In this document: in pieces, positions 1-64,000 of the stretch
How the letters are laid out: each line of letters starts with the position of its first letter
How positions within the stretch are numbered: position 1 is the first letter of the stretch
Assembly (NCBI RefSeq): GCF_036277275.1
Contig: NZ_DASUNH010000110.1
Coordinates: 2,014 to 66,013, forward strand
Source: Ideonella sp.
GTDB taxonomy: Bacteria; Pseudomonadota; Gammaproteobacteria; Burkholderiales; Burkholderiaceae_C
Length of the DNA: 64,000 bases
Direction: 5' to 3'
Program-made: the position numbers and the translations under genes
The notes under the pieces: model-generated
What the model was told of the DNA's origin: nothing
The model's input: the letters and a program-made list of their open reading frames with translations, nothing else
The model's database searches: none

Positions 1-752
1 TGGCCGATCTTCAGACCGCCGAGCTCAGCCTCGGGTACGTAGAAGCGGGCCTTGCGCGCCTCGGGCGGCAACAGCGAAACGACCGGCTGGCCGGCGGGCA
101 CGTACTCGCCGGCACGCCAGAAGGTGTCGGCCACAAGACCGGCCGCTGGTGCGGCCTGCAACGTTTGTTGCTCGCGCCAGACCAGCTGTTGGCGGGCCTG
201 CTTCGCCGCTTCGACCTGGGCCTTGGCGCTTTCGCGCTCGTCCACACGGGCGGGCAGGGTGGCCACGCGCAGGCTCGCTTCGAGCTCGGTGACGCGGTCG
301 CGGGCCTGGGTGCGGGCGGTGGTCGCATCGTCCAGCCGCGACTGGCTGACGAAGTTCTGATCGACCAGCGCCTTCTGGCGCAGCCACTCGGTCTCGGCCC
401 GCGCGGCTTGCGCCCGCGCTTGAGCGAGCTGCGCGCGCACGACGGCCACCTCGTCGACGCGCCGGCCCTTGGTGGTGTTCTCGGCCTGGGCCTGGGCCGC
501 CAGTACGCGGGCATCGGCTTCGGCGCGTGCGGCTCGTTCCGGCGTCGCGTCGAGCGTGAACAGCGGCGCGCCGGCCATGACCTGTTGCCCGGCCTGCACC
601 GACACGCTCTTCAAGGTCCCGGCCACCGGCGCGGCGACGTAGATGTAGTCGCCTTCGGCATAACCCGACCAGCCCGAGTCGACGGGCGCCCTGCACGCGC
701 TCAACAGGGCAAGGGCGCCAAGTGCGGCGGTGCCCGTCCGGAATCGGTTCAT
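1..752 (-). CDS. HlyD/YbhG-type efflux periplasmic adaptor (3' end truncated by window edge)
   Basis: Not in the ORF track because it has no stop in the window. ATG at 752 overlaps the TetR stop (ATGA). Translates MNRFRTGTAALGALALLSAC (lipobox) ...WSGYAEGDYIYVAAPVAGTL..., a typical membrane-fusion protein N-terminus. Confidence 0.85.
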   Translation of the reverse strand, partial: MNRFRTGTAALGALALLSACRAPVDSGWSGYAEGDYIYVAAPVAGTLKSVSVQAGQQVMAGAPLFTLDATPERAARAEADARVLAAQAQAENTTKGRRVDEVAVVRAQLAQARAQAARAETEWLRQKALVDQNFVSQSRLDDATTARTQARDRVTELEASLRVATLPARVDERESAKAQVEAAKQARQQLVWREQQTLQAAPAAGLVADTFWRAGEYVPAGQPVVSLLPPEARKARFYVPEAELGGLKIG

Positions 753-1402
753 GCTTTCTTCCTCAGCCTGGCGGATGGGGGCGTGCGCAGCGCGATCAGC
801 GCCATCTGGACGCGCTGCTTGATGGCGGCGTCACTCAGCACCTGGGCCTGCACTGCATTGCCGACGATGGCCGGGGCAACGCCGAGCGATGCCATGGCGG
901 GCGCCGCCAGCATTGGCGACAGCACCGCACCCATCAAGAACACAAAGCGCTGCAGCGGCGGCGCGGGTTGCAGCTCGCCGGCTGCTTCGGCCTCGGCCAT
1001 CAGTTGCATCAGCAGGCCCAGGTGGCGTGGCGCGTTGGCGCGGACGAAGTCGTGCACCACCGTTTCGCCATTGGCCGCATCGACGGCCAGCCGGCCGACC
1101 AACGCGTGATGCTCGCGCACGAAGGTGCCGAGCGTGATCAGCGCAGCCTGCAGTCGATCGAGCACCGGGCCTTCGCGCGTGGCCCCGGCCGACAGCTTGG
1201 CGAACATCTGTTCGTACAGCTGCTGCAGCACCGCCTGCAGGAACGCGGCCTTGCTGCCGAAGTGGTAGTGAAACATCGCCGGGTTGACGCCCGCATGCTC
1301 AGCCACCCGCCGCACCGACAAGCCGGCGCAGCCGAGTTGCGGCAGCAGGGCCAGGCCGCTGCGCAGCAGGGCTTGATCGATGCCTTGGGATGGGCGGGCC
1401 AC
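749..1402 (-). CDS. TetR/AcrR family regulator (CecR/YbiH-like position upstream of HlyD)
   Basis: HTH LSVRRVAEHAGVNPAMFHYHFGSK; translationally coupled to the HlyD gene. Confidence 0.9.
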   Translation of the reverse strand: MARPSQGIDQALLRSGLALLPQLGCAGLSVRRVAEHAGVNPAMFHYHFGSKAAFLQAVLQQLYEQMFAKLSAGATREGPVLDRLQAALITLGTFVREHHALVGRLAVDAANGETVVHDFVRANAPRHLGLLMQLMAEAEAAGELQPAPPLQRFVFLMGAVLSPMLAAPAMASLGVAPAIVGNAVQAQVLSDAAIKQRVQMALIALRTPPSARLRKKA

Positions 1403-1408
1403 GGTGAA

Positions 1409-1430
1409 TTATTGGTCGAGTGACCAGTAA
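1409..1430. promoter_or_regulatory. Probable TetR autoregulatory operator
   Basis: Inverted repeat ttattggtc-gagt-gaccagtaa (1 mismatch) immediately upstream of the TetR start. Confidence 0.6.
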
Positions 1431-1613
1431 ATGGCAAGCCCATGCGGGCGGGTGGGGCGTGACGCCTGACGTGTTTCCTCCGGCGAACGGCGGGGGCTTG
1501 GGACTGCGCTGGCAGCGGAAGCGCTGACGGCTTTTTCCTACACCACTTCGGTCCAATGGCCGATGCCGCGCATTGGCTCGGGGAGGCACATTGGGCTGAT
1601 CACGAAGGAGTAA

Positions 1614-1826
1614 TTGACCATGCTGAAACGACTTTGCATGATTGCCCTCTGCGGCGCATCACTGGCCACCTTGAGCGCCTGCGTGGTGGCACCGGCGGCC
1701 CCGCGTCCGGGATACGTGCACGACGGAGACAGAGATGGTGTGCCGAACCGGTACGACCGTGACCGGGACAACGACGGCGTGCCCAACCGCTACGACCGAC
1801 GGCCGTACACGCCGTACCAGCGCTGA
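1614..1826 (+). CDS. Small lipoprotein with two thrombospondin-type-3-like DxDxDGVPNRYD repeats
   Basis: Lipobox LSAC, then DGDRDGVPNRYD/DRDNDGVPNRYD; RBS aaggag upstream; start may be ATG 1620. Confidence 0.75.
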   Translation: MTMLKRLCMIALCGASLATLSACVVAPAAPRPGYVHDGDRDGVPNRYDRDRDNDGVPNRYDRRPYTPYQR

Positions 1827-1985
1827 CGTCGAGTAAGCGCGGGCGGGCGATAGCCGCCCGTGCAGCTTTCGACGCTAGCGGAACACAAAAAGCGCGTCTT
1901 TGGCCGCCTGGCGTCGTTGCAAATCCCTCGCGATGCCACTGGCATTGCTGCGGTTTGCGCCGAGCCAGACAACCAACTCATTGCG

Positions 1986-4229
1986 CTAGACAAAATCAAC
2001 GAACTTGCTGAACGGCATCTCTCGCAACCGCTTGCCGGTGGCGGCAAAGATGGCCGCGGCGAGTGCGGGGGCGGCCGGCGGCACCGGTGGTTCGCCGATA
2101 CCGCGCATGCGCGGTGCGTTCTCCAGGCCACGCACGGCGATACGTGGGCACTGGTCCAGCCTCATGGCCTGGAACTGCGAGAAGTTCGTCTGCTGCGCCA
2201 TGCCGTCGGCATAGGTGATCTCGCAGTTCATCGCATGGCCCAGGGCCCAGACGACGGCGCCCTTGACTTGGTTGTCGAAGTTCACCGGGTCGACGATGCG
2301 GCCCACGTCGACGGCCACGAACACCTTGTCGATGCGAATGCCCTTGTCGGTCTGGGTGACCTCCACCACCTCGGCCACCGGCACGCCGAAGCTGTCGACG
2401 AAGGCCACGCCGCGCCCGCGGCCGGGCTCCAGTTTCGTGCCCCAGTTGGACATCTCGCCGACCGCTTCGAGCACCTTGCGCGAGACCCCGTGATTGCACA
2501 GCCGAAGCCGCTCCTGCAGTGGGTCGGCCCCGGCCGCGTGGATCAGTTCATCCAGGAACGCGTTGGCAAAGAAGCCTTGGGTCGAGGCCCCGACCGAACG
2601 CCACGAACTGGTCGGTGCCAGTTCCGGCACCTTGTAGGCGCGCATGCGGAAGTGCGGCACGGCAAACGGCTGGTTCCACGCGCCTGCGGCGATCTGGCCA
2701 TCCGCGCCCGGAGGTTTGGACCGGCCCAGGCGCGCTGACTGCGACGCAGACGAGCTGACCGTGGCCACCTGCAGGTCATACGCATGCACCTTGCCGTCTT
2801 TCACCACGCCCTTGCCGCGCGCCATGCCGATCTGGCGCGGGAAGTCGTGGGCAAAGTCTTCCTCGCGCGAGTAGGTCAGCTTCACCGGCGTGCCGCGCAT
2901 CTGCTTCGCGATCTCGGCACACAGCGTGACATTCTCGAACTCCAACCGGTGGCCGAAACTGCCGCCCGCGTATTGCTGGTGGAAGCGCACATGTTCGGGC
3001 TTCACGCCCACAACCGCCGCGACCTTTTGCTGCACGAAGCGCGGCATCTGGTGCGCCACCCACACGTCTACGCCGTCCTCACCGACCTTGACGATGGCGT
3101 TCAACGGTTCCAGCGGCGCGTGGGCGAGGTAGGGCGCGCGGTACTCCGCCTCGACGACAGGGCCGTCCGTCAACGCCTTGTCGACGTCACCGTCGTGCCG
3201 CCACTCCTTGTCCATCCGCTCCGGTGTGAAGCTTGCTGCGATCGCGGCCCAATGGTCCTTCATTTCTGCCGGGTAGGGCGCCGGGCCCCAATCGCACTCG
3301 ATGGCCTTGGCGGCCTGGATCGCGCGCCAGGTGTTGTCGGCCACCACCGCGACGCCGTTCGTCACGGGCAGGATCTTCTTCACGCCTCGCAGACCCTTGA
3401 CCTTGCTGTCGTCGTACCGGTTCAGCTTGCCGCCTTGGCGTGGGTTGACCTTCACGGCGGCATGCGCCATGCCTTCCACACTCAAGTCGATGCCGTAGTG
3501 CAGCGTGCCGGTGGACTTGGCGACGATATCCAGGCGCTGCATCGGCTTGCCGATCAGGCGCCACTCAGAAGGGGCGCGCAACGTCACCTCGTGCACCGGC
3601 TCCAACGTCGCCGCGATCTCGGCCAGCTCGGTGTACTTCAGCTCTTTACCGTCAGGCAACTGCACTGCGCCGCGCGCCGTCTTCAGTTGTGCGACGGGTA
3701 CACCGGTCTGGCGCGAAGCGGCGAGCTTGAGCGTCTCGCGAGCGACAGCGCCCGCCTCGCGCAGCTTGTCGAAGCCGTCTGGCACCGTCGATGAGCCGCC
3801 GGTCACCATCAGGCCCATCACCTTGAACAGCCCGCCCATCACGTCGCGCATGGCCTCGGCCTGCCAGCCCGTGTCGTGGGAGTGAAAGGGGACTTGCTCC
3901 GCAGACAGGGCGCGGTTGTAGTAGGCCTGCGCAGGCACGCCCGGGCCGATGCGGAACTGGCCGAACTCGATGTCCAGTTCCTCGGCGATCAGTGCCGCCT
4001 GCACCGAGTAGGCGCCCTGGCCCAGGTCGGTGTGCGGAGTGATCAGCGTGACCGACTCCTTGTCGATCCTCACCCACGGGGTCAGCGCGGCTTCACTGGG
4101 CATCAAGCCCTCGGCCAACGGATTGGGAATCGCCTTGCGCACCTGATAGGCACCGAAGACCACGCCGCCCGCCACGGCGGCGGAGCCGATGAGGAAGGTG
4201 CGGCGTGCGATGGTCTTGACTCGGCTCAT
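1986..4229 (-). CDS. iorB: Xanthine dehydrogenase-family molybdopterin subunit (isoquinoline 1-oxidoreductase beta-like), Tat-exported
   Basis: Start MSRVKTIARRTFL (twin-Arg); motifs GGSFG, WRSVG, GIGEPPVPP; start revised from the track to ATG 4229. Confidence 0.85.
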   Translation of the reverse strand: MSRVKTIARRTFLIGSAAVAGGVVFGAYQVRKAIPNPLAEGLMPSEAALTPWVRIDKESVTLITPHTDLGQGAYSVQAALIAEELDIEFGQFRIGPGVPAQAYYNRALSAEQVPFHSHDTGWQAEAMRDVMGGLFKVMGLMVTGGSSTVPDGFDKLREAGAVARETLKLAASRQTGVPVAQLKTARGAVQLPDGKELKYTELAEIAATLEPVHEVTLRAPSEWRLIGKPMQRLDIVAKSTGTLHYGIDLSVEGMAHAAVKVNPRQGGKLNRYDDSKVKGLRGVKKILPVTNGVAVVADNTWRAIQAAKAIECDWGPAPYPAEMKDHWAAIAASFTPERMDKEWRHDGDVDKALTDGPVVEAEYRAPYLAHAPLEPLNAIVKVGEDGVDVWVAHQMPRFVQQKVAAVVGVKPEHVRFHQQYAGGSFGHRLEFENVTLCAEIAKQMRGTPVKLTYSREEDFAHDFPRQIGMARGKGVVKDGKVHAYDLQVATVSSSASQSARLGRSKPPGADGQIAAGAWNQPFAVPHFRMRAYKVPELAPTSSWRSVGASTQGFFANAFLDELIHAAGADPLQERLRLCNHGVSRKVLEAVGEMSNWGTKLEPGRGRGVAFVDSFGVPVAEVVEVTQTDKGIRIDKVFVAVDVGRIVDPVNFDNQVKGAVVWALGHAMNCEITYADGMAQQTNFSQFQAMRLDQCPRIAVRGLENAPRMRGIGEPPVPPAAPALAAAIFAATGKRLREMPFSKFVDFV

Positions 4230-4231
4230 GG

Positions 4232-4690
4232 TCAGGCCCCCTTCAGCATCTTCGCCGCGGTCTTGACCGCCTCGCGGATGCGGGGATAGGTGCCGCAGCG
4301 GCACAGGTTGGCCGCCATCGCCTGGTCGATCTGTTCGTCCGTGGGCGAGGGCACCGTGGCCAGGAAGGCCGCCGCGGTCATGATCTGCCCTGCCTGGCAA
4401 TAGCCGCATTGCGCCACCTGGTGCGTGACCCAGGCCTTCTGCACGGCGTGCAACGCCTCGGGCTGGCCGAGCCCTTCGATCGTCACGACGGGTGCCGCCA
4501 CCGCGCTCGCTGGCATCGAGCACGAGCGAACCGCAGTGCCACCGACGTGGACCGTGCAGGCGCCGCAGTAGCCGATGCCGCAGCCGTACTTCGGGCCGGT
4601 GATGTGCAGTTCATCCCGCAGCACCCACAGCAGCGGCATCTCGGGTTCGACGTCGACCTCGTGGTCGTGTCCGTTGACGTTCAGTTTCAT
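4232..4690 (-). CDS. iorA: (2Fe-2S)-binding subunit of IorAB-type oxidoreductase
   Basis: [14 protein letters not shown] and QCGYCQAG...CRCGTY motifs. Confidence 0.9.
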
Positions 4691-4938
4691 GCGGGGCTCC
4701 GTGGTGGCTCGAACATCGATGGGCGCGCAATGACCAGTCCCTCGAACGGCAGCTTCGCCAAGGCGTCCTGGAGTTCGCCCTTCACGCGGCTGTAGAAGAC
4801 TTCTGACCCGGCATCGGCCCCCGTCGCGCTGACCAGGCTGTGCACCGCGGCCACGCTCGGGTCGGCCAGAAGGCCCTGCAAGATCTCTCTGCCCACGAGG
4901 CCCGTGGCGCCCGCTGCGATGACGGTTCGGTTGGCCAT
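4687..4938 (-). pseudogene. Internally deleted, C-terminally truncated paralog of the adjacent NAD(P)-binding protein
   Basis: Aligns to 4958-5569 at both ends but lacks a 73-aa internal block; the stop overlaps the iorA start. Confidence 0.75.
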
Positions 4939-4957
4939 GTTCGAACTCCGATCTGGT

Positions 4958-5569
4958 TCAGAAGGACGGCAGCATCTCGCACCGCGACGAACCGGGAAGC
5001 AAGAGCGTTCTGCCCTTGGCGTACGGGACGACCGAGAGCAATGCCTTGGCCACTGCCGACGCGTTGATCGGCGCGGCGATGAGGAATCCCACCGCCCTTC
5101 CGACGAGGTTGCGTTTTCCGACGAGCACCGATGGCCGCGCGATGGCCGTGCCCTGGAACGGCAGCTTCGCCAAAGCGTCTTCGAGCTCGCCTTTCACGCG
5201 GCTGTGGAAGACGTTCGAACGGGAGTCGGCGCCCATCGCGCTCACCAGACCGAGTTTCTTGGCGCCTGCGGCCAGCGCCGCCGCGGCCACGGCCAGATTG
5301 GCCTCGTAGTTGATGGCGCGAAGTGCGGCCTGGCTTCCGGCGACCCTGATCGTCGTTCCGAGCGCCAGATACACCTCGTCTACCGGTGGCAGGGCGGGCA
5401 GCCTGGCGAAGTCGACGACATGGGCCGTCAGCTTCGGATGTTGTGCCGCGGGCCTCTTGCGGCCCAGGCTGTGCACCGCGTCGACGGTCCGGTCGGTCAA
5501 CAGGCCCTGCAGAATCTCTCGGCCCACGCGGCCCGTGGCGCCTGCAATGAGGACGGTTCGGTTTGGCAT
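4958..5569 (-). CDS. NAD(P)H-binding atypical SDR (YraR/TIP30-like)
   Basis: GATGRVG Rossmann motif, LGTT, VSAMGAD, SRVKGE. Confidence 0.8.
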   Translation of the reverse strand: MPNRTVLIAGATGRVGREILQGLLTDRTVDAVHSLGRKRPAAQHPKLTAHVVDFARLPALPPVDEVYLALGTTIRVAGSQAALRAINYEANLAVAAAALAAGAKKLGLVSAMGADSRSNVFHSRVKGELEDALAKLPFQGTAIARPSVLVGKRNLVGRAVGFLIAAPINASAVAKALLSVVPYAKGRTLLLPGSSRCEMLPSF

Positions 5570-5582
5570 GCGTGCTTTTTAG

Positions 5583-5603
5583 CGAAAAACGGTTCGGTTA
5601 AAA
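5583..5603. promoter_or_regulatory. Repeated motif CGAA-N6-TTCGGTTAAAA, copy 1 (upstream of SDR)
   Basis: Same motif and spacing found at 6212-6232. Confidence 0.45.
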
Positions 5604-5620
5604 ATCAAAAGAAACCGGCT

Positions 5621-6193
5621 TCATGCCCTGACGGCGTCCCAGCAGATCTGGAAGCCGCTGATGCGGGTCTTTTCGTCGTTTGGCAGATCGCCGCGGGCGA
5701 CGAGGACTGCGGTCTCTTTCGCCAGGCCCATGACGCTCGCTGCCAGCAGGTGCGGCGGCACGGGCTTGAGTTGCTCACTCTTCTGTCCGGCGACGATGAG
5801 CTCGATGAACGGCGCCAACATGCGCTGGCTCATCGCGCGGCTGGTCTCGCTGAGGAACTCGGAGTGGTAGTACTGCTCGAGGAAAGCCATCTGTTGCTGG
5901 TTCTCGATGCGGTTGTCCACCATGTTGTTCCAGATCCGGCGCACTCTCGACTTCAGCGAGGCCTGCGGTTCGTCATTCTGTGCGTAGCGTGTGACGGTGG
6001 CCGTCTTGGCTTTCTGGTACACATCGTCGAGCAAATCCTCGCGGGACTTGTAGTAGACGTACAGCGTGCTGGTCGCGACGCCTGCGTCGCGGGCGATGTC
6101 GGCCAAGGTCACGGCAGACAGACCATGGCGCGCCACCAGCCGGTAGACGGCAGCGGCAATGGCTTCAACCTTTTTCTCGTCCTTGGGCCTCAT
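5621..6193 (-). CDS. TetR/AcrR family regulator
   Basis: HTH VTLADIARDAGVATSTLYVYYKSRE. Confidence 0.9.
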   Translation of the reverse strand: MRPKDEKKVEAIAAAVYRLVARHGLSAVTLADIARDAGVATSTLYVYYKSREDLLDDVYQKAKTATVTRYAQNDEPQASLKSRVRRIWNNMVDNRIENQQQMAFLEQYYHSEFLSETSRAMSQRMLAPFIELIVAGQKSEQLKPVPPHLLAASVMGLAKETAVLVARGDLPNDEKTRISGFQICWDAVRA

Positions 6194-6211
6194 CGTGATT
6201 TGGATCGTACA

Positions 6212-6232
6212 CGAACATTTATTCGGTTAAAA
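6212..6232. promoter_or_regulatory. Repeated motif CGAA-N6-TTCGGTTAAAA, copy 2 (upstream of TetR)
   Basis: Quasi-palindromic CGAA...TTCG core, matches 5583-5603. Confidence 0.45.
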
Positions 6233-6325
6233 GTGCTTTCTTGCACCGGCTGAATCGCCAGACGCGCGTCGCGCCAGCCGCCGGAGGTCAGCGCCAAAAG
6301 CCGTGAGGCCCATCTGCGGCCAGCG

Positions 6326-7372
6326 TCAGGCGGCGTCGGGTTTTGTCGTCGTCCACAGCTGCACCAGCGTCAACCCGATCGCGAGCATCGGCGGGCCAAT
6401 GAAGATGCCGATGAAGCCGTAGGCGACGATGCCGCCGAACACACCGAGCAGGATCAGCAGCAGCGGCAAGCTGCTGGCGCGGCTGATCAGGAAGGGCTTG
6501 ACGACGTTGTCGATCGAGCTGACCGCGAACAGGCCCCAGAGGACCATGAAGATGCCCCAGCCCACCGAGCCCTGCACGAAGAGCCAGATCGCCGCACCAC
6601 CCCAGATGAGCGGCGGGCCGACCGGGATCATCGAGAGCAAGAAGGTCGCGGAGGCCAGCGCCAACGCTCCCGGAACGCCGGCGATCAAGAAGCCGACCAG
6701 CGCCACCATGGCCTGCGCCAGCGCAGTGCCGAAGATACCGTGCACGACCCCGATCACCGTGCCGTTGATCGTCGACAGCAGCGTGTCGCCCAGGGGCCCT
6801 GCGAGCTTGGCCAGGATCGCGCGGGCGGCTCGCACCAGCTGTTCGCCGTCGCGGTAGAAGAAGAACGCGATGAAGGTGGCGAACGTCAGCTGCAGCAGGC
6901 TGCCGCCGATCGCCTTGCCGGCGCCCAGCAGCACGATGCGCGCCGGCTCGAACAGGCTCTTCAGCAGCGCATTCAACTCCTCGCGGCTGGCGGCGATGCG
7001 CTGCCAGTAGTCGGCCAGCGCGGCGCCGACGAGCGGCACATCGCGCAGCCAGCCGGGCGGCTGCAGCGGCCCGTGGTCGAGCAGGTTGCGCGCTCCGTCG
7101 AACATCGAGGCCACGTCATCGGCCAAGCTCAGGGCGAGCAGCGTCGACGGGCCGATCACCAGCACGACCAGCAGCAGTGTCATCAGCAGCGCGGCCCAGA
7201 CGGCGCGGCCGCCGACGGCGTCGCGCAGGCGCCGATAGAGTGGCCAGCTCGCGGTGCAGACGACCGCGGCGAACAACAGCGCCGGGATGAATGGATGCAG
7301 GACCTGATAGCAGCCGACGACAACGACCACGACGGCCGCCAGTCGGGCGTAATGCTGAAGACTGTGGTTCAT
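6326..7372 (-). CDS. AI-2E family (PerM/YdiK-like) transporter
   Basis: Multiple TM helices; IDNVVKPFLIS and GFIGIFIGP family motifs; start MNHSLQ at 7372. Confidence 0.85.
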   Translation of the reverse strand: MNHSLQHYARLAAVVVVVVGCYQVLHPFIPALLFAAVVCTASWPLYRRLRDAVGGRAVWAALLMTLLLVVLVIGPSTLLALSLADDVASMFDGARNLLDHGPLQPPGWLRDVPLVGAALADYWQRIAASREELNALLKSLFEPARIVLLGAGKAIGGSLLQLTFATFIAFFFYRDGEQLVRAARAILAKLAGPLGDTLLSTINGTVIGVVHGIFGTALAQAMVALVGFLIAGVPGALALASATFLLSMIPVGPPLIWGGAAIWLFVQGSVGWGIFMVLWGLFAVSSIDNVVKPFLISRASSLPLLLILLGVFGGIVAYGFIGIFIGPPMLAIGLTLVQLWTTTKPDAA

Positions 7373-7480
7373 GCCTGCCCTTCTCAGTGTTTCCCCGCCG
7401 GCGACTATGCCACCTCGGCGCAGGCCGGCGGCCAAGCTGCGCGAAGTGGTGGTGAAGCGGGCTGATAGACTTCCCCCTGA

Positions 7481-7534
7481 CAGCGCCGATTTGTTCCGGA
7501 TTGCGGGCGCTCTACCAAATGCAGCTAAACAGGG
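7481..7534 (+). ncRNA. SAM-II riboswitch
   Basis: gcgcc-GATTT...TTGC-gggcgc...AAATGCAGCTAAAC-AGGG matches the SAM-II H-type pseudoknot consensus; lies upstream of metX. Confidence 0.85.
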
Positions 7535-7544
7535 CCCCGACTTG

Positions 7545-7584
7545 AACCCGGTGTCCGCGTCTTCGCTGCGGTACCGGGTTTTTT
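7545..7584 (+). terminator. Intrinsic terminator between the SAM-II aptamer and metX start
   Basis: aacccggt...accgggtt stem followed by a T6 run, 18 nt before the ATG. Confidence 0.7.
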
Positions 7585-7602
7585 CGTTGGAGGTCAGGTT
7601 TC

Positions 7603-8724
7603 ATGAGGTCGGTCGGCTTCGTCGTCCCGCAAAGCATGCATTTCGCCGAGCCGTTGCCGCTGCGAAGTGGCGCGCAGCTTGCCGACTACACCCTGGTCTA
7701 CGAGACCTACGGCACGCTGAACGCCGATGCCAGCAATGCCGTGCTGGTGTGCCATGCGCTGAACGCGTCTCACCATGTGGCCGGCGATTACGCCGACAAA
7801 CCCAACAGCACCGGCTGGTGGGACAACCTCGTCGGCCCCGGCAAACCACTGGACACGGAGCGCTTCTTCGTCATCGGCGTCAACAACCCCGGTTCATGCT
7901 TCGGCTCGACCGGGCCGATGCACCCGAATCCGGCGACCGGCCGCCCCTATGGCGCCGACTTTCCAGTCGTGACGGTGGAGGATTGGGTCGACGCCCAAGC
8001 GCGACTGGTCTCGCGCCTGGGCATCCAGCAGCTGGCTGCGGTGGTCGGCGGCAGCCTCGGTGGCATGCAGGCGCTGGCCTGGACGCTGCGCCACACCGAT
8101 CGTGTGCGGCATTGCGTGGCGGTGGCCACTGCGCCGAACCTGTCGGCGCAGAACATCGCCTTCAACGAGGTGGCGCGGCGCGCGATCGTGACCGATCCCG
8201 ATTTCCACGGCGGCCATTTCTACGCCCACGGCGCGATCCCGAAGCGCGGCCTTCGCGTGGCCCGCATGATCGGCCACATCACCTACCTGAGCGACGACTC
8301 GATGGAGGCCAAGTTCGGCCGCGAGCTGCGCGAGGCCGAGCTGGGCTACAGCACGCAGGACATCGAGTTCCAGATCGAAAGCTACCTGCGTTACCAGGGC
8401 GACAAGTTCAGCGAGTATTTCGACGCCAACACCTACCTGCTGATCACCCGCGCACTGGACTACTTCGACCCGGCGCGTGCGCATGGCGATGACCTGACGG
8501 CAGCCTTCAAGGTGGCGCGCGACAAGAAGTTCCTCGTCGTCAGCTTCACCACCGACTGGCGCTTCTCGCCAGCACGCTCGCGTGAGATCGTCAAGGCACT
8601 GGTCGACAACCAAATCGAGGTCAGCTACGCCGAGATCGACGCGCCGCACGGCCACGATGCCTTCTTGCTCGAAGATCCGCGCTACCACGGCGTGATGCGG
8701 GCGTACTTCGAGCGGATCCTGTGA
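7603..8724 (+). CDS. metX: Homoserine O-acyltransferase (acetyl/succinyl)
   Basis: [17 protein letters not shown] nucleophile elbow, HGHDAFL. Confidence 0.95.
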
Positions 8725-8797
8725 CCCCCACGCTCGCCGCCGCTTCGCTGCCCCCCGAGGGGACCCTTGCAGCGGCCCGGCAAAGCCGGATCCGCGC
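8724..8797 (+). repeat. Short REP-like element related to the 189-bp repeats
   Basis: cccccacg start, ccccccgagggg hairpin and gcagcggcccggcaaagccggatccgcgca shared with 40588 and 42211. Confidence 0.7.
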
Positions 8798-8832
8798 AAG
8801 AACCTTGATCAAATTCGACCCCATCGATACGT

Positions 8833-9417
8833 ATGAGTGAGCGAAAAGACCTCGAAGTCATCGCCCGGCTGGTGCCGCAAGGCGCCCGCGTGCTCGACCT
8901 GGGCTGCGGCACGGGTGAGCTGTTGGCCTATCTGCGTGAGACGCGCGGCTGTTCGGGCTATGGCGTGGAGCTGGACGATGCCAACGTGCTGGCCTGCGCG
9001 CGGCGAGGCGTGAACGTGATCCAGCTCAACCTCGAAGAGGGGTTGAAGCTGTTCGAGGACCGCAGCTTCGACGTCGTGCTGCAGCTCGAAACCCTGCAGC
9101 ACCTTCGCAATACCGAGAACATGCTGCGCGAGACCGCTCGTGTTGGCCGCATCGGCATCGTCAGCTTCCCGAACTTCGCGCACTGGGTCAACCGCCTGTC
9201 GATCCTGCGCGGGCGCATGCCGGTGACGCGCGCGCTGCCGTATGAGTGGTACGACACGCCGAACATCCGCGTCGGCACCTACAAGGACTTCGAGGTGCTG
9301 GCGCGCAAGAATGGGCTCGAGGTGATCGACAGCTTCGGCCTGCAAAGCGGCGAGGTGATCCGCCGCTGGCCGAACCTGCGCGCCAGCGTGGCGGTGTTCA
9401 AGTTCGAACGCAGCTAG
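8833..9417 (+). CDS. metW: Methionine biosynthesis protein MetW (SAM-dependent methyltransferase fold)
   Basis: VLDLGCGTG, IVSFPNFAHW, WYDTPNI; follows metX. Confidence 0.93.
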   Translation: MSERKDLEVIARLVPQGARVLDLGCGTGELLAYLRETRGCSGYGVELDDANVLACARRGVNVIQLNLEEGLKLFEDRSFDVVLQLETLQHLRNTENMLRETARVGRIGIVSFPNFAHWVNRLSILRGRMPVTRALPYEWYDTPNIRVGTYKDFEVLARKNGLEVIDSFGLQSGEVIRRWPNLRASVAVFKFERS

Positions 9418-10412
9418 ACATCGGCCACCTCGGCCACGGGCTCGACGAGCACCGGCCGCGCGTGCAGGTAGGCCGTCGCCCGGCGCTTGGCTTCGATGTC
9501 GGTGTAGATGTGGGCCGCCTGCTCGGGGGTGAGCCCCAGTACCGGTGCCAGTTCGGTCGCTGACAGGCGGTGGTTGTGCGCCCACAGCGCCAGGTCCATC
9601 TGCTGGTAGGGCAGCGCGAAGTAGAACTCGTCCTGGCCTTGCGGCAGGCTGTAGGTGTCGGTGGTCGGGGTCGAGTGGCAGATGTCGTCGGGCAGGCCGA
9701 GGTGGCGCGCGAGCGCGTAGACCTGGGTCTTGTACAGGTGCGCGATCGGCTTCAGGTCGGCCGCGCCGTCGCCGTTCTTGACGAAAAAGCCCTGGTCGTA
9801 CTCGAGCCGGTTCGGCGTGCCGATCACGGCGTGGTGCAGGCGGTCGGCATGGCAGTACTCGAGCAGCTTGCGCACGCGCTGCTTGTGGTTGGTGGCGGCC
9901 ACCAGCGCCAGGTATTCGCGCGCCCGCAGTCGGGCCTGCTGCAATTCGCCCTCGGGCGACCGCACCACCAGGCGGAAGAAGTTCATCTGCCCGGCGCTGC
10001 CGCCGGCGATCGTGATCTTGTTTTTCCAGCCTTCGCCGTAGCCGGGGAACAGCGATCGGATCGCCGCGTCGCGTTGTGCATAGCAGCCCAGGGCCTGCAG
10101 CGCGGGGGCGATGTCCACCACCTCGTGCGCGATGTCGAGCTGCTGCGCCAGCATGCTGCCCAGCCGCACGCTGTCCGGCGACGAATCGCGCTCGGGCATC
10201 AGCAGGCCGAAGACCTTGCCAGGTCCCAACGCCTGCACCGCGAGCGCGGCGCAGACCGAGCTGTCGATGCCGCCGGACAGGCCGACGACGACGCCACGCC
10301 GGTGCAGCCGCTGCGCCACGGTGTTGCGCATCCAGCGCGTGATGCGGTCGACCTCGTCGGCGCAGTTCAGCGCCAGCCAGTCGCGGCCTTCAGGCAAGCT
10401 TGCGGCGTACAT
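9414..10412 (-). CDS. nadE: NH3-dependent NAD+ synthetase-like ATP pyrophosphatase (ACP-cluster subtype)
   Basis: PP-loop GLSGGIDSS, GTPNRLE, KPIAHLYKTQV; start uncertain (ATG 10412 overlaps the ACP end). Confidence 0.75.
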   Translation of the reverse strand: MYAASLPEGRDWLALNCADEVDRITRWMRNTVAQRLHRRGVVVGLSGGIDSSVCAALAVQALGPGKVFGLLMPERDSSPDSVRLGSMLAQQLDIAHEVVDIAPALQALGCYAQRDAAIRSLFPGYGEGWKNKITIAGGSAGQMNFFRLVVRSPEGELQQARLRAREYLALVAATNHKQRVRKLLEYCHADRLHHAVIGTPNRLEYDQGFFVKNGDGAADLKPIAHLYKTQVYALARHLGLPDDICHSTPTTDTYSLPQGQDEFYFALPYQQMDLALWAHNHRLSATELAPVLGLTPEQAAHIYTDIEAKRRATAYLHARPVLVEPVAEVADV

Positions 10413-10635
10413 AGGCGTCGATGCGGTCAAGGCTTTCAAAGTTCTCGGGCAACATTTCGGTCTCGTCGATGCTGAAGCCGCATTCGTCTTCGATGAAGGC
10501 GATCAGTTCGAGGAAACCGGTGGAGTCGACGATGCGGTGCTCGATCAGCGAATCGCCGTCGGCGAAGTTGCTGCCGCCCCCCATCAGGATGTAGTCCTCG
10601 ATGTAGCGACGCGTGAGCGCCTTGATGTCTTTCAA
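10390..10635 (-). CDS. Acyl carrier protein
   Basis: 81 aa, acidic, IVDSTGFLEL with the phosphopantetheine Ser, ENFESL tail. Confidence 0.88.
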   Translation of the reverse strand: MKDIKALTRRYIEDYILMGGGSNFADGDSLIEHRIVDSTGFLELIAFIEDECGFSIDETEMLPENFESLDRIDAYVRRKLA

Positions 10636-12182
10636 CGCAAGGTCCTTTCTGGGCTGGTGTCGTTGGGCGAGGCTGCGGCGGCGGCGAGCAGCCGCTTGCA
10701 GACCTTGCCGGAGTCGGTTTTGGGCAATGTGTCGACGAAGACCACACGCTGCGGCGCCATCCCGGCGTCGAGCTGGTCTTTGCAGTGGCGCACCACCTCG
10801 CGTTCGGTCAGCCGGCGACCGGGGCGCGGCGCCACCCAGGCGACGATGGCTTCGCCGAGCAGCGGGTCGGGCACGCCGGCGACGGCGGCTTCGAGCACGC
10901 TGTCCAGCGTGTACAGAACATCTTCGATGGCGCGCGGGCTGACCTTCTCACCGCGGCACTTGATGATGTCGTCGCGGCGACCGACGAAGTAGAGCCAGCC
11001 TTCATCGTCGGTGCGGAACAGGTCGCCGGTGTGCAGCACCTGCTCGCCGGGCAGCGGGCCGGGCCTGAGCGCTTGCGCGGTCAGATCGGGCCGGTTCCAG
11101 TAGCCACGCATCACGTGGCTGCCGCGGACCACGAGTTCGCCGGTGCGGCCCCAGGGTAGCCGCCGGCCGGCCTCGTCGACCAGCCAGTGATCCTGGTTCG
11201 GCATGCCTCGGCCGACGCTGCCGGGGCGGGCGTCGAGCTGGTCGGACGGCAGGTAGCTGATGCGCTTGCACTCGGTCATGCCGTACATCGGCACCAGCCG
11301 GGCCTGCGGCAGCAACGCGCGCAGGCGGCCGATGGTCTCGGGGCTCAGCCCGGTCGCGGCGTTGGTGACCAGGCGCAGTTCGGGCCAGTTGAACGTCGCG
11401 GCCTCTCTGAGCCCCAGCCAGAGCGCGAACGTCGTCGGCACCCCGGCGAAGACGCTGACCCGCTGCGTTGCCAGCGTCTGCAGCACCTTGACCGGGAAGG
11501 CGAACGAGCGTTCGAGCACGACGCTGGCGCCGACCTGGAAGGCCAGCAGCAGCTGGTACAGGCCGTAGCTGTAGGCCAGCGGCAGCAGGCCGGCCAGCAC
11601 GTCGTCGGGCCGCAGGTCCAGGTAGGCCTGCACCGATCGCGCGGCCGCGACCATGTTGGCGTGGCTCAGCATCACGCCCTTCGGTTCTCCGGTCGAGCCC
11701 GAGGTGTAGATCAGCGCGGCGAGGTCAAGATCGATCGTCGGCAGGGCGGTGAACGGCGCCCGAGTTGCATCGGCTGCGCAGGGCGCCGCATCCGGGTCGA
11801 CCCACAGGCAGCTGCGTAACGCGGTCAGGTTGTCGAGTGCGGCCTCCACGCGTGCGTGCACGCTGGGCTGGCTGACGAGCAGTCCGGCGCCCGCGTCGGC
11901 AAGCACCGCCTGCAGCCGGCTGGCGTGCGCCTGCGGCCCGATCGGTACCAGCACGGCGCCGCAGCGCCAGCAGGCCAGCATCGCCAGCACGAAGGCCACG
12001 CCGTTGTCCAGGCACACGGCGACGCGGTCGCCGCGCTGGATGCCCTGGTCTTGCATCCAGGCGGCCCAGCGCGTTGCGCGGCGGTCGAGTTCGCCGTAGG
12101 TGATGGGTTGGCCTTGGCACACGATCGCGGTCCGCCCGGGCCCGGCCGCGGCGCTCGCCTCGAACAGCTGGTGAATCAGCAT
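10632..12182 (-). CDS. AMP-forming acyl-CoA/acyl-ACP ligase (ANL family)
   Basis: YTSGSTGEPKG, YGMTE, TGD, GRRDDIIK, LPKTDSGK; overall pattern resembles exosortase/EPS-associated ligases. Confidence 0.9.
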   Translation of the reverse strand: MLIHQLFEASAAAGPGRTAIVCQGQPITYGELDRRATRWAAWMQDQGIQRGDRVAVCLDNGVAFVLAMLACWRCGAVLVPIGPQAHASRLQAVLADAGAGLLVSQPSVHARVEAALDNLTALRSCLWVDPDAAPCAADATRAPFTALPTIDLDLAALIYTSGSTGEPKGVMLSHANMVAAARSVQAYLDLRPDDVLAGLLPLAYSYGLYQLLLAFQVGASVVLERSFAFPVKVLQTLATQRVSVFAGVPTTFALWLGLREAATFNWPELRLVTNAATGLSPETIGRLRALLPQARLVPMYGMTECKRISYLPSDQLDARPGSVGRGMPNQDHWLVDEAGRRLPWGRTGELVVRGSHVMRGYWNRPDLTAQALRPGPLPGEQVLHTGDLFRTDDEGWLYFVGRRDDIIKCRGEKVSPRAIEDVLYTLDSVLEAAVAGVPDPLLGEAIVAWVAPRPGRRLTEREVVRHCKDQLDAGMAPQRVVFVDTLPKTDSGKVCKRLLAAAAASPNDTSPERTLR

Positions 12183-12188
12183 GGCGGC

Positions 12189-14141
12189 TCAGCCTGCCGT
12201 GGCGGCCGGCAACGGGCGGGCGCGCACGAAGAGCTCGTGCAGCCACATCGTCGACAGGATGCCGACGAAAGCCATGTTGTCGCCGAAGCCGGCAGCGCGC
12301 CCGGCCGCGCACTTGGCGAGCAGCCGTCGCACGGCGCCGGGATCGAACAGGCCCGCGTCGACCAGGCGCGATTCGCTCAGCAACTCGGCGCAGGCCTCGT
12401 CGGGCTGGCCGTTGGCGCCGAAGAAGCTGCTGCTGTCGGGGGTGCGGTAGGGCTGCTTGGCGCGCAGGCGGATCGACTCGGGCAACAGCCCCTTCATCGC
12501 GCGCTTGAGCAGGTATTTCTCCGTCAGCCCCATCAGCTTGTAGCGGGGCGGAAGGCGGTTGGCGAATTCGATCAGGCGATGGTCGAGGAAAGGGAAGCGC
12601 GCCTCGACCGATCCCGCCATCGCCATGCGGTCGCCTTGTGCGCCGAGCAGGTAGCCCGACATCAGCGTGTGCGCCTCGACATACTGGTCGCGGGCGAGCG
12701 GCGACCAGTGCTGCATCGTAGACGGCAGCGTGCGCTCGATCGTCTCGATCGGGTCGAAGCCGGCCACCGCGTCGCGCAGCGCCGGCGTGAAGAAGCGCGT
12801 GATGCGGCCGCTGGTCAGCCAGCGCGGCGCGTGGCCAAAGGTGGGCTGGACGGGCGAGCCGTTGCCGTCGCCGAAGTAGCGCTGCGCCAGCGCACCGCTG
12901 GCACCGGGCGATTGCGGCATCCACGGGTACAGGCGCTGCAGCAGCCGGCCACGCCAGCGTGACTGCGGCGCGCGTGCCATGAAGCGGCGCACCCGGGCTT
13001 CCTTGAACAGGTCGTAGCCGCCGAAGACCTCGTCGGCGCCTTCGCCGGTCAGTACCACCTTGACGCCATGCTCACGCACGCTGCGCGCCAGCAGCATCAT
13101 CGGCACCGGCGCCGTGCGCAGCAGCGGGGCCTCAGCATGCCAGACCGCCTTCGGGAAGCCCGCGGCGATGTCCGCGCGGCTGCAGCGCAGCTCGGTGTGC
13201 GGCGTGCCGAGATGGTCCACCAGCTCGCGCTGGTGCGAGCGCTCGTCGAACTCGTGCTCGTCGAAGGCGAGCGAGAAGCTGCGCAGCGGCGTGTCGGTGC
13301 AGCGGTGGATCAGTGTCGTGATCACCGACGAGTCCAGGCCGCCGCTGAGGTAGGCCCCCACCGGCACATCGGCGCGCAGTTGCAGGCGCACAGCGTCGAC
13401 CAAGCGCTCGCGCAGTTCGTCGGCCAGGTCTTCGGCCCGGCCGAGGTCTTCGGCGCCGTGGGGCGGGAACTCCCAGTCCCAGTAGCAGGTGGTCCGCTGC
13501 TGGCCACCGCCGACCCACATCAGGTGCCCGGGGGGCAACTGCTGCACGCCGTCGAACGCGGTCTGCGGCGCCAGCGGGGACCAGAACGTGAACGCTTCGG
13601 CGAGGCCTCGCGGGTCGAGGCGACGCGGCATTTCGGCGATGGCGAACAAGGCCTTGATTTCAGACGCGAACAGCAACCGACGGCCGACCCACGCGAAGTA
13701 CAGCGGCCGGATGCCGGCCCGGTCGCGCGCCAGCACGAGCCGGCGTCGCCGCACGTCCCACAGGGCGATTGCGAACTGGCCGTTCAGGTGCTCGACGAAG
13801 CGGTCGCCATGCAACGCGTACAGATGCAGGAGGACCTCGGTGTCCGAACGCGTACGAAAGCACCGGCCGGCCGCTTCGAGCGCAGCGCGCAGCTCGACGA
13901 AGTTGAAGATCTCGCCGTTGAAGACCACCTGCAGCAGGCCGTCGGCACTGGCCATCGGCTGGTGGCCGCCGGTCGGATCGATGATCGACAGCCGCGCGTG
14001 CGCGAGCCCGATCTCGCCCTGGCACCACATCCCCGTGTCGTCAGGGCCGCGGTGGTGAAGCTGGCCGATCATCGTCGCCAGCTGCGCGGCCGCGGGCGGG
14101 TGCGATCCATCGACCGAGAGGATGCCGGCAATGCCACACAT
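12189..14141 (-). CDS. asnB: Asparagine synthase (glutamine-hydrolysing)-family amidotransferase
   Basis: N-terminal MCGIAG (Ntn Cys), HRGPD, FNGEIFN, LSGGLDSS, GEGADEVFGGY, EARFPFLD. Confidence 0.92.
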   Translation of the reverse strand: MCGIAGILSVDGSHPPAAAQLATMIGQLHHRGPDDTGMWCQGEIGLAHARLSIIDPTGGHQPMASADGLLQVVFNGEIFNFVELRAALEAAGRCFRTRSDTEVLLHLYALHGDRFVEHLNGQFAIALWDVRRRRLVLARDRAGIRPLYFAWVGRRLLFASEIKALFAIAEMPRRLDPRGLAEAFTFWSPLAPQTAFDGVQQLPPGHLMWVGGGQQRTTCYWDWEFPPHGAEDLGRAEDLADELRERLVDAVRLQLRADVPVGAYLSGGLDSSVITTLIHRCTDTPLRSFSLAFDEHEFDERSHQRELVDHLGTPHTELRCSRADIAAGFPKAVWHAEAPLLRTAPVPMMLLARSVREHGVKVVLTGEGADEVFGGYDLFKEARVRRFMARAPQSRWRGRLLQRLYPWMPQSPGASGALAQRYFGDGNGSPVQPTFGHAPRWLTSGRITRFFTPALRDAVAGFDPIETIERTLPSTMQHWSPLARDQYVEAHTLMSGYLLGAQGDRMAMAGSVEARFPFLDHRLIEFANRLPPRYKLMGLTEKYLLKRAMKGLLPESIRLRAKQPYRTPDSSSFFGANGQPDEACAELLSESRLVDAGLFDPGAVRRLLAKCAAGRAAGFGDNMAFVGILSTMWLHELFVRARPLPAATAG

Positions 14142-14147
14142 CGCCGC

Positions 14148-14792
14148 TCAGACCCCGGCCGCGTTGGGCTCTTGTCGGCCGGCAGAGGCGGCGACGGCCA
14201 TGTCGCTGGCGGCCCCCACCACCGGGGCCGTGGCCGAAGCGCCTGCCGATGCCGCTGCCTTGGCCCGGTCGGCGCCGCTCGCGTAGGTCGACAGTGCGCG
14301 CGGCAGCACCTTGCACGGGGCCACCAGCACCACCGAGCCGGCCGGCACGTCGCGCGTCACGACGCAGTTGGCGCCGATCATCGCGCCGTCGCCGATCGTG
14401 ATGCCGCCGAGCACCCGGGCACCGACGTAGATGTCCACGTGGTGGCCGATCTTCGGCACGCCGGGGGTCGGGCCGGTGCCGATCGTCACGTCGTGGAAGA
14501 TCAGGCAGTCGTGCCCGATCTCGACGCCGCTGCCGATCATCACGTTGTGGGGGTGGATGAGCACCAGGCCCTTGCCGATCTGCGCGCCGCGCGGGCCGGC
14601 CCACAGGTGCACCTTGAAGGGCAGCAGCGGCAGCCGGGCGATGCGGTAGAGCAGCCACGCCGGCCAGCGCAGCAGGGGCTGGCGTTGCGCCGCCGCCCAC
14701 ATGCCGAAGCGGTAGACCGCGACGATCCAGAGGCCGGGGCCGGCCCAGCCTCCTTCGTGCCGTTCATGGTCACGCCGGATGTTGTCGAACAT
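14148..14792 (-). CDS. Serine O-acetyltransferase-like hexapeptide (LbH) acetyltransferase
   Basis: Hexapeptide repeats IGSGVEIGHDCLIFHDVTIG, PKIGHHVDIYVGARVLG, IGANCVV; short form with a low-complexity Ala tail; start 14792 or 14810. Confidence 0.8.
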   Translation of the reverse strand: MFDNIRRDHERHEGGWAGPGLWIVAVYRFGMWAAAQRQPLLRWPAWLLYRIARLPLLPFKVHLWAGPRGAQIGKGLVLIHPHNVMIGSGVEIGHDCLIFHDVTIGTGPTPGVPKIGHHVDIYVGARVLGGITIGDGAMIGANCVVTRDVPAGSVVLVAPCKVLPRALSTYASGADRAKAAASAGASATAPVVGAASDMAVAASAGRQEPNAAGV

Positions 14793-15055
14793 GGGCTGAC
14801 TGCCCTCCATCAGAAATTCTTGTCTGCGCGCACCGTTCGCCGATGCCGCTCGGCCGCCGACAGCATCGCCGCCATGGGCCGGGCGACCCATGATCTCGGT
14901 CAAGGTGTTGGTTCGCGCGCAGGCCCGGCGGGGCGCAAGAGCGGCATTTCGCCATGCCCGACGCGCCGCGCCGGCGGCGGGCCGCCGGAATGCGGGGCCT
15001 TGCGGGCCGGCTCAGGCGATGCAAGCGCGCGGCGCCGCGGCGTGGGGAGCAGGGC

Positions 15056-16270
15056 TCAACCGACGACGCGGCCGCGGCCGCCGCGCTTGGCGTCGTACAG
15101 GGCCTGGTCGGCGCGCGCCAACAGGCAGGGCAGCGTTTCGTCGTCTTGCCATTGCGCCACACCCAGGCTGATGCCGACCGTGCCACCATGCGGGTAAGGC
15201 TCGCGTTGCAGCGTGACGTGCAGCGTGGCGCAGAGCTGGCGTGCCTGGTCGAGCGAGGCATCGGGAAGCAGCAGCGCGAACTCGTCGCCGCCCAGGCGGC
15301 CCAGCAGGTCGGACCCGCGCACGCGCGCATGCACCCGCCGCACCAGCTCACGCAGCACTGCGTCGCCAGCGGCATGGCCGTGCTCGTCATTGATCTGCTT
15401 GAAGCGGTCCACGTCGAGCATCGCCAGTGACAGCTGCTCGCCATCCACCCGGGCACGCATCAACGCCGCTTCGGCGGCTTCGAGAAATCCGCGCCGATTG
15501 ATCGCCTGGGTCAGCTCGTCCTCGCGGGCCTGGCGGTGCAGCTCGCCGTGGTGGCTGGCGATCGGGTTCAGCAGCACGCGGCGCAGCATCGCGTTCAGCG
15601 TCAGGAAGACGGCGAGCACCACCGCGCAGGCGCCGATCAGGAATTGCCACAGCGACTGCTGCGCACGTTCCAGCGGCACCGTCATCGGCAAGGAGACGAC
15701 CTGCGCGCCGACGGTCTCGCCCATGTGCCAGCCGAAACCGCGTTGGTCGCCGTACAGCGCACGCATGGCGCTCGGCGCGGCCTCCGGCGCGCCGTGGCAG
15801 GCCAGGCAGGCGGCGTCGCTGACGCGCAGCGGCTTGGCCACGTAAAGCATTTCCTGGCCGTTTTCGAACGTCTGGCGCTGTATGGTGTCGACCCCGCTGT
15901 TGCGCAGGGTCTGCACCATGTCGGCGTGGATGCCGGTGGCACGGTTGGCCGGATTGGTCGGGTTCAGGGCCACCTCGCGGTAGCTGACGCCCGGGTAGCG
16001 GCGGTGCAGCTCGTGCATCGCGGTTGTCGCGGCAAACGAGGGCACCGAGGCAACTTCGAAGTGGGCCGGGTCCTTGTTCAACAGCGGCCGCACGTGTTCG
16101 GCGGTATAGCTGCGCAGCGCGGTGGCGGCCTCCATGTGCAGCTCGGCTTCGCGTTGTACCTCGGCCAGCGCACGCTCACGAAGCTGACCGCGCATATACA
16201 GCCCGGCCAACAGCACGGCCGATACGGCGCAGGCGCCGAGGGCGAGGTTGAGTCGGGTCTTCAGGTTCAT
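15056..16270 (-). CDS. Diguanylate cyclase with periplasmic Tll0287/DUF3365-like heme c sensor
   Basis: Two TMs flank a domain with YREVALNPTNPAN and CLACH; intact GGDEF with RxxD I-site (RGSD); start MNLKTR at 16270. Confidence 0.88.
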   Translation of the reverse strand: MNLKTRLNLALGACAVSAVLLAGLYMRGQLRERALAEVQREAELHMEAATALRSYTAEHVRPLLNKDPAHFEVASVPSFAATTAMHELHRRYPGVSYREVALNPTNPANRATGIHADMVQTLRNSGVDTIQRQTFENGQEMLYVAKPLRVSDAACLACHGAPEAAPSAMRALYGDQRGFGWHMGETVGAQVVSLPMTVPLERAQQSLWQFLIGACAVVLAVFLTLNAMLRRVLLNPIASHHGELHRQAREDELTQAINRRGFLEAAEAALMRARVDGEQLSLAMLDVDRFKQINDEHGHAAGDAVLRELVRRVHARVRGSDLLGRLGGDEFALLLPDASLDQARQLCATLHVTLQREPYPHGGTVGISLGVAQWQDDETLPCLLARADQALYDAKRGGRGRVVG

Positions 16271-16313
16271 GCGGGGCGGCAGTGTGCCAGCTTGGTCGAG
16301 ATTCGGCGCCTTG

Positions 16314-16448
16314 GTGTCCTGTCCCACACGTCATTTCGGCCCGCCCTCCGGGTTCGACCAGATGGCGCGCTGGCACGCCTGCCGTCCGGCCGCACCATCA
16401 TCACCATCTGGTCGAATCCCAATGGCAGTTACTCGTGGGACAGGACAC
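16314..16448. repeat. Nested long inverted repeats (structured RNA or MITE-like)
   Basis: Perfect 14-bp outer IR gtgtcctgtcccac (16314-16327)/gtgggacaggacac (16435-16448) enclosing a perfect 13-bp IR ttcgaccagatgg (16353-16365)/ccatctggtcgaa (16404-16416). Confidence 0.7.
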
Positions 16449-16685
16449 TGGACTCTAGGGCCCTGATTTCGTGGCTATCGCCTGAATAGAGCGGCTTTTC
16501 ATGGCGGGCGCCATGGCTGCACGCCTCTACGACCAGTTACGCGGGTGGGTCGGTTGAGTAGGAACGTACCTACCCCAGTTCGCGAGAACCACCGACCCGC
16601 ACCGGCGCGGCGGATGGTTATCGTGGAACACGCGGCGTTTGCCTTGGCAGACGCGCCCGTTCAGCTGTACCCGATCGGAGATCGT

Positions 16686-16892
16686 ATGAAAAAGACAATC
16701 GTTCTCGCCATTGCCACCAGCGCTGTGATGGCGGTGACTTCCGGCTGTGTCGTTGCACCCCCACGCCACGCGGCGGTCTATGTCCACCCCACGTATGCCA
16801 GCCCGGGGCCGGGCTGGACCTGGGAAATGCACGGCCACTATGGCTGGGGCTGGCGCCACCCGCACCGCGGTTGGCACCGTGGCTGGCGCTGA
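16686..16892 (+). CDS. Small lipoprotein with Trp/Gly/His-rich tail (YXWGXW-like)
   Basis: Lipobox TSGC followed by VVAP; tail GPGWTWEMHGHYGWGWRHPHRGWHRGWR; RBS ggag. Confidence 0.75.
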   Translation: MKKTIVLAIATSAVMAVTSGCVVAPPRHAAVYVHPTYASPGPGWTWEMHGHYGWGWRHPHRGWHRGWR

Positions 16893-16901
16893 GCGGACAA
16901 C

Positions 16902-17759
16902 TCACTGCCCAAGGGCCATGCGCCATTGGCGGGGTGATACACCCAGCTTTTGTGTGAACAAACGCGACAGCGCCGACGCGTTCGCATAGCCCAGTTCGGC
17001 GGCAATCGCCTTGATCGCGCGGCCCTGGCGCAACTGGCCCTGCGCCAAGCTGAGCCGCCAATCGGCCAGGTAATCGGCCGGTGTCTGGCCGACGATCGCC
17101 TTGAAATGCGCCGCAAAGGCGCTGCGTGACATGCCGGCACATTCGGCCATCGTCGCCAGGTTCCACGGCTCTCCAGGCCGCTCATGCAGTGCCACCAGCA
17201 GCCGCGCCAGACGCGGTTCTGACAGGCCGGTGATCAACCCGGCCGGCACGCCAGCCTGCTGCGGATGATCGACCAGCCAGCGCAGCAGCTGGATCAACAC
17301 CACCTCGAACAATCGGTCGGCCAGCAGGCGCGAACCGCAGCGCAACCGTTCGGTCTCGGCGAACAACAGGCCCAACGCCGGTTCGAGCCCGGTTACGGCC
17401 GACAGTGGCAGCAGCACCAGGGGCGGCAGCGCCTGCACCAGCGGGTTGGCCTCGCCGCCATCGAACTCGAGCGTCGCACAGGCGAAATCAGCGCCGTCCA
17501 CCGGTGCGTTGTGAAAGTCGTGCGCCCACGGCCGGGGATAGAACAACAGGCTGGGTTCGCGCACCTGCACGCGCTGGCGTCGACCCCCGGCCGTGCGGTG
17601 GGTGACCGCCATCTCGCCGCGTCTGAGCACATGCAGGAAACCGCGTCCGGGCTGCGCCGCGAAGCGCGTCGTGCCGCACAGCGGGCCGGCGTGGAACAGG
17701 TGGGCCCGGACCCGAAAGTGCTCGAGCAATGAGGACAAGCGGTCGACCTGCGTTGGCAT
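16902..17759 (-). CDS. AraC family regulator with cupin domain, RclR-like
   Basis: Start MPTQVDRLSSLL; two Cys (GPLCG, FACATLEF) in RclR-equivalent positions; C-terminal double HTH. Confidence 0.85.
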   Translation of the reverse strand: MPTQVDRLSSLLEHFRVRAHLFHAGPLCGTTRFAAQPGRGFLHVLRRGEMAVTHRTAGGRRQRVQVREPSLLFYPRPWAHDFHNAPVDGADFACATLEFDGGEANPLVQALPPLVLLPLSAVTGLEPALGLLFAETERLRCGSRLLADRLFEVVLIQLLRWLVDHPQQAGVPAGLITGLSEPRLARLLVALHERPGEPWNLATMAECAGMSRSAFAAHFKAIVGQTPADYLADWRLSLAQGQLRQGRAIKAIAAELGYANASALSRLFTQKLGVSPRQWRMALGQ

Positions 17760-17763
17760 GGTG

Positions 17764-17807
17764 GTGGACGATTTGGTATGAATCGTGGACGAAAAGTGCT
17801 CGATCGT
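17764..17807. promoter_or_regulatory. AraC-type direct repeats with 21-bp period
   Basis: gtggacga at 17764 and 17785; atcgt at 17782 and 17803; lies in the divergent intergenic region. Confidence 0.55.
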
Positions 17808-17882
17808 ACCAACTGTGCCTGGACACTGGTGGCGTGCCTGGGATGTCCCTGGCACCTGCCAACCCATTCGAAAGGAATCGCC

Positions 17883-18428
17883 ATGTCCCGCGTTCAACTC
17901 GTCGATGCCGCCATCGCCAGCCCCGACCGCCGTGCGCTGCTCGCGCCGATCCACTCTGCATTCGGCAGCACACCGGCGATGTTCCGCGCCGTGGCCAATT
18001 CGCCCGCGGCGCTGAAAAGCATGTGGGCCGCCTTCGGCGCGCTGGGCGCCGGCGTGATCCCGGCCAAGCTTGGCGAGCAGATCGCCGTGGCGGTGGCCGA
18101 CCGCAACGCCTGCGAGTACTGCCTGGCCGCCCACACCGCGCTGGGCCGCAAGGCCGGAGCCTCGGCCGACGAGATGAGCGCCGCGCAGATGGGCGAATCG
18201 GCCGACCCGCAGGCTGCGGCTGCGTTGCGCTTCGCGCTGAAGCTGGTCGACCAGCGCGGCCAGGTCGGCGACGGCGACGTGCAGGCGCTGCGCCTCGCCG
18301 GCTTCGACGACGAGGCGATCGTCGAGATCCTGGCCCATGTCGCGCTGAACCTGTTCACCAATTACGTGAACGTGGCCTTCGCGGTGCCGGTGGACTTCCC
18401 GGCGGTGGCGTTGCGTCGCGCGCGTTGA
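17883..18428 (+). CDS. Carboxymuconolactone decarboxylase/AhpD-family alkylhydroperoxidase
   Basis: EQIAVAVADRNACEYCLAAH (CxxC...H) motif. Confidence 0.9.
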   Translation: MSRVQLVDAAIASPDRRALLAPIHSAFGSTPAMFRAVANSPAALKSMWAAFGALGAGVIPAKLGEQIAVAVADRNACEYCLAAHTALGRKAGASADEMSAAQMGESADPQAAAALRFALKLVDQRGQVGDGDVQALRLAGFDDEAIVEILAHVALNLFTNYVNVAFAVPVDFPAVALRRAR

Positions 18429-19274
18429 TCAGCTCTTCTCGAGCGGTGCCAGCGGCTCGAACGCCGCCGGCTGCTTGAGCTTCCAGGCCGTGATCGCCTT
18501 TTCCATCTCGCCGATGTCGAAGATCGCGCTTTGCAGCAGCGTCATCTGCGACAGCGCCTCGGCGGTGCCGTGGTCACGCGCCTGGTTCAGCGCCAGCTTG
18601 CTGCCGGCGATCGCCAGCGGGCTCTTGGCAGCGATCTGGGCGGCCAGCTCGTTGGCATGCAACAGCAGCGCGTCGGCGTCCGGCAGCACGGCGTTGACCA
18701 GGCCGATCGTCAGCGCGCGCTCGGCGTCGACCCGCTCGCCGGTGTAGGCCATCTGCCGCGCCATGCCCTGCGGCACGAGCTTCGGCAGCCGCTGCAGCGA
18801 GCCCAGGTCGGCCACCATGCCGATGTGGATCTCCTGCACGGTGAAGAACGCGTCGGTCGTACACAGCCGGATGTCGCAGGCGGCGGCCAGGTCCAGCGCG
18901 CCGCCGATGCAGCCGCCCTGCACCGCGCAGATGACCGGGAAGCGCGCTTCGTCGATCGCGTCGAAGCAGGCCATCAGGCGACGCAGCCCGGTCTGGAAGG
19001 CCTGGCGCTTGCGCGAGGTCGACAGGTCCAGCATCGGCATATTGGCGCCGGCGAACACATCGAGCGCCATGCCGGCCGAGAAATGCTTGCCGGTCGAGGC
19101 GATCACCAGCACGCGCGTCTGGCCGGCATCGTCGAGCTCGCGGATGGCGTCTCGAAGGGCCGGGAAGAAGCCCGGATCCATCGTGTTCATCCGCTCGGGG
19201 CGGTTCAGCGTCAGCCGGGCGACCCCGGTGGCGCTGTCATGCTGCAGGTCGAAGTAGGTTGGGGGAGTGGTCAT
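18429..19274 (-). CDS. Enoyl-CoA hydratase/isomerase family protein
   Basis: FSAGMAL, VQGGCIGGALDL, EIHIGMVADLG crotonase motifs. Confidence 0.9.
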   Translation of the reverse strand: MTTPPTYFDLQHDSATGVARLTLNRPERMNTMDPGFFPALRDAIRELDDAGQTRVLVIASTGKHFSAGMALDVFAGANMPMLDLSTSRKRQAFQTGLRRLMACFDAIDEARFPVICAVQGGCIGGALDLAAACDIRLCTTDAFFTVQEIHIGMVADLGSLQRLPKLVPQGMARQMAYTGERVDAERALTIGLVNAVLPDADALLLHANELAAQIAAKSPLAIAGSKLALNQARDHGTAEALSQMTLLQSAIFDIGEMEKAITAWKLKQPAAFEPLAPLEKS

Positions 19275-19365
19275 GGCGGGCCTCGCGAAAGTTCACGCAA
19301 GACTAACCGCTTCCAATCCCCCGTCCGTCTCCCCAGCGACAACTGCCTTGGGGCGGCACTGGCCA

Positions 19366-19824
19366 TCAGAACGTGACGATCATGCAACGGTCGTCCAGGA
19401 TGCCGAGCTTGCCGTTCGCGCCGTTGACGTGCCACATCGGCTGGATGGTGTGGCTGCCGGGCGGGATCGACAGCACGGCCACGGTGCTGCGCGAGGCCCA
19501 GAACTGCTGCGTGTTGGCCAGGTTCTGCGGGCCGGCGTAGAACGGCGAGCCGCCGTCGATCGAGAAGGCCAGGCGCAGCTCGGCGTCGGCGTCGACACCG
19601 GCGTCGGCGGTGAAGGTGACGTAGGCCTGCTTGGCGACACCGGTGGTGTTGTTCAGCACCCGGCTGATGCCGGACACGGCGACCCAGCCGTTTTCGGGGT
19701 GGGCCGAGACGACATTGCCACCACCGCTGCCGTCGACGCTGCAGGCGCTGCGGGTGGTTTGGGCGGCCTGCGCGCCGGCGGCGGCGATGGTCAGGGCCAG
19801 GGCGGTGATGATGCGGGTGTTCAT
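19366..19824 (-). CDS. Secreted hypothetical beta-rich protein
   Basis: Signal peptide MNTRIITALALTIAAAGAQA; alternating beta pattern; one Cys near each end of the mature chain; RBS gagag. Confidence 0.7.
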   Translation of the reverse strand: MNTRIITALALTIAAAGAQAAQTTRSACSVDGSGGGNVVSAHPENGWVAVSGISRVLNNTTGVAKQAYVTFTADAGVDADAELRLAFSIDGGSPFYAGPQNLANTQQFWASRSTVAVLSIPPGSHTIQPMWHVNGANGKLGILDDRCMIVTF

Positions 19825-19932
19825 GGCGGTTTCTCTCTGAAGTTGGGGTTGGACACTGGCTTCTGGGCTTCGACATCCGCTGTCCGTCAACCAGTGGAGT
19901 CACTGTAGAAACCGCTCCGTTAGGATGCCGTT

Positions 19933-22900
19933 ATGAATGCCGAGACAGCATCTGCGTCGCTTGGCCGGGCGGCGTTGGAACCTGGCACCTGGCAGTTGCA
20001 GCTGGCGCCCGCATCCCCGCAGTTTTGGCACGATGGCGAGACACGGCCGCTGCCCTTGCGCGACGCGTTGATGCTGAGCTGGCTGGCGCTGGAGGGCCCG
20101 ACCCCACGCGAGCGGCTGGCCCAGCTGCTATGGCCCGACAGCGAGCCGGCGGCCGCGCGCAACACCTTGCGCCAGCGCCTGTTCCAGTTGCGCCGGCAAC
20201 TGGGTGTCGAGCTGGTCGAAGGCCAGGCGGTGCTGGCGTTGACCGACCGTGCGGCCCATGACCTGGCCGATGCCGACGATCTGCTCGGCGGCCAGGACGC
20301 CGGCGCCAGTGGCGCCCTGGCCGATTGGCTGGCCGGCCAGCGCGAACGGCGCCGCCGGCGCATGCAGCTGGCGTTGGCCGAGCTGTGCGAGATGTCGGAG
20401 CGTGCGCAGGACTGGCCCGGTGCCCTGGTGCACGCGCACGAGCTGCTGGCGCTGGAGCCCTTGTCCGAGGAGGCTCACCGCCGCGTGATGCGGCTGCACT
20501 ACCTGGCCGGCGACCGGGCTGCGGCGCTGCTCGCGTTCGACCGCTGCGAGCAGACGCTGAAGAACGAGGTCGGCGCACCGCCGAGCTCCGAAACGTTGCA
20601 GCTGCTGGCCATGATCGACGCCGCAGGAGCCGACCCGAAGCACGCAGCTCCAACCCCCACGGCCTTGCCGGCCAGTGTGCTGCGGCCGCCGCGCCTGGTC
20701 GGCCGCACGGCGGCCGTCGAGGCCTTGCTGCAAGGCTGGGACGCTGGCCAGGTGGTGCTGGTCGAAGGTGAGGGGGGCCTGGGCAAGAGCCGGCTGCTGC
20801 AGGCGCTGGCCCAGGCGCATCCGGGTGCGTTGGTGGTGGCCGCGCGGCCCGGTGATGCTGGCGTGCCGTTGGCGTCGCTGACGCGCTGGGTCGCGGCGCT
20901 GCACCGCCACGACGAGCAGGCGGCCGGGAGGCTGGAGGCGGCGCATCGACGCGAACTCGCCAAGCTGCTGCCGGAGATGGCTACCGGCCCGATCCCCGCG
21001 CCGCGCGGTGGCCATGACCAGGCCTTGCCCGACGCGCTGGAGGCGCTGTGGCGAGCCCAGGCGCCCGGGTTTGAGGGCCTGCTGGTCGACGACCTGCAGT
21101 GGGCAGACGAAGCCAGTGTCGAATGGCTGGGCGACTGGATCCTGCGCAGCCCGGTGCCGAGTGCCGACGCGCCGGCCCCGCGCTGGGCACTGGCCAGCCG
21201 TCCGGCCGGCGAGGCCAGCGCGCTGGCCGCTTTGCGGCAGGAATTGATGGCCCACGGGCGGCTGCGGCCTTTGCCGCTGGTGCCGCTGGACCAGGCGTCG
21301 CTGGCTGAACTGGTCGACTCGCTCGGTTTGCCGGGCTTGAACGGCGCATCCGCTGGCGCCGCCTTGCGCCAGCACACCGGCGGCAACCCGATGTTCCTGC
21401 TGGAAACGCTGAAGCAGGCGTGGTCCGAGCACCGGCTGGCCGGTGACGTGGCCGGCTGGCTGCGGGCCAGGCCTTCGAGCGTGCGTGCCGTGATCGCCGA
21501 GCGGCTCGCCCGCTTGCCGGCCGGTGCACTGGCGCTGGCGCGGGTGGCCGGCGTGGCAGGCACCGACTTCGGCGTGGTGCTCGCGGCCGAGGTGCTCGGC
21601 CGGCCGGTGATCGAACTCGCCGACGACTGGCAGGCGCTCGAAGCGGCGCAGGTGCTGAGCGACGAAAGCTTTGCGCACGACCTGGTGTTCGAGGCGGTGC
21701 GCGACGGCCTGTCGGCACCGATCGCGCGCCACCTGCACGGCCGCATCGCGGCCTTCCTGGAGGCCGATGCCGCGCATGACCACGCGCCGGCCCGTGTGGC
21801 CGACCACTGGCAGGCCGCGGGCCAGCCCTTGCGCGCCTTGCCGTGGCTGAGCCGCGCCGCCGACGCAGCGTGGCGCTGCGCGCGGCGGCGCGAGCAGCTG
21901 GAGTTCTTGCTGCGGCGCGCCGACATCCTGGCCGACGACGGCCAGCAGGCCACCGCCTTTGCCGAGGTGCTCGGTGCGACCGAGCTGCACCTGGGCATCG
22001 ACTACGACATCGCCGACGGCCAGGCGCTGTGCGACCGGCTGGACCGGCTGGCGGCCACCGACGCCCAGCGGCTCGAGGCCGCACTGCTGCGGATCCACCT
22101 GCTGGGGCACCGTGGCGACGTCGAACAATTGGCCGTGCGCGCCGAGGCCTGCGTGGCCGAGGCGCAGCGCCTGGGCGACGAGCGGCTGCTGGCCCAAGCC
22201 CATGGCGAGCTCGGGTCGGTGTTGGTGATGGCCGACCGGCCGCAGGATGCCGTGCCGCCATTGCGTCAGGCCACCGAGTGGTTGTTGCAGCACGGCAGCC
22301 CGACGGAACGCTCGGTGGCTGCCGGCAGCCTGGCGGTCGCGCTGGACAACTGCGGCCAGCTCGATGCCGCGATGCCCTGGCACGAGACGTCGATCGCCTG
22401 CGCCGACCAGATCGGCGACTGGTCGCAGGTGATGAGCGGGCTGTCGAACCTGGCATGCAACCGCATCGACCGGGGCGATCTGCGCAGTGCGGGTCAATCG
22501 GTGCAGCGTGCGCTCGACCTGGCCGCGCAGCACGACTGGATCGGCGCGCAGCTGGGCACCTCGTGGGCACTGCGTGGTTTGTGTGATCTGGGCCTGGGGC
22601 GTTACAGCAGTGCGCTGCAGGCGCTGGATGAGGCCGAGCGGGTGATGCAGCGCGAGCAACCGGCCTTGCTGCCGGTCGTCGAGTGCCACCGGGCAGCCTG
22701 TTGGTGGCAACTGGGCCAGGCTGCGCGGGCGCAGCAGGCGCTGCAAAAGGTCGATGCCGGCGACGACACGTTGCTCGTGGCGCGGGTGCGCCGGCTGTTG
22801 ATGCTGTCCCGGCTTGCGCGTGAACGCAGTGGCGGGCGCGACGACGCGGCCGCGCTGCTGGCGCAGGCGGTGGCGTTGCTGCCCGACGGTAACCGGCCCG

Positions 22901-23343
22901 ACCTGTACTGGCCGCTGGTCATCGAGCAGGCCAGGGACCTCGCGCCCGCCGACGCGTTGAAGCGGCTCGACGAGGCCTTGGAGGCGACCGATCGGCTCGG
23001 CCACGGTGGCGCCCGGCTCGCCGCGCTGGTCCGCCTGGCCGAACTTGCCAATGGGGTGGACAGTGCACGGGCCGCGGCCTGCGCGCGCGAGGCGCTGCAG
23101 CAGGCCGATCAACTGGTGCCGGCCACGCTGTACCTGGCCGAGCTGTGGTGGCAGGCCGCGCGGGCGCTGCAGTCGGACGGTGCCGACGACGAGGCGGCCG
23201 ACGTGGTGCGGCGCGCCACGGGCTGGCTCCACGACACCGCGCAGCGGCAGGTGCCTGAGGCCTTCCGCAGCGGCTTTCTCGAACGCAACCCGGCCAACCT
23301 CGGGCTGCTCGCGTGGCATGCCCGGCTGCAACACGGGCGCTGA
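19933..23343 (+). CDS. SARP-type wHTH + BTAD + STAND/AAA ATPase + TPR transcriptional regulator
   Basis: RERLAQLLWPD...ARNTLRQRL, BTAD LEPLSEEAHRRVMRL, Walker A GEGGLGKS, Walker B LLVDDLQWAD, TGGNPMFL, helical repeats. Confidence 0.88.
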   Translation: MNAETASASLGRAALEPGTWQLQLAPASPQFWHDGETRPLPLRDALMLSWLALEGPTPRERLAQLLWPDSEPAAARNTLRQRLFQLRRQLGVELVEGQAVLALTDRAAHDLADADDLLGGQDAGASGALADWLAGQRERRRRRMQLALAELCEMSERAQDWPGALVHAHELLALEPLSEEAHRRVMRLHYLAGDRAAALLAFDRCEQTLKNEVGAPPSSETLQLLAMIDAAGADPKHAAPTPTALPASVLRPPRLVGRTAAVEALLQGWDAGQVVLVEGEGGLGKSRLLQALAQAHPGALVVAARPGDAGVPLASLTRWVAALHRHDEQAAGRLEAAHRRELAKLLPEMATGPIPAPRGGHDQALPDALEALWRAQAPGFEGLLVDDLQWADEASVEWLGDWILRSPVPSADAPAPRWALASRPAGEASALAALRQELMAHGRLRPLPLVPLDQASLAELVDSLGLPGLNGASAGAALRQHTGGNPMFLLETLKQAWSEHRLAGDVAGWLRARPSSVRAVIAERLARLPAGALALARVAGVAGTDFGVVLAAEVLGRPVIELADDWQALEAAQVLSDESFAHDLVFEAVRDGLSAPIARHLHGRIAAFLEADAAHDHAPARVADHWQAAGQPLRALPWLSRAADAAWRCARRREQLEFLLRRADILADDGQQATAFAEVLGATELHLGIDYDIADGQALCDRLDRLAATDAQRLEAALLRIHLLGHRGDVEQLAVRAEACVAEAQRLGDERLLAQAHGELGSVLVMADRPQDAVPPLRQATEWLLQHGSPTERSVAAGSLAVALDNCGQLDAAMPWHETSIACADQIGDWSQVMSGLSNLACNRIDRGDLRSAGQSVQRALDLAAQHDWIGAQLGTSWALRGLCDLGLGRYSSALQALDEAERVMQREQPALLPVVECHRAACWWQLGQAARAQQALQKVDAGDDTLLVARVRRLLMLSRLARERSGGRDDAAALLAQAVALLPDGNRPDLYWPLVIEQARDLAPADALKRLDEALEATDRLGHGGARLAALVRLAELANGVDSARAAACAREALQQADQLVPATLYLAELWWQAARALQSDGADDEAADVVRRATGWLHDTAQRQVPEAFRSGFLERNPANLGLLAWHARLQHGR

Positions 23344-23352
23344 CAGGCCCTT

Positions 23353-23527
23353 GGGCCTGTTCACGCACAAATCACGGCCGCGTGGCCGTCCAGAGCGGGC
23401 GCAATCTAGGCGCGAGGGCACCGCCGTGGTTGATCCCACGTCGGTGGCCTCGTAACAACGAATGCGCCCGCTCTGGACGGTCACCCGAAGGGCCCGGCGC
23501 GGCCGCGATTTATGCGTTAACAGGCCC
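23353..23527. mobile_element. 175-bp MITE-like element with long terminal inverted repeats
   Basis: Outer arms 23353-23382/23498-23527 match at 27 of 30 positions; inner arms 23383-23403/23463-23483 at 20 of 21; ends GGGCCTGTT...AACAGGCCC; no ORF. Confidence 0.65.
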
Positions 23528-23540
23528 TAGACTCGGCCTG

Positions 23541-24389
23541 ATGCACGCCCTCGTTCAAACCCAAGACGGCCTAGCGCTGCACGTGCGCCGCTGGAGCCCG
23601 ACGTCGCCCGCACGCGGGCAAGTCCTGATCGTCCACGGCCTGGGCGAACACGGCGGGCGCTATGCCCATGTGGCCACCGACCTGCTGACCCGGGGGTGGG
23701 ACGTGACCGCCTTCGATCAGCGGGGCCACGGCCACTCGGCCGGTGCACCGGGCGACATCGCCTGCGCCGACAGCCTGCTGGCCGACCTGGCGCGTGTCAT
23801 CGACGCCGTGCGGGCTCGCCTGCCGGGGCCGCTGGTGCTGCTGGGCCACAGCCTGGGTGGACTGGTGGCGGCGCGCTTTGTCGCCGAGAGCCTGGCGACG
23901 CAGCCGGCCGGCTGGTCACGCCCGCTCGACGCGCTGGTGCTGTCGTCGCCGGCGCTGGACCCAGGCATGAACGCGGTGCAGAGGGCGCTGCTGGCCGTGG
24001 TGCCGAAGGTGCTGCCGCACCTGCGCGTCAATAACGGGCTCAAGCCCGAATGGGTCAGCCGTGACCCGGCGGTTGTCAAGGCCTATGTCGACGACCCGCT
24101 GGTGCATGACCGCATCAGTGGTCTGCTGGCCCAGTTCATCGCCGGCGCCGGGCCGGTGGTGCAGGACGCGGCCGCGCGATGGACGCTGCCGACGCTGCTC
24201 ATGTGGGCCGGCGCTGACCGTTGCGTGCGCCCCGAAGGCTCGGCGCGTTTCGCTGCCGCCGTGCCGCCGGCGGTGGTGGCAACGCGAGAATGGCCAGGCT
24301 TCTCGCACGAGATCTTCAACGAGCCCGAGAAAGACCGGGTGCTGGCCGAGCTGAACCGCTGGCTCGACCAGCGCTTTGCGCCGCACTGA
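23541..24389 (+). CDS. Lysophospholipase/monoacylglycerol lipase (alpha/beta hydrolase)
   Basis: VHGLGEHGGRY, DQRGHG, GHSLGG, HEIFNE. Confidence 0.9.
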   Translation: MHALVQTQDGLALHVRRWSPTSPARGQVLIVHGLGEHGGRYAHVATDLLTRGWDVTAFDQRGHGHSAGAPGDIACADSLLADLARVIDAVRARLPGPLVLLGHSLGGLVAARFVAESLATQPAGWSRPLDALVLSSPALDPGMNAVQRALLAVVPKVLPHLRVNNGLKPEWVSRDPAVVKAYVDDPLVHDRISGLLAQFIAGAGPVVQDAAARWTLPTLLMWAGADRCVRPEGSARFAAAVPPAVVATREWPGFSHEIFNEPEKDRVLAELNRWLDQRFAPH

Positions 24390-24514
24390 CCAGAAGGCTG
24401 CGCGGCGACGCAAGCCGTCGATCGCCGGCTTGCGATGCAACCATACGTCCGTTGTGGTCTTGTTTGTCCACCAATGTGTCGAGTTAGGATCTGGGTTCTC
24501 TCAAGGAGGTATGC

Positions 24515-25489
24515 ATGATTCGCTCGATGGTGTGTTCGCTGCTGTTGGCCTTGTCGGCCTCGGTTGCCGTGGCTGCGCGACCGGTCTACAAGATCGAACT
24601 GATTGACCATGACGACGAGCTGTTGCCCAAGGAGGCGATGGTCATCAACGACCACGGCGTGGTGGCCGGTCGGGCGGGGGTGAAAGGGGCCTCGGATCAA
24701 GGCTTGGTGCCTTTTCGCTATGTCGACGGCGTGTTGAAGCCTTTCCTGCCAGGACCGACCGAGGCCCTGCTCGTCCAGGACATGAACGACACCGGCGACG
24801 TGATCGGCCGCATCTTCAACGACTACTACGTCTGGCGGGCCGACGGCACGACCGAGGCGATGCCGGGCATGTCGTTGTACGCGATCAACGATCTCGGCCA
24901 GATGGCGGTTCGATCCGACGACAGCTGGCATGGCCACATCTACGACCATGGCACGCTGACCGATCTGGGCACGCTCGGCGGCAACAACAGCTCTGCCTTC
25001 GACATCAACAACCGCGGCGAAGTGACCGGCATTGCCGACCTGCCGGGGCAGTACCCGCCGTACCACGCCTTCATCTGGCGCGATGGCCAGATGATCGACC
25101 TCGGCACGCTGGGCGGCACCACGAGCTGGGGCGCGGCGATCAACGACCTCGGCCACGTGGTGGGCACGGCGAACGACAAGAAGGGCGCCCGTCACGCCTT
25201 CATCCACGATGGCAGCGTGATGAAGAAACTGCCGCCATCCGAAGAGGGTGACACGCTCACCCCCTCCGACGTGAACGACCGGGACGAGGTGGTGGGTTCG
25301 GGCTCGGCCGGCGAAGTGCTGTTGTCGGTCGCCGGCAAGACCTATCGCCTGAAGAACCTGCTCGGCAAGAGTGGCGCGGAGTGGGAACGCCTGATGTACG
25401 CCAACTCGATCAACCAGGCGGGCCAGATCGTCGGCGTGGGTGTTCGCAAGGGTCGCCTGCGCGCCTACATCGCCACGCCGGTCCGGTAG
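24515..25489 (+). CDS. Secreted HAF-family extracellular repeat protein
   Basis: Signal peptide; repeats DLGTLGG..S.A.DINN.G.V.G with HAF/YHAF strands; strong RBS aaggagg. Confidence 0.85.
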   Translation: MIRSMVCSLLLALSASVAVAARPVYKIELIDHDDELLPKEAMVINDHGVVAGRAGVKGASDQGLVPFRYVDGVLKPFLPGPTEALLVQDMNDTGDVIGRIFNDYYVWRADGTTEAMPGMSLYAINDLGQMAVRSDDSWHGHIYDHGTLTDLGTLGGNNSSAFDINNRGEVTGIADLPGQYPPYHAFIWRDGQMIDLGTLGGTTSWGAAINDLGHVVGTANDKKGARHAFIHDGSVMKKLPPSEEGDTLTPSDVNDRDEVVGSGSAGEVLLSVAGKTYRLKNLLGKSGAEWERLMYANSINQAGQIVGVGVRKGRLRAYIATPVR

Positions 25490-25518
25490 GTGGCTTCAGG
25501 GGCCCCCTGCGCCGGGCC

Positions 25519-26154
25519 TCAGCGCTCATCCAGCCCGACCAGGCCTTCGCGGATAGCCCAGCGCACCAGGGCCGGCACGTCGGCCAGTTCCAGCTTGGCC
25601 ATCAAGCGGCTGCGGTAGGTGTCCACGGTCTTGGGCGACAGGTGCAGCTGTTCGCCGATGGTCGTGCTCGATGCGCCGCGCGCCACCATCACCAAGACCT
25701 GGCGTTCCCGCGGCGACAGCGCCTGTGCGTCGCTGCCGCCCTCGGTGAGGCCGCGCAAGGCCAGCTCGGCCTCGTTGTGGCCCAGGTGGCGGCGCCCTTG
25801 CGACACCGCCCGGATGGCGTCGAGCAGCTCGGCGCTCGGTGAGCCCTTCAGCACATAGCCCAACGCGCCCAGGCGCAGGGCCTCGGCCACGTGGCGCGGC
25901 TGGCTCGACATGCTCAGCACGATGACGCGTGCGTCCAGCTTGCGGCGCTGCAACTCTTCCAGCAGCTCGAAGCCCGAGCGCTCGCCCAGGCTCAGGTCGA
26001 GCAGCACGATGTCCGGCTTCAGGCGCGCCAGGTCCGACAGCGCCGGCGTCGGCTCGGCGGCCTCGCCCACCACGGTGTGCCCGCCACTTTCCAGCACCGC
26101 GCGCAGGCCGTCCCGCACCAGCGCGTGGTCGTCGATCAGGTACAGCCGGCTCAT
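25519..26154 (-). CDS. NarL/LuxR family response regulator
   Basis: REC (LIDDH...LLDLSL) plus LSPRERQVL HTH. Confidence 0.93.
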   Translation of the reverse strand: MSRLYLIDDHALVRDGLRAVLESGGHTVVGEAAEPTPALSDLARLKPDIVLLDLSLGERSGFELLEELQRRKLDARVIVLSMSSQPRHVAEALRLGALGYVLKGSPSAELLDAIRAVSQGRRHLGHNEAELALRGLTEGGSDAQALSPRERQVLVMVARGASSTTIGEQLHLSPKTVDTYRSRLMAKLELADVPALVRWAIREGLVGLDER

Positions 26155-28406
26155 GAGCGCGCCTCAGGGATGGTTTGCGCCGTGTTGATCGGCAACGAGC
26201 GTCTTTCACGGCCGCCCGGCTCTTTCCAGCGCAGGTGAACCGTCGTGCCCTGACCGGGGGAGGACTGCACGTCGAGCATGGCGCCGATGGCGAGCGCGCG
26301 CTCGCGCATGCCGACCATCCCCAGGTGACCGGGGGCGGCCACCGCGCCGCCGATCGGCAGGCCGCATCCATCGTCGCTGACGGTCAGTTTCAGCCGGTGC
26401 TCGTCACCAGCGAGCTTGACACGGATCGTGGCCGGGCGAGCATGGCGCAGTGCGTTGTGAACGGCCTCGCGAGCGATCATGAATGCGGCGTACTCGGCCT
26501 CGGCGGGCCAACGCACGCGTTGCAAGTCGTTGGCCACGTCCAACTGCAGGTCGACGCCTTGGGTGGTCAGCGTGGCACGCTGGCGCAATTCGTTGTCGAG
26601 TGCCGCGGCGAGCCCCAGCTCGTCGAGCAGCGGCGGCCGAAGGTCGACCAGCACCTGGCGGACCTGCTGGTTGGCTTCGCTGATCAGGCCATCGAAACGT
26701 CGCATCAGGTCGTTCGGCGCGGTGCCGGCCTGGGCGCTGCAGGCGTCATAGATCAGCCGCATGGCGGCCAGCGTCTGGCCCAATTCGTCGTGCAGGGCCT
26801 GGGCCAGCCGGCGCGTGGTCTGTTTCTCCTGCTCGAGCAGGCGCTGGGAGAAGCCGGCCAGTTCGACCCGGTACTGTTCAAGTGCCTGATCGGCCTGCAC
26901 GCGCTGGGTGACATCGCGCAGGATCGCGGTGTAGTAGGTGCCGCTGTCCAGCACCACCCTCGAGATCGAGGCGTCGATCGGAAACGTCTCGCCGTTGGCG
27001 CGCCGGCCGCGCACGGTCCGCAGCGGCGACATGGTGCGTGTCGAGGGCCCGCTGCTGGCGAAGTTGCGCAGATGGTCGATATGCGGCCCGCGCGCGGCCT
27101 CGGGCAGCAGGTCATCGAGCGGGCGCCCGAGCATGTCCGCCGCCCGGCGGCCGAACATGCGCTCTGCTGCGGGATTGAACAGCACGATACGCTGCGACCG
27201 GTCGACCGTGATGATGGCGTCCATCGCGGCCTGGATCATGCCGTCCAGCCGGGCCAGCGCCTCGGCCTGCGCCTGCTCGGCCTGCTGGCGTTGGGCGACC
27301 TGGAGTTCCAGTTCCACGGCACGGCTTTGCAGTGTCTCGTTGGCGTCGAAGAGTTCGAACATCACGACGAACTCGCCCGCCAGCGCCAGCGCCATCATCT
27401 CGTCCTCGTCGTCGAAGCGGTGGCCGGGGCGTTCGTCGGTGAACAACAGCACGCCGTACTGGGCGGAGCCCGACCCGACCGGTACACCGAGGAAGCTGCG
27501 CACCGGGCCAAAACTGACGGGTAGCTCGGCCAGCACGTCGTTGCCATTGCCTTCGCGCAGGGCCGCGCCGTGGCTCCAGACGCGGCCGATCAGGCCTTGG
27601 CGGACGGCGGCTCCGCGCAGGCTCTGAAGGGCCGGGGGGCGCAGCCCGTGTGCTTCGACATGCCGCACGCCGGATTCGTCGGCATGCAGCAGCACGAGGG
27701 CTACCGCGTCGGCCTCCACGATCCGGCGGCTGGCGTCGCAGAACATGCGCAGGAAGGCATCACGCCGGCGCTCGACGGCCAGGTCGAGCGCCAGCTCGAT
27801 CAGCGCAAAGATGCGGCTGGCGCTGCGCTGGACATGGCCGAGGTTGTCGGCCAGCCGCAGCGACAGTCCGCGCAATCGCTCGCGTTCGTGCTCGGGCCCC
27901 GAGTGCTCGCGCAGCAGGCCGTTGATGAGCGCCTGATCCTCGGTCACATGGCCGAGGTGGCCCGCCATGCGCTGCCCGAGACCCGACAGGGCCGACGGTG
28001 CCTCGCGCAGCGCTTGCGCGCCGGCGGGCAACGCTGCGTCATCGCCCAGCAGTCGATTGACGGCATCGATCAACGCGCGCGGCCCGGTCGGCTTGGGCAG
28101 CACCTCGGTGACACCGCAGGCCGTGGCCAGCTTGTGGGCGTCGGTGCTGCGGTAGGTGGCTGTGTAGAAGATCACCGGCGTCGCGGCGATCTCGGGTTCC
28201 TGGCGCAGGCGGCTGACATACTCGAACCCGTCCATCACCGGCATCAGCAGGTCGGTGATCACCAGGTGGGGGCGCGTTTCGCGTGTCGCCCGGAGCGCCT
28301 GCGCGCCATCGGCGGCTTCGGTCACCTCATGGCCGGCCCCGCAGAGGACGACCCTCAGGTAGTGGCGATTGGACGGACGATCATCGACGACGAGGATGCG
28401 GGCCAT
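26151..28406 (-). CDS. Cytoplasmic sensor kinase REC-GAF-PAS-HisKA_3-HATPase
   Basis: N-terminal REC (TDLLMP), GAF (SFLGVPV), PAS (FNPAAERMFG), ALHDELGQ, GHLGMVGMRER; ATGA overlap with the RR. Confidence 0.88.
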   Translation of the reverse strand: MARILVVDDRPSNRHYLRVVLCGAGHEVTEAADGAQALRATRETRPHLVITDLLMPVMDGFEYVSRLRQEPEIAATPVIFYTATYRSTDAHKLATACGVTEVLPKPTGPRALIDAVNRLLGDDAALPAGAQALREAPSALSGLGQRMAGHLGHVTEDQALINGLLREHSGPEHERERLRGLSLRLADNLGHVQRSASRIFALIELALDLAVERRRDAFLRMFCDASRRIVEADAVALVLLHADESGVRHVEAHGLRPPALQSLRGAAVRQGLIGRVWSHGAALREGNGNDVLAELPVSFGPVRSFLGVPVGSGSAQYGVLLFTDERPGHRFDDEDEMMALALAGEFVVMFELFDANETLQSRAVELELQVAQRQQAEQAQAEALARLDGMIQAAMDAIITVDRSQRIVLFNPAAERMFGRRAADMLGRPLDDLLPEAARGPHIDHLRNFASSGPSTRTMSPLRTVRGRRANGETFPIDASISRVVLDSGTYYTAILRDVTQRVQADQALEQYRVELAGFSQRLLEQEKQTTRRLAQALHDELGQTLAAMRLIYDACSAQAGTAPNDLMRRFDGLISEANQQVRQVLVDLRPPLLDELGLAAALDNELRQRATLTTQGVDLQLDVANDLQRVRWPAEAEYAAFMIAREAVHNALRHARPATIRVKLAGDEHRLKLTVSDDGCGLPIGGAVAAPGHLGMVGMRERALAIGAMLDVQSSPGQGTTVHLRWKEPGGRERRSLPINTAQTIPEARS

Positions 28407-28560
28407 GAAGCCGGCTTCTTAGCATGAAAGGGCGGTGTCTTCAATCGCGGGAACGTGATCGCGGCCGTGGCACGTTCATGAAGAAGCTGCAGCGCAGGAG
28501 CGCGGGCCGTGCAAGCGCCGGCCACGGATCGCGAAGTGGTGCCCGGCCGGGCTGGCTCCG

Positions 28561-29055
28561 TCACCGGCTGGCCATCGAAGGCGAGCAGACCGCGTGCAGC
28601 CACTGGCGGGCCGTGCGGCGCATGGTTTCGTAGGTTGCCTCGACAAGGCGGACTTGGGCGCGACGCGGCCGCGTGCAAACGACCATGTACCCCGCGCGGT
28701 CATGTGCGTCGCTGATCGGGGCGGCTATGGCATGCAGCCAGTAGCGCTCGCCGGTCTTGCGCCGGCTCTTCACCACCGACGACCAGGAGGCGCCCGCCTC
28801 GAGCGTGGCCCAGAGGTCGCGCAGGACGTCGGCCGGCATGTCGTGTCGGTTGAACAGCATCTGCGGCCGGCCGATCAACTCGCTGCGGGTGTAGCCGCTG
28901 GCGTGGGCGAACGCAGCGTTGCAATAGCTGATGCACCCGTCGGGCGCGATGGTCAGCACCAGCACGTCGCTGCGGGCGATGGCGTACTCGCACGCCGCAT
29001 CGTGCTGTGCCGAAGATTCGTCGTGGTTCACGGTGCGGTGCTCCTGGTCGGGCAT
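28561..29055 (-). CDS. Stand-alone Aer-like PAS domain protein
   Basis: NAAFAHASGYTRSELIG...HDMP...LWATL..G.SWSSVVKSRRKTG..YW resembles the Aer PAS; no TM or MCP domain; start uncertain. Confidence 0.65.
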   Translation of the reverse strand: MPDQEHRTVNHDESSAQHDAACEYAIARSDVLVLTIAPDGCISYCNAAFAHASGYTRSELIGRPQMLFNRHDMPADVLRDLWATLEAGASWSSVVKSRRKTGERYWLHAIAAPISDAHDRAGYMVVCTRPRRAQVRLVEATYETMRRTARQWLHAVCSPSMASR

Positions 29056-29200
29056 GGGCCCGGTCAGGATGTCGGCAGCATGCGGCCTGCACTCCACTGC
29101 CGACGTGTGGGGATTTCTTGATGGGGCGTGTGGGGCGTTCGGGTGGCCGCGAAGGGCCGACACTGTCCGTCGCGAGCCGTCCAAGGGGCGGCAATCGCTT

Positions 29201-31729
29201 TCATACCCGTTGCGTCTCCGTGTGCAGCGCACGGTCCACCTCGGCCATGAAACGATCGCGGTCCAGCATCTGTTTTCCCACCACCTGCTGCACCCGCCCG
29301 CTCAGGCGGGCGCGGTCCTGGGCGGTGATGGTTTTCGAGGTCATCACCAGGATCGGCACCGACGCCATGGCCGGCTGGCTGCGGACGCGGTCCAGCACCT
29401 CGAAGCCGCTGAGGCCCGGCATCATCAGGTCGAGAATGATCAGGTCGGGCTGGTTGCTCAGCGCGATGCCGATCGCCTGCTCGCCGTCGTGTGCGCGCAG
29501 CACCTCGCAGTCTGCACCGGTGAGGTTGGACGCCACCAGATCGATCGCCACCGGGTCGTCGTCGACGACGAGCACCTTGTGCGGCCCCGGATGCGTGGGC
29601 AAGCCGAGCGAGCGGACGGCGTTCAGCAGCTGTTGGCGCCCGATGGGCTTCTCGAGCACCTGGGAGGCACCGAGCGCGACACCGCGTTGCCGATCCGCCA
29701 CCATCGACACGATGACCACCGGCACGCAGGCCAAGGTCTCGTCGCGCTTGATCTGCTCCAAGATTTCCCAGCCGCTGGTGCCGGGCATCAGGATGTCGAG
29801 CGTGATCAGGTCCGGCGTGGGTGCACCGAGCCGTTGAAGCTGGTTGCCGTTGGTGGCGACACGGACATGGAAGCCCGCACCCTCGAGGTGCAAGCGCAAC
29901 AGCTCGGCAGCTTCGGGATCGTCTTCGATGACCAGCGCGTGACGGGTGGTTGCGCTGCGCCGCGGCAAGATCGCGGCCAACTCGGGCAACACGGTGCGAG
30001 CCGGGGCGTCACCGTGGCGCCAGGGCAGCCAGACGCCGAACTGCGAACCGCGTCCGGGGGCACTGGCCACGCCGACGGTGCCGCCGTGCAAGGCTGCAAA
30101 GCGGCTGACCAGCGCCAGGCCGAGCCCGGTGCCCACATGCTCGGCCTGCTCGGGCGAATGCAATTGCTGGAAAGCCTCGAACAGTTGCGGCAGGTCTTCG
30201 CCACGCATGCCGCGGCCGCTGTCGGTGACCAGGATTTCGAGCAGATCGAGGTTGCCGTCGCTGGCTTCGGGCAGCGGCAACACGCGCGCCACGGTGTCCG
30301 GCGGTGCGGCGTGCCACGGCGCGCCTCGGTTCACCAGGCGCACCGACAGGCGGATGTCGCCGCCATTGGGGGTGAACTTGACCGCGTTGGACAGCAGGTT
30401 GTAGACGATCTGCCGCAGCTTTCTTGCGTCCACCAGCACGCGACCCTTGGTGGGCATCGCATCGAAGTGCAACCGCAAGTCACGCCGCTCGACCACTTCG
30501 TCGAACAGGGCCAGGCATGCCCGCAGAAACGTATTGGGCTCGATCGATTCCAGGTCGAGGCTCATCTTGCCCGCTTCCACCTTGGACAAATCGAGGATGT
30601 CGTTGATCAGCGAGAGCAGGTGGTGGCCGCTGTCGAAGATCAGGCTGGCGAAGCGCTTCTGCTTGTCGAGCAGGCGCCCGACCTGCTCGTCCTTCAGCAG
30701 CTCGGAAAACCCGATGACGGCGTTCAGCGGTGTGCGCAATTCGTGCGCCATGTTGGCCAGGAACTCCGACTTGAAGCGACTGGCCTGTTCCAGCTGGTGG
30801 TTGGAGTCGTCCAGCCTGGCGTTGAGCCGTTGCAGGTCGGCCGACTTTTGCCGTTCACGCGCATGGGCGTCGACCAGCCCGGCGTAGAGCCTGCTGTTCT
30901 CCAGCATCAGCACGATCAGCACGAAGTTTGCCGCCAGCAACCCGTAGATGCGGCCGGCGTAAAAGCCCAGGTCGAAGCGGCCGGCGTTGAAGACCGCCGA
31001 CAGGCCGATGTCGAACAGCCACGCGCACATCACGACCATCAGCCACAGGCCGAGCACCGTGCGCGGCTGCTGCCGCCACAACGCCACCAGCGCCACGGCG
31101 CTCAACAGCCAGACGCTGCCGACCACGAAGATCATGGCCGGCGTGTAGCGGTTGCCTTGCATGATGCCAGGCAGCGCCTCGCGACCGACCGTCGTCAACA
31201 GACCGCAGCCAACGGTCAGCGCCAGTACGAGCGCGACGCAGCCCAGCACCGCGCTGGCGGTGCTGCCGCGCCACAGCGCGGCCTCGGGTGGGCGGCGCAT
31301 CTGCCCGACATGGATCAGCACCGCGAGCGGAAAGCCGGCATGCCACAGCATGTACAGCCAGGCGGTGGTCTGCGCCCCGGCGCCCAGCAACCCGTTGGGC
31401 GCGAACAGGCCCGGGAAGGTCATGGCATGCACGGCCGCGAGGCAGGCGGTGAAGAGGTAGCCGCCCGCGAGCACCAGCAGGGCCCGTGAGCGCAGGATCG
31501 CGAACTGCCCGAACAGCAAGGCCGCCGTGATCAGGTCACTGACGACGAGCGCCGATTCGTAGATCGGGATGAATCCCCAGACCGGGGCCAGGGGCTGCTT
31601 GGCGAAGGGCACCATCAGCAAGAACAGTGCCGCTGACACCACGGTCACCGCCAGTGCCAGGCGGCTCTGACTGCGCTGCGCCGTCAAAGTCGACAGAAAC
31701 ACCGGCCTGTCATCGACAAGCCCCGTCAT
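29201..31729 (-). CDS. Hybrid histidine kinase: MASE4-like membrane sensor, HisKA, HATPase, two REC domains
   Basis: About 7 TMs with HAMTFPGLFAP; FLANMAHELRTPL; N/G boxes; REC DILMPG and DLMMPG; RBS ggggagg before ATG 31729. Confidence 0.88.
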   Translation of the reverse strand: MTGLVDDRPVFLSTLTAQRSQSRLALAVTVVSAALFLLMVPFAKQPLAPVWGFIPIYESALVVSDLITAALLFGQFAILRSRALLVLAGGYLFTACLAAVHAMTFPGLFAPNGLLGAGAQTTAWLYMLWHAGFPLAVLIHVGQMRRPPEAALWRGSTASAVLGCVALVLALTVGCGLLTTVGREALPGIMQGNRYTPAMIFVVGSVWLLSAVALVALWRQQPRTVLGLWLMVVMCAWLFDIGLSAVFNAGRFDLGFYAGRIYGLLAANFVLIVLMLENSRLYAGLVDAHARERQKSADLQRLNARLDDSNHQLEQASRFKSEFLANMAHELRTPLNAVIGFSELLKDEQVGRLLDKQKRFASLIFDSGHHLLSLINDILDLSKVEAGKMSLDLESIEPNTFLRACLALFDEVVERRDLRLHFDAMPTKGRVLVDARKLRQIVYNLLSNAVKFTPNGGDIRLSVRLVNRGAPWHAAPPDTVARVLPLPEASDGNLDLLEILVTDSGRGMRGEDLPQLFEAFQQLHSPEQAEHVGTGLGLALVSRFAALHGGTVGVASAPGRGSQFGVWLPWRHGDAPARTVLPELAAILPRRSATTRHALVIEDDPEAAELLRLHLEGAGFHVRVATNGNQLQRLGAPTPDLITLDILMPGTSGWEILEQIKRDETLACVPVVIVSMVADRQRGVALGASQVLEKPIGRQQLLNAVRSLGLPTHPGPHKVLVVDDDPVAIDLVASNLTGADCEVLRAHDGEQAIGIALSNQPDLIILDLMMPGLSGFEVLDRVRSQPAMASVPILVMTSKTITAQDRARLSGRVQQVVGKQMLDRDRFMAEVDRALHTETQRV

Positions 31730-32011
31730 CGAGCCTCCCCTGTCCACGTCCCGTGCATCGAAAGCAGCCTTGCCCGTTCAGCAAACGGGTTCTGCGCCCG
31801 GTTGGTACGGATGGTGGGGCGAAGGGGGCGGCCCGTCAACCCAGGCGCCGCCGGTCCGGTGTGGGGTGGGAGTGACATCGAGTGCGCTGACAGCACAACT
31901 TCCGCTGTTTCCTACTCAAACCATCCAGAGATCCCCACAGACAGGCTCCGGGGCTCCCGACAGCGTTCGCAGGGGCACGTCTCTACAGTGCGGCCCAACA
32001 GGGAGCACCTC

Positions 32012-35000
32012 ATGGGCAAGCCAAACAGCAGGGCAGTACGCAACCACCGGTTGATCGCGGTCGCCGTGCTGTGTGGTGGCGTTCTGTTGTCGCTGGGCAT
32101 CAGCCAATCGGCCCGGGACGAGACCCGGCGAAGTGCCCAAGTGCGTTTCGACGCCGCTTCCACCAGCGCCGGCGGCGAGGTCGAACGGCGCTTTGCCGCC
32201 TACGTCGAGGTGCTGGCCGGGCTGCGCGCGCTGTTCCAGACCGGCGAGGTGTCTCGCGAGGCCTTTCGCCGCTATGCCGAGGCCCTGGACCTCAAGCGCA
32301 GCTTTCCCGGCTTCCAGGTCTTGAACTACGCCCCGGTGGTGCTTGCGCCGGACAAAGAGGCCTTCGAGGTGGTGTTGAGGCAAGACCCGTCCGTCGCGGC
32401 GCGCGAGCGCTTCGCGATCACGCCACCAGGCGCTCGCGATGTCTACCAGCCAATCACGCTGATCGAGCCGCTGGCCGGCAATGAAATGGTCATCGGCAAG
32501 GACATTGCCATCGTTCCCGATGTGCGCGCCGCGCTCGAATCCGCCCGCGACTCGGGTCGCCTCAGCGCGTCTGGCAAGTTGATCCAGGTCCGCGGCCAGG
32601 AAGGGAAGGTCGGTTTGGCGATGCGCCTGCCGGTCTACCGGCCCGGCCTGCCGGTCGCCACGGTCGAGCAGCGCCGCGAGGCTTATCTGGGCAGCGTGGG
32701 GGCTGGCTTCCTCGTCACACAGATGCTGGAGAGCCTGCCGGCGCCCACGCATGGCGTGCGCCTGCGGATCTTCGATGGCGGCCGCGAGCCAGCGCCGGAT
32801 GCGCCGCTCGCCGCGCCCGTGGTGCAGCCCGACAAGCTGGTCTTCGACACCGACAAGGCCGTCCGTGCCGGGCAGGCCGTGGCGGGTGCGGCTGCCGTCG
32901 GCGTTTCACCGCGCAGCGCGGCCGCCAGCGAGCAGGTCCCCAGTGCCGACAGCGGGTTCTACAGCATTGGCTCGTTTGCGCTGGGAGGCCGGGTCTGGCT
33001 GGTCGAGGCCTCGGCGCCTTTCGACCAGGGTGTCGGTACGCTGGAACGCCTGCTGCCCGCCATCGTGTTGGTGGGCGGCTTCATCATCAGCGCCTTGCTG
33101 GCGGGCGTGCTGCTCAGTCTGTTGGGTGGCAGGCGCCGGGCGCTGGCCCTGGCCCTCGACATGACGCACAGCCTGCGCAGCAGCGAGCAGCGCCTGGCCG
33201 AGGCCCAGTCGCTGGCCAAGCTGGGCAGCTGGGTACTCGATGTGTCCAGCGGCAACATCGAATGCTCGGATGAAGCCGGACGCATCTATGGCCATGAGGC
33301 CGGCTCGACGGCGCTGACACTGCCCAGGCTTCTGGCGCTGGTGCCGGACATGCAGCGCGCCGCATTGAGCGAAGCGGTGCGGCGGGCCGAGCACAGCGAC
33401 GAACGGGTGGAGATCGAGCACGCGGTGCGCCTGCCCGATGGTGGTGACCGCTGGGTGCATGTCAACCTGCGGCGGTCGACGGAAGATGGCGTTGCGGCGG
33501 TGCGCGCGACCGTGCGCGACGAGACCGGACGCAAGAAGGCGGCATTGCGCCTGGAGCTGGCGCACGACATCGGCCAGAAGCTGGCGATCGAGACCGAGCC
33601 CGAGAACGCGGTGGCCTACATCCTGTCGTCGATCGGCTCCCGCCTGCAATGGAATGCCGCGGCCTGCTGGCTGCGCGAGGCCGACGGCCAGCTGCGCTGC
33701 CTGCAAGCCTGGGTGCAGGGCGACGCGCCGGAACTGGGTGATTTCGCGATTGCCATGCGGCGCTGGCGCAGCCCGCTCGCCAGCAGCCATGTCGAATCGG
33801 CGTCGATCACCGGCAATCCGACATGGCGCAGCATTCCCTTGGTCGGCGCCATGAACGACGAAGACCTCGTGGCCGGCCGATGCGGCCTGCAGGCCGCAAT
33901 GCTGATCCCGGTGAGCGCGGGCCCCCAATGGGCCGCGCTGGAGTTCTTCAGCCGCGCGCCGATCAGCGTGGACCGCGAGATCGAAGGCTTCATGCGCTCG
34001 ATCGCCAGCCAGCTGGCGCAGTACCTGCAGCGCAAGCAGGCCGAGAAAGCCCTGCGCCATGTGGCGCACCACGACGCACTGACCGGGCTGGCCAACCGCC
34101 CGCTGCTGCACGATCGGCTCGTGCACGCCACGCAGCGCGCGGCGCGCCTGCAGAACCGGGTCGCAGTGCTGTTCATGGATCTGGACCGGTTCAAGTACGT
34201 CAACGACAGCCTGGGCCACAGTGCCGGCGACATGCTGCTGCGTGCCTGCGCCGACCGCCTGCGGGCCTGCGTGAGGGAAAGCGACACCGTGGCCCGCTTC
34301 GGTGGCGACGAATTCGTCGTCGTCCTGGAAGGGCTCGGCAGCGCGAGTGACGTGGTGGCGCCGCTGACCAAGATCCTGAGCCGTTTCAACGCGCCGTTCG
34401 AGGTCAATGGGCGCGAGCTGACCACCACCGCCAGCATCGGCGTCAGCATGTTTCCCGACGATGGGCAGGACGTCGAGACCTTGCTGATGTACGCCGATGC
34501 CGCGATGTACCGCGCCAAGGAAAAGGGCGCGGGCAGCTACGAGTTCCACTCGGCGCAAGGCACTTCGCAAGGGCAGCAGCGGCTGGTGCTCGAAAGCAAC
34601 CTGCACCGTGCGCTGGAACGTGAAGAACTGTTCCTCGTCTACCAGCCGAAGCTGGAGCTGGCGACCGGCCGGGTCACTGGGGTCGAGGCGCTGATGCGTT
34701 GGCAACATCCGACGCTCGGCATGGTGTCGCCGGCCCAGTTCATCCCGATCGCCGAAGACACCGGCCTGATCGAAAGCATGGGCCAGTGGGCGCTCGAGGT
34801 GGCGTGCCGCGATGCGCTGCGTTGGCAGCACGAGGGCAACCCGGTGCAGGTGAGCGTCAACCTGTCGCCGCGCCAGCTGAACCGGCCCCGGCTGGTCGAA
34901 GAGGTCGCTCAGGTCCTGGCCCAGGCGGGCCTGGATGCATCGATGCTCGAACTGGAGATCACCGAAAGCGGCGTGATGCGCAACCCGACCCGTGCGGCCG

Positions 35001-35374
35001 CTCAGCTGCGCGAGTTGCGTGATCTCGGCGTGTCGCTGGCGATCGACGATTTCGGCACCGGCTACTCGTCGCTGTCGTACTTGCAGCGCTTTCCGCTCAG
35101 CACGCTGAAGATCGACCGTTCCTTCATCAAGGATCTGCCCGGCGACGAAGACGCCGCCGCCCTGACGGCCGGGATCATCGGGCTGGCCCAGCGCCTGCGC
35201 ATGAAGGTGGTGGCCGAGGGGGTCGAAACGCTGGAGCAGCTGGGCTTCCTGCGCAGCAACCACTGCGACCAGATCCAGGGCTTCTACCTGAGCAAACCGA
35301 TCACCGTGGGCGAGATGAGCCGATTCCTGGCCCGTGACGTGAGGAATTTCGTGAGCCCGGTGGTCGCGGCCTGA
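32012..35374 (+). CDS. CHASE-PAS-GAF-GGDEF-EAL c-di-GMP enzyme
   Basis: CHASE between two TMs; RFGGDEF; EAL; DDFGTGYSSL; EGVET; RBS gggag before ATG 32012. Confidence 0.92.
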   Translation: MGKPNSRAVRNHRLIAVAVLCGGVLLSLGISQSARDETRRSAQVRFDAASTSAGGEVERRFAAYVEVLAGLRALFQTGEVSREAFRRYAEALDLKRSFPGFQVLNYAPVVLAPDKEAFEVVLRQDPSVAARERFAITPPGARDVYQPITLIEPLAGNEMVIGKDIAIVPDVRAALESARDSGRLSASGKLIQVRGQEGKVGLAMRLPVYRPGLPVATVEQRREAYLGSVGAGFLVTQMLESLPAPTHGVRLRIFDGGREPAPDAPLAAPVVQPDKLVFDTDKAVRAGQAVAGAAAVGVSPRSAAASEQVPSADSGFYSIGSFALGGRVWLVEASAPFDQGVGTLERLLPAIVLVGGFIISALLAGVLLSLLGGRRRALALALDMTHSLRSSEQRLAEAQSLAKLGSWVLDVSSGNIECSDEAGRIYGHEAGSTALTLPRLLALVPDMQRAALSEAVRRAEHSDERVEIEHAVRLPDGGDRWVHVNLRRSTEDGVAAVRATVRDETGRKKAALRLELAHDIGQKLAIETEPENAVAYILSSIGSRLQWNAAACWLREADGQLRCLQAWVQGDAPELGDFAIAMRRWRSPLASSHVESASITGNPTWRSIPLVGAMNDEDLVAGRCGLQAAMLIPVSAGPQWAALEFFSRAPISVDREIEGFMRSIASQLAQYLQRKQAEKALRHVAHHDALTGLANRPLLHDRLVHATQRAARLQNRVAVLFMDLDRFKYVNDSLGHSAGDMLLRACADRLRACVRESDTVARFGGDEFVVVLEGLGSASDVVAPLTKILSRFNAPFEVNGRELTTTASIGVSMFPDDGQDVETLLMYADAAMYRAKEKGAGSYEFHSAQGTSQGQQRLVLESNLHRALEREELFLVYQPKLELATGRVTGVEALMRWQHPTLGMVSPAQFIPIAEDTGLIESMGQWALEVACRDALRWQHEGNPVQVSVNLSPRQLNRPRLVEEVAQVLAQAGLDASMLELEITESGVMRNPTRAAAQLRELRDLGVSLAIDDFGTGYSSLSYLQRFPLSTLKIDRSFIKDLPGDEDAAALTAGIIGLAQRLRMKVVAEGVETLEQLGFLRSNHCDQIQGFYLSKPITVGEMSRFLARDVRNFVSPVVAA

Positions 35375-35450
35375 GCCGCATCACCGGGGTCGCGCTTGAC
35401 CGCCAGCGGCAGCAGGCTGCTGGCATTTTTGACCCCTAGGGAGTTGATTG

Positions 35451-36191
35451 ATGCAATTGCTATCCGAAAACCGCGGTCTGGCGCAGGTGATGAACCGCAT
35501 TGCGGCGCTCGACCTGGCGCCCATCAAGTTCAAGATCACCAGCAAGGAAGACGGCTACGGCTGGACCGCCGAGCATGTCGATCGCATCGAGCTGGGCTAC
35601 AAGCGCTTCCTGGCACTGCTGGCCATGCACCCGGGGCAACAGTTGGCGCCCACGCGCGACATCGACAAGTTCTGGCACGCGCACATCCTGGACACGCGCA
35701 AGTACGCGGCGGACTGCGAGCTGATCTTCGGCGGCTTTCTGCACCACAACCCCTACCTGGGCATGCGCGGTGACGAAGACCGCCTGGACCAGGCCGCCCA
35801 GGCGCTTCACGGCCTGTTCGAGAGCGACTTCGGCGAAGAAGTGCCAGCCAACGCCCACATGGCAGCTGTCCCGGCCGATCCGGCCTGGTGCGGTGGCGAG
35901 CACGCTGACAAGTCCACGGCCTGGTGCGGCGGTGAGGCGCCTGCGGCCAAGGCGGCGGCCTGGTGCGGCGGCGAAGCGCCCGTTGAGAAGGCAGCAGCGT
36001 GGTGCGGTGGTGAAGCGCCGGCGGCCAAGGCAGCGGCCTGGTGCGGCGGCGAGGCGCCCATTGAGAAGGCAGCAGCGTGGTGCGGTGGTGAAGCGCCGGC
36101 GGCCAAGGCAGCGGCCTGGTGTGGCGGTGAAGCGCCGGCGAAGAAGGCCACGGCCGCAGCCTGGTGCGGCGGCGAAGCTCCGACCCACTGA
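35451..36191 (+). CDS. GRDP/DUF1399-like His-rich domain fused to eight AWCGGE repeats
   Basis: N-domain DKFWHAHILDTRKYAADC...GFLHHNPY; C-terminal 13-aa repeats; RBS agggag 7 nt before ATG 35451. Confidence 0.8.
   Translation: MQLLSENRGLAQVMNRIAALDLAPIKFKITSKEDGYGWTAEHVDRIELGYKRFLALLAMHPGQQLAPTRDIDKFWHAHILDTRKYAADCELIFGGFLHHNPYLGMRGDEDRLDQAAQALHGLFESDFGEEVPANAHMAAVPADPAWCGGEHADKSTAWCGGEAPAAKAAAWCGGEAPVEKAAAWCGGEAPAAKAAAWCGGEAPIEKAAAWCGGEAPAAKAAAWCGGEAPAKKATAAAWCGGEAPTH
35883..36188 (+). repeat. Coding tandem repeat, 8 units of about 39 nt
   Basis: Units encode AWCGGEAPxxKAA; synonymous codon variation between units; AAK/(V,I)EK alternation. Confidence 0.95.
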
Positions 36192-36267
36192 CGGTCATGC
36201 GGCCGCGGTGAAGCGGCCACATGCCATCCAGGGAGGGGATGACGGACCACCGTCACCCGGCCGACGG

Positions 36268-37788
<1,521 letters not shown>

Positions 37789-37868
37789 GGTGTGTTTCGG
37801 TTGCAGTGCAGGGATGGCGCCAGTCTAGGCAGCAAGCCCGACGCTGCCAATGCCGCCAGGCTGGATTC

Positions 37869-37890
37869 ATTGTTCCGAAAGGTGAACAAT
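37869..37890. promoter_or_regulatory. LysR recognition site
   Basis: Inverted repeat attgttc-N8-gaacaat between divergent mmsA and LysR. Confidence 0.6.
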
Positions 37891-37916
37891 ATGATTCTCA
37901 AACTGAGAACCAATCG

Positions 37917-38858
37917 ATGAGCACCCGAATGTCGAATCCTGGCCGCGGCGCGGCGCTGTGGTCGCCCATCCACGCCCTGACCGTGCTGGCGGAGGCCGGC
38001 AGCTTCACCGCCGCTGCGCAGCGCCTGAACCTGAGCAAGGCCGCGATGAGCCAGCGCGTGGCCGAGTTGGAGGCCGCAGCTGGCGTGCCGCTGGTGCAGC
38101 GCACGACCCGAAGCATGCAGTTGACCGATGCTGGCAGGCAGCTGGTGGCGGCTACGCAGGGCGCGTTCGCCACCATTGACCAGGCGTTCGCCGAGGTGCG
38201 CGACCTGGCCGATGCGCCCAGCGGCCGGCTGCGAGTGACGGCACCGGTGGCGCTGGCGCGGCAGTGCATCGTGCCGTTGCTGCCCGGCTTTTTGCGTGCA
38301 CACCCGGCGCTGCAGGTCGAGTTGGACTTGTCCGACCGGTTGCGGCCGCTGGCGCAAGAAGGCTTCGACCTGGCGATCCGCCACACCAGCACGCCCCCGG
38401 ACACCCATGTCGCCTGGATGCTGCGCGAAACCCGCAGCGTGCTGCTGGCCAGCCCCGACTATCTTGCGCGCCGCCAGGCGCCGCGCGCGCCGCAGGACCT
38501 GCGCGATCACGAATGCCTGTTCTACCCGCGCGCCGGCGACACCGCGGCGTGGAGCTTCGAGCGCAAGGCGGGCGAGCGCGTCAGCGTGCCGCTGAAGGGG
38601 CCTTTTGCGGCGAACAACAGCGAGGCGCTGCGTGAGGCGGCGCTGGCCGGCCTGGGCATCACGCTGTTGCCTGATTTCAGCGCCGAGCCGGCCCTGGCGG
38701 CGGGTGAGCTGGTCGAGTTGTTGCCGAGCTGGCATGCCGTGGGGGCCTTTGGCACCCACCTGTGGGCGATCCGGCCGTACGCGGCCCAAGTGCCGCGGGG
38801 TGTGCGGGCGCTGGTGGCCTGGCTGGCCCAGGCGCTGGGCGGCCGTGCGCCGGTGTGA
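37917..38858 (+). CDS. LysR family regulator (CrgA-like)
   Basis: [24 protein letters not shown]; start 37917 or 37929. Confidence 0.92.
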
Positions 38859-38931
38859 AGCGTGGTCGATGCCACGTCAGCCTGAAGAAAGGAATTGCAC
38901 CGTTCGAGTGCCGCAAATCACGTGAGTCGGC

Positions 38932-38959
38932 TCAAGTCGGGCGTCGAACAATCCGAAAA
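38932..38959 (+). promoter_or_regulatory. Possible sigma-28 (FliA) promoter for the MCP
   Basis: TCAAG-N15-TCCGAAAA versus consensus TCAAG/TAAA...GCCGATAA; spacing is about 1 nt long. Confidence 0.4.
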
Positions 38960-39004
38960 CCGATCAGACCGACCCAACCGACACGAGTCCGGAGACACAC
39001 GACC

Positions 39005-40588
39005 ATGGCTGTTCCTTCTTTCGCGCGCTTGACGCTGGCCCGTCGCCTGGGCTTTGGCTTCGGCAGTCTGTTGCTGATGTTGCTGGTCGTCGCCGGCCTC
39101 AGCGTGGCCGAGTTGCGTGCCCAGGGCAGTCGCGTGCAAGACATCGTCGGCGTCAAGAACGAGAAGTTGGCGCTGGCCAACAGCATGCTGGAAAGCATCA
39201 ACAGCCTGGCGATCCAGGCCCGCACGGTCACGCTGCTGACCGATGTGAAGGCCATCGACGTCGAGATGAAGGTGCTGGCCGATGCGAAGAAGCGCTACGT
39301 CACCGGCGAAGCCGCACTGCTGGCATTGATCGGCTCGACCGCCGATGCCGACGAGCGTGCGTTGATGAACGACATCGTCGAGAGCGGCAAGAAAACCATC
39401 CCGCTGGTCGAGCGCGCCGCCAAGGAAGGCGAAGCCGGCGCCGGCGTCGAAGCCACGATGACGCTGACCGAGGCCGTGCGCCCGGTCGAGATCGTTTGGC
39501 GCCAGAAGGTCGCCAAGCTGATCGACATCGTGCACAAGCAGAACACCGAAGCCGCCGAGGCCGTGATCAGCTCGCAAAAGCGTGCGCTGCTGATGGTGGC
39601 TGCGCTGATGGCTGGTGCCATGGTCGCTGGCGTGTTGCTGGCGTGGCGCACCACGCGCAGCATCACCGTGCCGGTGGCGCGTGCCGTCAAAGTGGCCGAG
39701 CGGATCGCCGAAGGCGACCTGACCTCGACGGTCGAGGTCACCTCGCAAGACGAGATCGGCCGCCTGCTGCAAGCCATTCACGGCATGCAGGACAGATTGC
39801 GTTCGCTGGTGGGCGATATCCGCCAGTCGGCCGAGTCGATCCAGACCGCGAGCACCGAAGTGGCCGTGGGCAACCAGGATCTGTCGCAACGCACCGAGCA
39901 GACTGCCAGCAACCTGCAGCAGGCTGCGTCGTCGATGACGCAACTGACCGGCACGGTGAACCAGTCGGCTGAAGCCGCGAGCCAGGCCAACCAGATGGCC
40001 AGCTCGGCCTCGGCGGTGGCCAAACGCGGTGGCGAGGTCGTGGCGCAGGTCGTCTCGACGATGAACGAGATCAACAACAGTTCACGCAAGATCGCTGACA
40101 TCATTGGTGTGATCGACGGCATCGCGTTCCAGACCAACATCCTGGCCCTGAACGCCGCGGTGGAAGCGGCGCGCGCCGGTGAACAAGGCCGTGGCTTTGC
40201 GGTGGTGGCGGGTGAAGTGCGTTCGCTGGCCCAGCGCAGCGCCGAAGCGGCGAAGGAAATCAAGGGCCTGATCGGCACCAGCGTCGACAAGGTCGAGGCC
40301 GGCAGCCGGCTGGTCGGCGATGCCGGCAGCACGATGGGCGAGATCGTCGCCAGCGTGCAGCGGGTGTCCGGCATCATCAGCGAGATCACCGCCGCCGCTG
40401 CCGAGCAGAGCACTGGCATCGGCCAGGTCAGCGGCGCGGTCGGCCAGCTCGACCAGATGACCCAGCAAAACGCTGCGCTCGTGGAGCAATCAGCCGCGGC
40501 GGCCGAGAGCCTGAAGGGCCAGGCGGCCCGCTTGGCAGAACTGGTCAGCGTCTTCCGCCTGCAGCGCGACGCGAACTACATTCATTGA
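39005..40588 (+). CDS. Methyl-accepting chemotaxis protein (4HB sensor, HAMP)
   Basis: Two TMs; DEIGRL HAMP; [30 protein letters not shown]. Confidence 0.95.
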
Positions 40589-40776
40589 GCCCCCACGGCC
40601 CCTACCGGGGCCTGCCCTGCAGGCCGCGCCGAGCCAGAGGCTCGGCCCCTCGGTAGGCACGAACAGTCCAGGACTGTTCATGTCCGACCTCGGCCCCCAA
40701 GGGGACTCGCGCAGCGGCCCGGCAGAGCCGAATCCGCGCACGCCACTTGGTGGGCGGCGGCGCTGCGCGCGCCTAG
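40588..40776 (+). repeat. 189-bp palindromic repeat element, copy 1
   Basis: 179/189 identical to 42211-42399; several hairpins; begins at the MCP stop and ends in CTAG. Confidence 0.9.
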
Positions 40777-40817
40777 GAAACTGGGTGGTGGCTGCTTCTG
40801 CGAAGCGAGCCAGGAAT

Positions 40818-40849
40818 AAAAAAACGACCCAGCCCGTGAGGGCTGGGTC
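40818..40849 (-). terminator. Orphan intrinsic terminator on the minus strand
   Basis: GACCCAGCCC-TCAC-GGGCTGGGTC-G-T7 on the minus strand; no minus-strand CDS directly upstream. Confidence 0.7.
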
Positions 40850-41093
40850 CGTACAAGTCCTCAAAGAGGACGTCGTTGGGACGTTCGCCCGGGCGCGCCG
40901 TTCAGTGCACCCTGGGGCATGTCGGGCACTCTAGGTGGGCACTGTAACGAGAGCTATCCCCTGATTGGGGGATGCTGGCCCCTAGAGGCACACTGTCTGC
41001 ACAAAAGGTGCAGAGCGTTGGTGTGGCGGCCATTTCTTGGTGAGGCCGTCAGCTTGATGTGCGGCCGACGCCTGTCGGCGCGACAATCGCGCG

Positions 41094-41786
41094 ATGCCTG
41101 CACCTGCACCCGAATCTTTGCCCGCGCTGACCGACGCCGACCTGGCCTTGCTCGAGCGTTGGCTGGACCGCATTCCTGCGCCTGCCGAGCCGCTGGACGC
41201 GATGATGCTCGATGGTTTTCTCTGCGGCGTGCTGCTGCAGCCCAAGCCGGTGCCCGAGGCGCAGTGGTGGCGCCACGTGGTGGATGTGGACGGTCGTTCG
41301 ATTCCGCTCGGCTTCGACGACGAGCCGCTGCGCGCGCTGGTGCGCCGCCGCCATGCGGAACTCGACGCAGCGATCCGCGAGCGTCAATGGTTCGACCCGT
41401 GGGTGTTCGAACTTGACGATGAAGAGGACCCGCTGCAGGCCGTGATGCCGTGGGTGGCGGGCTTCGCGACGGCGATGGAGTTCTTCCCGGCGCTGATGCG
41501 CAGTGATTCGCCCGAGGTGGCCGAGCCGCTGGCGGTGCTGTACCGCAGCTTCGACCCGGAAGACCTCGAAGATGCCGACGAACTGCTCGAACTGATCGAG
41601 GAGCTCGAGCCACCGGCCGACCTCGCCGAAGCGGTGGAGGCGTTGGTCAACAGCGTGCTGTTGCTGGCCGACGTGACCCGGCCGTTGCCCAGCACCAAGC
41701 CGCGGCGTCCGCCGTCACCGCGTCCGCGCCGGCCGGCGCCGGGTGGTGGAACAGGTGGTGGTGGGACCCGCGGCCGTCGCCATTGA
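41094..41786 (+). CDS. YecA/UPF0149 family protein
   Basis: LDAMMLDGFLCGVLLQP...W; PWVAGF; acidic; no SEC-C motif, Pro/Arg/Gly tail. Confidence 0.8.
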   Translation: MPAPAPESLPALTDADLALLERWLDRIPAPAEPLDAMMLDGFLCGVLLQPKPVPEAQWWRHVVDVDGRSIPLGFDDEPLRALVRRRHAELDAAIRERQWFDPWVFELDDEEDPLQAVMPWVAGFATAMEFFPALMRSDSPEVAEPLAVLYRSFDPEDLEDADELLELIEELEPPADLAEAVEALVNSVLLLADVTRPLPSTKPRRPPSPRPRRPAPGGGTGGGGTRGRRH

Positions 41787-41810
41787 TCCTTTCCATCCAC
41801 TGTCGCCCAG

Positions 41811-42212
41811 ATGCAAGCCGACCAACTCAACACCTTTGGCGCTCCGAACCTGCCCGGCTATCTCGGCATCGTGATCGAAGAGGCCGGGGCTTCGGGCGTC
41901 AAGGCCCATCTGCCGGTACGGGCCGAGCTGATGGCGCCGAACGGCTTCCTGCATGCCGGCAGCGTCGTCACGTTGGCCGATACCTGTGCCGGCTACGGCT
42001 GCGTGACGAACCTGCCGGCCGGCGCCACCGGCTTCACGACGATCGAGCTGAAATCGAACTTCCTCGGCACTGCCCGCGAGGGCACGATCGAGTGCGTGGC
42101 CACGCCCGTGCACATGGGCAAGACCACCCAGATCTGGGACGCTGTGGTGACCAGCCGCGAAACAGGCAAGACGCTCGCGCTGTTCCGCTGCACGCAGATG
42201 GTGCTTTATTAG
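41811..42212 (+). CDS. PaaI family hotdog thioesterase
   Basis: NGFLHAGSVVTLAD, FTTIELKSNFL. Confidence 0.9.
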   Translation: MQADQLNTFGAPNLPGYLGIVIEEAGASGVKAHLPVRAELMAPNGFLHAGSVVTLADTCAGYGCVTNLPAGATGFTTIELKSNFLGTAREGTIECVATPVHMGKTTQIWDAVVTSRETGKTLALFRCTQMVLY

Positions 42213-42399
42213 CCCCCACGCCCCCTACCGGGGGCTGCCCTGCAGGCCGCGCCGAGCCAGAGGCTCGGCCCCTCGGTAGGCACGAACAGTCCAGGACTGT
42301 TCATGTCCGACCTCGGCCCCCGAGGGGGCTCGCGCAGCGGACTGGCAAAGCCAGATCCGCGCACGCCACTTGATGGGCGGCGGCGCTGCGCGCGCCTAG
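42211..42399 (+). repeat. 189-bp palindromic repeat element, copy 2
   Basis: Direct-orientation copy of 40588-40776; begins at the PaaI stop. Confidence 0.9.
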
Positions 42400-42409
42400 T
42401 TGGGATTAC

Positions 42410-43702
42410 CTATGCAAACACGCGCTGTGCGTGCAGGCCCAGGCCCTGCGCCACGCTGGCGAGGCGGTCGCCGCGCACGGTGCGCGCGCGCGTGAACGGG
42501 GCGGCAATGCGGTGCGCGAGCGGCGCCAGGCCGGTTGAGCCGCCGGTCAGGTAGACCGCTTCGACCTGCTCGGGCGCCACGCCGGCCAGCCGCACCGTTT
42601 CGAGCCCGGCTTGCACGATGCGCTCCAGGTCGGCCTCGATCGCACCCAGCGCCTGGGGCTCGGCCAGCAGCGCCTGCAGGCCCGGCTCGACCGGATCCAG
42701 GTCGATGTGCACCACGTCGCCCTCGCGGCCGTCGGCCACGGCGATCTTCGCGGCCTCGGCCTTGGCCATCAACGCGTGGCCCAGCTTGTGTTCGACGATC
42801 GTCATCAGCCGCGCATGCAGCTCGGCATCGGCATAGAAGGTCCGCATGCGGCGCAGCTCCATCACCCGGGCCGGCGTGTAGACCGTGTTGATCAGGTGCC
42901 AGGTGGCGAGGTCGAAATAGACCTTGTTCGGCACCTCGCGCTCGGCCGGCGCCGGCCCGCGTGCCTTGTAGCCCGCCAGCGGCAGGATCGCGGCCAATTC
43001 GACATGGCGGTCGAAATCGGTGCCGGCGATGTGCACACCGTGGTTGGCCAGGATGTCGTTCGCGCGATCCACCCGCTTCGCCCGTTCGGGGCCGACGCGC
43101 ACGAGCGAAAAGTCCGACGTGCCACCGCCGATGTCCGCCACCAGCACCAACTGCTCATGGTCGACGGTGGCCTCGAAGTCCAGCGCCGCGGCGATCGGCT
43201 CGTACTGGAAGCTGACCTCGGCAAAGCCGACCTGGCGTGCGGCCTGTTCCAGTGCGGCCTGGGCTTGCGCGTCGCGCTCGGGGTCGTCGTCGACGAAGTA
43301 CACAGGCCGTCCGAGCACGGCGCGCTTCAGCGGCTCGCCGGCCTGCGCCTCGGCCAGCGACTTCAGATGCCGCAGGTAGCCGGCGATCACGTCGAGGAAA
43401 CGCACCGAGCGGCCACCGCCGACATCGGTGCCCTGGTCGATCAACGAAGAGCCCAGCACACTCTTCATCGAGCGCATCAGCCGGCCTTCATGACCCTCGA
43501 CGTAGGCAGCGAGCGCCTGGCGGCCGTAGAGCCGCCTCGGGTCTTCGTGCGGAGCGGTGCCTTCGAGCGTGTAGAAGACGGCGGTCGGCATCGTGCGCTG
43601 ACCGGGTTCGACCTCGACCAGCGCCACGCGGTGGGCCGCACCGGGCAAGGCAATCGCCGAATTCGACGTGCCGAAGTCGATGGCGCAGTAGGCGTGGTGC
43701 AT
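42410..43702 (-). CDS. yegD: Hsp70-family protein, YegD-like
   Basis: AIDFGTSNS, EPIAAA, DIGGGTSDFS, LTGGS; lacks a substrate-binding domain. Confidence 0.8.
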   Translation of the reverse strand: MHHAYCAIDFGTSNSAIALPGAAHRVALVEVEPGQRTMPTAVFYTLEGTAPHEDPRRLYGRQALAAYVEGHEGRLMRSMKSVLGSSLIDQGTDVGGGRSVRFLDVIAGYLRHLKSLAEAQAGEPLKRAVLGRPVYFVDDDPERDAQAQAALEQAARQVGFAEVSFQYEPIAAALDFEATVDHEQLVLVADIGGGTSDFSLVRVGPERAKRVDRANDILANHGVHIAGTDFDRHVELAAILPLAGYKARGPAPAEREVPNKVYFDLATWHLINTVYTPARVMELRRMRTFYADAELHARLMTIVEHKLGHALMAKAEAAKIAVADGREGDVVHIDLDPVEPGLQALLAEPQALGAIEADLERIVQAGLETVRLAGVAPEQVEAVYLTGGSTGLAPLAHRIAAPFTRARTVRGDRLASVAQGLGLHAQRVFA

Positions 43703-43801
43703 GGCAACCGGGCGCAGAGGGACGCGCGAGAAAAAAGGGCGCGATTCTGCCACCGATCGCCGCACTGCGGGCGGCGATCGGAAATCGACGTGCTCGTCAG
43801 G

Positions 43802-45118
43802 TCAGGTCGACGGGGCCAGCGTGACCTGTGGCTTGCGCTGCGGCAGCTCGGGGCCGCAGAAGCCGAAGTTCAGCTGCGGCCGCTTGCCGCTCATCAGCTC
43901 GGCCAGCGCGCGGCCCGAGCCGGCGCCGTGCGTCCAGCCCAGCGTGCCGTGGCCGGCATTGAGCCACAGGTTGCTGATCTGGCTGCGGCCGATGTAGGGA
44001 ATGTTGGTCGGCGTGCTCGGGCGCAGGCCGGTCCAGTAGTTCGGCTCGTCGAGGTGGGCGACGCCTGGGAACAGCTCTTCGTAGCGCTTGACCAGCGCCG
44101 CGCAACGCACCTGCGCCGTGCTGCTGGCCAGGCTCTGGTCATAGCCTGCCATCTCGGCCGTGCCGGCGATGCGGATGTGATCCCCCAGGCGCGAGATCGC
44201 GATCTTGCGGGTGTCGTCCAGCAGGCTCACGGTGCTCGCGGCTTCGGGCTTCTTCAACCGCAGCGTGGCCGAGTAGCCCTTGGCGGGGTAGATGTCGAGG
44301 TCGACGCCGATCGGGCGCAACAGCGGGGCGGTGAACGAGCCCATCGCCGCCACGAACTGGTCGCCGCGCAGCGTGCTGCGCGCGCCGGTGCGCTGGCAGC
44401 CGACGTTGACGCCGCTGATCTCGTTGCCGACGCGGTCGAAGCCGAGAACGTCGTGCTCGTAGAGGAATGTCACGCCGCGCTCGCGGCATTTTTCGGCCAG
44501 CTTCTGGGTGAAGACGCGGGCATCGCCCGATTCATCACTGGGCGTGTAGGTGCCACCATGGATGTTCGGGCCGAACGCGGCCAGCGACGGCTCGACTTTC
44601 AGCACCTCGTCGCGATTCAGCACGCGGCGGTCGACGCCGTGCTGGCGCATCAGCTCGGCACCGGCGGCACCGGCCTCGAAGTCCTTGGCCGACGAGAAGA
44701 AATGCAGGATGCCGCGCTCGAGGCGCTCGTACTCGATGCCGGTCTTGTCGACCAGGCCTTTCAGCGACTCGTGGCTGTAGGCACCCAGGGCGACCAACTG
44801 CTCGACGTTGCGGGCAAAGGCCGCGTCGGTGCACTGCAGCAGGAACTTGACGCCCCAGCGCCATTGGTATGGATCGAGCCGAGGGCGGAACAGCAGCGGC
44901 GAGTCGTCACGCAGCAGCCACTTCAGCACCTTCAGTGGGGCCCCTGCATTGGCCCAGGGCTCGCAGAAGCTGACGGAGATTTGCGCGCCATTGGCGAAAC
45001 TGGTTTCCAGCGCCGCATCGGGCTGCCGATCGACCACCGTGACGTCGTGGCCTTCTTCAGCCAGGTACCAAGCGGTGGAGATGCCGATGATGCCGGCGCC
45101 AAGAACGATGATCTTCAT
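43802..45118 (-). CDS. dadA: D-amino acid dehydrogenase
   Basis: GAGIIG, ETSFANGAQIS, AKGYS, WTGLRP, NAGHGTLGWT. Confidence 0.88.
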   Translation of the reverse strand: MKIIVLGAGIIGISTAWYLAEEGHDVTVVDRQPDAALETSFANGAQISVSFCEPWANAGAPLKVLKWLLRDDSPLLFRPRLDPYQWRWGVKFLLQCTDAAFARNVEQLVALGAYSHESLKGLVDKTGIEYERLERGILHFFSSAKDFEAGAAGAELMRQHGVDRRVLNRDEVLKVEPSLAAFGPNIHGGTYTPSDESGDARVFTQKLAEKCRERGVTFLYEHDVLGFDRVGNEISGVNVGCQRTGARSTLRGDQFVAAMGSFTAPLLRPIGVDLDIYPAKGYSATLRLKKPEAASTVSLLDDTRKIAISRLGDHIRIAGTAEMAGYDQSLASSTAQVRCAALVKRYEELFPGVAHLDEPNYWTGLRPSTPTNIPYIGRSQISNLWLNAGHGTLGWTHGAGSGRALAELMSGKRPQLNFGFCGPELPQRKPQVTLAPST

Positions 45119-45412
45119 GCCCGAAAAACTGCGTGGATTGAATCCGGGTCATTCTCGGCAGAAGGCCGTCGTAAATGAAGCAAAACTCATGAAATTCACA
45201 GTTCATTAGGTTTGCTTATCTCACGACGCTCGTCAACCTGTCTGACGCGGCGGCCGTCCCAACCCGGTCAGGGCAGATTCCCATCGGGTGGGACCGGCGC
45301 GCCACAGCCGCGTGCAAATGCCGCAACTGCATGGCTTTACCCCCCGAAATAGAGGTAACGAAAAACCGCAACGGGACGAAACTAAAGGCAACAACCCGCC
45401 CCGGAGACCACC

Positions 45413-45631
45413 ATGTCGAACGCCGCTCACCCCAGCTTGTTGCGCCGTCTGATGGGTCTGGGCGCGACGCCCGCGCCGGAGCTGGACCCGGCCGACATGG
45501 GCACTGCCATGGGTCTGGACTTCTGTCTCGACGAGCCACCGGCCGAGGTGGCTGCCGCCACGACGCTGGCCCAGGCCGGCCGCGTGAGCATCATGCAGAC
45601 GAGCTGGCTGCGGCGGCTCAGCGCGAGTTGA
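45413..45631 (+). CDS. Small hypothetical protein (72 aa)
   Basis: RBS ggag; non-shadow ORF in an otherwise empty region; DPADMGTAMGLDF core. Confidence 0.55.
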   Translation: MSNAAHPSLLRRLMGLGATPAPELDPADMGTAMGLDFCLDEPPAEVAAATTLAQAGRVSIMQTSWLRRLSAS

Positions 45632-45675
45632 ACCCCGCTGCGCCAACACCTCGTGTGCGCGGCCGGCGGTGGGTG

Positions 45676-46098
45676 TCAGCGCACCAACAGCACCGGCGTC
45701 GTGCAGTGCGCCATCACCTTCGTCGTCACCGAGCCCATCACGAGCTTGCCCAGCGAGCCGTGACCGTGTGAGCCCATCACCAACAGATCGAACTTGCCCT
45801 TGGTGGCCATGGCCGCGATGTTGTCGGCAGCGTGGCCGATCTTCGAGACGAAGGTGGCCGACAGCTTCTGCTTGGCGAAGAACTGGCGGATCGGCTTGAA
45901 GACCTTGTCGGCCTCTGCCTCGTAGTAGGCCGCGAGCACCGCCTTGTCCACTGCCGCCGCGGCGCGCGGAGGCACCGCCATCACCGAATGAATCACGGTG
46001 TACTCATGGTGCTCACCCAACCATTCGTCGTGTGCCGCCAGGTAGGCCAGCATGTGCTTCGTGTAGGGACTGCCATCCACGGCGACCAGGATCTTCAT
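45676..46098 (-). CDS. Universal stress protein
   Basis: KILVAVDGS, DLLVMGSHGHG...MGSVT...PVLLVR. Confidence 0.93.
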   Translation of the reverse strand: MKILVAVDGSPYTKHMLAYLAAHDEWLGEHHEYTVIHSVMAVPPRAAAAVDKAVLAAYYEAEADKVFKPIRQFFAKQKLSATFVSKIGHAADNIAAMATKGKFDLLVMGSHGHGSLGKLVMGSVTTKVMAHCTTPVLLVR

Positions 46099-46994
46099 CG
46101 TTCATCTCCTCGGTTAGATAAATCAGTTTCGCACGGGCCTGCCGGCGCGGCTTGTGGCGCATCAACGCGATGGCAAGGCACGTCGACCGTGAACTGCGGG
46201 CGAAAGGTCTCCTGCTCGCCCTTGCTGAAGTAGCCGCGCGGGTTGGCGAACACCTCGCAGCGTTGGTGGCGTCCCGCCCTGTAGTGGCTGGGGCAGTGCA
46301 AGTGGCCATGAAGCCAGACGTCGGCGAAGTCGAACAGTTCGTCCAGCGCGTTGCAGAAACCGGCGGTGCCCGGCGTCAGCCCGTAGCGTGGGTCGGCGCT
46401 GCTCAGGCTTGGCGCGTAGTGGGTGACGACGACGGTCGTGCCGTCGAACGGCTTGGCCAGCGCCTCGCGCAGCCACTGCTGGCATTCGAGCGCCAGCTGG
46501 CGCCACTCCTCGGCCAGCATTGGCTCGCCGTACTGGCTGGCGGTGAAGCGCTGCAGGTAGAAGTTGGCAGCGCGGTAGGCCTTTTCGCGTGCCTGCAGTT
46601 GCTGGGTGACGGTGTTCTTGCCGACAGCCAGCGCGTCGAAGTCGCTCCACAAGGTGGTGCCGATGAAGCGCACGCCGTCGATCACCAGCGTTTCGCGCTC
46701 GAGCCACGTGATGCCCAGCCGTTCGCAGGTTGCACGCAGCCGCGCATGGGCGTCGGCGAAATCGAGCCCGTCGTATTCGTGGTTGCCGGGCAGGTAGAGC
46801 ACGTGCTGCCAAGGCGCGCCCGGCTGGCCGGGGGCAAACCGCTCGAGCCCGAAGTCAGGGCCCGCCAGCCGCGAGTTCGCCTGGTACGAGCCGATGTCGC
46901 CCGCCAGCACCAGCGTGTCGGCGCCAGGGGCAGGGGGCAGTCTGAAATCGGGGTAACGCTCGAGGTGCAGGTCGGAGGCAAGTTGCAGTCGCAT
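46095..46994 (-). CDS. Calcineurin-like metallophosphoesterase
   Basis: SDLHLE, LAGDI, PGNHEY, THYAP, HGHLH, NPRGY. Confidence 0.9.
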   Translation of the reverse strand: MRLQLASDLHLERYPDFRLPPAPGADTLVLAGDIGSYQANSRLAGPDFGLERFAPGQPGAPWQHVLYLPGNHEYDGLDFADAHARLRATCERLGITWLERETLVIDGVRFIGTTLWSDFDALAVGKNTVTQQLQAREKAYRAANFYLQRFTASQYGEPMLAEEWRQLALECQQWLREALAKPFDGTTVVVTHYAPSLSSADPRYGLTPGTAGFCNALDELFDFADVWLHGHLHCPSHYRAGRHQRCEVFANPRGYFSKGEQETFRPQFTVDVPCHRVDAPQAAPAGPCETDLSNRGDER

Positions 46995-47045
46995 GGAAGC
47001 GATGATCGCAAACCTTGGACGGCGTTGCGCGCCGAGGTGGGCTGG

Positions 47046-47687
47046 TCAGCGGGTGGCGTGTGCATGCATGCGCGCCGCCACATCTTTCAGCCAGGGCTGC
47101 GCGGCCCAGTGCGCTTGCGCGAAAGCGTCGATCGCGGCCTGGTACTGCAGCGAGGCGCCGATCATGTCCAGCCCATCGATCAGCATGCGCTGATGACGCG
47201 GCGACAGCGTGAAGCGCGATAGGCGCATCGGGCTTGTCACTGTCAGCGCTTCGAGGTCGATGTGCAGAGGCAGCGGCCCTTCATGTGCCGCGGCATCGTC
47301 GAGCAGGGCCAGCGCGTCGGCCTCGCTCACCATCACCGGCAACAAGCCGTTGTTGACCGCGTTCGAGTAGAAGATCTCGCCGAAGCTCGAGGCCACGACG
47401 GCCTTGAAACCGAACTGCTGCATGCCCCACACCGCATGCTCGCGGCTGGAGCCGCAGCCGCAGTTCGGGCCGGCGATCAGGATGTCGACGCCGGTAAACC
47501 CTGGCTGGTTCAGCACGAAGCCATCGCGCGGCCGACCCTGGGCATCGAAACGCAGGTCGTAGAGCAGGCCACGCGCCAGACCGGCCTTGTCGATGCCGCG
47601 AAGGAACTGCTTGGGCAGGATCTGGTCGGTGTCCAGGTTCGCGGTCGGCAATGCCGCGGCGCGGCCTTCGATGATGCTGCGCTTCAT
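47046..47687 (-). CDS. leuD: Isopropylmalate dehydratase-family small subunit (paralog)
   Basis: NLDTDQILPKQFL, NCGCGSSREHAVW, FGEIFYSN; ATG overlaps the leuC stop. Confidence 0.85.
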   Translation of the reverse strand: MKRSIIEGRAAALPTANLDTDQILPKQFLRGIDKAGLARGLLYDLRFDAQGRPRDGFVLNQPGFTGVDILIAGPNCGCGSSREHAVWGMQQFGFKAVVASSFGEIFYSNAVNNGLLPVMVSEADALALLDDAAAHEGPLPLHIDLEALTVTSPMRLSRFTLSPRHQRMLIDGLDMIGASLQYQAAIDAFAQAHWAAQPWLKDVAARMHAHATR

Positions 47688-49093
47688 CAGGACAAGCTCC
47701 TCACGTCGGTGATGCAACCGGTCACCGCCGCCGCCGCAGCCATCGCCGGGCTCATCAGGTGCGTGATCGCGCCGCGGCCCTGGCGGCCCACGAAGTTGCG
47801 GTTGGTGGTGCTGGCACAGCGCACGCCGTCGGCCAGCACATCGTCGTTCATCGCCAGGCACATCGAGCAGCCGGGCTGGCGCCACTCGAAGCCGGCAGCC
47901 TGCAACAACGCGGCAATGCCCTCGGCCTCGGCCTGGGCCTTCACCGCGCCCGAGCCGGGCACCACCATTGCGCGCACGCCGGGCGCGACATGGCGGCTGC
48001 CGACGACGGCGGCCACCGCGCGCAGGTCCTCGATGCGGCCGTTGGTGCAAGAGCCGATGAACACATGCTGCACGGGCGTGCCCAGCAGCGACGCCCCGGC
48101 GGCCAGATGGGTGTAGTGCAGCGCCTGCTCGGCACTCTGGCGCCCGACCGCATCGGTGGCGTCATGGGGCGACGGGATGCGGCCGTTGACAGGGATCGCC
48201 TGGTCCGGGCTGGTGCCCCAGGTGACATGGGGCGCCACCTCGCCGGCATCGAAGCGGTGCTCGATGTCGAACATCGCATCTTCATCGCTGCACAGCGTGG
48301 CCCAGTGAGCCAGCGCCGCGTCGCGCCATGCACCGGCGGCCAGGTCGGGTGCGCGGGCCAGCACGTAGTCGATCGACGTCGCGTCCGGCGCGATCAGCGC
48401 GCCGCGCGCACCCGCCTCGACCGCCATGTTGCACAGCGTGAAGCGCGCCTCGACGCTGAGCGCGGTGATCGCGCGGCCGGCGAACTCGACCACGTGGCCC
48501 CGTGCGCCTTGCGCGCCGATGCGCGCGATGATCGCGAGGATCAGGTCCTTGGCCGTCGTGCCCGGCGGCAGCGCGCCGTCCACGGTGATGCGCATGTCAG
48601 CGGCGAGCCGATAGACCAGTGACTGTGTCGCCAGCACGTGCTCGACCTCGCTGGTGCCGATGCCGAAACCCAGGGCGCCGAGCGCGCCGTAGGTGGTGGT
48701 GTGGCTGTCGCCGCAGATCACCACCATGCCGGGGCGGATCATGCCGAGCTCGGGCGCCACCACGTGTTCGATCCCTTGCAACCTGTCATTGGTGTCGAAC
48801 AGCGGGATCCGGTGCCGCTCGCAGTTGCGCTTCAGGTTCGACGCCTGCAGCGCCGAGGCCGGGTCCTCGATGATGCGGTGGACGACCGGATGGGTCGGGA
48901 TGACGTGGCTGACCACCGCCACGTTTTGCCCTGGCACCGGCACGCCGCGGCTCTGTTGATGCAACCCGGAAAAGGCCTGCGGGCTGGTGTATTCGTTCAT
49001 CAGGTGCAGGTCGCAGAACAGCAGCACGTTCTGCGTGTCCAACACCGCCACGGTGTGCGCGTCGACCAGTTTGCGGTACAGCGTCTTGGCCAT
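47687..49093 (-). CDS. leuC: Isopropylmalate dehydratase-family large subunit (paralog)
   Basis: CGDSHT, GSCTNGR, PGCSMC, STTNRNFVGRQG; divergent HLMNEYTSPQAF. Confidence 0.88.
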   Translation of the reverse strand: MAKTLYRKLVDAHTVAVLDTQNVLLFCDLHLMNEYTSPQAFSGLHQQSRGVPVPGQNVAVVSHVIPTHPVVHRIIEDPASALQASNLKRNCERHRIPLFDTNDRLQGIEHVVAPELGMIRPGMVVICGDSHTTTYGALGALGFGIGTSEVEHVLATQSLVYRLAADMRITVDGALPPGTTAKDLILAIIARIGAQGARGHVVEFAGRAITALSVEARFTLCNMAVEAGARGALIAPDATSIDYVLARAPDLAAGAWRDAALAHWATLCSDEDAMFDIEHRFDAGEVAPHVTWGTSPDQAIPVNGRIPSPHDATDAVGRQSAEQALHYTHLAAGASLLGTPVQHVFIGSCTNGRIEDLRAVAAVVGSRHVAPGVRAMVVPGSGAVKAQAEAEGIAALLQAAGFEWRQPGCSMCLAMNDDVLADGVRCASTTNRNFVGRQGRGAITHLMSPAMAAAAAVTGCITDVRSLS

Positions 49094-49098
49094 CGGGA

Positions 49099-50094
49099 TC
49101 AGTCTTGCTCGGTGAGGAAGGGCAGGGCGATCGAGAGCAACTGCTCAGGCGCTTCTTCGGGGATGTAGTGGCCGCAGTCGACCGCCTGGCCGCGCACGTC
49201 GGCAGCGACTTTGCGCCACTCGGCCAGCGGGTCGAAGCAGCGCTGCACGATGCCCTTGGCGCCCCACAGCACCATCAGCGGCATCGCGAGTTTCAGCCCC
49301 TGATCGCGGTCCGCGCGGTCGTGCTCCAGATCGATCGTCGCGGCGGCGCGGTAGTCTTCGCACAGTGCATGAGCAGCGCCAGGCTGCTGTAGGCAACGCG
49401 TGTACTCGTCGAGTGCGCGTGGGTCGAAGGGGCTGGGCGCGGCCAGCGCTGGGCCGCTCCCGAGCGGCCGCGCAACCCGCTCGGCGGGTGGCGGTGGTAC
49501 TCCGTCGCCGGGTGCCTGTTGTTCACCCGCGTGACGAGCACCCATCAGTTCGCGCACATAGGCGCCGGGGTCGGCTTCGAGCAGGCGCTCGGGCATCGGT
49601 GCGCGCTGAATCAGGAAGAACCAGTGCCAGTAGGCACGGGCAAAGGCCTCGGTGGTTTGCGAATACATCGCCAGCGTCGGTGCGATGTCCAGCACCACGA
49701 GTCGCTTCACTGCTTGACCATGGTCCGCAGCCAGCCGATGAGCGACGCGCGCGCCGCGGTCGTGCGCCAGCACGGCGAAGCGCTCGTGGCCGAGCGACTG
49801 CATCAGGCGCATCATGTCGCGCGCCATCACGCGTTTGCTGTAGTTGCCGTGGTCCTCAGCGCCGGCGGGCTTGGACGAGTCGCCGTAACCGCGCAGATCG
49901 GCCAGCACGACCGTGAAGCGCTCTGCCAGTTCGCTGGCGACGCGGTGCCAGATCACATGCGTCTGCGGATGACCGTGCAGCACCAACAGCGGCGGACCGC
50001 TGCCACCCACCAGCGCGTTGATCTCGACGCCCTCGTCAGTGGCCACGCGGCGGGGCGCGAAGCCGGGAAAGAACGTGGTGTCGACGGCGTTCAT
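49099..50094 (-). CDS. Haloacetate/fluoroacetate dehalogenase-like alpha/beta hydrolase
   Basis: HGHPQ, AHDRGAR (Asp nucleophile plus two Arg), YWHWFF, EDYRA, GHYIPEE; 30-aa insertion. Confidence 0.8.
   Translation of the reverse strand: MNAVDTTFFPGFAPRRVATDEGVEINALVGGSGPPLLVLHGHPQTHVIWHRVASELAERFTVVLADLRGYGDSSKPAGAEDHGNYSKRVMARDMMRLMQSLGHERFAVLAHDRGARVAHRLAADHGQAVKRLVVLDIAPTLAMYSQTTEAFARAYWHWFFLIQRAPMPERLLEADPGAYVRELMGARHAGEQQAPGDGVPPPPAERVARPLGSGPALAAPSPFDPRALDEYTRCLQQPGAAHALCEDYRAAATIDLEHDRADRDQGLKLAMPLMVLWGAKGIVQRCFDPLAEWRKVAADVRGQAVDCGHYIPEEAPEQLLSIALPFLTEQD
49435..49524 (-). repeat. In-frame REP-like insertion inside the hydrolase
   Basis: 90 nt encoding EQQAPGDGVPPPPAERVARPLGSGPALAAP; CCCGCCGAGCGGG...GAGCGGCCCAGCGCTGG resembles the intergenic repeats. 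Confidence 0.55.
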
Positions 50095-50214
50095 GGCATG
50101 GCCCTTTGCAGTGTGGTGTATGACGCCATCGTAGGCGTGAAGGCCTCCGAACGCGTGTCGCGTGGCGCATATCATTCATTCCGCTGGCGACACAATCGGC
50201 TGACAATCGGCCCG

Positions 50215-51123
50215 ATGGATGCCGTTTCCGACCTGAGCTTTTTCGTGCTGCTGGCGCGGCTGGGCAACCTCAGCGCCGCAGCGCAGCAGCTGGGCGTGAC
50301 GCCGCCCACGGTCAGCAAGCGCCTGGCCGCGCTGGAGCGGCGGCTGGGCGTGCGGCTGCTGCACCGCACGACCCGGCGTGTGAGCCTGAGCCCCGAGGGC
50401 GAGGCCTACCTCGCCGAGGGCTCGCGCCTGTTGGGCGAGTTGCAGGTGCTGGAGCAGACGGTGGCCGGCAGCCGCGCCACGCCGCGTGGGCTGCTGCGCG
50501 TTCACGGCACGCTGGGCTTTGGCCGCCGTTGCCTGGCGCCAGCGCTGTCGGCCTTTGCGCGCCAACACGCCGAGGTCGAGGTGCAGCTGCAGTTGAGCGA
50601 CCGGCCGGTGAACCTGGTGGAGCAGGGTATCGATGTCGCGGTTCAACTCGGCAGCCTGCCCGATGCACGCCTGACAGCGCGCCGCCTGGCGCCGAACCGA
50701 CGACTGCTCTGCGCCTCGCCGCGCTACTTGCGCACAGCCGGCGAACCCGTGCGACCGAACGAGCTGACCAGCCACCAGTGCATCGTGCTGCGTGAAAGCG
50801 ACGAGACCTTCGGCACCTGGCACCTGCGATCCGGCAGCAAGCAAGAGACCGTCAAGGTGCGCGGGCGCCTGGCCACCAACGACGGCGACACCGCGCTGCA
50901 ATGGGCGCTCGACGGCCACGGCATCCTGCTGCGCTCCGCGTGGGACGCGGCGCCCTTCCTGCGCTCTGGCCGCCTGCGCCAGGTGCTCGCCGACTGGCAG
51001 TTGCCGGACGCCGATGTCAGCGTGGTCTATCCGACCAAGCAGCACCTGTCGGCCCGCACCCGCGCGGTGGTCGACTTCCTGGCCGACTGGTTCGACAAGC
51101 ACCCGCTGCCGACTTGGCCTTGA
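50215..51123 (+). CDS. LysR family regulator, DmlR-like
   Basis: HTH; LGFGR..LAPAL, FGTWHL, LDGHGILLRS.WD as in the DmlR subfamily; divergent from the hydrolase-leuCD operon. Confidence 0.88.
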   Translation: MDAVSDLSFFVLLARLGNLSAAAQQLGVTPPTVSKRLAALERRLGVRLLHRTTRRVSLSPEGEAYLAEGSRLLGELQVLEQTVAGSRATPRGLLRVHGTLGFGRRCLAPALSAFARQHAEVEVQLQLSDRPVNLVEQGIDVAVQLGSLPDARLTARRLAPNRRLLCASPRYLRTAGEPVRPNELTSHQCIVLRESDETFGTWHLRSGSKQETVKVRGRLATNDGDTALQWALDGHGILLRSAWDAAPFLRSGRLRQVLADWQLPDADVSVVYPTKQHLSARTRAVVDFLADWFDKHPLPTWP

Positions 51124-51167
51124 CGGCGCGTTCTACACTCTGCCTCGGCGGTGCCTCGGCATCGCCA

Positions 51168-51378
51168 GCGTTCTCAGGGCGGGGTGAAAGTCCCCACCGG
51201 CGGTGATGCCGGGTGACCCGCATGAGCCCGCCGGTCCGTCCCAAGGGCGAATACCGGAGGGCCCAGCCCGCAGGTACCCCAGCTAGCCCGCGAGCGCCCA
51301 CCCAGCTCCCGCTGAGTGGGGTCAGCAGACCCGGTGTGATCCCGGGGCCGACGGTCACAGTCCGGATGAAAGAGAACC
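51168..51378 (+). ncRNA. FMN riboswitch (RFN element) with an enlarged P3 region
   Basis: cagggcggggtgaaagtccccaccggcggt...agcccgcgagcg...gtcagcagacccggtg...ccggggccgacggt..cagtccggatgaaagagaa; upstream of ribH. Confidence 0.93.
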
Positions 51379-51388
51379 GCTGCGGTAG

Positions 51389-52009
<621 letters not shown>

Positions 52010-52053
52010 CCGGCACCGGTGAACCGGCAAGGACGGCCGCGTGCCGCCCTTGT

Positions 52054-53223
52054 TCAAGCGGCACGCAGGCAGTCGACGATCTTCAGCCGTGCGGCGCGCC
52101 ACGCCGGCACGAAACCGCCGACGAAGCCCATCACCAGCGAGAAGACAAGCGTCTGCAGCACGATGCCGGGCGTCAGCTTGAACTGGAACGCCAGCTCGGC
52201 GAAAGTCTGGAAGTTGGTGGTCGAGATGTCGACCGCCTGCATCGCGCTGGCCCCGAGCAGCCCGAGCACGCCCCCGACGAGACTCAGCAACAGGCTTTCG
52301 GACAAGAACGCCAGCAGCACCGCGCCGCGCCGGAAGCCCAGCGCACGCAAGGTGCCGATCTCGCCGGTGCGCTGCGCCACCGCGGCGAACATCGTGATCA
52401 TCGCGCCGACGATCGCGCCGATCGAGAAGATCACCGACAACACGGTGCCGAGGATGCGGATGAATTTCGCCAGCCCCTCGCTCTGCTCTTCGTAGAACTG
52501 GATCTCGGGCTTGGCATCGACCTGCAGGCGCGGGTCGCCTTCGATCGCGGCCTTGACCTTCGCGTAGCCATCGGCGCTGCCCAGCCGGAACACCACGGTC
52601 GAAAAGGCGCTGCGGCGAAACGACTGCATCATCAGATCGGCGTCGCCCCAGATTTCGGAGTCGAACGCGGTCTTGGCGGCGTCGAAGGTGCCGACGATCA
52701 GCCAGTCGCGGCCACCGAAGCGCAGGGTCTCGCCAATGCGTGTGCCCTCGAAGCCAACAGCCACCGCATGGCCGACCACGATCTCGGCCGTACCGGCACG
52801 AAACCAGCGCCCCTCGACCAGCTTCACCTGCGGCCGCAGTGCGGGGCCGGCCTGGCCCATCCCTCGCATCGTCACGTTGCTCGGCTTGCCGGTGCCGGCC
52901 TTGGGCAGCGAGTTGAGCACCACCGTTTCCTTCGACACCAGCAGCTCGCCCACGCGGCCTGTGGCCACGCCGGGTAACGATTCGAGGATGCTGGCCTGCA
53001 CCCGGTCGACCCCGCTGTTGATCTCGGCCCCCGCGCCCTTGCGCAGCACCAGCACGTTGTCGGCCTGGCCGGTCGCGACCAACGTGGCACGGATGCCTTC
53101 GCTCATCATCAGCACGGTCGCGAAGGTGTAGACGACCAGCGCCATGCCAGCGGCCGTCAGCAGCGTGGTCACGCGACGCACCCACAGGTTGCGGGCGATG
53201 TAGCTGAACGGTATGGCCCTCAT
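52054..53223 (-). CDS. ABC exporter permease (MacB/FtsX-like)
   Basis: QRTGEIGTLRALGFRR; large periplasmic domain; start MRAIPF at 53223. Confidence 0.88.
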   Translation of the reverse strand: MRAIPFSYIARNLWVRRVTTLLTAAGMALVVYTFATVLMMSEGIRATLVATGQADNVLVLRKGAGAEINSGVDRVQASILESLPGVATGRVGELLVSKETVVLNSLPKAGTGKPSNVTMRGMGQAGPALRPQVKLVEGRWFRAGTAEIVVGHAVAVGFEGTRIGETLRFGGRDWLIVGTFDAAKTAFDSEIWGDADLMMQSFRRSAFSTVVFRLGSADGYAKVKAAIEGDPRLQVDAKPEIQFYEEQSEGLAKFIRILGTVLSVIFSIGAIVGAMITMFAAVAQRTGEIGTLRALGFRRGAVLLAFLSESLLLSLVGGVLGLLGASAMQAVDISTTNFQTFAELAFQFKLTPGIVLQTLVFSLVMGFVGGFVPAWRAARLKIVDCLRAA

Positions 53224-53316
53224 CTGCCGACGCCGGTGGTGGCCGCACGGGCGCTCAGGCCCAAGCGGCCTCGGCGCCCTCTCGGAGGGCGGATGCGGCA
53301 TCCCGCAGCCGGGTGC
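53224..53316 (-). repeat. Degenerate REP-like element between the two permease genes
   Basis: Minus strand CCCTCCGAGAGGGCGCCGAGGCCGCTTGGG is similar to the hydrolase insert and the 8724 element. Confidence 0.45.
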
Positions 53317-54474
53317 TCACGTGACATGTCTGAGGCCTTGCACGATGTCGATGCGGCTCATGCGCCAGGCGGGCCACGCGGCGGCGACGAGGCCGACGGC
53401 GGCCGCCGCGCCGCACTGCATCACCACCGTCGACACCTGTACCTGGAACACCGGCAGGAACGAGCCCAGCGCGCCGGCAATGCCGGCCACCGCCGGGAAG
53501 GTGGCGGCCAACCCGATCGCACCACCCATCAGCGCGATGAGCAGGCTCTCGCCGAACAGCAGCCGCACCACGAAGCCGGGCGAGAAGCCGAGTGCCTTCA
53601 GCGTCGCGTACTCGGCCATCCGCTCGCGCGCGGTCATCGTCATCGTGTTGGCCATCACCACCATGATGATTACGATGATGATGTAGCTCACCGCCTCGAT
53701 CGCCGCGAGGATCGCCTCGCTCATCGAGACAAAGCTCAGCTGGAAGGCGGCCTCGGTCTCGGTCAGTGTCTCGGCGGCTGAATTCTTGAACTGCGCATCG
53801 ACGCGCTGCGAGATCAGCGCCGCGTTGTGCGGCTCGTCGATGCCGAGTACATAGACGCCGACGAAGTCGGCCCGCGCGCCGTACTTCTTCCGCATCACTT
53901 CGTTGATGTACTGCCAATGAAACAGCATCTGGGATTCATCGGTCTTGGCCTCGGCGCCTTCCCAGATGCCGCGCAGCGTGAAGTTCCAGGTGCCCGAGTA
54001 GATCGTGCCGCGGATGGGGATCTGGTCGCCGATCTTCCAGCCATAGGTGTTGGCCAGCTTGCGGCCGACGATGGCGCCGCGGCGGTCACGCAGGAAGGCC
54101 TGCTTCTCGTCCTCGGTCAACCGGTATTCGGGGTACAGCTTCAGGTAGCTTGCCGGCTCGACCGCGAACTGCGGAAAGAAGTTGCGCTCGGTCTGGTAGA
54201 CCCCGCCGAACCAGTTGGCCCACGAGATCGTCGTGACGCCGTCGACCGCTTTCAGCCGCTGCGCGTAGCTCAAGGGCAGCGGAAACGTCAGCGATACCGA
54301 GCTGCGGGTGATCAGCCGCGTGCTCGAACTCGCCGCCACGCCGGCGTACCAGGCGTCGATCAGCGTGCGCAGCAAGCCGAACGCACACACCGCCACCACC
54401 AGCCCGACGATCGTCAGCCCAGTCCGCAGCCGGTGTCGGAAGGCGTTGCGAAGCAGCAGCTTGAGCAGGAACAT
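53317..54474 (-). CDS. ABC exporter permease (MacB/FtsX-like)
   Basis: RNAFRHRLRTGLT, ERMAEYATLKALGFS. Confidence 0.88.
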   Translation of the reverse strand: MFLLKLLLRNAFRHRLRTGLTIVGLVVAVCAFGLLRTLIDAWYAGVAASSSTRLITRSSVSLTFPLPLSYAQRLKAVDGVTTISWANWFGGVYQTERNFFPQFAVEPASYLKLYPEYRLTEDEKQAFLRDRRGAIVGRKLANTYGWKIGDQIPIRGTIYSGTWNFTLRGIWEGAEAKTDESQMLFHWQYINEVMRKKYGARADFVGVYVLGIDEPHNAALISQRVDAQFKNSAAETLTETEAAFQLSFVSMSEAILAAIEAVSYIIIVIIMVVMANTMTMTARERMAEYATLKALGFSPGFVVRLLFGESLLIALMGGAIGLAATFPAVAGIAGALGSFLPVFQVQVSTVVMQCGAAAAVGLVAAAWPAWRMSRIDIVQGLRHVT

Positions 54475-54517
54475 GCGAACCGTTTCTGCGTCCGTTTCCG
54501 CGTCCGTTACCGGCCCG

Positions 54518-55636
54518 TTACCGGGCCCTTTGCACCAGCGCCAGCAGCTGCCGGAAGTGCGAGACCACCTCGGCGTCGGTCCAGCCCTGCGACGTGTCGC
54601 CGATGGCCACCTCGATCATCGAGTGGTCCGGCCAGACGGAGTCGACGCAGGCGCCCGACAGCCAGAAGCGGTGTTCCTGCGCGATGGTCAGCATCGCCTG
54701 CCGGACCAGCGCCGGCTCGCCGGGCAGGTGGACCTGGAATGAATTCGTATGCGGTGGTTCCGGCGCGACGCGCAAGCCTTCGACCTCTGCCAATGCCGTG
54801 GCCAGTTGCAGCGCGCGTTGGTGGTACTCGGCCATGCGGGGCCACTGGGTCTTCAGGCCGATCGTGGCCGACAGCACGTAGGGGAAGACGGTGTAGAGGT
54901 TGCCCGCCAGTCGCGTCTGCCACAAACGCACTTGCTTGATGAAATCCGCCGGGCCGGCCAGCGCGCAGCCCGCCAGGCCACCGAGGCCTTTGTAGAACGA
55001 GACGTAGACCGAGTCGGCCAGCGCGGCGACGGTGCTCGGAGCGCGGCGGTAGCCGGCGGATGCCTCCCAAAGCCGTGCGCCGTCGAAGTGCAAGGGCACC
55101 TGCTGCTGTCGGCACCAGGCGCTGATGGCCTCCAGCTCGGACCAGTCGGTCAGGCGAAAGCCGGCGCGCCGCAGTGGCAGCTCGACGATGACCAGTGCGG
55201 GCTTCTCGACCAGGGCCTCCAGTTCGTCGACCTTGAACGGCTGGTCGCCATGGCCCAAACGTACCCCGCGCAGGCCCAGCAGATGCTCGTGGGCCTGTGC
55301 TTCGTCAAGCTCGATGTGCGACTTTCGGTGCAGCGCGACCTGCGCATTGGCGCGCCCGCCGGTCCACACCCGCATGGCGGCCAGTTGGGCCGCGACGCCT
55401 TTGTGCAGAAACAGCGCCGCTACCTTGCCCAGCCGCTGCGCGACGTCCTGCTCCAGCCGCTGTACCAATTCGCCTTCGCCGTACACGTCCAGCGGGCCTT
55501 CGGCTTCCGCCGCGTCGGCCAGGTGCAGCAGGGTTTCCTTCATCGACGATCGCGGCCGACGGCCACTGAGCCAAGCGGTGCAACTGTTGCGCAGGGCCGG
55601 GTCGGCCAATGGGTTGGAGGGGGACGGTGGAGGCAT
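54518..55636 (-). CDS. Low-specificity L-threonine aldolase-like PLP enzyme
   Basis: [22 protein letters not shown] (PLP Lys); start MPPPSP at 55636. Confidence 0.85.
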
Positions 55637-55709
55637 CGGGGTGTTTGCTCGGAGTGAGTGAATGGGGTGGGGGCGTCTTGCGTCACGGCGGTGGCGCCGA
55701 TGATCTGGC

Positions 55710-56447
55710 TCACGCAGGCATTTCGTCCACCAGCACACCTTTCTCCAGGTGCACCATGCGTTGTGCCTTGGCCGCGGCCTTCGGGTCGTGGGTGACCATC
55801 ACGATGGTTTTGCCGAGTTCGCGAACCAGCCGGTCCATCAGGTTCAGCACTTCTTCGCCGGTCGCGCGGTCCAGGTCGCCGGTGGGCTCGTCGGCGACGA
55901 TCAGTTGCGGGTCGGTCACCAGCGCGCGCGCGATTGCCACCCGCTGCTGCTGGCCGCCCGAAAGCTCGTTGGGCCGGTGGTCGGCGCGGTCGCTCAGGTT
56001 GACCAGCGCGAGCAGCGCCTCCACGCGCTGTGCCCGTTCGCGTGGCGACAAGTTGGTCAGCAGCAATGGCAGTTCGACGTTCTCGAACGCGGTCAGCACT
56101 GGCAGCAGGTTATAGAACTGAAAGATGAAGCCGACGTTCGCCGCACGCCAGTCGGCGAGTTGGCCCTCGCTCAGGGTGGCGATGTCGACCCCGGCGATCT
56201 CGATCGTGCCGCTGCTCGCATGGTCGATGCCGGCGATCAGGTTCAGCAGCGTGGTCTTGCCCGAGCCCGACGGGCCCATCAGCGCGATGAACTCGCCGGC
56301 GCGCACCTCGAGGTTGATGTCTTCGAGCACCGCAATGTCGAGCCCACCGCGGCGGTAGGCCTTGCTCAGCGATCGAATGCGGATCAGTGGCGGCGTGCCG
56401 CCCGAGGCGCCTAGCGGGTGCGGGCCGGTTTGTGCGGTGACGCTCAT
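55710..56447 (-). CDS. ABC transporter ATP-binding protein (LolD/MacB-like)
   Basis: [25 protein letters not shown]. Confidence 0.93.
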
Positions 56448-56457
56448 CGTGCCGGCC

Positions 56458-57714
56458 TCATTTCGAAGCGACGGTGACAACGGCGCCGGCGGCGAGCTTG
56501 TCGCCCGGGCTCAGCACGATGCGGTCGCCGCGTTGCAGGGCGTCGGATGAAATCTCGACCACGTCGCCCAGCGTGCGACCCGGCGTGACCGGGACCGCTT
56601 CCAGCCTGTCGTCGGCGCCGATGCGAAACACCAGCGTCTTGCCGCCTCGCTCGGCGATGGTCTTCGGGTTCACCGCCATCACCGGCTTCTGGTCGGCGTC
56701 GGTTGGCGCCTTCGACAGGAAATTGACCTTGGCGCTCATCTCGGGCAGCACCCGCGGATCCAACGTTTCGAAGCGGATCTTGGTCATCACGGTGGCCTTG
56801 GCACGGTCGACCGTCGGCACCACGCGGGCCACACTGCCGCGAAAGCGGACGTCGGGCAACGCGTCCAGGCTGATCTCGACCGGCTGATCGGGCTTGACCT
56901 TGCCAACGCTGGACTCGGACACATCGGCCTCGACCTCCAGTGTCGACAGATCGGCCATCGTCACCACCGCACCCGAGGTGCCGACAGCGTTCGAAAACGG
57001 CGTGATCAGATCGCCGACATTGGCGTTCTTGACCAGCACCACGCCGTCGAACGGCGCGCGGATCTCGGTTGAGTCGCGGTTGACCTGCTGCACCTTCACT
57101 TGAGCCCGCGCCTGCCCGGTGGCCGCGCGGGCGGTGGCCAGCGCGGCTTCGGCGGCCGCGGTGCTGGCCGCGGCGGCGCGCGCGCGGGTCTGCGCGGCGT
57201 CGACCGCCTGCGGCGAGACGAAGGATTGCGCCGCCAGGCCCAACGTGCGTTTCAGCTCGTCGTCGGCGTTGGCCTGCTGTGCCTGTGCCAGCTTCAGGTT
57301 GGCCTCGGACTGCTTCACCGCCGCTTCGCTTTGCCGCACGCCGGCTTCGCTGACGCCCAGCGTGGCGGTCACATCGGCAGCGTCCAGCCGCGCCAGCAGG
57401 TCGCCCTTCTTCACCAGGCTGCCTTCGCGAACGTTCAGCTCCACCAGGCGCCCAGTCGCCTTGGACGACACGGCCGCCCGTCGCTGCGCCACCACATAAC
57501 CCGAGGCCGCCAACTGGCTGTATTGCTGCGACGGGTAGGCCGTCTGCACTGTCGCGGCCTGTACCTCCGTCTTGCGAGGAGCCAGCAGCAGCACGGCCAC
57601 GCCTGCTGCCAGCAACGCGGCGACGACCCAGGGCCAGCGCCGACGGCGGCGCGCGGCCTTTCGGTCGATCTTCTGCAATCCAAGGGGTGCGACGGGCGAA
57701 GAGGTGTCGGCCAT
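56458..57714 (-). CDS. Efflux periplasmic adaptor (MacA-like)
   Basis: N-terminal TM, ASGYVVAQR, IRAPFDG, LPEMSAKV. Confidence 0.9.
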   Translation of the reverse strand: MADTSSPVAPLGLQKIDRKAARRRRRWPWVVAALLAAGVAVLLLAPRKTEVQAATVQTAYPSQQYSQLAASGYVVAQRRAAVSSKATGRLVELNVREGSLVKKGDLLARLDAADVTATLGVSEAGVRQSEAAVKQSEANLKLAQAQQANADDELKRTLGLAAQSFVSPQAVDAAQTRARAAAASTAAAEAALATARAATGQARAQVKVQQVNRDSTEIRAPFDGVVLVKNANVGDLITPFSNAVGTSGAVVTMADLSTLEVEADVSESSVGKVKPDQPVEISLDALPDVRFRGSVARVVPTVDRAKATVMTKIRFETLDPRVLPEMSAKVNFLSKAPTDADQKPVMAVNPKTIAERGGKTLVFRIGADDRLEAVPVTPGRTLGDVVEISSDALQRGDRIVLSPGDKLAAGAVVTVASK

Positions 57715-57928
57715 GGAGGGGCAAGTGGATTGGAAAACGCGGCAGGCGACGGCCTGCCGAATGCGCAGCATGCCATGCCGGCCAGTTGACGAGAAAGCGG
57801 GGCTCTGCTGGAAGCGACCCGTTGCCACACGGCGCTTGCCATTCCCGGCCGGCCGCGGCATCGTCGTGCGATGACCGAGAACCGCGCCAGTGCCCTGCGC
57901 ATCACCGCCGGCCCGTCCAGCCCGAACC

Positions 57929-58573
57929 ATGACGCTTGAAGCCCTGACCCTCTACGGCGCCGCCGGCTCCGGCTCGGTGGCCGTGGAAGCCACGCTGCGC
58001 CTGCTCGGCATCGACTACACGCTGATCGAGGGGGCCACGTGGGCCGAGCCGGCGGCGCGCAACCGTGTGGCGCCGGCCAACCCGATGCGGCAGATTCCGA
58101 CGCTGGTGCTGGCCGACGGCGAGGTGCTGACCGAAAGCGCGGCGATCCTCATCTACCTGGCCGACCTGCACCCGGCCTCCGGCCTCTCGCCGGCCGCGGA
58201 CGACCCGTTGCGCGGGCGCTTCTTGCGCTGGATGCTCTACGTGTCATCGGCCATCTACGCGCTGCACTGGATCAAGCCGGACGTGCGGCGCATCGGCGTG
58301 CCGCTGGCCCTGCGCGACACGGTGGTCGATGCGGTGCACGACCGCATCGCCTTCTGCTGGTCGACGATGGACCAGCGGCTGGCTCCGGCCGGGCCTTACC
58401 TGCTGGGTGAACGGCTGACGGTGCTGGACCTGTATGTGAACGTGGTGTCGCGCTTCGGGCCGTGGCGCGAACGCTTCATCGAGGCCGCGCCGACGATGGC
58501 ACCGATGGTCCAGCGGGTGGACGCCGATCCGCGGCTGGCGTCGTTCTGGCTCGACCGCTTCAGCTTCGATTGA
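57929..58573 (+). CDS. Glutathione S-transferase
   Basis: NPMRQIPTLVL, LTESAAILIYL, YLLGERLTVLDLY. Confidence 0.88.
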   Translation: MTLEALTLYGAAGSGSVAVEATLRLLGIDYTLIEGATWAEPAARNRVAPANPMRQIPTLVLADGEVLTESAAILIYLADLHPASGLSPAADDPLRGRFLRWMLYVSSAIYALHWIKPDVRRIGVPLALRDTVVDAVHDRIAFCWSTMDQRLAPAGPYLLGERLTVLDLYVNVVSRFGPWRERFIEAAPTMAPMVQRVDADPRLASFWLDRFSFD

Positions 58574-58585
58574 AGGAGCCGCGCC

Positions 58586-59062
58586 ATGGCCTTTCGACGC
58601 GTTGAATTGCCGGCCGCCGTGCCGGGCACACTCTGGCTCAGCTCGATGCCGGGCCGTTGGGAGCCCTGGTTCACGTTCGTCGACGAAGCACGGCGCGTCG
58701 ACCTCGCGTTGACGCTGTGCCTGACCGAGCCGGACGAGATTGCCGAGCTGTCGCCAAGTTACCGCCGGGCGATCGACACCGGCGGCGTGCCGGGGGCCTG
58801 GCTGAACGTGCCGGTGCGCAACTACGGCGTGCCCGACGACGCCGAAGACCTGCGTCAGGCGGTGGAGGCCGTCGTGCAGATGCTGCAGCAGGGCGGGGCG
58901 GTGTTGCTGCACTGTGCCGCCGGCATGGGCCGCACCGGCACCGCGGCGGCCTGCGTCTTGAAGCGGTTGGGCCTGCCGGCGCAAGAGGCGCTGCGCCATG
59001 TGCGCGATGCGGGCTCGAACCCGCAGAGTGCTGTGCAGTCCGGCCTGGTGAACTGGTTCTGA
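58586..59062 (+). CDS. Dual-specificity/tyrosine protein phosphatase-like protein
   Basis: HCAAGMGRTG (HCX5R) P-loop. Confidence 0.85.
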   Translation: MAFRRVELPAAVPGTLWLSSMPGRWEPWFTFVDEARRVDLALTLCLTEPDEIAELSPSYRRAIDTGGVPGAWLNVPVRNYGVPDDAEDLRQAVEAVVQMLQQGGAVLLHCAAGMGRTGTAAACVLKRLGLPAQEALRHVRDAGSNPQSAVQSGLVNWF

Positions 59063-59080
59063 GTCGCCACCGAAGACCCC

Positions 59081-59400
59081 ATGGGTGAATCGCTCGACGG
59101 TCGGGTCCAGTCGGCGCTGCGCGACCACGCTACCGGGGCCGGGCGCGACGGCACGGCGCGCTACGCGATCCCGTGCGCCAAGATCTATGGCGTGGCGGTC
59201 AAGGGCATCAAGGCCCTGGGCAAGACGCTGGGCCGTGACCAGCCGCGGGCTGAAGCCCTGTGGCACATGGGCGGGCACGAGGCGCGCCTGCCGGCCTCGT
59301 TCGTCGGCGACCCGGCCAAGCTCGGCGCTGCGCAGATGGACCGCTGGTGCCGCGAGTTCGACAACTGGGCCGGCAAGGATGCGCTGGGCGAACTGAAGCC
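59081..59400 (+). pseudogene. Remnant of an AlkD-like DNA alkylation repair gene with an internal deletion
   Basis: ARYAI...YGV.VKGIKALGKTLGRD...LW..G.HEARL.ASFV..P...QMDRWCREFDNWA joins directly to GKDALGEL (family C-terminus); the rest of the track ORF looks like read-through. Confidence 0.6.
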
Positions 59401-59568
59401 GGGCCGCGAAGGCCTCGGCCAACCCAGCCACGCCGAAACGGCGCACCGCGGCAGCTTGATCGGGCAGGAGCGGCGGGGCGCCGCACTGCTGAGGATCGGT
59501 TTGCCAAGGGGGCGCATGGCCACGCCCGGCTTGGCTCTGCGGCACCTCGCGCCGGCCGCCGCGGCGGC

Positions 59569-59596
59569 CTTGAAGTTGCCGCGCCGGCACCCAACT
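59569..59596 (+). promoter_or_regulatory. Probable sigma-32 promoter of hsp20
   Basis: CTTGAA-N14-ACCCAACT versus consensus CTTGAA-N13/15-CCCCATNT, 75 nt upstream of the ATG. Confidence 0.55.
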
Positions 59597-59670
59597 GGGG
59601 CCTACGAAAGCTCGCTGCTGCGTGCAGCGGCAATTCGTCCTGTGTTCACCCCTATCGAAGGAGTATTCGC

Positions 59671-60180
59671 ATGAAGACATTCGAAGACCTCCGCCAGGGC
59701 GTGGGTGCCTGGTGGGATTCCGTGGCCGAAGGCTGGGATCGTCTGCGCCGCTCGGCGAGCGATATGGTGACAAGCTTCCGTCCCGGCGAGAAGACCGACC
59801 TGCCCACACGTGATCAACTCGATGCCGACATCGGCCTGCCGAACCCGGCCTGGGCGCTGATGGGGGGCGACGTGTACGAAGACGAACGTCGCGTTGTCGT
59901 CCGGCTCGAAGCGCCGGGATTGGAGAAGCAGGACTTCGACATCCAGGTCCTCGGCGACACGCTGGTGATCCGCGGCGAGAAGCGCTTCGAGCGCGAGGCG
60001 ACCGAGGGCCGCTGGCGCAGCGTGCAGTGTGCCTATGGCACCTTCCGGCGCAGTTTCGCTTTGCCTGCCAAAGTGGCACACGATGGCGCCAAGGCCAGCT
60101 ACCGCAACGGTGTGCTGAAGGTGGAGCTGCCCAAAGTCGAGGTCCAGCGGCCCGAGGCACGGCGCGTCACCGTTCATTGA
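59671..60180 (+). CDS. Hsp20/alpha-crystallin small heat shock protein
   Basis: LEAPGLEKQDFDI, YGTFRRSFALP, ASYRNGVLKVELPK; RBS aaggag. Confidence 0.92.
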   Translation: MKTFEDLRQGVGAWWDSVAEGWDRLRRSASDMVTSFRPGEKTDLPTRDQLDADIGLPNPAWALMGGDVYEDERRVVVRLEAPGLEKQDFDIQVLGDTLVIRGEKRFEREATEGRWRSVQCAYGTFRRSFALPAKVAHDGAKASYRNGVLKVELPKVEVQRPEARRVTVH

Positions 60181-60183
60181 CGC

Positions 60184-60217
60184 CGCAGGGGGCCAAGCCC
60201 GGCTCGGCCCCTGCGGG
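60184..60217. terminator. Hairpin between convergent hsp20 and aldolase genes
   Basis: cgcagggg(g)cc...ggcccctgcg stem; no U-tract. Confidence 0.35.
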
Positions 60218-60223
60218 CGGTCG

Positions 60224-61498
60224 TCAAGCCGAGGCCGGGAACACCGGCCAGTTGGCGACCGGCCTGCCTTCTTCGACCACGACGATCGCACCGAACTGCA
60301 GGAACACCGCTTCGCTCTGGCGCGGCCGCAGGAAGATCCAGTCGCCCACTGCCAGCGGCACCGATGGCGAGGCCACCATCACCTGCTGGTTCGACGACGG
60401 GCCATACAGGCCGCTGGCCGACACGCCGGCGGGCGACACCGGATCGGCCAGCCAGTGACCACCGTGCATGGCCAGGGCTCGACGTTCGTTGACGTCCCAC
60501 CACCGGGCCATGGCCGATACGGCTTGCGCGCCGATCGGCAGGCGGAACTCGTCCATTACCTTCAGCACCGGCGTGGCGATGAAGGCGGCTGGTTGCAGCT
60601 CCGCCAGCGAAGGTTTGTCGAAGTCCGACGGCTTCACGGCCGCGGAGCCGACCGACAGCTCGTTCGGCGCGTGCTGGTCGTCGTGCAGGTGGAACGTCGG
60701 CGAGCCGGCGGCGTTGAGCGTCCAGCCCGGTGGGGCGCCACCCAGGCGCTGTTGTGCCAAGGCCAGCATCGCGCCGTAGCGGCGCTGGGCCTCGGCCTGC
60801 GCGCTGGCACGGTTGCCGGCCAGATCGGGAATCGCGGCCAGGTGCGCGTCATAGCCCATGAAGCCGGCGAATGGCAGCAGCGGCTCTTCACGCAGCGTGT
60901 CCAGCATCTGCGCCAGCACTGCCTCGCTTTCGACGCCGCCGCGGTGCAGCCCGATGTCGATCTCGATGTTGACCCTCATCGCCTGGCCACGCGCCTTGGC
61001 CAGCGCACGGTACTCGGCCAGGCGCTGCGGCGTGTCGATCAGCCACTGGATCTGGCGCGCCGGGTCGAAGCCGTCGCCGCTTGGCTGCTCAAGCGCCCAG
61101 CGGGCCGCGGATGCCGGCAGGGGCTTGCCCAGCAGCATGTCGGTGGCGGGGCGCTCCTTCGCGATCAGCGCCAGCTGCGGCGCGTTGAACAGCATCGCAC
61201 GCGGCGTGTTCCAGGCGGCCTGGGCCTCGTCGATCAGCCCCAGCGCGGGCAGCGACTTGACCACCACTCGCAGCGGCAGCCTGGCGTGTGCGGTGCGGCG
61301 GATCTGCGCCAGGTTGGCGCGCAGGCGTTGGCGGTCGACCACCAGCATCGGCATCGCCGGCAGGCCGGACAGGGTGCCGGCCAGTTGGCTGAAATAGCTG
61401 TTGTGGCCGCCTCCATGGTCCCCCGGGCGGGCCACCCAGGCGGCAACGGCCGCGGCGGCGGCCCCGCCCAGCAGCAGTTTGCGTCGTTTCAGTGCCAT
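60224..61498 (-). CDS. PLP-dependent alanine-racemase-fold aldolase (DSD1/SphD-like) with an RR N-terminal export/anchor segment
   Basis: LRVVVKSL (PLP Lys), DIGLHRGG, FMGYDAH; N-terminus KRRKLLLGG. Confidence 0.8.
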   Translation of the reverse strand: MALKRRKLLLGGAAAAAVAAWVARPGDHGGGHNSYFSQLAGTLSGLPAMPMLVVDRQRLRANLAQIRRTAHARLPLRVVVKSLPALGLIDEAQAAWNTPRAMLFNAPQLALIAKERPATDMLLGKPLPASAARWALEQPSGDGFDPARQIQWLIDTPQRLAEYRALAKARGQAMRVNIEIDIGLHRGGVESEAVLAQMLDTLREEPLLPFAGFMGYDAHLAAIPDLAGNRASAQAEAQRRYGAMLALAQQRLGGAPPGWTLNAAGSPTFHLHDDQHAPNELSVGSAAVKPSDFDKPSLAELQPAAFIATPVLKVMDEFRLPIGAQAVSAMARWWDVNERRALAMHGGHWLADPVSPAGVSASGLYGPSSNQQVMVASPSVPLAVGDWIFLRPRQSEAVFLQFGAIVVVEEGRPVANWPVFPASA

Positions 61499-61503
61499 GG
61501 TCG

Positions 61504-62886
61504 TCAAGCCTCGAACAGGCGGCGCAGATAGGGGTTGAGCATGCGGCCGGCCGGGTCAAGCTCGCGCCGCACCTGTTGGAAATCGTTCCAGCGCGGGTAC
61601 AGCGCGCGCAGCTCGGCGGCGGTGCGATCGTGCAACTTGCCCCAGTGGGGCCGGCCGGCGTGGCGGCGGTAAACCGGGCCGACGTCTTTCACCAGGTACT
61701 CCCACGGCTCATCATGCGCCGCATGGACGGCGATCGAACAGCTGTCGCGGCCGTGGAAGGGCGACAGCCAGGCATCGTCGCCCGCGATGAAGCGGAACTC
61801 GATCGGGAAGAACACATCGTTGCGCTTCTCCAGCGTGGCCAGCACTTCGCGCAGGCAGGCAATGCCTTGCTCTCGCGGCACATGGCACTCGCTCTCGTTG
61901 AAGCGGGTCGGGCGCTGGGTGGACAACAACTTCCAGGACCAGTCGGTGGCCTCTTCGGTCATCGTCGGGTCGATCGCCTGCTGCGCAACCCAGCGTCGCA
62001 TCGAAGGCCAGCGGCCGAACCAGTCGCGCAGGCGCTTGAGGTCGCGCAGCACGTCTTCGTCCGGTGCGGGCGGGCGCGGGCGGGGTGCCTCGGTGACTTC
62101 GTCATGCGTGATCGCCGCACCGTAGCCGGTGTGCGGCAGCAGATAGCACTCGAACTGATGGTGCCTGGCGGCCAGCCCGGGTGCGGCCTGCAGCAGCTCT
62201 TCGGTCGGCATCAGCCAGACGCGGCGATGCAGCACATGGCGCGGCCGAACCTTCAGCGTGACTTCGCTGATGGCGCCCAGCGAGCCGAGGGAGACTTGCG
62301 CCGCGGCGAACACCTCGGGCTGCTGGCTGCGGCTGCAGACGATGCGCTCGCCACGTGGCGTCAGCAACGTCAGCTGCTGCACGTCGGCATGCAACGCGGG
62401 CAGCCTGGCGCCGGTGCCGTGGGTGGCCGTGGCCAGCGCGCCGGCGAGCGTCTGCACATCGATGTCGGGCAGGTTGCGCATGGCCAACCCCACGGCATCG
62501 AGCGCGCGCGAGGCGGCGGCCAGGCGCGTGCCCGCGCCCAGCGTGGCAGTGCCCGCCGTGGCGTCGTGGGCGCGCAGGCCAGCCAGCCGGTCCAGCGACA
62601 GCAGGGTGCCTTCGGTCGGCACCAGTTGGGTGAACGAATGGCCGGCGCCGACGTTGCGCAAAGGCGCGGCGGCGTTGCGCAGCAATGCCAGCGTCTCGTC
62701 TTCGCTCGCAGGCACCTGCCAGGCAGCAGGCTGGCAACTCTGCAGGCCGGACCAGTTGCGCCAGCCGGGCTTGGGCGTGGCCGATGCCGGCGCGGCGGCG
62801 GGTGCCGCGGCCAGCGCCGACACCGGGCGCAGCGCCGCCGCCACGCCGGCGGCGCCGATGCCCCGCAACAACGCGCGGCGGCTCAT
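61504..62886 (-). CDS. Tat-exported FAD-linked oxidoreductase, D-arabinono-1,4-lactone oxidase family (SphC-like)
   Basis: MSRRALL signal, WRNWSG, GAGHSF, GRPHWGK. Confidence 0.85.
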   Translation of the reverse strand: MSRRALLRGIGAAGVAAALRPVSALAAAPAAAPASATPKPGWRNWSGLQSCQPAAWQVPASEDETLALLRNAAAPLRNVGAGHSFTQLVPTEGTLLSLDRLAGLRAHDATAGTATLGAGTRLAAASRALDAVGLAMRNLPDIDVQTLAGALATATHGTGARLPALHADVQQLTLLTPRGERIVCSRSQQPEVFAAAQVSLGSLGAISEVTLKVRPRHVLHRRVWLMPTEELLQAAPGLAARHHQFECYLLPHTGYGAAITHDEVTEAPRPRPPAPDEDVLRDLKRLRDWFGRWPSMRRWVAQQAIDPTMTEEATDWSWKLLSTQRPTRFNESECHVPREQGIACLREVLATLEKRNDVFFPIEFRFIAGDDAWLSPFHGRDSCSIAVHAAHDEPWEYLVKDVGPVYRRHAGRPHWGKLHDRTAAELRALYPRWNDFQQVRRELDPAGRMLNPYLRRLFEA

Positions 62887-63284
62887 GGCGACACCTCGCG
62901 CAGGTGGGCGATCAGCCGCGTGAGGTCTTCATCGCTGCATTCGGGGCACCAGCCCATCGGTGGCATCGCCCCTTTGCCTTGACGCACACTGGCGACCAGC
63001 GCCGGGACGCCGGCCACTTCTCGCGGGGCCCAGGCCTTGCGGTCGCCGTGCAGCGGGGCACCAGTGCCGGTGACCTCGTGGCACGCAGCGCAGGCACGCT
63101 CGTAAAGGGCGGCCAGGCGCGTGTCGGCCAGCACAGCGCTGGCGGTGGGCGACTCGGCGACGGCCGACGGATGCGCCGGCTCAGCCTGCCGGCCGCAGGC
63201 GGCCAGGCCCAGCAGCGTTGCCGTGCCGATTGTGCGAAAAGTGCCCACGGCAAGGCGGTGCCAGGGTATCTCGGTACAAAACAT
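62883..63284 (-). CDS. Cytochrome c5-type lipoprotein (SphB-like)
   Basis: Lipobox LAAC, CAACH, MPPMGWCPEC; true start may be GTG 63248. Confidence 0.85.
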   Translation of the reverse strand: MFCTEIPWHRLAVGTFRTIGTATLLGLAACGRQAEPAHPSAVAESPTASAVLADTRLAALYERACAACHEVTGTGAPLHGDRKAWAPREVAGVPALVASVRQGKGAMPPMGWCPECSDEDLTRLIAHLREVSP

Positions 63285-63308
63285 AGCTATAACTATCGTA
63301 TAGCCATG
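63282..63308. promoter_or_regulatory. Probable TetR operator
   Basis: AT-rich inverted repeat catagctata-N7-tatagccatg (1 mismatch) between divergent cytochrome c and TetR genes. Confidence 0.6.
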
Positions 63309-63344
63309 ACTAGAATTCCACCCGGGGAGAACCCTGAAGCACCC

Positions 63345-64000
63345 ATGCCCCGATCCGCCGATTCGCCTGCCCGCCGCGCCGCCGCCAAGACCCGCCCATC
63401 AGGCCCGTCCAAAGGCACCGCCGACGCCAGGCCTGACCTGCGCCCCAAAGCGGTGCCGCGCCAGGGGCGGGCGCTGGAGACCTACGAGCGCATCCTCGGC
63501 GTTGCGGCCGATCTGCTGGGCGAAGTCGGTGTCGAGCGCTGGTCGACCAACCTGGTGTGCGAGCGCGCGGGGCTGACGCCGCCCGCGCTGTATCGCTACT
63601 TTCCGAACAAGTACGCGCTGCTGCACGAGCTGGGTGAGCGCTTGATGGCGGTGCAGAACCAGCTGCTGGAAACCTGGGCCACGCCCGAGACGCTGGCGCA
63701 ACCGCGCGCAAAGCTGGAAGCCAGCGTGATGGACTTGTTCACCCAGACCGTCGAGGTGACCGTGGCCGCCCCGGCGGGCGTGTGGATCACCCGCGCGCTG
63801 CGTGCGGTACCGGCGCTGCAGGAGGTGCGCATCGCGTCGCACCGGCATGTCAGCGGCATCATCGAACAGGCGTTCATGGCCGCGCATCCGCATGCCGAGC
63901 GCGCCGACGTGCAGATCTTCGCGCGGTTGGCGATCGAGGCTGCCTATGCGACGCAGGAGATGCTGTTCGACGACCCCGGGCTGGATCCGATGGTGGTTGG
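63345..64000 (+). CDS. TetR/AcrR family regulator (3' truncated)
   Basis: Not in the track (no stop). PRQGRALETYERIL...STNLVCERAGLTPPALYRYFPNKYAL HTH. Confidence 0.88.
   Translation, partial: MPRSADSPARRAAAKTRPSGPSKGTADARPDLRPKAVPRQGRALETYERILGVAADLLGEVGVERWSTNLVCERAGLTPPALYRYFPNKYALLHELGERLMAVQNQLLETWATPETLAQPRAKLEASVMDLFTQTVEVTVAAPAGVWITRALRAVPALQEVRIASHRHVSGIIEQAFMAAHPHAERADVQIFARLAIEAAYATQEMLFDDPGLDPMVV

Follow-up and report, generated by a model that had tools for sequence, protein, structure and literature searches.

An accessory Ideonella operon that places a NadE-like enzyme beside a carrier protein and an adenylating ligase

What do a NadE-like protein and an AsnB-family amidotransferase do beside a small carrier protein and an adenylate-forming ligase? 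The question is raised by five genes that lie almost end to end, all on the minus strand, in a 64-kb window (the whole stretch of Ideonella sp. DNA that was analysed). An earlier note on this DNA had described five tightly packed or overlapping genes that abut metW with overlapping stops. The genes are present at the coordinates it gave, and both descriptions hold. The features are:

14793 to 15055, minus strand: non-coding leader of 263 nt, from the stop of the GGDEF gene to the acyltransferase start (empty-site comparison)
14148 to 14792, minus strand: hexapeptide-repeat (left-handed beta-helix) acyltransferase, 214 aa (Pfam Hexapep, E=1.2e-8)
12189 to 14141, minus strand: AsnB-family glutamine-hydrolysing amidotransferase, 650 aa (Asn_synthase, E=5e-98; GATase_7, E=7e-45)
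10632 to 12182, minus strand: stand-alone adenylate-forming ligase, 516 aa (AMP-binding, E=5e-89, and AMP-binding_C)
10390 to 10635, minus strand: carrier protein, 81 aa, TTG start (D37-S38-T39-G40, predicted phosphopantetheine site Ser38)
9414 to 10412, minus strand: NadE-like PP-loop ATP pyrophosphatase, 332 aa (NAD_synthase, E=8e-50, in two matched stretches)
9918 to 10049, minus strand: family-specific insertion of the NadE-like protein, about residues 122-165 (alignment gap and AlphaFold strands)
8833 to 9417, plus strand: metW, adjoining the cassette

The acyltransferase begins with an ATG at 14792 that is preceded by a GGAGGG ribosome-binding site. All spacings within the operon are 6 nt or less, or overlaps: read 5' to 3', they are 6 nt, 6 nt, a TTGA start/stop overlap, in which the TTG start of the carrier overlaps the ligase stop, and a 23-nt overlap. 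The stops of metW and the NadE-like gene share an overlapping CTAG. Neighbouring genes are metX-metW and those for a GGDEF cyclase and an AraC regulator. Neither a sigma-70-like promoter nor an intrinsic terminator was found within 9300-15200, and thus transcripts of the co-oriented GGDEF gene upstream could read through into the cassette.

Accessory status in the genome and the genus

A role of the operon in housekeeping NAD or asparagine synthesis, against which the earlier note had argued, is excluded. Two canonical glutamine-dependent NadE genes (NF010588; 786 and 589 bits, cut-off 479) were identified on other contigs, so the NadE-like protein is not the sole NAD synthetase of this genome. 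Canonical NadE is also encoded in 10 of 10 other genomes checked that carry the NadE-like gene. A separate asnB, for which the earlier note had also suggested looking, is lacking, as the AsnB-like gene is the only PF00733 gene in the genome, although the genus mostly does without this family: an AsnB-family gene is present in only 5 of 33 genomes and the other 28 have none. In every genome examined the NadE-like gene is an extra copy, almost always located beside a private carrier and ligase.

The NadE-like gene was not found in 24 genomes of the same genus and 16 of the same order, and a sample of 400 genomes from the phylum yielded it in only 9. In the nearest relative, metW directly adjoins the GGDEF gene and the cassette is absent, as is the case in two others; the leader belongs to the block that is missing from the nearest relative. 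The suggestion of an inserted module therefore survives in the form of an accessory block at a variable spot. A single recent insertion was considered and rejected: the same-genus copies are monophyletic and occupy the same spot, yet show three different arrangements, so that an acquisition further back in time, followed by several losses or rearrangements, fits at least as well. No integrase was identified at the cassette, nor were flanking direct or inverted repeats above chance. In this genome the cassette represents a trait of patchy distribution, located beside the gene for a c-di-GMP cyclase at a chromosomal position that varies.

Conservation of the module and its likeness to known systems

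The neighbourhood of the NadE-like gene was compared in 83 loci, which represent at least five phyla. A ligase gene adjoins it in 74 of them, a carrier gene in 71 and an AsnB gene in 53; most of the missing neighbours are accounted for by contig ends. The trio of NadE-like gene, ligase and carrier is unbroken in about 90% of these loci. Conservation of gene order, on which the earlier note had made its reading depend, extends to several phyla or classes (Beta- and Gammaproteobacteria, Myxococcota, Acidobacteriota and Alphaproteobacteria). Two gene orders exist, which argues that the linkage is maintained by selection and is not simply inherited with a single ancestral arrangement. The constant core of the module is a stand-alone carrier, its adenylating ligase and the NadE-like protein, which is the most conserved and defining member; an AsnB-like protein is the usual companion, together with one of several acyltransferases. 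AsnB is missing from approximately 12 loci with complete flanks, and thus a fixed scheme of two amidations cannot be general. In four loci with full flanks the NadE-like gene lies among housekeeping genes, without ligase or carrier. A 405-aa protein (P0008) that could have been a carrier fusion was rejected as an assembly duplication.

The operon type is not new. It was first noticed in 2009 in Sinorhizobium meliloti, where pSymB encodes asnB, SMb20651 (an ACP), SMb20650 (a ligase) and nadE1 (Ramos-Vega et al., 2009, Microbiology 155:257, as cited in PMC7232532). According to the summary in PMC7232532, the genes are co-transcribed, the carrier SMb20651 is phosphopantetheinylated by AcpS, co-expression of SMb20650 in E. 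coli acylates holo-SMb20651 in vivo, and SMb20650 does not replace FadD. The window proteins are 57% (NadE-like), 46% (ligase), 45% (carrier) and 48-49% (AsnB) identical to those encoded on pSymB (tblastn). The same four core genes are co-oriented and adjacent in both organisms, but the carrier precedes the ligase in S. meliloti whereas the ligase comes first in the Ideonella window. The S. meliloti operon also lacks the hexapeptide acyltransferase and is located on a megaplasmid rather than at the metW site. The cassette is thus an accessory copy of a widespread, unexplained operon type. The earlier note's term "uncharacterised" is apt for the function, but not for the operon type, which had already been described. 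Searches of the literature for the gene combination, for PEP-CTERM with NAD synthetase and for floc-formation clusters returned nothing on the cassette, and the papers found on the NadE family do not mention the paralogue. If the carrier-bound chemistry proposed below is correct, the 17-year-old question of the cargo of SMb20651 becomes directly testable.

Could the genes be neighbours by chance and share no pathway? The set would then consist of an asparagine synthetase for housekeeping, a CoA ligase for fatty acids and two spare proteins, an ACP and an NAD synthetase. Taken singly, they do receive ordinary curated names (TIGR01536 asparagine synthase, TIGR00552 nadE). The conservation data already contradict this explanation, which we regard as highly improbable: the block persists across phyla in two gene orders, its reading frames overlap and the genus is largely without AsnB. 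In addition, the S. meliloti ligase does not function as FadD, yet loads the neighbouring carrier, as reported in PMC7232532.

The earlier note had also linked the cassette to exopolysaccharide and exosortase loci. The link is real in many related loci, which lie inside XrtA-type polysaccharide clusters with genes for a deacetylase (TIGR03006; 400 bits in one locus, cut-off 276), FemAB-like and Wzy-like proteins, GT4, Wzz and export. It does not extend to the window cassette, which no exosortase or exopolysaccharide gene adjoins; the best XrtA-like match of the genome (139 bits, cut-off 208) is on another contig. Models of XrtA/PEP-CTERM accessory proteins rank first or second for two of the proteins, but both fall below cut-off: TIGR03098 is the best-scoring named model for the ligase (413.3 bits, cut-off 592.35) and the amidotransferase model TIGR03108 is second best for the AsnB-like protein (442.8 bits, cut-off 816.9). 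If the NadE-like enzymes act on carrier-bound acids, this would define a new chemistry for decorating exosortase-type exopolysaccharides, which are polymers of floc and biofilm matrix.

Alternatively, the module could make a free, small N-acylated amide metabolite (an osmolyte or signal), with the acyltransferase as capping enzyme and hydrolytic release, and without decorating a polymer. N-acetylglutaminylglutamine amide (NAGGN), which is made by a GNAT enzyme and an AsnB-type amidotransferase, follows a comparable logic, and the AsnB-like protein scores 373 bits (below cut-off) on the NAGGN amidotransferase model TIGR03104. Here, as on pSymB of S. meliloti and in many Burkholderiales, the cassette stands alone: genes for a glycosyltransferase, a flippase or a membrane transferase are not found close by. 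Its acyltransferases (hexapeptide or GNAT) belong to types that use acetyl-CoA. We nevertheless consider a free metabolite rather unlikely, because many other copies are embedded in XrtA-type clusters and the module has no conserved thioesterase or exporter.

In having a free-standing ligase and a free-standing small carrier, the cassette resembles VinN/VinL (vicenistatin) and PltF/PltL of secondary metabolism and the surface-decorating DltA/DltC and AlmE/AlmF, in which the ligase loads the carrier. The closest solved relatives of its ligase and carrier belong to such systems. The cassette differs in that condensation, ketosynthase, MBOAT (DltB) and lipid A acyltransferase (AlmG) partners are lacking, the alpha-amino-binding Asp is not conserved and the partners are two ATP-dependent amidating enzymes. 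Neither an MBOAT transferase (DltB) nor DltD is encoded in the cassette or its flanks, and the soluble hexapeptide enzyme is the only transferase.

Predicted chemistry of the encoded enzymes

The carrier protein, on its own, is not matched by Pfam PP-binding. In the PDB it matches peptidyl carrier proteins of the stand-alone, type II kind, namely 2my5 (E=5e-9) and PltL, with the serine aligned. The intact DS motif reported in the earlier note is D37-S38; within DSTG, the D, S and G are invariant in 70 of 70 homologues from related loci, and T is present in 65. The ligase is predicted to load this carrier. Its closest solved relatives are the adenylation domains of NRPS (LgrA), VinN (3wvn) and malonyl-CoA synthetase. 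In the LgrA alignment, Ser or Gly occupies the position of the Asp that binds the alpha-amino group in NRPS adenylation domains.

The AsnB-like protein begins with MCG and combines an N-terminal Cys glutaminase domain with an Asn_synthase domain (TIGR01536, 498 bits, cut-off 267). The residues that we take to bind aspartate in E. coli AsnB, D384 and R387, are replaced by G and Q (1ct9 alignment); human ASNS retains D and R. Its closest solved relative is TsnB9 (7ylz; E=7.5e-62), a carboxylic-acid hydroxyamidotransferase, although the match is at family level only (about 30-40% over the N-terminal 390 residues). Both observations hint at the substrate of the AsnB-like enzyme. The same Cys glutaminase and adenylating synthetase domains occur in AsnB-family enzymes that act on carboxylates other than aspartate: TsnB9 (trichostatin hydroxamate), OxyD (malonamate starter unit), WbpS-type enzymes (uronamide formation) and AsnO (NAGGN synthesis). 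Unlike the cassette, these systems have no NadE-like partner.

Serine O-acetyltransferase types are nearest to the acyltransferase in NCBIfam, but it falls below the cut-offs of both EpsC (92.9 bits, cut-off 150) and CysE (80.9 bits, cut-off 210), and thus has no named equivalog. It is kept with the cassette in two same-genus genomes (G043 and G056, 70-80% identity) and at one further locus (L011, 59%). Elsewhere the slot is filled by a 350-aa protein with weak GNAT matches (26 loci) or by a FabH-like protein (6 loci). The acetyltransferase named in the earlier note is therefore present here, but is one of at least three alternative acyltransferases and not a conserved member of the module.

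The NadE-like protein belongs to the NF002048 (PRK00876) subfamily (490 bits, cut-off 313; model positions 9-327 of 330 covered) and is 60-93% identical to homologues in several phyla. A long branch sets it off from the genome's own canonical NadE genes in a tree. The fold is that of NadE: the top Foldseek matches are 2e18, 1xng and 3fiu (probability 1.00, target-normalised TM-score 0.82-0.88). Both NH3-dependent NAD+ synthetase (EC 6.3.1.5; P. horikoshii 2e18, H. pylori 1xng and B. subtilis 1nsy) and Francisella NMN synthetase (3fiu) share this fold. In common with canonical NadE, the protein has an SGGxDS PP-loop (SGGIDS, residues 46-51), a GFF-K-GDG-AD motif and a single domain without glutaminase. 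It differs from these synthetases in its identity of only 16-25%, in an insertion of about 45 aa and in the FFTK motif, where T169 (B. subtilis) is an invariant Val; unlike canonical NadE, it occurs in every case as an additional copy and is firmly linked to a ligase and a carrier protein. B. subtilis N133, R137, Y144, F167, F168, K170 and D173, which are presumably catalytic or NaAD-contacting, correspond to N175, R179, Y186, F209, F210, K212 and D215. The insertion, put at about 50 aa in the earlier note, is real and roughly 45 aa long. Residues 107-174 replace about 16 residues of P. horikoshii NadE (2e18), and the gap also appears against 3fiu. AlphaFold predicts a three-stranded beta-sheet (strands 130-136, 145-151 and 157-162), with pLDDT of 80-95 in the insertion block and a mean of 87.5 for the protein. 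W129, K132, G155 and Y167 of this region are invariant in 50 homologues.

The main rival to our best model is that the NadE-like protein still makes NAD, as a genuine NH3-dependent NAD (or NMN) synthetase paralogue that is co-expressed with the carrier pathway, with amidation carried out by AsnB alone. One reason could be that the pathway consumes NAD or uses a unit derived from nicotinate or a pyridine carboxylate. The fold, the NAD and NMN synthetases that make up all top structural matches, the retained PP-loop and FF-K-GDG-AD motif and the retained N175, R179 and Y186 (taking their roles as above) are all consistent with NAD synthesis. So are the domain-level TIGR00552 match (157 bits, cut-off 63.65), the name NAD(+) synthase given by every source, the very high conservation across phyla and the few copies in housekeeping neighbourhoods (PFK, Pta-AckA, IspG). 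Against this, the gene is an extra copy beside canonical NadE in 11 of 11 genomes and adjoins ligase and carrier more constantly than AsnB does. The cut-offs of three full-length NadE equivalogs are missed by wide margins (NF010587, 170.7 vs 255; NF001979, 94.7 vs 250; NF010588, 84.1 vs 479), the invariant insertion falls where canonical enzymes form the dimer/NaAD site, and the T169 position is changed. Taken together, we consider NAD synthesis by this protein unlikely.

Our preferred reading, to which we give a little better than even chances, is that the accessory operon builds an amide-bearing acyl group on the carrier, and not housekeeping NAD or asparagine. The ligase would adenylate a small acid whose alpha position carries no free amino group (a di- or polycarboxylate is the simplest case) and attach it as a thioester to the phosphopantetheine arm of Ser38. 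For this loading step the S. meliloti homologues provide a precedent; what kind of acid is loaded we infer from the Ser or Gly at the alpha-amino-binding position. The NadE-like protein may then adenylate the remaining free carboxylate and use ammonia to form a carboxamide, as family chemistry and gene linkage suggest. A carboxamide product fits the presence, downstream of the NadE-like gene in 22 loci, of a gene for a third paralogue of HemK/PrmC, a family of amide-N methyltransferases. The AsnB-like protein could carry out a second amidation, with glutamine as the nitrogen donor, either of the same intermediate or of the acceptor. The hexapeptide acyltransferase may acetylate the intermediate or transfer the finished acyl group from carrier to acceptor; LpxA and LpxD move acyl groups from acyl-ACP. 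An acyl group that bears an amide would result, and in many genomes its probable destination is an exopolysaccharide of the exosortase type.

Several observations run counter to this model. The NadE-like protein keeps most of the presumed catalytic or NaAD-contacting positions, with T169 to Val as the only change, and its structural neighbours are all NAD or NMN synthetases. Identity of 60-70% across phyla is also compatible with an enzyme whose substrate is a universal metabolite, and the four full-flank loci without ligase and carrier place the gene among housekeeping genes. The hexapeptide enzyme is more like acetyl-CoA-dependent O-acetyltransferases than acyl-ACP users.

A more specific proposal, which we put forward only tentatively, is that members of NF002048 are not NAD synthetases but the first PP-loop amidases to act on a carrier-tethered acyl group. 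The insertion would serve as a docking surface for the carrier and its phosphopantetheine arm, and the module would provide a new route to carboxamide substituents (N-methyl-carboxamides with the HemK-like partner) of exopolysaccharides or small metabolites. In the databases, thousands of proteins from this subfamily carry the name "NAD(+) synthase", and action on carrier-bound acids would mean that a large annotation error is corrected.

A packed cassette beside metW

Five co-oriented genes occupy the interval between metW and a GGDEF diguanylate cyclase gene, and their tight packing, as read from the sequence in the earlier note, is confirmed on the minus strand:

14148-14792, minus: hexapeptide-repeat acyltransferase
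12189-14141, minus: AsnB-family amidotransferase, N-terminal Cys intact
10632-12182, minus: stand-alone adenylate-forming ligase
10390-10635, minus: carrier protein, 81 aa, TTG start
9414-10412, minus: NadE-like PP-loop enzyme, 332 aa

Along the cassette, two 6-nt gaps are followed by overlaps of TTGA and of 23 nt. The overlapping stops with metW were also found, as a CTAG that ends both the NadE-like gene and metW.

The operon type is already known and partly shown by experiment; the cassette is a new member of it. On S. meliloti pSymB, asnB-SMb20651-SMb20650-nadE1 are likewise adjacent and co-oriented, and identities to the cassette are 57% for the NadE-like enzyme, 46% for the ligase, 45% for the carrier and 48-49% for AsnB. 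Where a later publication by the same group summarises the original operon work (PMC7232532), it reports that the ligase and ACP genes share a transcript, that the ACP is converted to the holo form with AcpS, that co-expression of the ligase in E. coli yields acylated ACP, and that the ligase is unable to substitute for FadD with oleate. The function of the operon was still called open as of 2017 (PMC5686131). The biochemical question is real and directly testable, though the literature has raised it before. In S. meliloti strain ml46 (L110, pSymB locus, 4156-6052) the asnB homologue that precedes the ACP gene aligns in two frames that meet at ~4960, in a region without a listed CDS; this strain has either a frameshifted pseudogene there or an error in the sequence.

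NadE-like and AsnB-like enzymes

The checks that were run on the earlier interpretation all support it. In particular, the view that the block does not serve housekeeping NAD or Asn synthesis is backed. Two canonical glutamine-dependent NAD synthetases are encoded on other contigs (786 and 589 bits against the NF010588 cut-off of 479), and canonical NadE is present in all ten further genomes that carry the NadE-like gene. There is no separate asnB, as the AsnB-like gene is the sole PF00733 gene in the genome, but 28 of the 33 genus genomes lack any such gene, so asparagine supply in the genus does not depend on AsnB. In addition, the positions aligned to D384 and R387 of E. coli AsnB, which we take to be aspartate-binding residues, are Gly and Gln, and the closest solved structure is a carboxylic-acid hydroxyamidotransferase.

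The NadE-like protein scores 490 bits against NF002048 (cut-off 313) and also exceeds the domain-level TIGR00552; no other NadE model was exceeded, and it falls far below the cut-offs of three full-length NadE equivalogs. The insertion pointed out earlier is real: it is a gap in alignments to the P. horikoshii and Francisella enzymes, it includes residues invariant among aligned homologues, and an AlphaFold model (mean pLDDT 87.5) predicts a three-stranded sheet on an otherwise standard NadE fold. The main alternative is that the protein still acts as an NAD or NMN synthetase: the PP-loop and the FF-K-GDG-AD motif are kept, its structural neighbours are all NAD or NMN synthetases, and very high cross-phylum conservation would suit a universal substrate. 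By alignment mapping, the residues corresponding to B. subtilis N133, R137 and Y144, which are among the catalytic or NaAD-contacting positions, are conserved. However, the enzyme is constantly redundant with canonical NadE and is more tightly linked to the ligase and carrier than AsnB is. Its invariant insertion falls where canonical enzymes form their dimer/NaAD site, and a Thr-to-Val change is also invariant. A 405-aa metagenome homologue (P0008), considered as a domain fusion, was rejected, as its internal duplication of ~75 residues is most likely an assembly artefact.

A proposed carrier-protein pathway and its distribution

We lean slightly towards a carrier-protein pathway, separate from NAD and Asn synthesis, whose output is an acyl unit bearing an amide; the order of the individual steps is clearly less certain. 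The carrier alone gave no match in a Pfam search, but type II peptidyl carrier proteins of known structure (PDB) do match it, and their serine aligns. The DS motif noted earlier is indeed intact, with D, S and G of DSTG invariant in 70 of 70 homologues. The ligase would load this adjoining carrier, as the summary in PMC7232532 describes for the S. meliloti homologues. The solved structures closest to the ligase are those of NRPS adenylation domains, VinN and malonyl-CoA synthetase, and the loaded acid is probably not an alpha-amino acid, because the alpha-amino-binding Asp position is Ser or Gly. Judging from family chemistry and linkage, the NadE-like enzyme may adenylate a carboxylate left free on the tethered molecule, or on one closely related to it, and amidate this carboxylate with ammonia. 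AsnB, where present, could perform a second, glutamine-dependent amidation, and the variable acyltransferase might acetylate or off-load the product.

Close homologues of the NadE-like protein run to thousands, with the best 120 of at least 8000 matches at 63-93% identity. A one-genome-per-species scan gave at least 600 matches, of which at least 591 were confirmed, and an even sample of the phylum contained the gene in 9 of 400 genomes. The NF002048 subfamily also occurs in an archaeon, since Methanosarcina acetivorans, alone among 14 control genomes, has a match above the cut-off.

Gene order, on which the earlier note had made its reading depend, is conserved across several phyla. The comparison covered 83 loci, drawn from Beta-, Gamma- and Alphaproteobacteria, Myxococcota, Acidobacteriota, Gemmatimonadota and others. 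The NadE-like gene neighbours the ligase in 74 of them, the carrier in 71 and AsnB in 53, and contig ends account for most of the misses; the two orders are AsnB-ligase-carrier-NadE and AsnB-carrier-ligase-NadE. At four full-flank loci the NadE-like gene sits amid housekeeping genes without ligase or carrier; these copies are nested within the linked family in the tree, and their host genomes keep canonical NadE. The hexapeptide gene is not constant: 26 loci have a GNAT-like 350-aa protein in its place, and 6 have a FabH-like one. In 22 loci the module comes with a HemK/PrmC-family methyltransferase, which in all five genomes checked is a third paralogue in addition to PrmC and PrmB; this paralogue, of an amide-N-methyltransferase family, fits a carboxamide product. 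Its motif is NPPY in some lineages (e.g., locus L026) and LPPY in the Thiomonas-type locus L036 (9592-10563), where loss of the Asn would be unusual for an amide or amine N-methyltransferase. XrtA-type exopolysaccharide clusters enclose many of the loci, as the suggested EPS/exosortase link would have it, but many others, including the cassette studied here, stand alone.

Variability of the locus

The locus is variable and the block an accessory trait of it, because relatives have empty sites and its arrangement differs within the genus. The nearest relative (metX-metW DNA 93% identical) lacks the 5.6-kb block, its GGDEF stop lying 21 nt from the metW stop. Two further relatives share this cassette-free arrangement, and a fourth has neither cassette nor GGDEF gene. 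Three other genus genomes carry the cassette, hexapeptide gene included, in the same general spot in three different arrangements: against metW as here (NadE-like 93% identical), against metW without the GGDEF and AraC genes (G056), and beyond the GGDEF gene as seen from metW (G043). The four NadE-like copies form one supported clade within a mainly Burkholderiales group. No repeats, integrase, or promoter or terminator consensus were found at the cassette borders. Of the proposed inserted module, the accessory character stands, but an old acquisition followed by repeated loss or rearrangement accounts for the pattern no less well than a recent insertion would.

The metX-metW spacer (8720-8810) holds an 80-90-nt dispersed repeat (query positions 1118-1207), with matches of 82-93% identity on many contigs of the genome and in most same-genus genomes. 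More broadly, the stretch from metW to a 281-aa gene at 18429-19274 (9417-19274) is a variable spot in the genus: in comparison with loci L104-L108, L112 and L113, it holds GGDEF and AraC genes, GGDEF and the cassette, the cassette alone, or nothing.

Follow-up and report, generated by a model that had tools for sequence, protein, structure and literature searches.

What is the role of a protein that joins a conserved His-rich helical domain of unknown function to eight copies of an Ala-Trp-Cys-Gly-Gly-Glu cassette? This question is raised by a gene in a 64,000-nucleotide stretch of Ideonella sp. DNA (the window), for which a first-pass annotation made from the sequence alone proposed either a self-processing peptide precursor or a metal-binding array. 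We find that the observation itself is confirmed, that the interpretation is only partly supported, and that the annotation missed the genomic context, since repeat-bearing relatives of this gene almost always sit beside a gene encoding a CHASE-domain membrane sensor. The protein may therefore be the encoded source of that sensor's signal, a reading that we regard as tentative (probability of about 0.4) and develop below. The features discussed here are collected in the table.

Table. Features of the repeat gene and its upstream neighbor, in window coordinates.
Coordinates	Strand	Feature	Supporting evidence
32012..35374	+	Membrane sensor: TM1, periplasmic CHASE domain (aa 79-262, about nt 32246-32797), TM2, PAS/GAF region, GGDEF, EAL; start codon uncertain (ORF open from TTG 31802, ATG 32012 the likely start)	Pfam: CHASE 2.8e-41, GGDEF 8.6e-49, EAL 1.1e-78; closest solved CHASE 6k62, E 1.5e-15
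35402..35431	+	GC-rich hairpin followed by a T-run (terminator-like) in the 76-nt gap between the sensor stop and the repeat-gene start	Terminator scan; a hairpin at the same position but with a different sequence occurs in most loci of the same arrangement
35438..35443	+	Shine-Dalgarno AGGGAG, 7 nt before ATG 35451	Read directly from the sequence
35451..36191	+	Repeat gene, 246 aa	Open reading frame
35451..35855	+	N-terminal all-helical domain (UCP032817-like, predicted GRDP-like fold), aa 1 to about 135	AF2 pLDDT about 96 over aa 10-130; precomputed PF27765 assignment; predicted fold matches viral GRDP-like proteins
35664..35753	+	Conserved His/Asp/Cys/Tyr cluster (D72 to P101), candidate metal or catalytic site	Invariant among homologs and kept in distant kin; spatial clustering inferred from the helix-turn-helix-loop arrangement
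35883..36176	+	Eight tandem cassettes, core A-W-C-G-G-E, with Ala/Lys-rich spacers	Translation, tandem repeat analysis and codon comparison; AF2 confidence below 55, probably disordered

We first asked whether the gene is correctly delimited and whether its repeats are under selection. The first possible start codon after the upstream stop is TTG 35448, so that the N terminus cannot be extended to include a hidden signal peptide, and it is not hydrophobic. The N-terminal 135 residues contain the motifs KFWHAHILDTRKYAADCELIFGGFLHHNP (W75-H76-x-H78, D88-C89, and H98-H99-x-P101), and these are followed by eight WCGGE cores with Trp at residues 146, 158, 171, 184, 197, 210, 223, and 238, spaced 12 to 15 residues apart. 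Tandem Repeats Finder reports a 39-nt period with 7.7 copies and a 78-nt period with 2.8 copies at 93% match, which supports the earlier proposal that the array grew by 78-nt duplications. Among the eight units, the six codons of the core show 65 synonymous and 0 nonsynonymous pairwise differences, whereas the spacer positions carry 7 to 23 nonsynonymous ones; it is thus the core peptide, and not the DNA repeat, that is under purifying selection, as the first-pass annotation had inferred. No modifying enzyme lies next door, as noted previously, and neither does a peptidase or exporter.

To place the N-terminal domain in the context of known families, we subjected the protein to profile and structure searches. 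The GRDP-like family PF07173 (DUF1399) gives a borderline and partial match, with a score of 22.6 bits against a gathering cut-off of 22.7 (E 1.8e-4) that covers residues 50 to 88 on profile positions 101 to 143 of 143, that is, the last third of the profile only, where an FWHxHIL..Y motif is shared. A newer family, PF27765 (UCP032817-like), is assigned to this protein and to all 120 listed homologs in precomputed annotation (PF27765.1), and some homologs carry PF07173.18 as well. No NCBIfam match was found at E≤1, including to TIGR04222, and a Galaxin_repeat match in Pfam (E 0.014, below cut-off) was dismissed as a low-complexity artefact. A sequence search of the PDB with the family profile returned no hit at E≤10. 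AlphaFold2, run on an alignment of 71 sequences, predicts a compact all-helical domain with a low-confidence, probably disordered tail; a Foldseek search of the PDB with this model returned nothing below E = 1 (best E 1.2; an HD-GYP hit at E 1.8 and TM 0.14 was dismissed), but in the viral predicted-structure library BFVD it matches giant-virus proteins annotated as glycine-rich domain-containing at E 5e-6 to 6e-4, including a Harvfovirus "Glycine-rich domain-containing protein-like" protein (E 2e-5, TM 0.66 on the target) and the Orpheovirus GRDP (E 2e-4). The GRDP/DUF1399 assignment of the first-pass annotation is therefore right at the level of the predicted fold. In the 71 homologs, the invariant residues are D72, W75, H76, H78, T82, Y85, D88, C89, G94, H98, H99, P101, F127, and G128; those from D72 to P101 are also kept in a repeat-less subgroup and in very distant membrane-anchored kin fused to TM segments or to TIGR04222. 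This pattern looks like an active or metal site, although this is inferred from conservation alone. A search with the N-terminal domain alone retrieves 7534 clusters (50% identity) at E≤1e-3.

We next examined the tail across the family. All close homologs share the same plan, and in 312 distinct repeat-bearing proteins the tail is a tandem array of 3 to 19 cassettes (median 7) with a period of 8 to 20 residues (median 12). The position preceding the hydrophobic residue is Ala in 93%; the hydrophobic residue is Trp (57%), Tyr (25%), Phe (12%), Met (5%), or Leu (1%); the next position is Cys (95%) or Ser (5%) and the one following is Gly, Ala, or Ser in 86%, with later positions variable. Family-wide, only A-[W/Y/F/M/L]-[C/S]-[G/A/S] is conserved, which weakens the emphasis placed earlier on WCGGE as such. 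Each protein uses essentially one core (WCGGE here, and WCGAE, WCSLE, FCSIE, WCGRA, WCTRT, YCASP, AMCGV, ALCGV, or YSGRV elsewhere); cores differ between species, and a 93%-identical ortholog has seven copies instead of eight. The Variovorax paradoxus locus has five copies of WCSLE. The first-pass annotation had named homologs whose tails lack a conserved core motif as an observation that would count against it, and the homologs do keep one. It was also correct that distant kin end in Cys/Gly-rich tails.

These data bear directly on the alternative raised there, that the tail is a Cu/Zn/Fe–S chelating array, or more broadly a thiol-rich metal or redox buffer merely coregulated with its neighbor. 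In favor of this model are the single Cys in nearly every cassette, the His-rich N-terminal domain, and the Cys-rich tails of the wider superfamily. However, about 5% of repeat-bearing relatives have all-Ser cores (AYSGR ×12, AYSSA ×15, and AWSGA ×11) with no tail Cys at all, and all-Ser proteins are nonetheless CHASE-paired (see below). Furthermore, each cassette presents a single thiol flanked by a bulky hydrophobic residue, which is not a known chelating motif, and the conserved Ala-hydrophobic pair would be unexplained. We therefore consider a metal or redox buffer a remote possibility. The occurrence of both Cys and Ser would fit chemistry that either nucleophile can carry out, such as heterocyclization with the preceding carbonyl or cleavage by an N-to-S/O acyl shift, but this is inference only.

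The gene directly upstream on the same strand encodes a CHASE–GGDEF–EAL sensor. This genome has only four CHASE genes and one UCP032817-like repeat gene, so that chance adjacency is about 0.1%. A CHASE sensor is the immediate neighbor in five of six contigs fetched independently through homologs, in addition to the window. We then scanned 80 genome loci with our own CHASE and N-terminal domain HMMs, and found a CHASE ORF beside the repeat gene in 72; six of the eight exceptions have a truncated flank, and two truly lack one. The pairs occur in four arrangements: CHASE–GGDEF–EAL upstream (Ideonella, Aquabacterium, Rhizobacter, Variovorax, and the window); CHASE–HisKA_3 kinase upstream (Massilia and Duganella), sometimes with two repeat-gene paralogs flanking the kinase; repeat gene first, followed by a CHASE–(PAS)–kinase; and divergent (Noviherbaspirillum). 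In the third arrangement, eight of nine loci continue with a NarL-type response regulator. Two output types are thus represented, GGDEF–EAL and HisKA_3 kinase, and only CHASE and its transmembrane segments stay constant. In a tree of the CHASE domains, each arrangement forms one clade and nonadjacent paralogs fall outside. Clustering of crude ORFs around the loci revealed only the sensor and the repeat gene recurring across arrangements, with no third conserved exporter, peptidase, or maturase, although shadow ORFs in this high-GC DNA make the method coarse.

Pairing tracks the repeat tail. In a phylum-wide sample of 401 genomes, 17 have the domain; of the 16 loci fetched, the only CHASE-paired one has AYSGR repeats, whereas the 15 repeat-less kin, which have short Cys-bearing ends, a TM segment plus a Gly/Cys tail, or a TIGR04222 fusion, are unpaired. 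In a metagenome scan seeded with repeat-less members, repeat-type loci with enough flank are paired in 20 of 23 cases and repeat-less loci in 0 of 14. In an order-level sample of 301 genomes, 8 have the gene, whereas 97 have some CHASE domain; the four evaluable repeat-bearing loci, Ser-type among them, are paired, and the two repeat-less ones are not, their genomes showing no CHASE match at E≤1e-10. Repeat-less kin are thus unpaired in 31 of 31 loci searched, with the qualification that our CHASE HMM was built from three Burkholderiales sequences. Repeat-bearing members form related lineages, such that these counts are not independent events.

This last point supports the view that the adjacency is inherited synteny within Burkholderiales without shared function, the protein acting independently, for example as a stress protein like the plant GRDPs. 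Each arrangement being a single clade, independent events are few, and three repeat-bearing loci with full flanks (L007, L044, and L076 in our locus set, the latter two being those noted above) lack CHASE. On the other hand, adjacency survived inversions, order swaps, an output-domain swap, and CHASE divergence to about 35 to 40% identity, while every other neighbor changed, and the gene is patchy (8 of 301 genomes), yet in the order-level sample the sensor accompanies it at each evaluable locus with repeats. We consider mere synteny improbable, and it is likely, as inferred from conserved linkage, that the two products work in one pathway. This moves the likely role from a free-standing natural product toward signaling.

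Our preferred reading is that the gene is one half of a two-gene signaling module found across Burkholderiales, in which one gene encodes a membrane sensor whose only constant input domain is a periplasmic CHASE domain, and the other a cytoplasmically made protein with a conserved His-rich helical domain and a fast-evolving array of A-hydrophobic-Cys/Ser-small cassettes. In this view, the tail is a multicopy precursor that would be cut, for example into peptides of 12 to 13 residues such as CGGEAPAAKAAAW, and probably chemically modified at the hydrophobic-Cys/Ser dipeptide, possibly by its own N-terminal domain, with the invariant His cluster as the candidate processing site; the resulting small peptide or peptide-derived molecule would reach the periplasm and be read by the neighboring CHASE domain, which in the window would then set c-di-GMP turnover. 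We place the probability of this whole chain at about 0.4. Our analysis establishes the anatomy of the protein, selection on its core, and linkage to CHASE in four arrangements, whereas processing, autocatalytic or metal-dependent modification, metal binding, export, and recognition by the receptor are all inferred. The reasoning is that the partners share only their periplasmic input domain, so the simplest link is through what that domain binds; CHASE domains bind small ligands, and one, that of Dictyostelium DhkA, recognizes a peptide, SDF-2 (PMC1863423). The variable copy number, the single core per protein, and the different cores between species are precursor-like. A hint of processing elsewhere comes from repeat-less kin with Cys-rich tails ending in a conserved Arg-Pro, which have an S9-family peptidase gene immediately downstream in four loci.

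Several features speak against this model. There is no signal peptide and no exporter, peptidase, or maturase conserved next to the pair, leaving the route to the periplasm unexplained; no conserved cleavage site is evident in the spacers, and a double-glycine site in WCGG|E was rejected because most relatives have non-Gly residues there. AlphaFold2 does not dock the tail on the His cluster. A terminator-like hairpin sits between the sensor and the repeat gene in this arrangement. Finally, a test for extra CHASE divergence where the core differs, carried out on 24 GGDEF–EAL-type loci and confounded by phylogeny, was not significant (effect 1.8% identity, permutation p = 0.087).

The absence of a signal peptide and of an exporter also speaks for a rival reading, in which the protein is a cytoplasmic partner in the same pathway rather than a ligand, modulating or being controlled by the sensor from inside the cell; the His-rich domain could be an enzyme or binding module with the tail as a multivalent docking or pseudosubstrate region, or the protein could be the dedicated output of the pathway. 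Consistent with this, the N-terminal domain is much more conserved than the CHASE domain (88% versus 71–77% in close pairs), as expected for an enzyme or adaptor, and no covariation between CHASE and core was found. However, the only part common to all partner sensors is periplasmic CHASE, the shortest partners (about 620 residues) have no cytoplasmic sensory domain, the output domains differ, and a docking role does not explain the rapid turnover of core sequence and copy number. We regard this as unlikely, but as the strongest of the alternatives.

A further possibility is that the tail is a precursor but the enzyme lies elsewhere, the N-terminal domain being a large leader or chaperone domain and the tail being modified by an unlinked maturase (MNIO, radical SAM, YcaO, or other) to give a metallophore-like product that the CHASE sensor may or may not read. 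Distant kin of the N-terminal domain (two loci, L124 and L127) are fused to TIGR04222 membrane proteins with Cys-rich C termini, which are proposed MNIO substrates (PMC12452194), and this genome has two MNIO (PF05114) genes. Both, however, sit on other contigs in complete bufferin-type operons with their own DUF2282, DUF2063, and DoxX partners, no maturase recurs near the more than 80 loci, and the invariance of the His/Asp/Cys/Tyr cluster across the whole superfamily looks like an active or metal site rather than a leader. MNIO involvement is not supported, and we consider an unlinked maturase improbable.

If the tail proves to be the ligand source, this would be a peptide-based cell–cell or autocrine signal in Betaproteobacteria with species-specific cores, and a compact fused precursor architecture of interest for RiPP discovery. 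In its boldest form, which we consider doubtful but not excluded, bacteria encode the native ligand of a CHASE receptor: a self-processing protein would turn a tandem array of Ala-hydrophobic-Cys/Ser cassettes into many copies of a small modified peptide or heterocycle, a new class of Gram-negative autoinducer acting through the neighboring CHASE sensor to control c-di-GMP or a NarL-type regulator, and would give the first biochemical activity for the DUF1399/GRDP fold shared with plants and giant viruses. Two questions become testable with ordinary genetics and mass spectrometry in soil bacteria such as Variovorax paradoxus or Cupriavidus necator: what bacterial CHASE receptors sense, ligands other than plant cytokinin for Xanthomonas PcrK not being known, and what the GRDP/DUF1399 domain does, given that it is found in plants, protists, giant viruses, and thousands of bacterial proteins and has no known activity.

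The family itself is already catalogued. Literature searches on the GRDP/DUF1399 and UCP032817-like families, on the cassette motifs, and on CHASE domains and peptides returned only phenotype papers on plant GRDPs and an MNIO survey that discusses TIGR04222 tails (PMC12452194), with no description of this module. Members of PF27765 and PF07173, the latter including plant AtGRDP1/2 and GhGRDP1, share the N-terminal domain, and low-complexity Cys/Gly tails are common after it; neither family has a known biochemistry, the plant members carry Gly-rich tails and are known only from stress and development phenotypes (PMC4299439 and PMC8585784), and tandem hydrophobic-Cys cassettes and a CHASE partner appear in none of the papers found. 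The TIGR04222 membrane proteins and bufferin-type MNIO substrates are related through the distant fused kin described above, but the protein studied here has no TIGR04222 match, no TM segment, and no MNIO neighbor. On the sensor side, Xanthomonas PcrK probably provides the nearest solved relative of the partner CHASE domain (6k62, deposited as "Histidine kinase"); PcrK reads a plant hormone and has no linked repeat protein, as far as is described (PMC7072313).

Precursor-plus-receptor cassettes and fused enzyme-plus-multicore precursors are both known, and three systems are instructive here. In plant BURP-domain peptide cyclases (burpitide precursors), an enzyme-like domain and several tandem core peptides containing an aromatic residue sit in one polypeptide and no separate maturase is needed. 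The repeat protein likewise carries eight cores after its N-terminal domain, but has no BURP (PF03181) match, a predicted fold that is unrelated and all-helical, a bacterial origin with no secretory signal, Cys/Ser-centered cores, and a linked receptor gene. In the Dictyostelium AcbA–SDF-2–DhkA pathway, a peptide is read by a CHASE-domain kinase (PMC1863423). The precursor AcbA lacks a signal peptide, as does the repeat protein; that system, however, is eukaryotic, with unlinked genes, a single peptide, and an acyl-CoA-binding protein as precursor. Finally, in three-component peptide-pheromone operons (ComCDE, PlnABCD, AgrBDCA, and ComQXPA), the precursor gene lies next to its sensor kinase and regulator, and the order precursor, kinase, regulator is matched by that of repeat gene, CHASE kinase, and NarL-type regulator in eight of nine loci of one clade; HisKA_3 kinase and NarL-type regulator match ComP/ComA, and the peptide part varies strongly between species. 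Those precursors are short and single-core, with leaders and dedicated exporters or maturases, are read by polytopic receptors rather than CHASE, and come mostly from Gram-positives, whereas here a conserved domain of 135 residues precedes 3 to 19 cores, the protein studied here has no secretion signal, no exporter or processing enzyme recurs across the arrangements, and in the window the output is c-di-GMP rather than a phosphorelay.

The gap between the sensor gene and the repeat gene spans 76 nt and contains a terminator-like GC hairpin with a T-run, only about 20 nt before the Shine-Dalgarno sequence (see table for coordinates). A hairpin of different sequence is found at the same place in most loci of this arrangement, and this element may set the expression ratio of the two genes. 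Downstream of the repeat gene, the window encodes a methylmalonate-semialdehyde-type aldehyde dehydrogenase, a LysR regulator, and a methyl-accepting chemotaxis protein; the same order is seen in locus L130, but these genes are not conserved in other arrangements.

Coordinates and strands of features in the window, in the same genome, and in one metagenome contig
Feature	Location	Coordinates	Strand
Terminator-like hairpin with T-run	window	35402-35431	
Methylmalonate-semialdehyde-type aldehyde dehydrogenase	window	36268-37788	-
LysR regulator	window	37917-38858	+
Methyl-accepting chemotaxis protein	window	38762-40588	+
Distant paralog	same genome, contig C124 (locus L089)	1153-1890	-
Two UCP032817-like genes, each followed by a TonB-dependent receptor gene	low-GC metagenome contig (locus L133)	5150-9130	

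In four Massilia/Telluria loci (L039, L062, L075, and L084), two repeat-gene paralogs with different cores flank CHASE kinase genes, with YCASP or YCAGP found in the upstream paralog and WCAGP or FCAGP in the downstream one. Three of these loci (L062, L075, and L084) hold two CHASE ORFs, which could mean that two signals are present at one locus. Other neighbors are found among the metagenome loci. Repeat-less kin in loci L162, L167, L173, and L179 (GC 0.43-0.50), whose tails hold four to five Cys and end in a conserved Arg-Pro, have a gene encoding an S9-family (prolyl-oligopeptidase-type) hydrolase immediately downstream; this is a second, different conserved neighbor and hints at proteolytic processing after Pro. 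In L133, the two UCP032817-like genes carry TATCTEI[YH]AD and AAKCVPVTD repeats, and the arrangement looks like a tandemly duplicated pair of a repeat protein and an outer-membrane receptor, although this is based on a single locus.

The distant paralog encoded elsewhere in the same genome is 245 residues in length and harbors an N-terminal TM helix, the motif ELWHEFILHT..Y..FC..FGRFLHHTP, and a Gly/Ser/Cys tail that ends in CGGGGCGGGGD. This is the classic "glycine-rich domain" type, and a search of NCBIfam with this protein returned no match. The genome also encodes two MNIO (PF05114) genes, on contigs C30 and C125 (loci L128 and L129), both of which are found in bufferin-type operons; both have a DUF2063 partner, and one has a DUF2282 precursor and DoxX. 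Finally, in loci L124 and L127 (from genomes G283 and G241, respectively), the GRDP-like domain is fused N-terminally to TIGR04222 membrane proteins with Ser/Cys-rich C termini, a class that is proposed to be MNIO substrates (PMC12452194).
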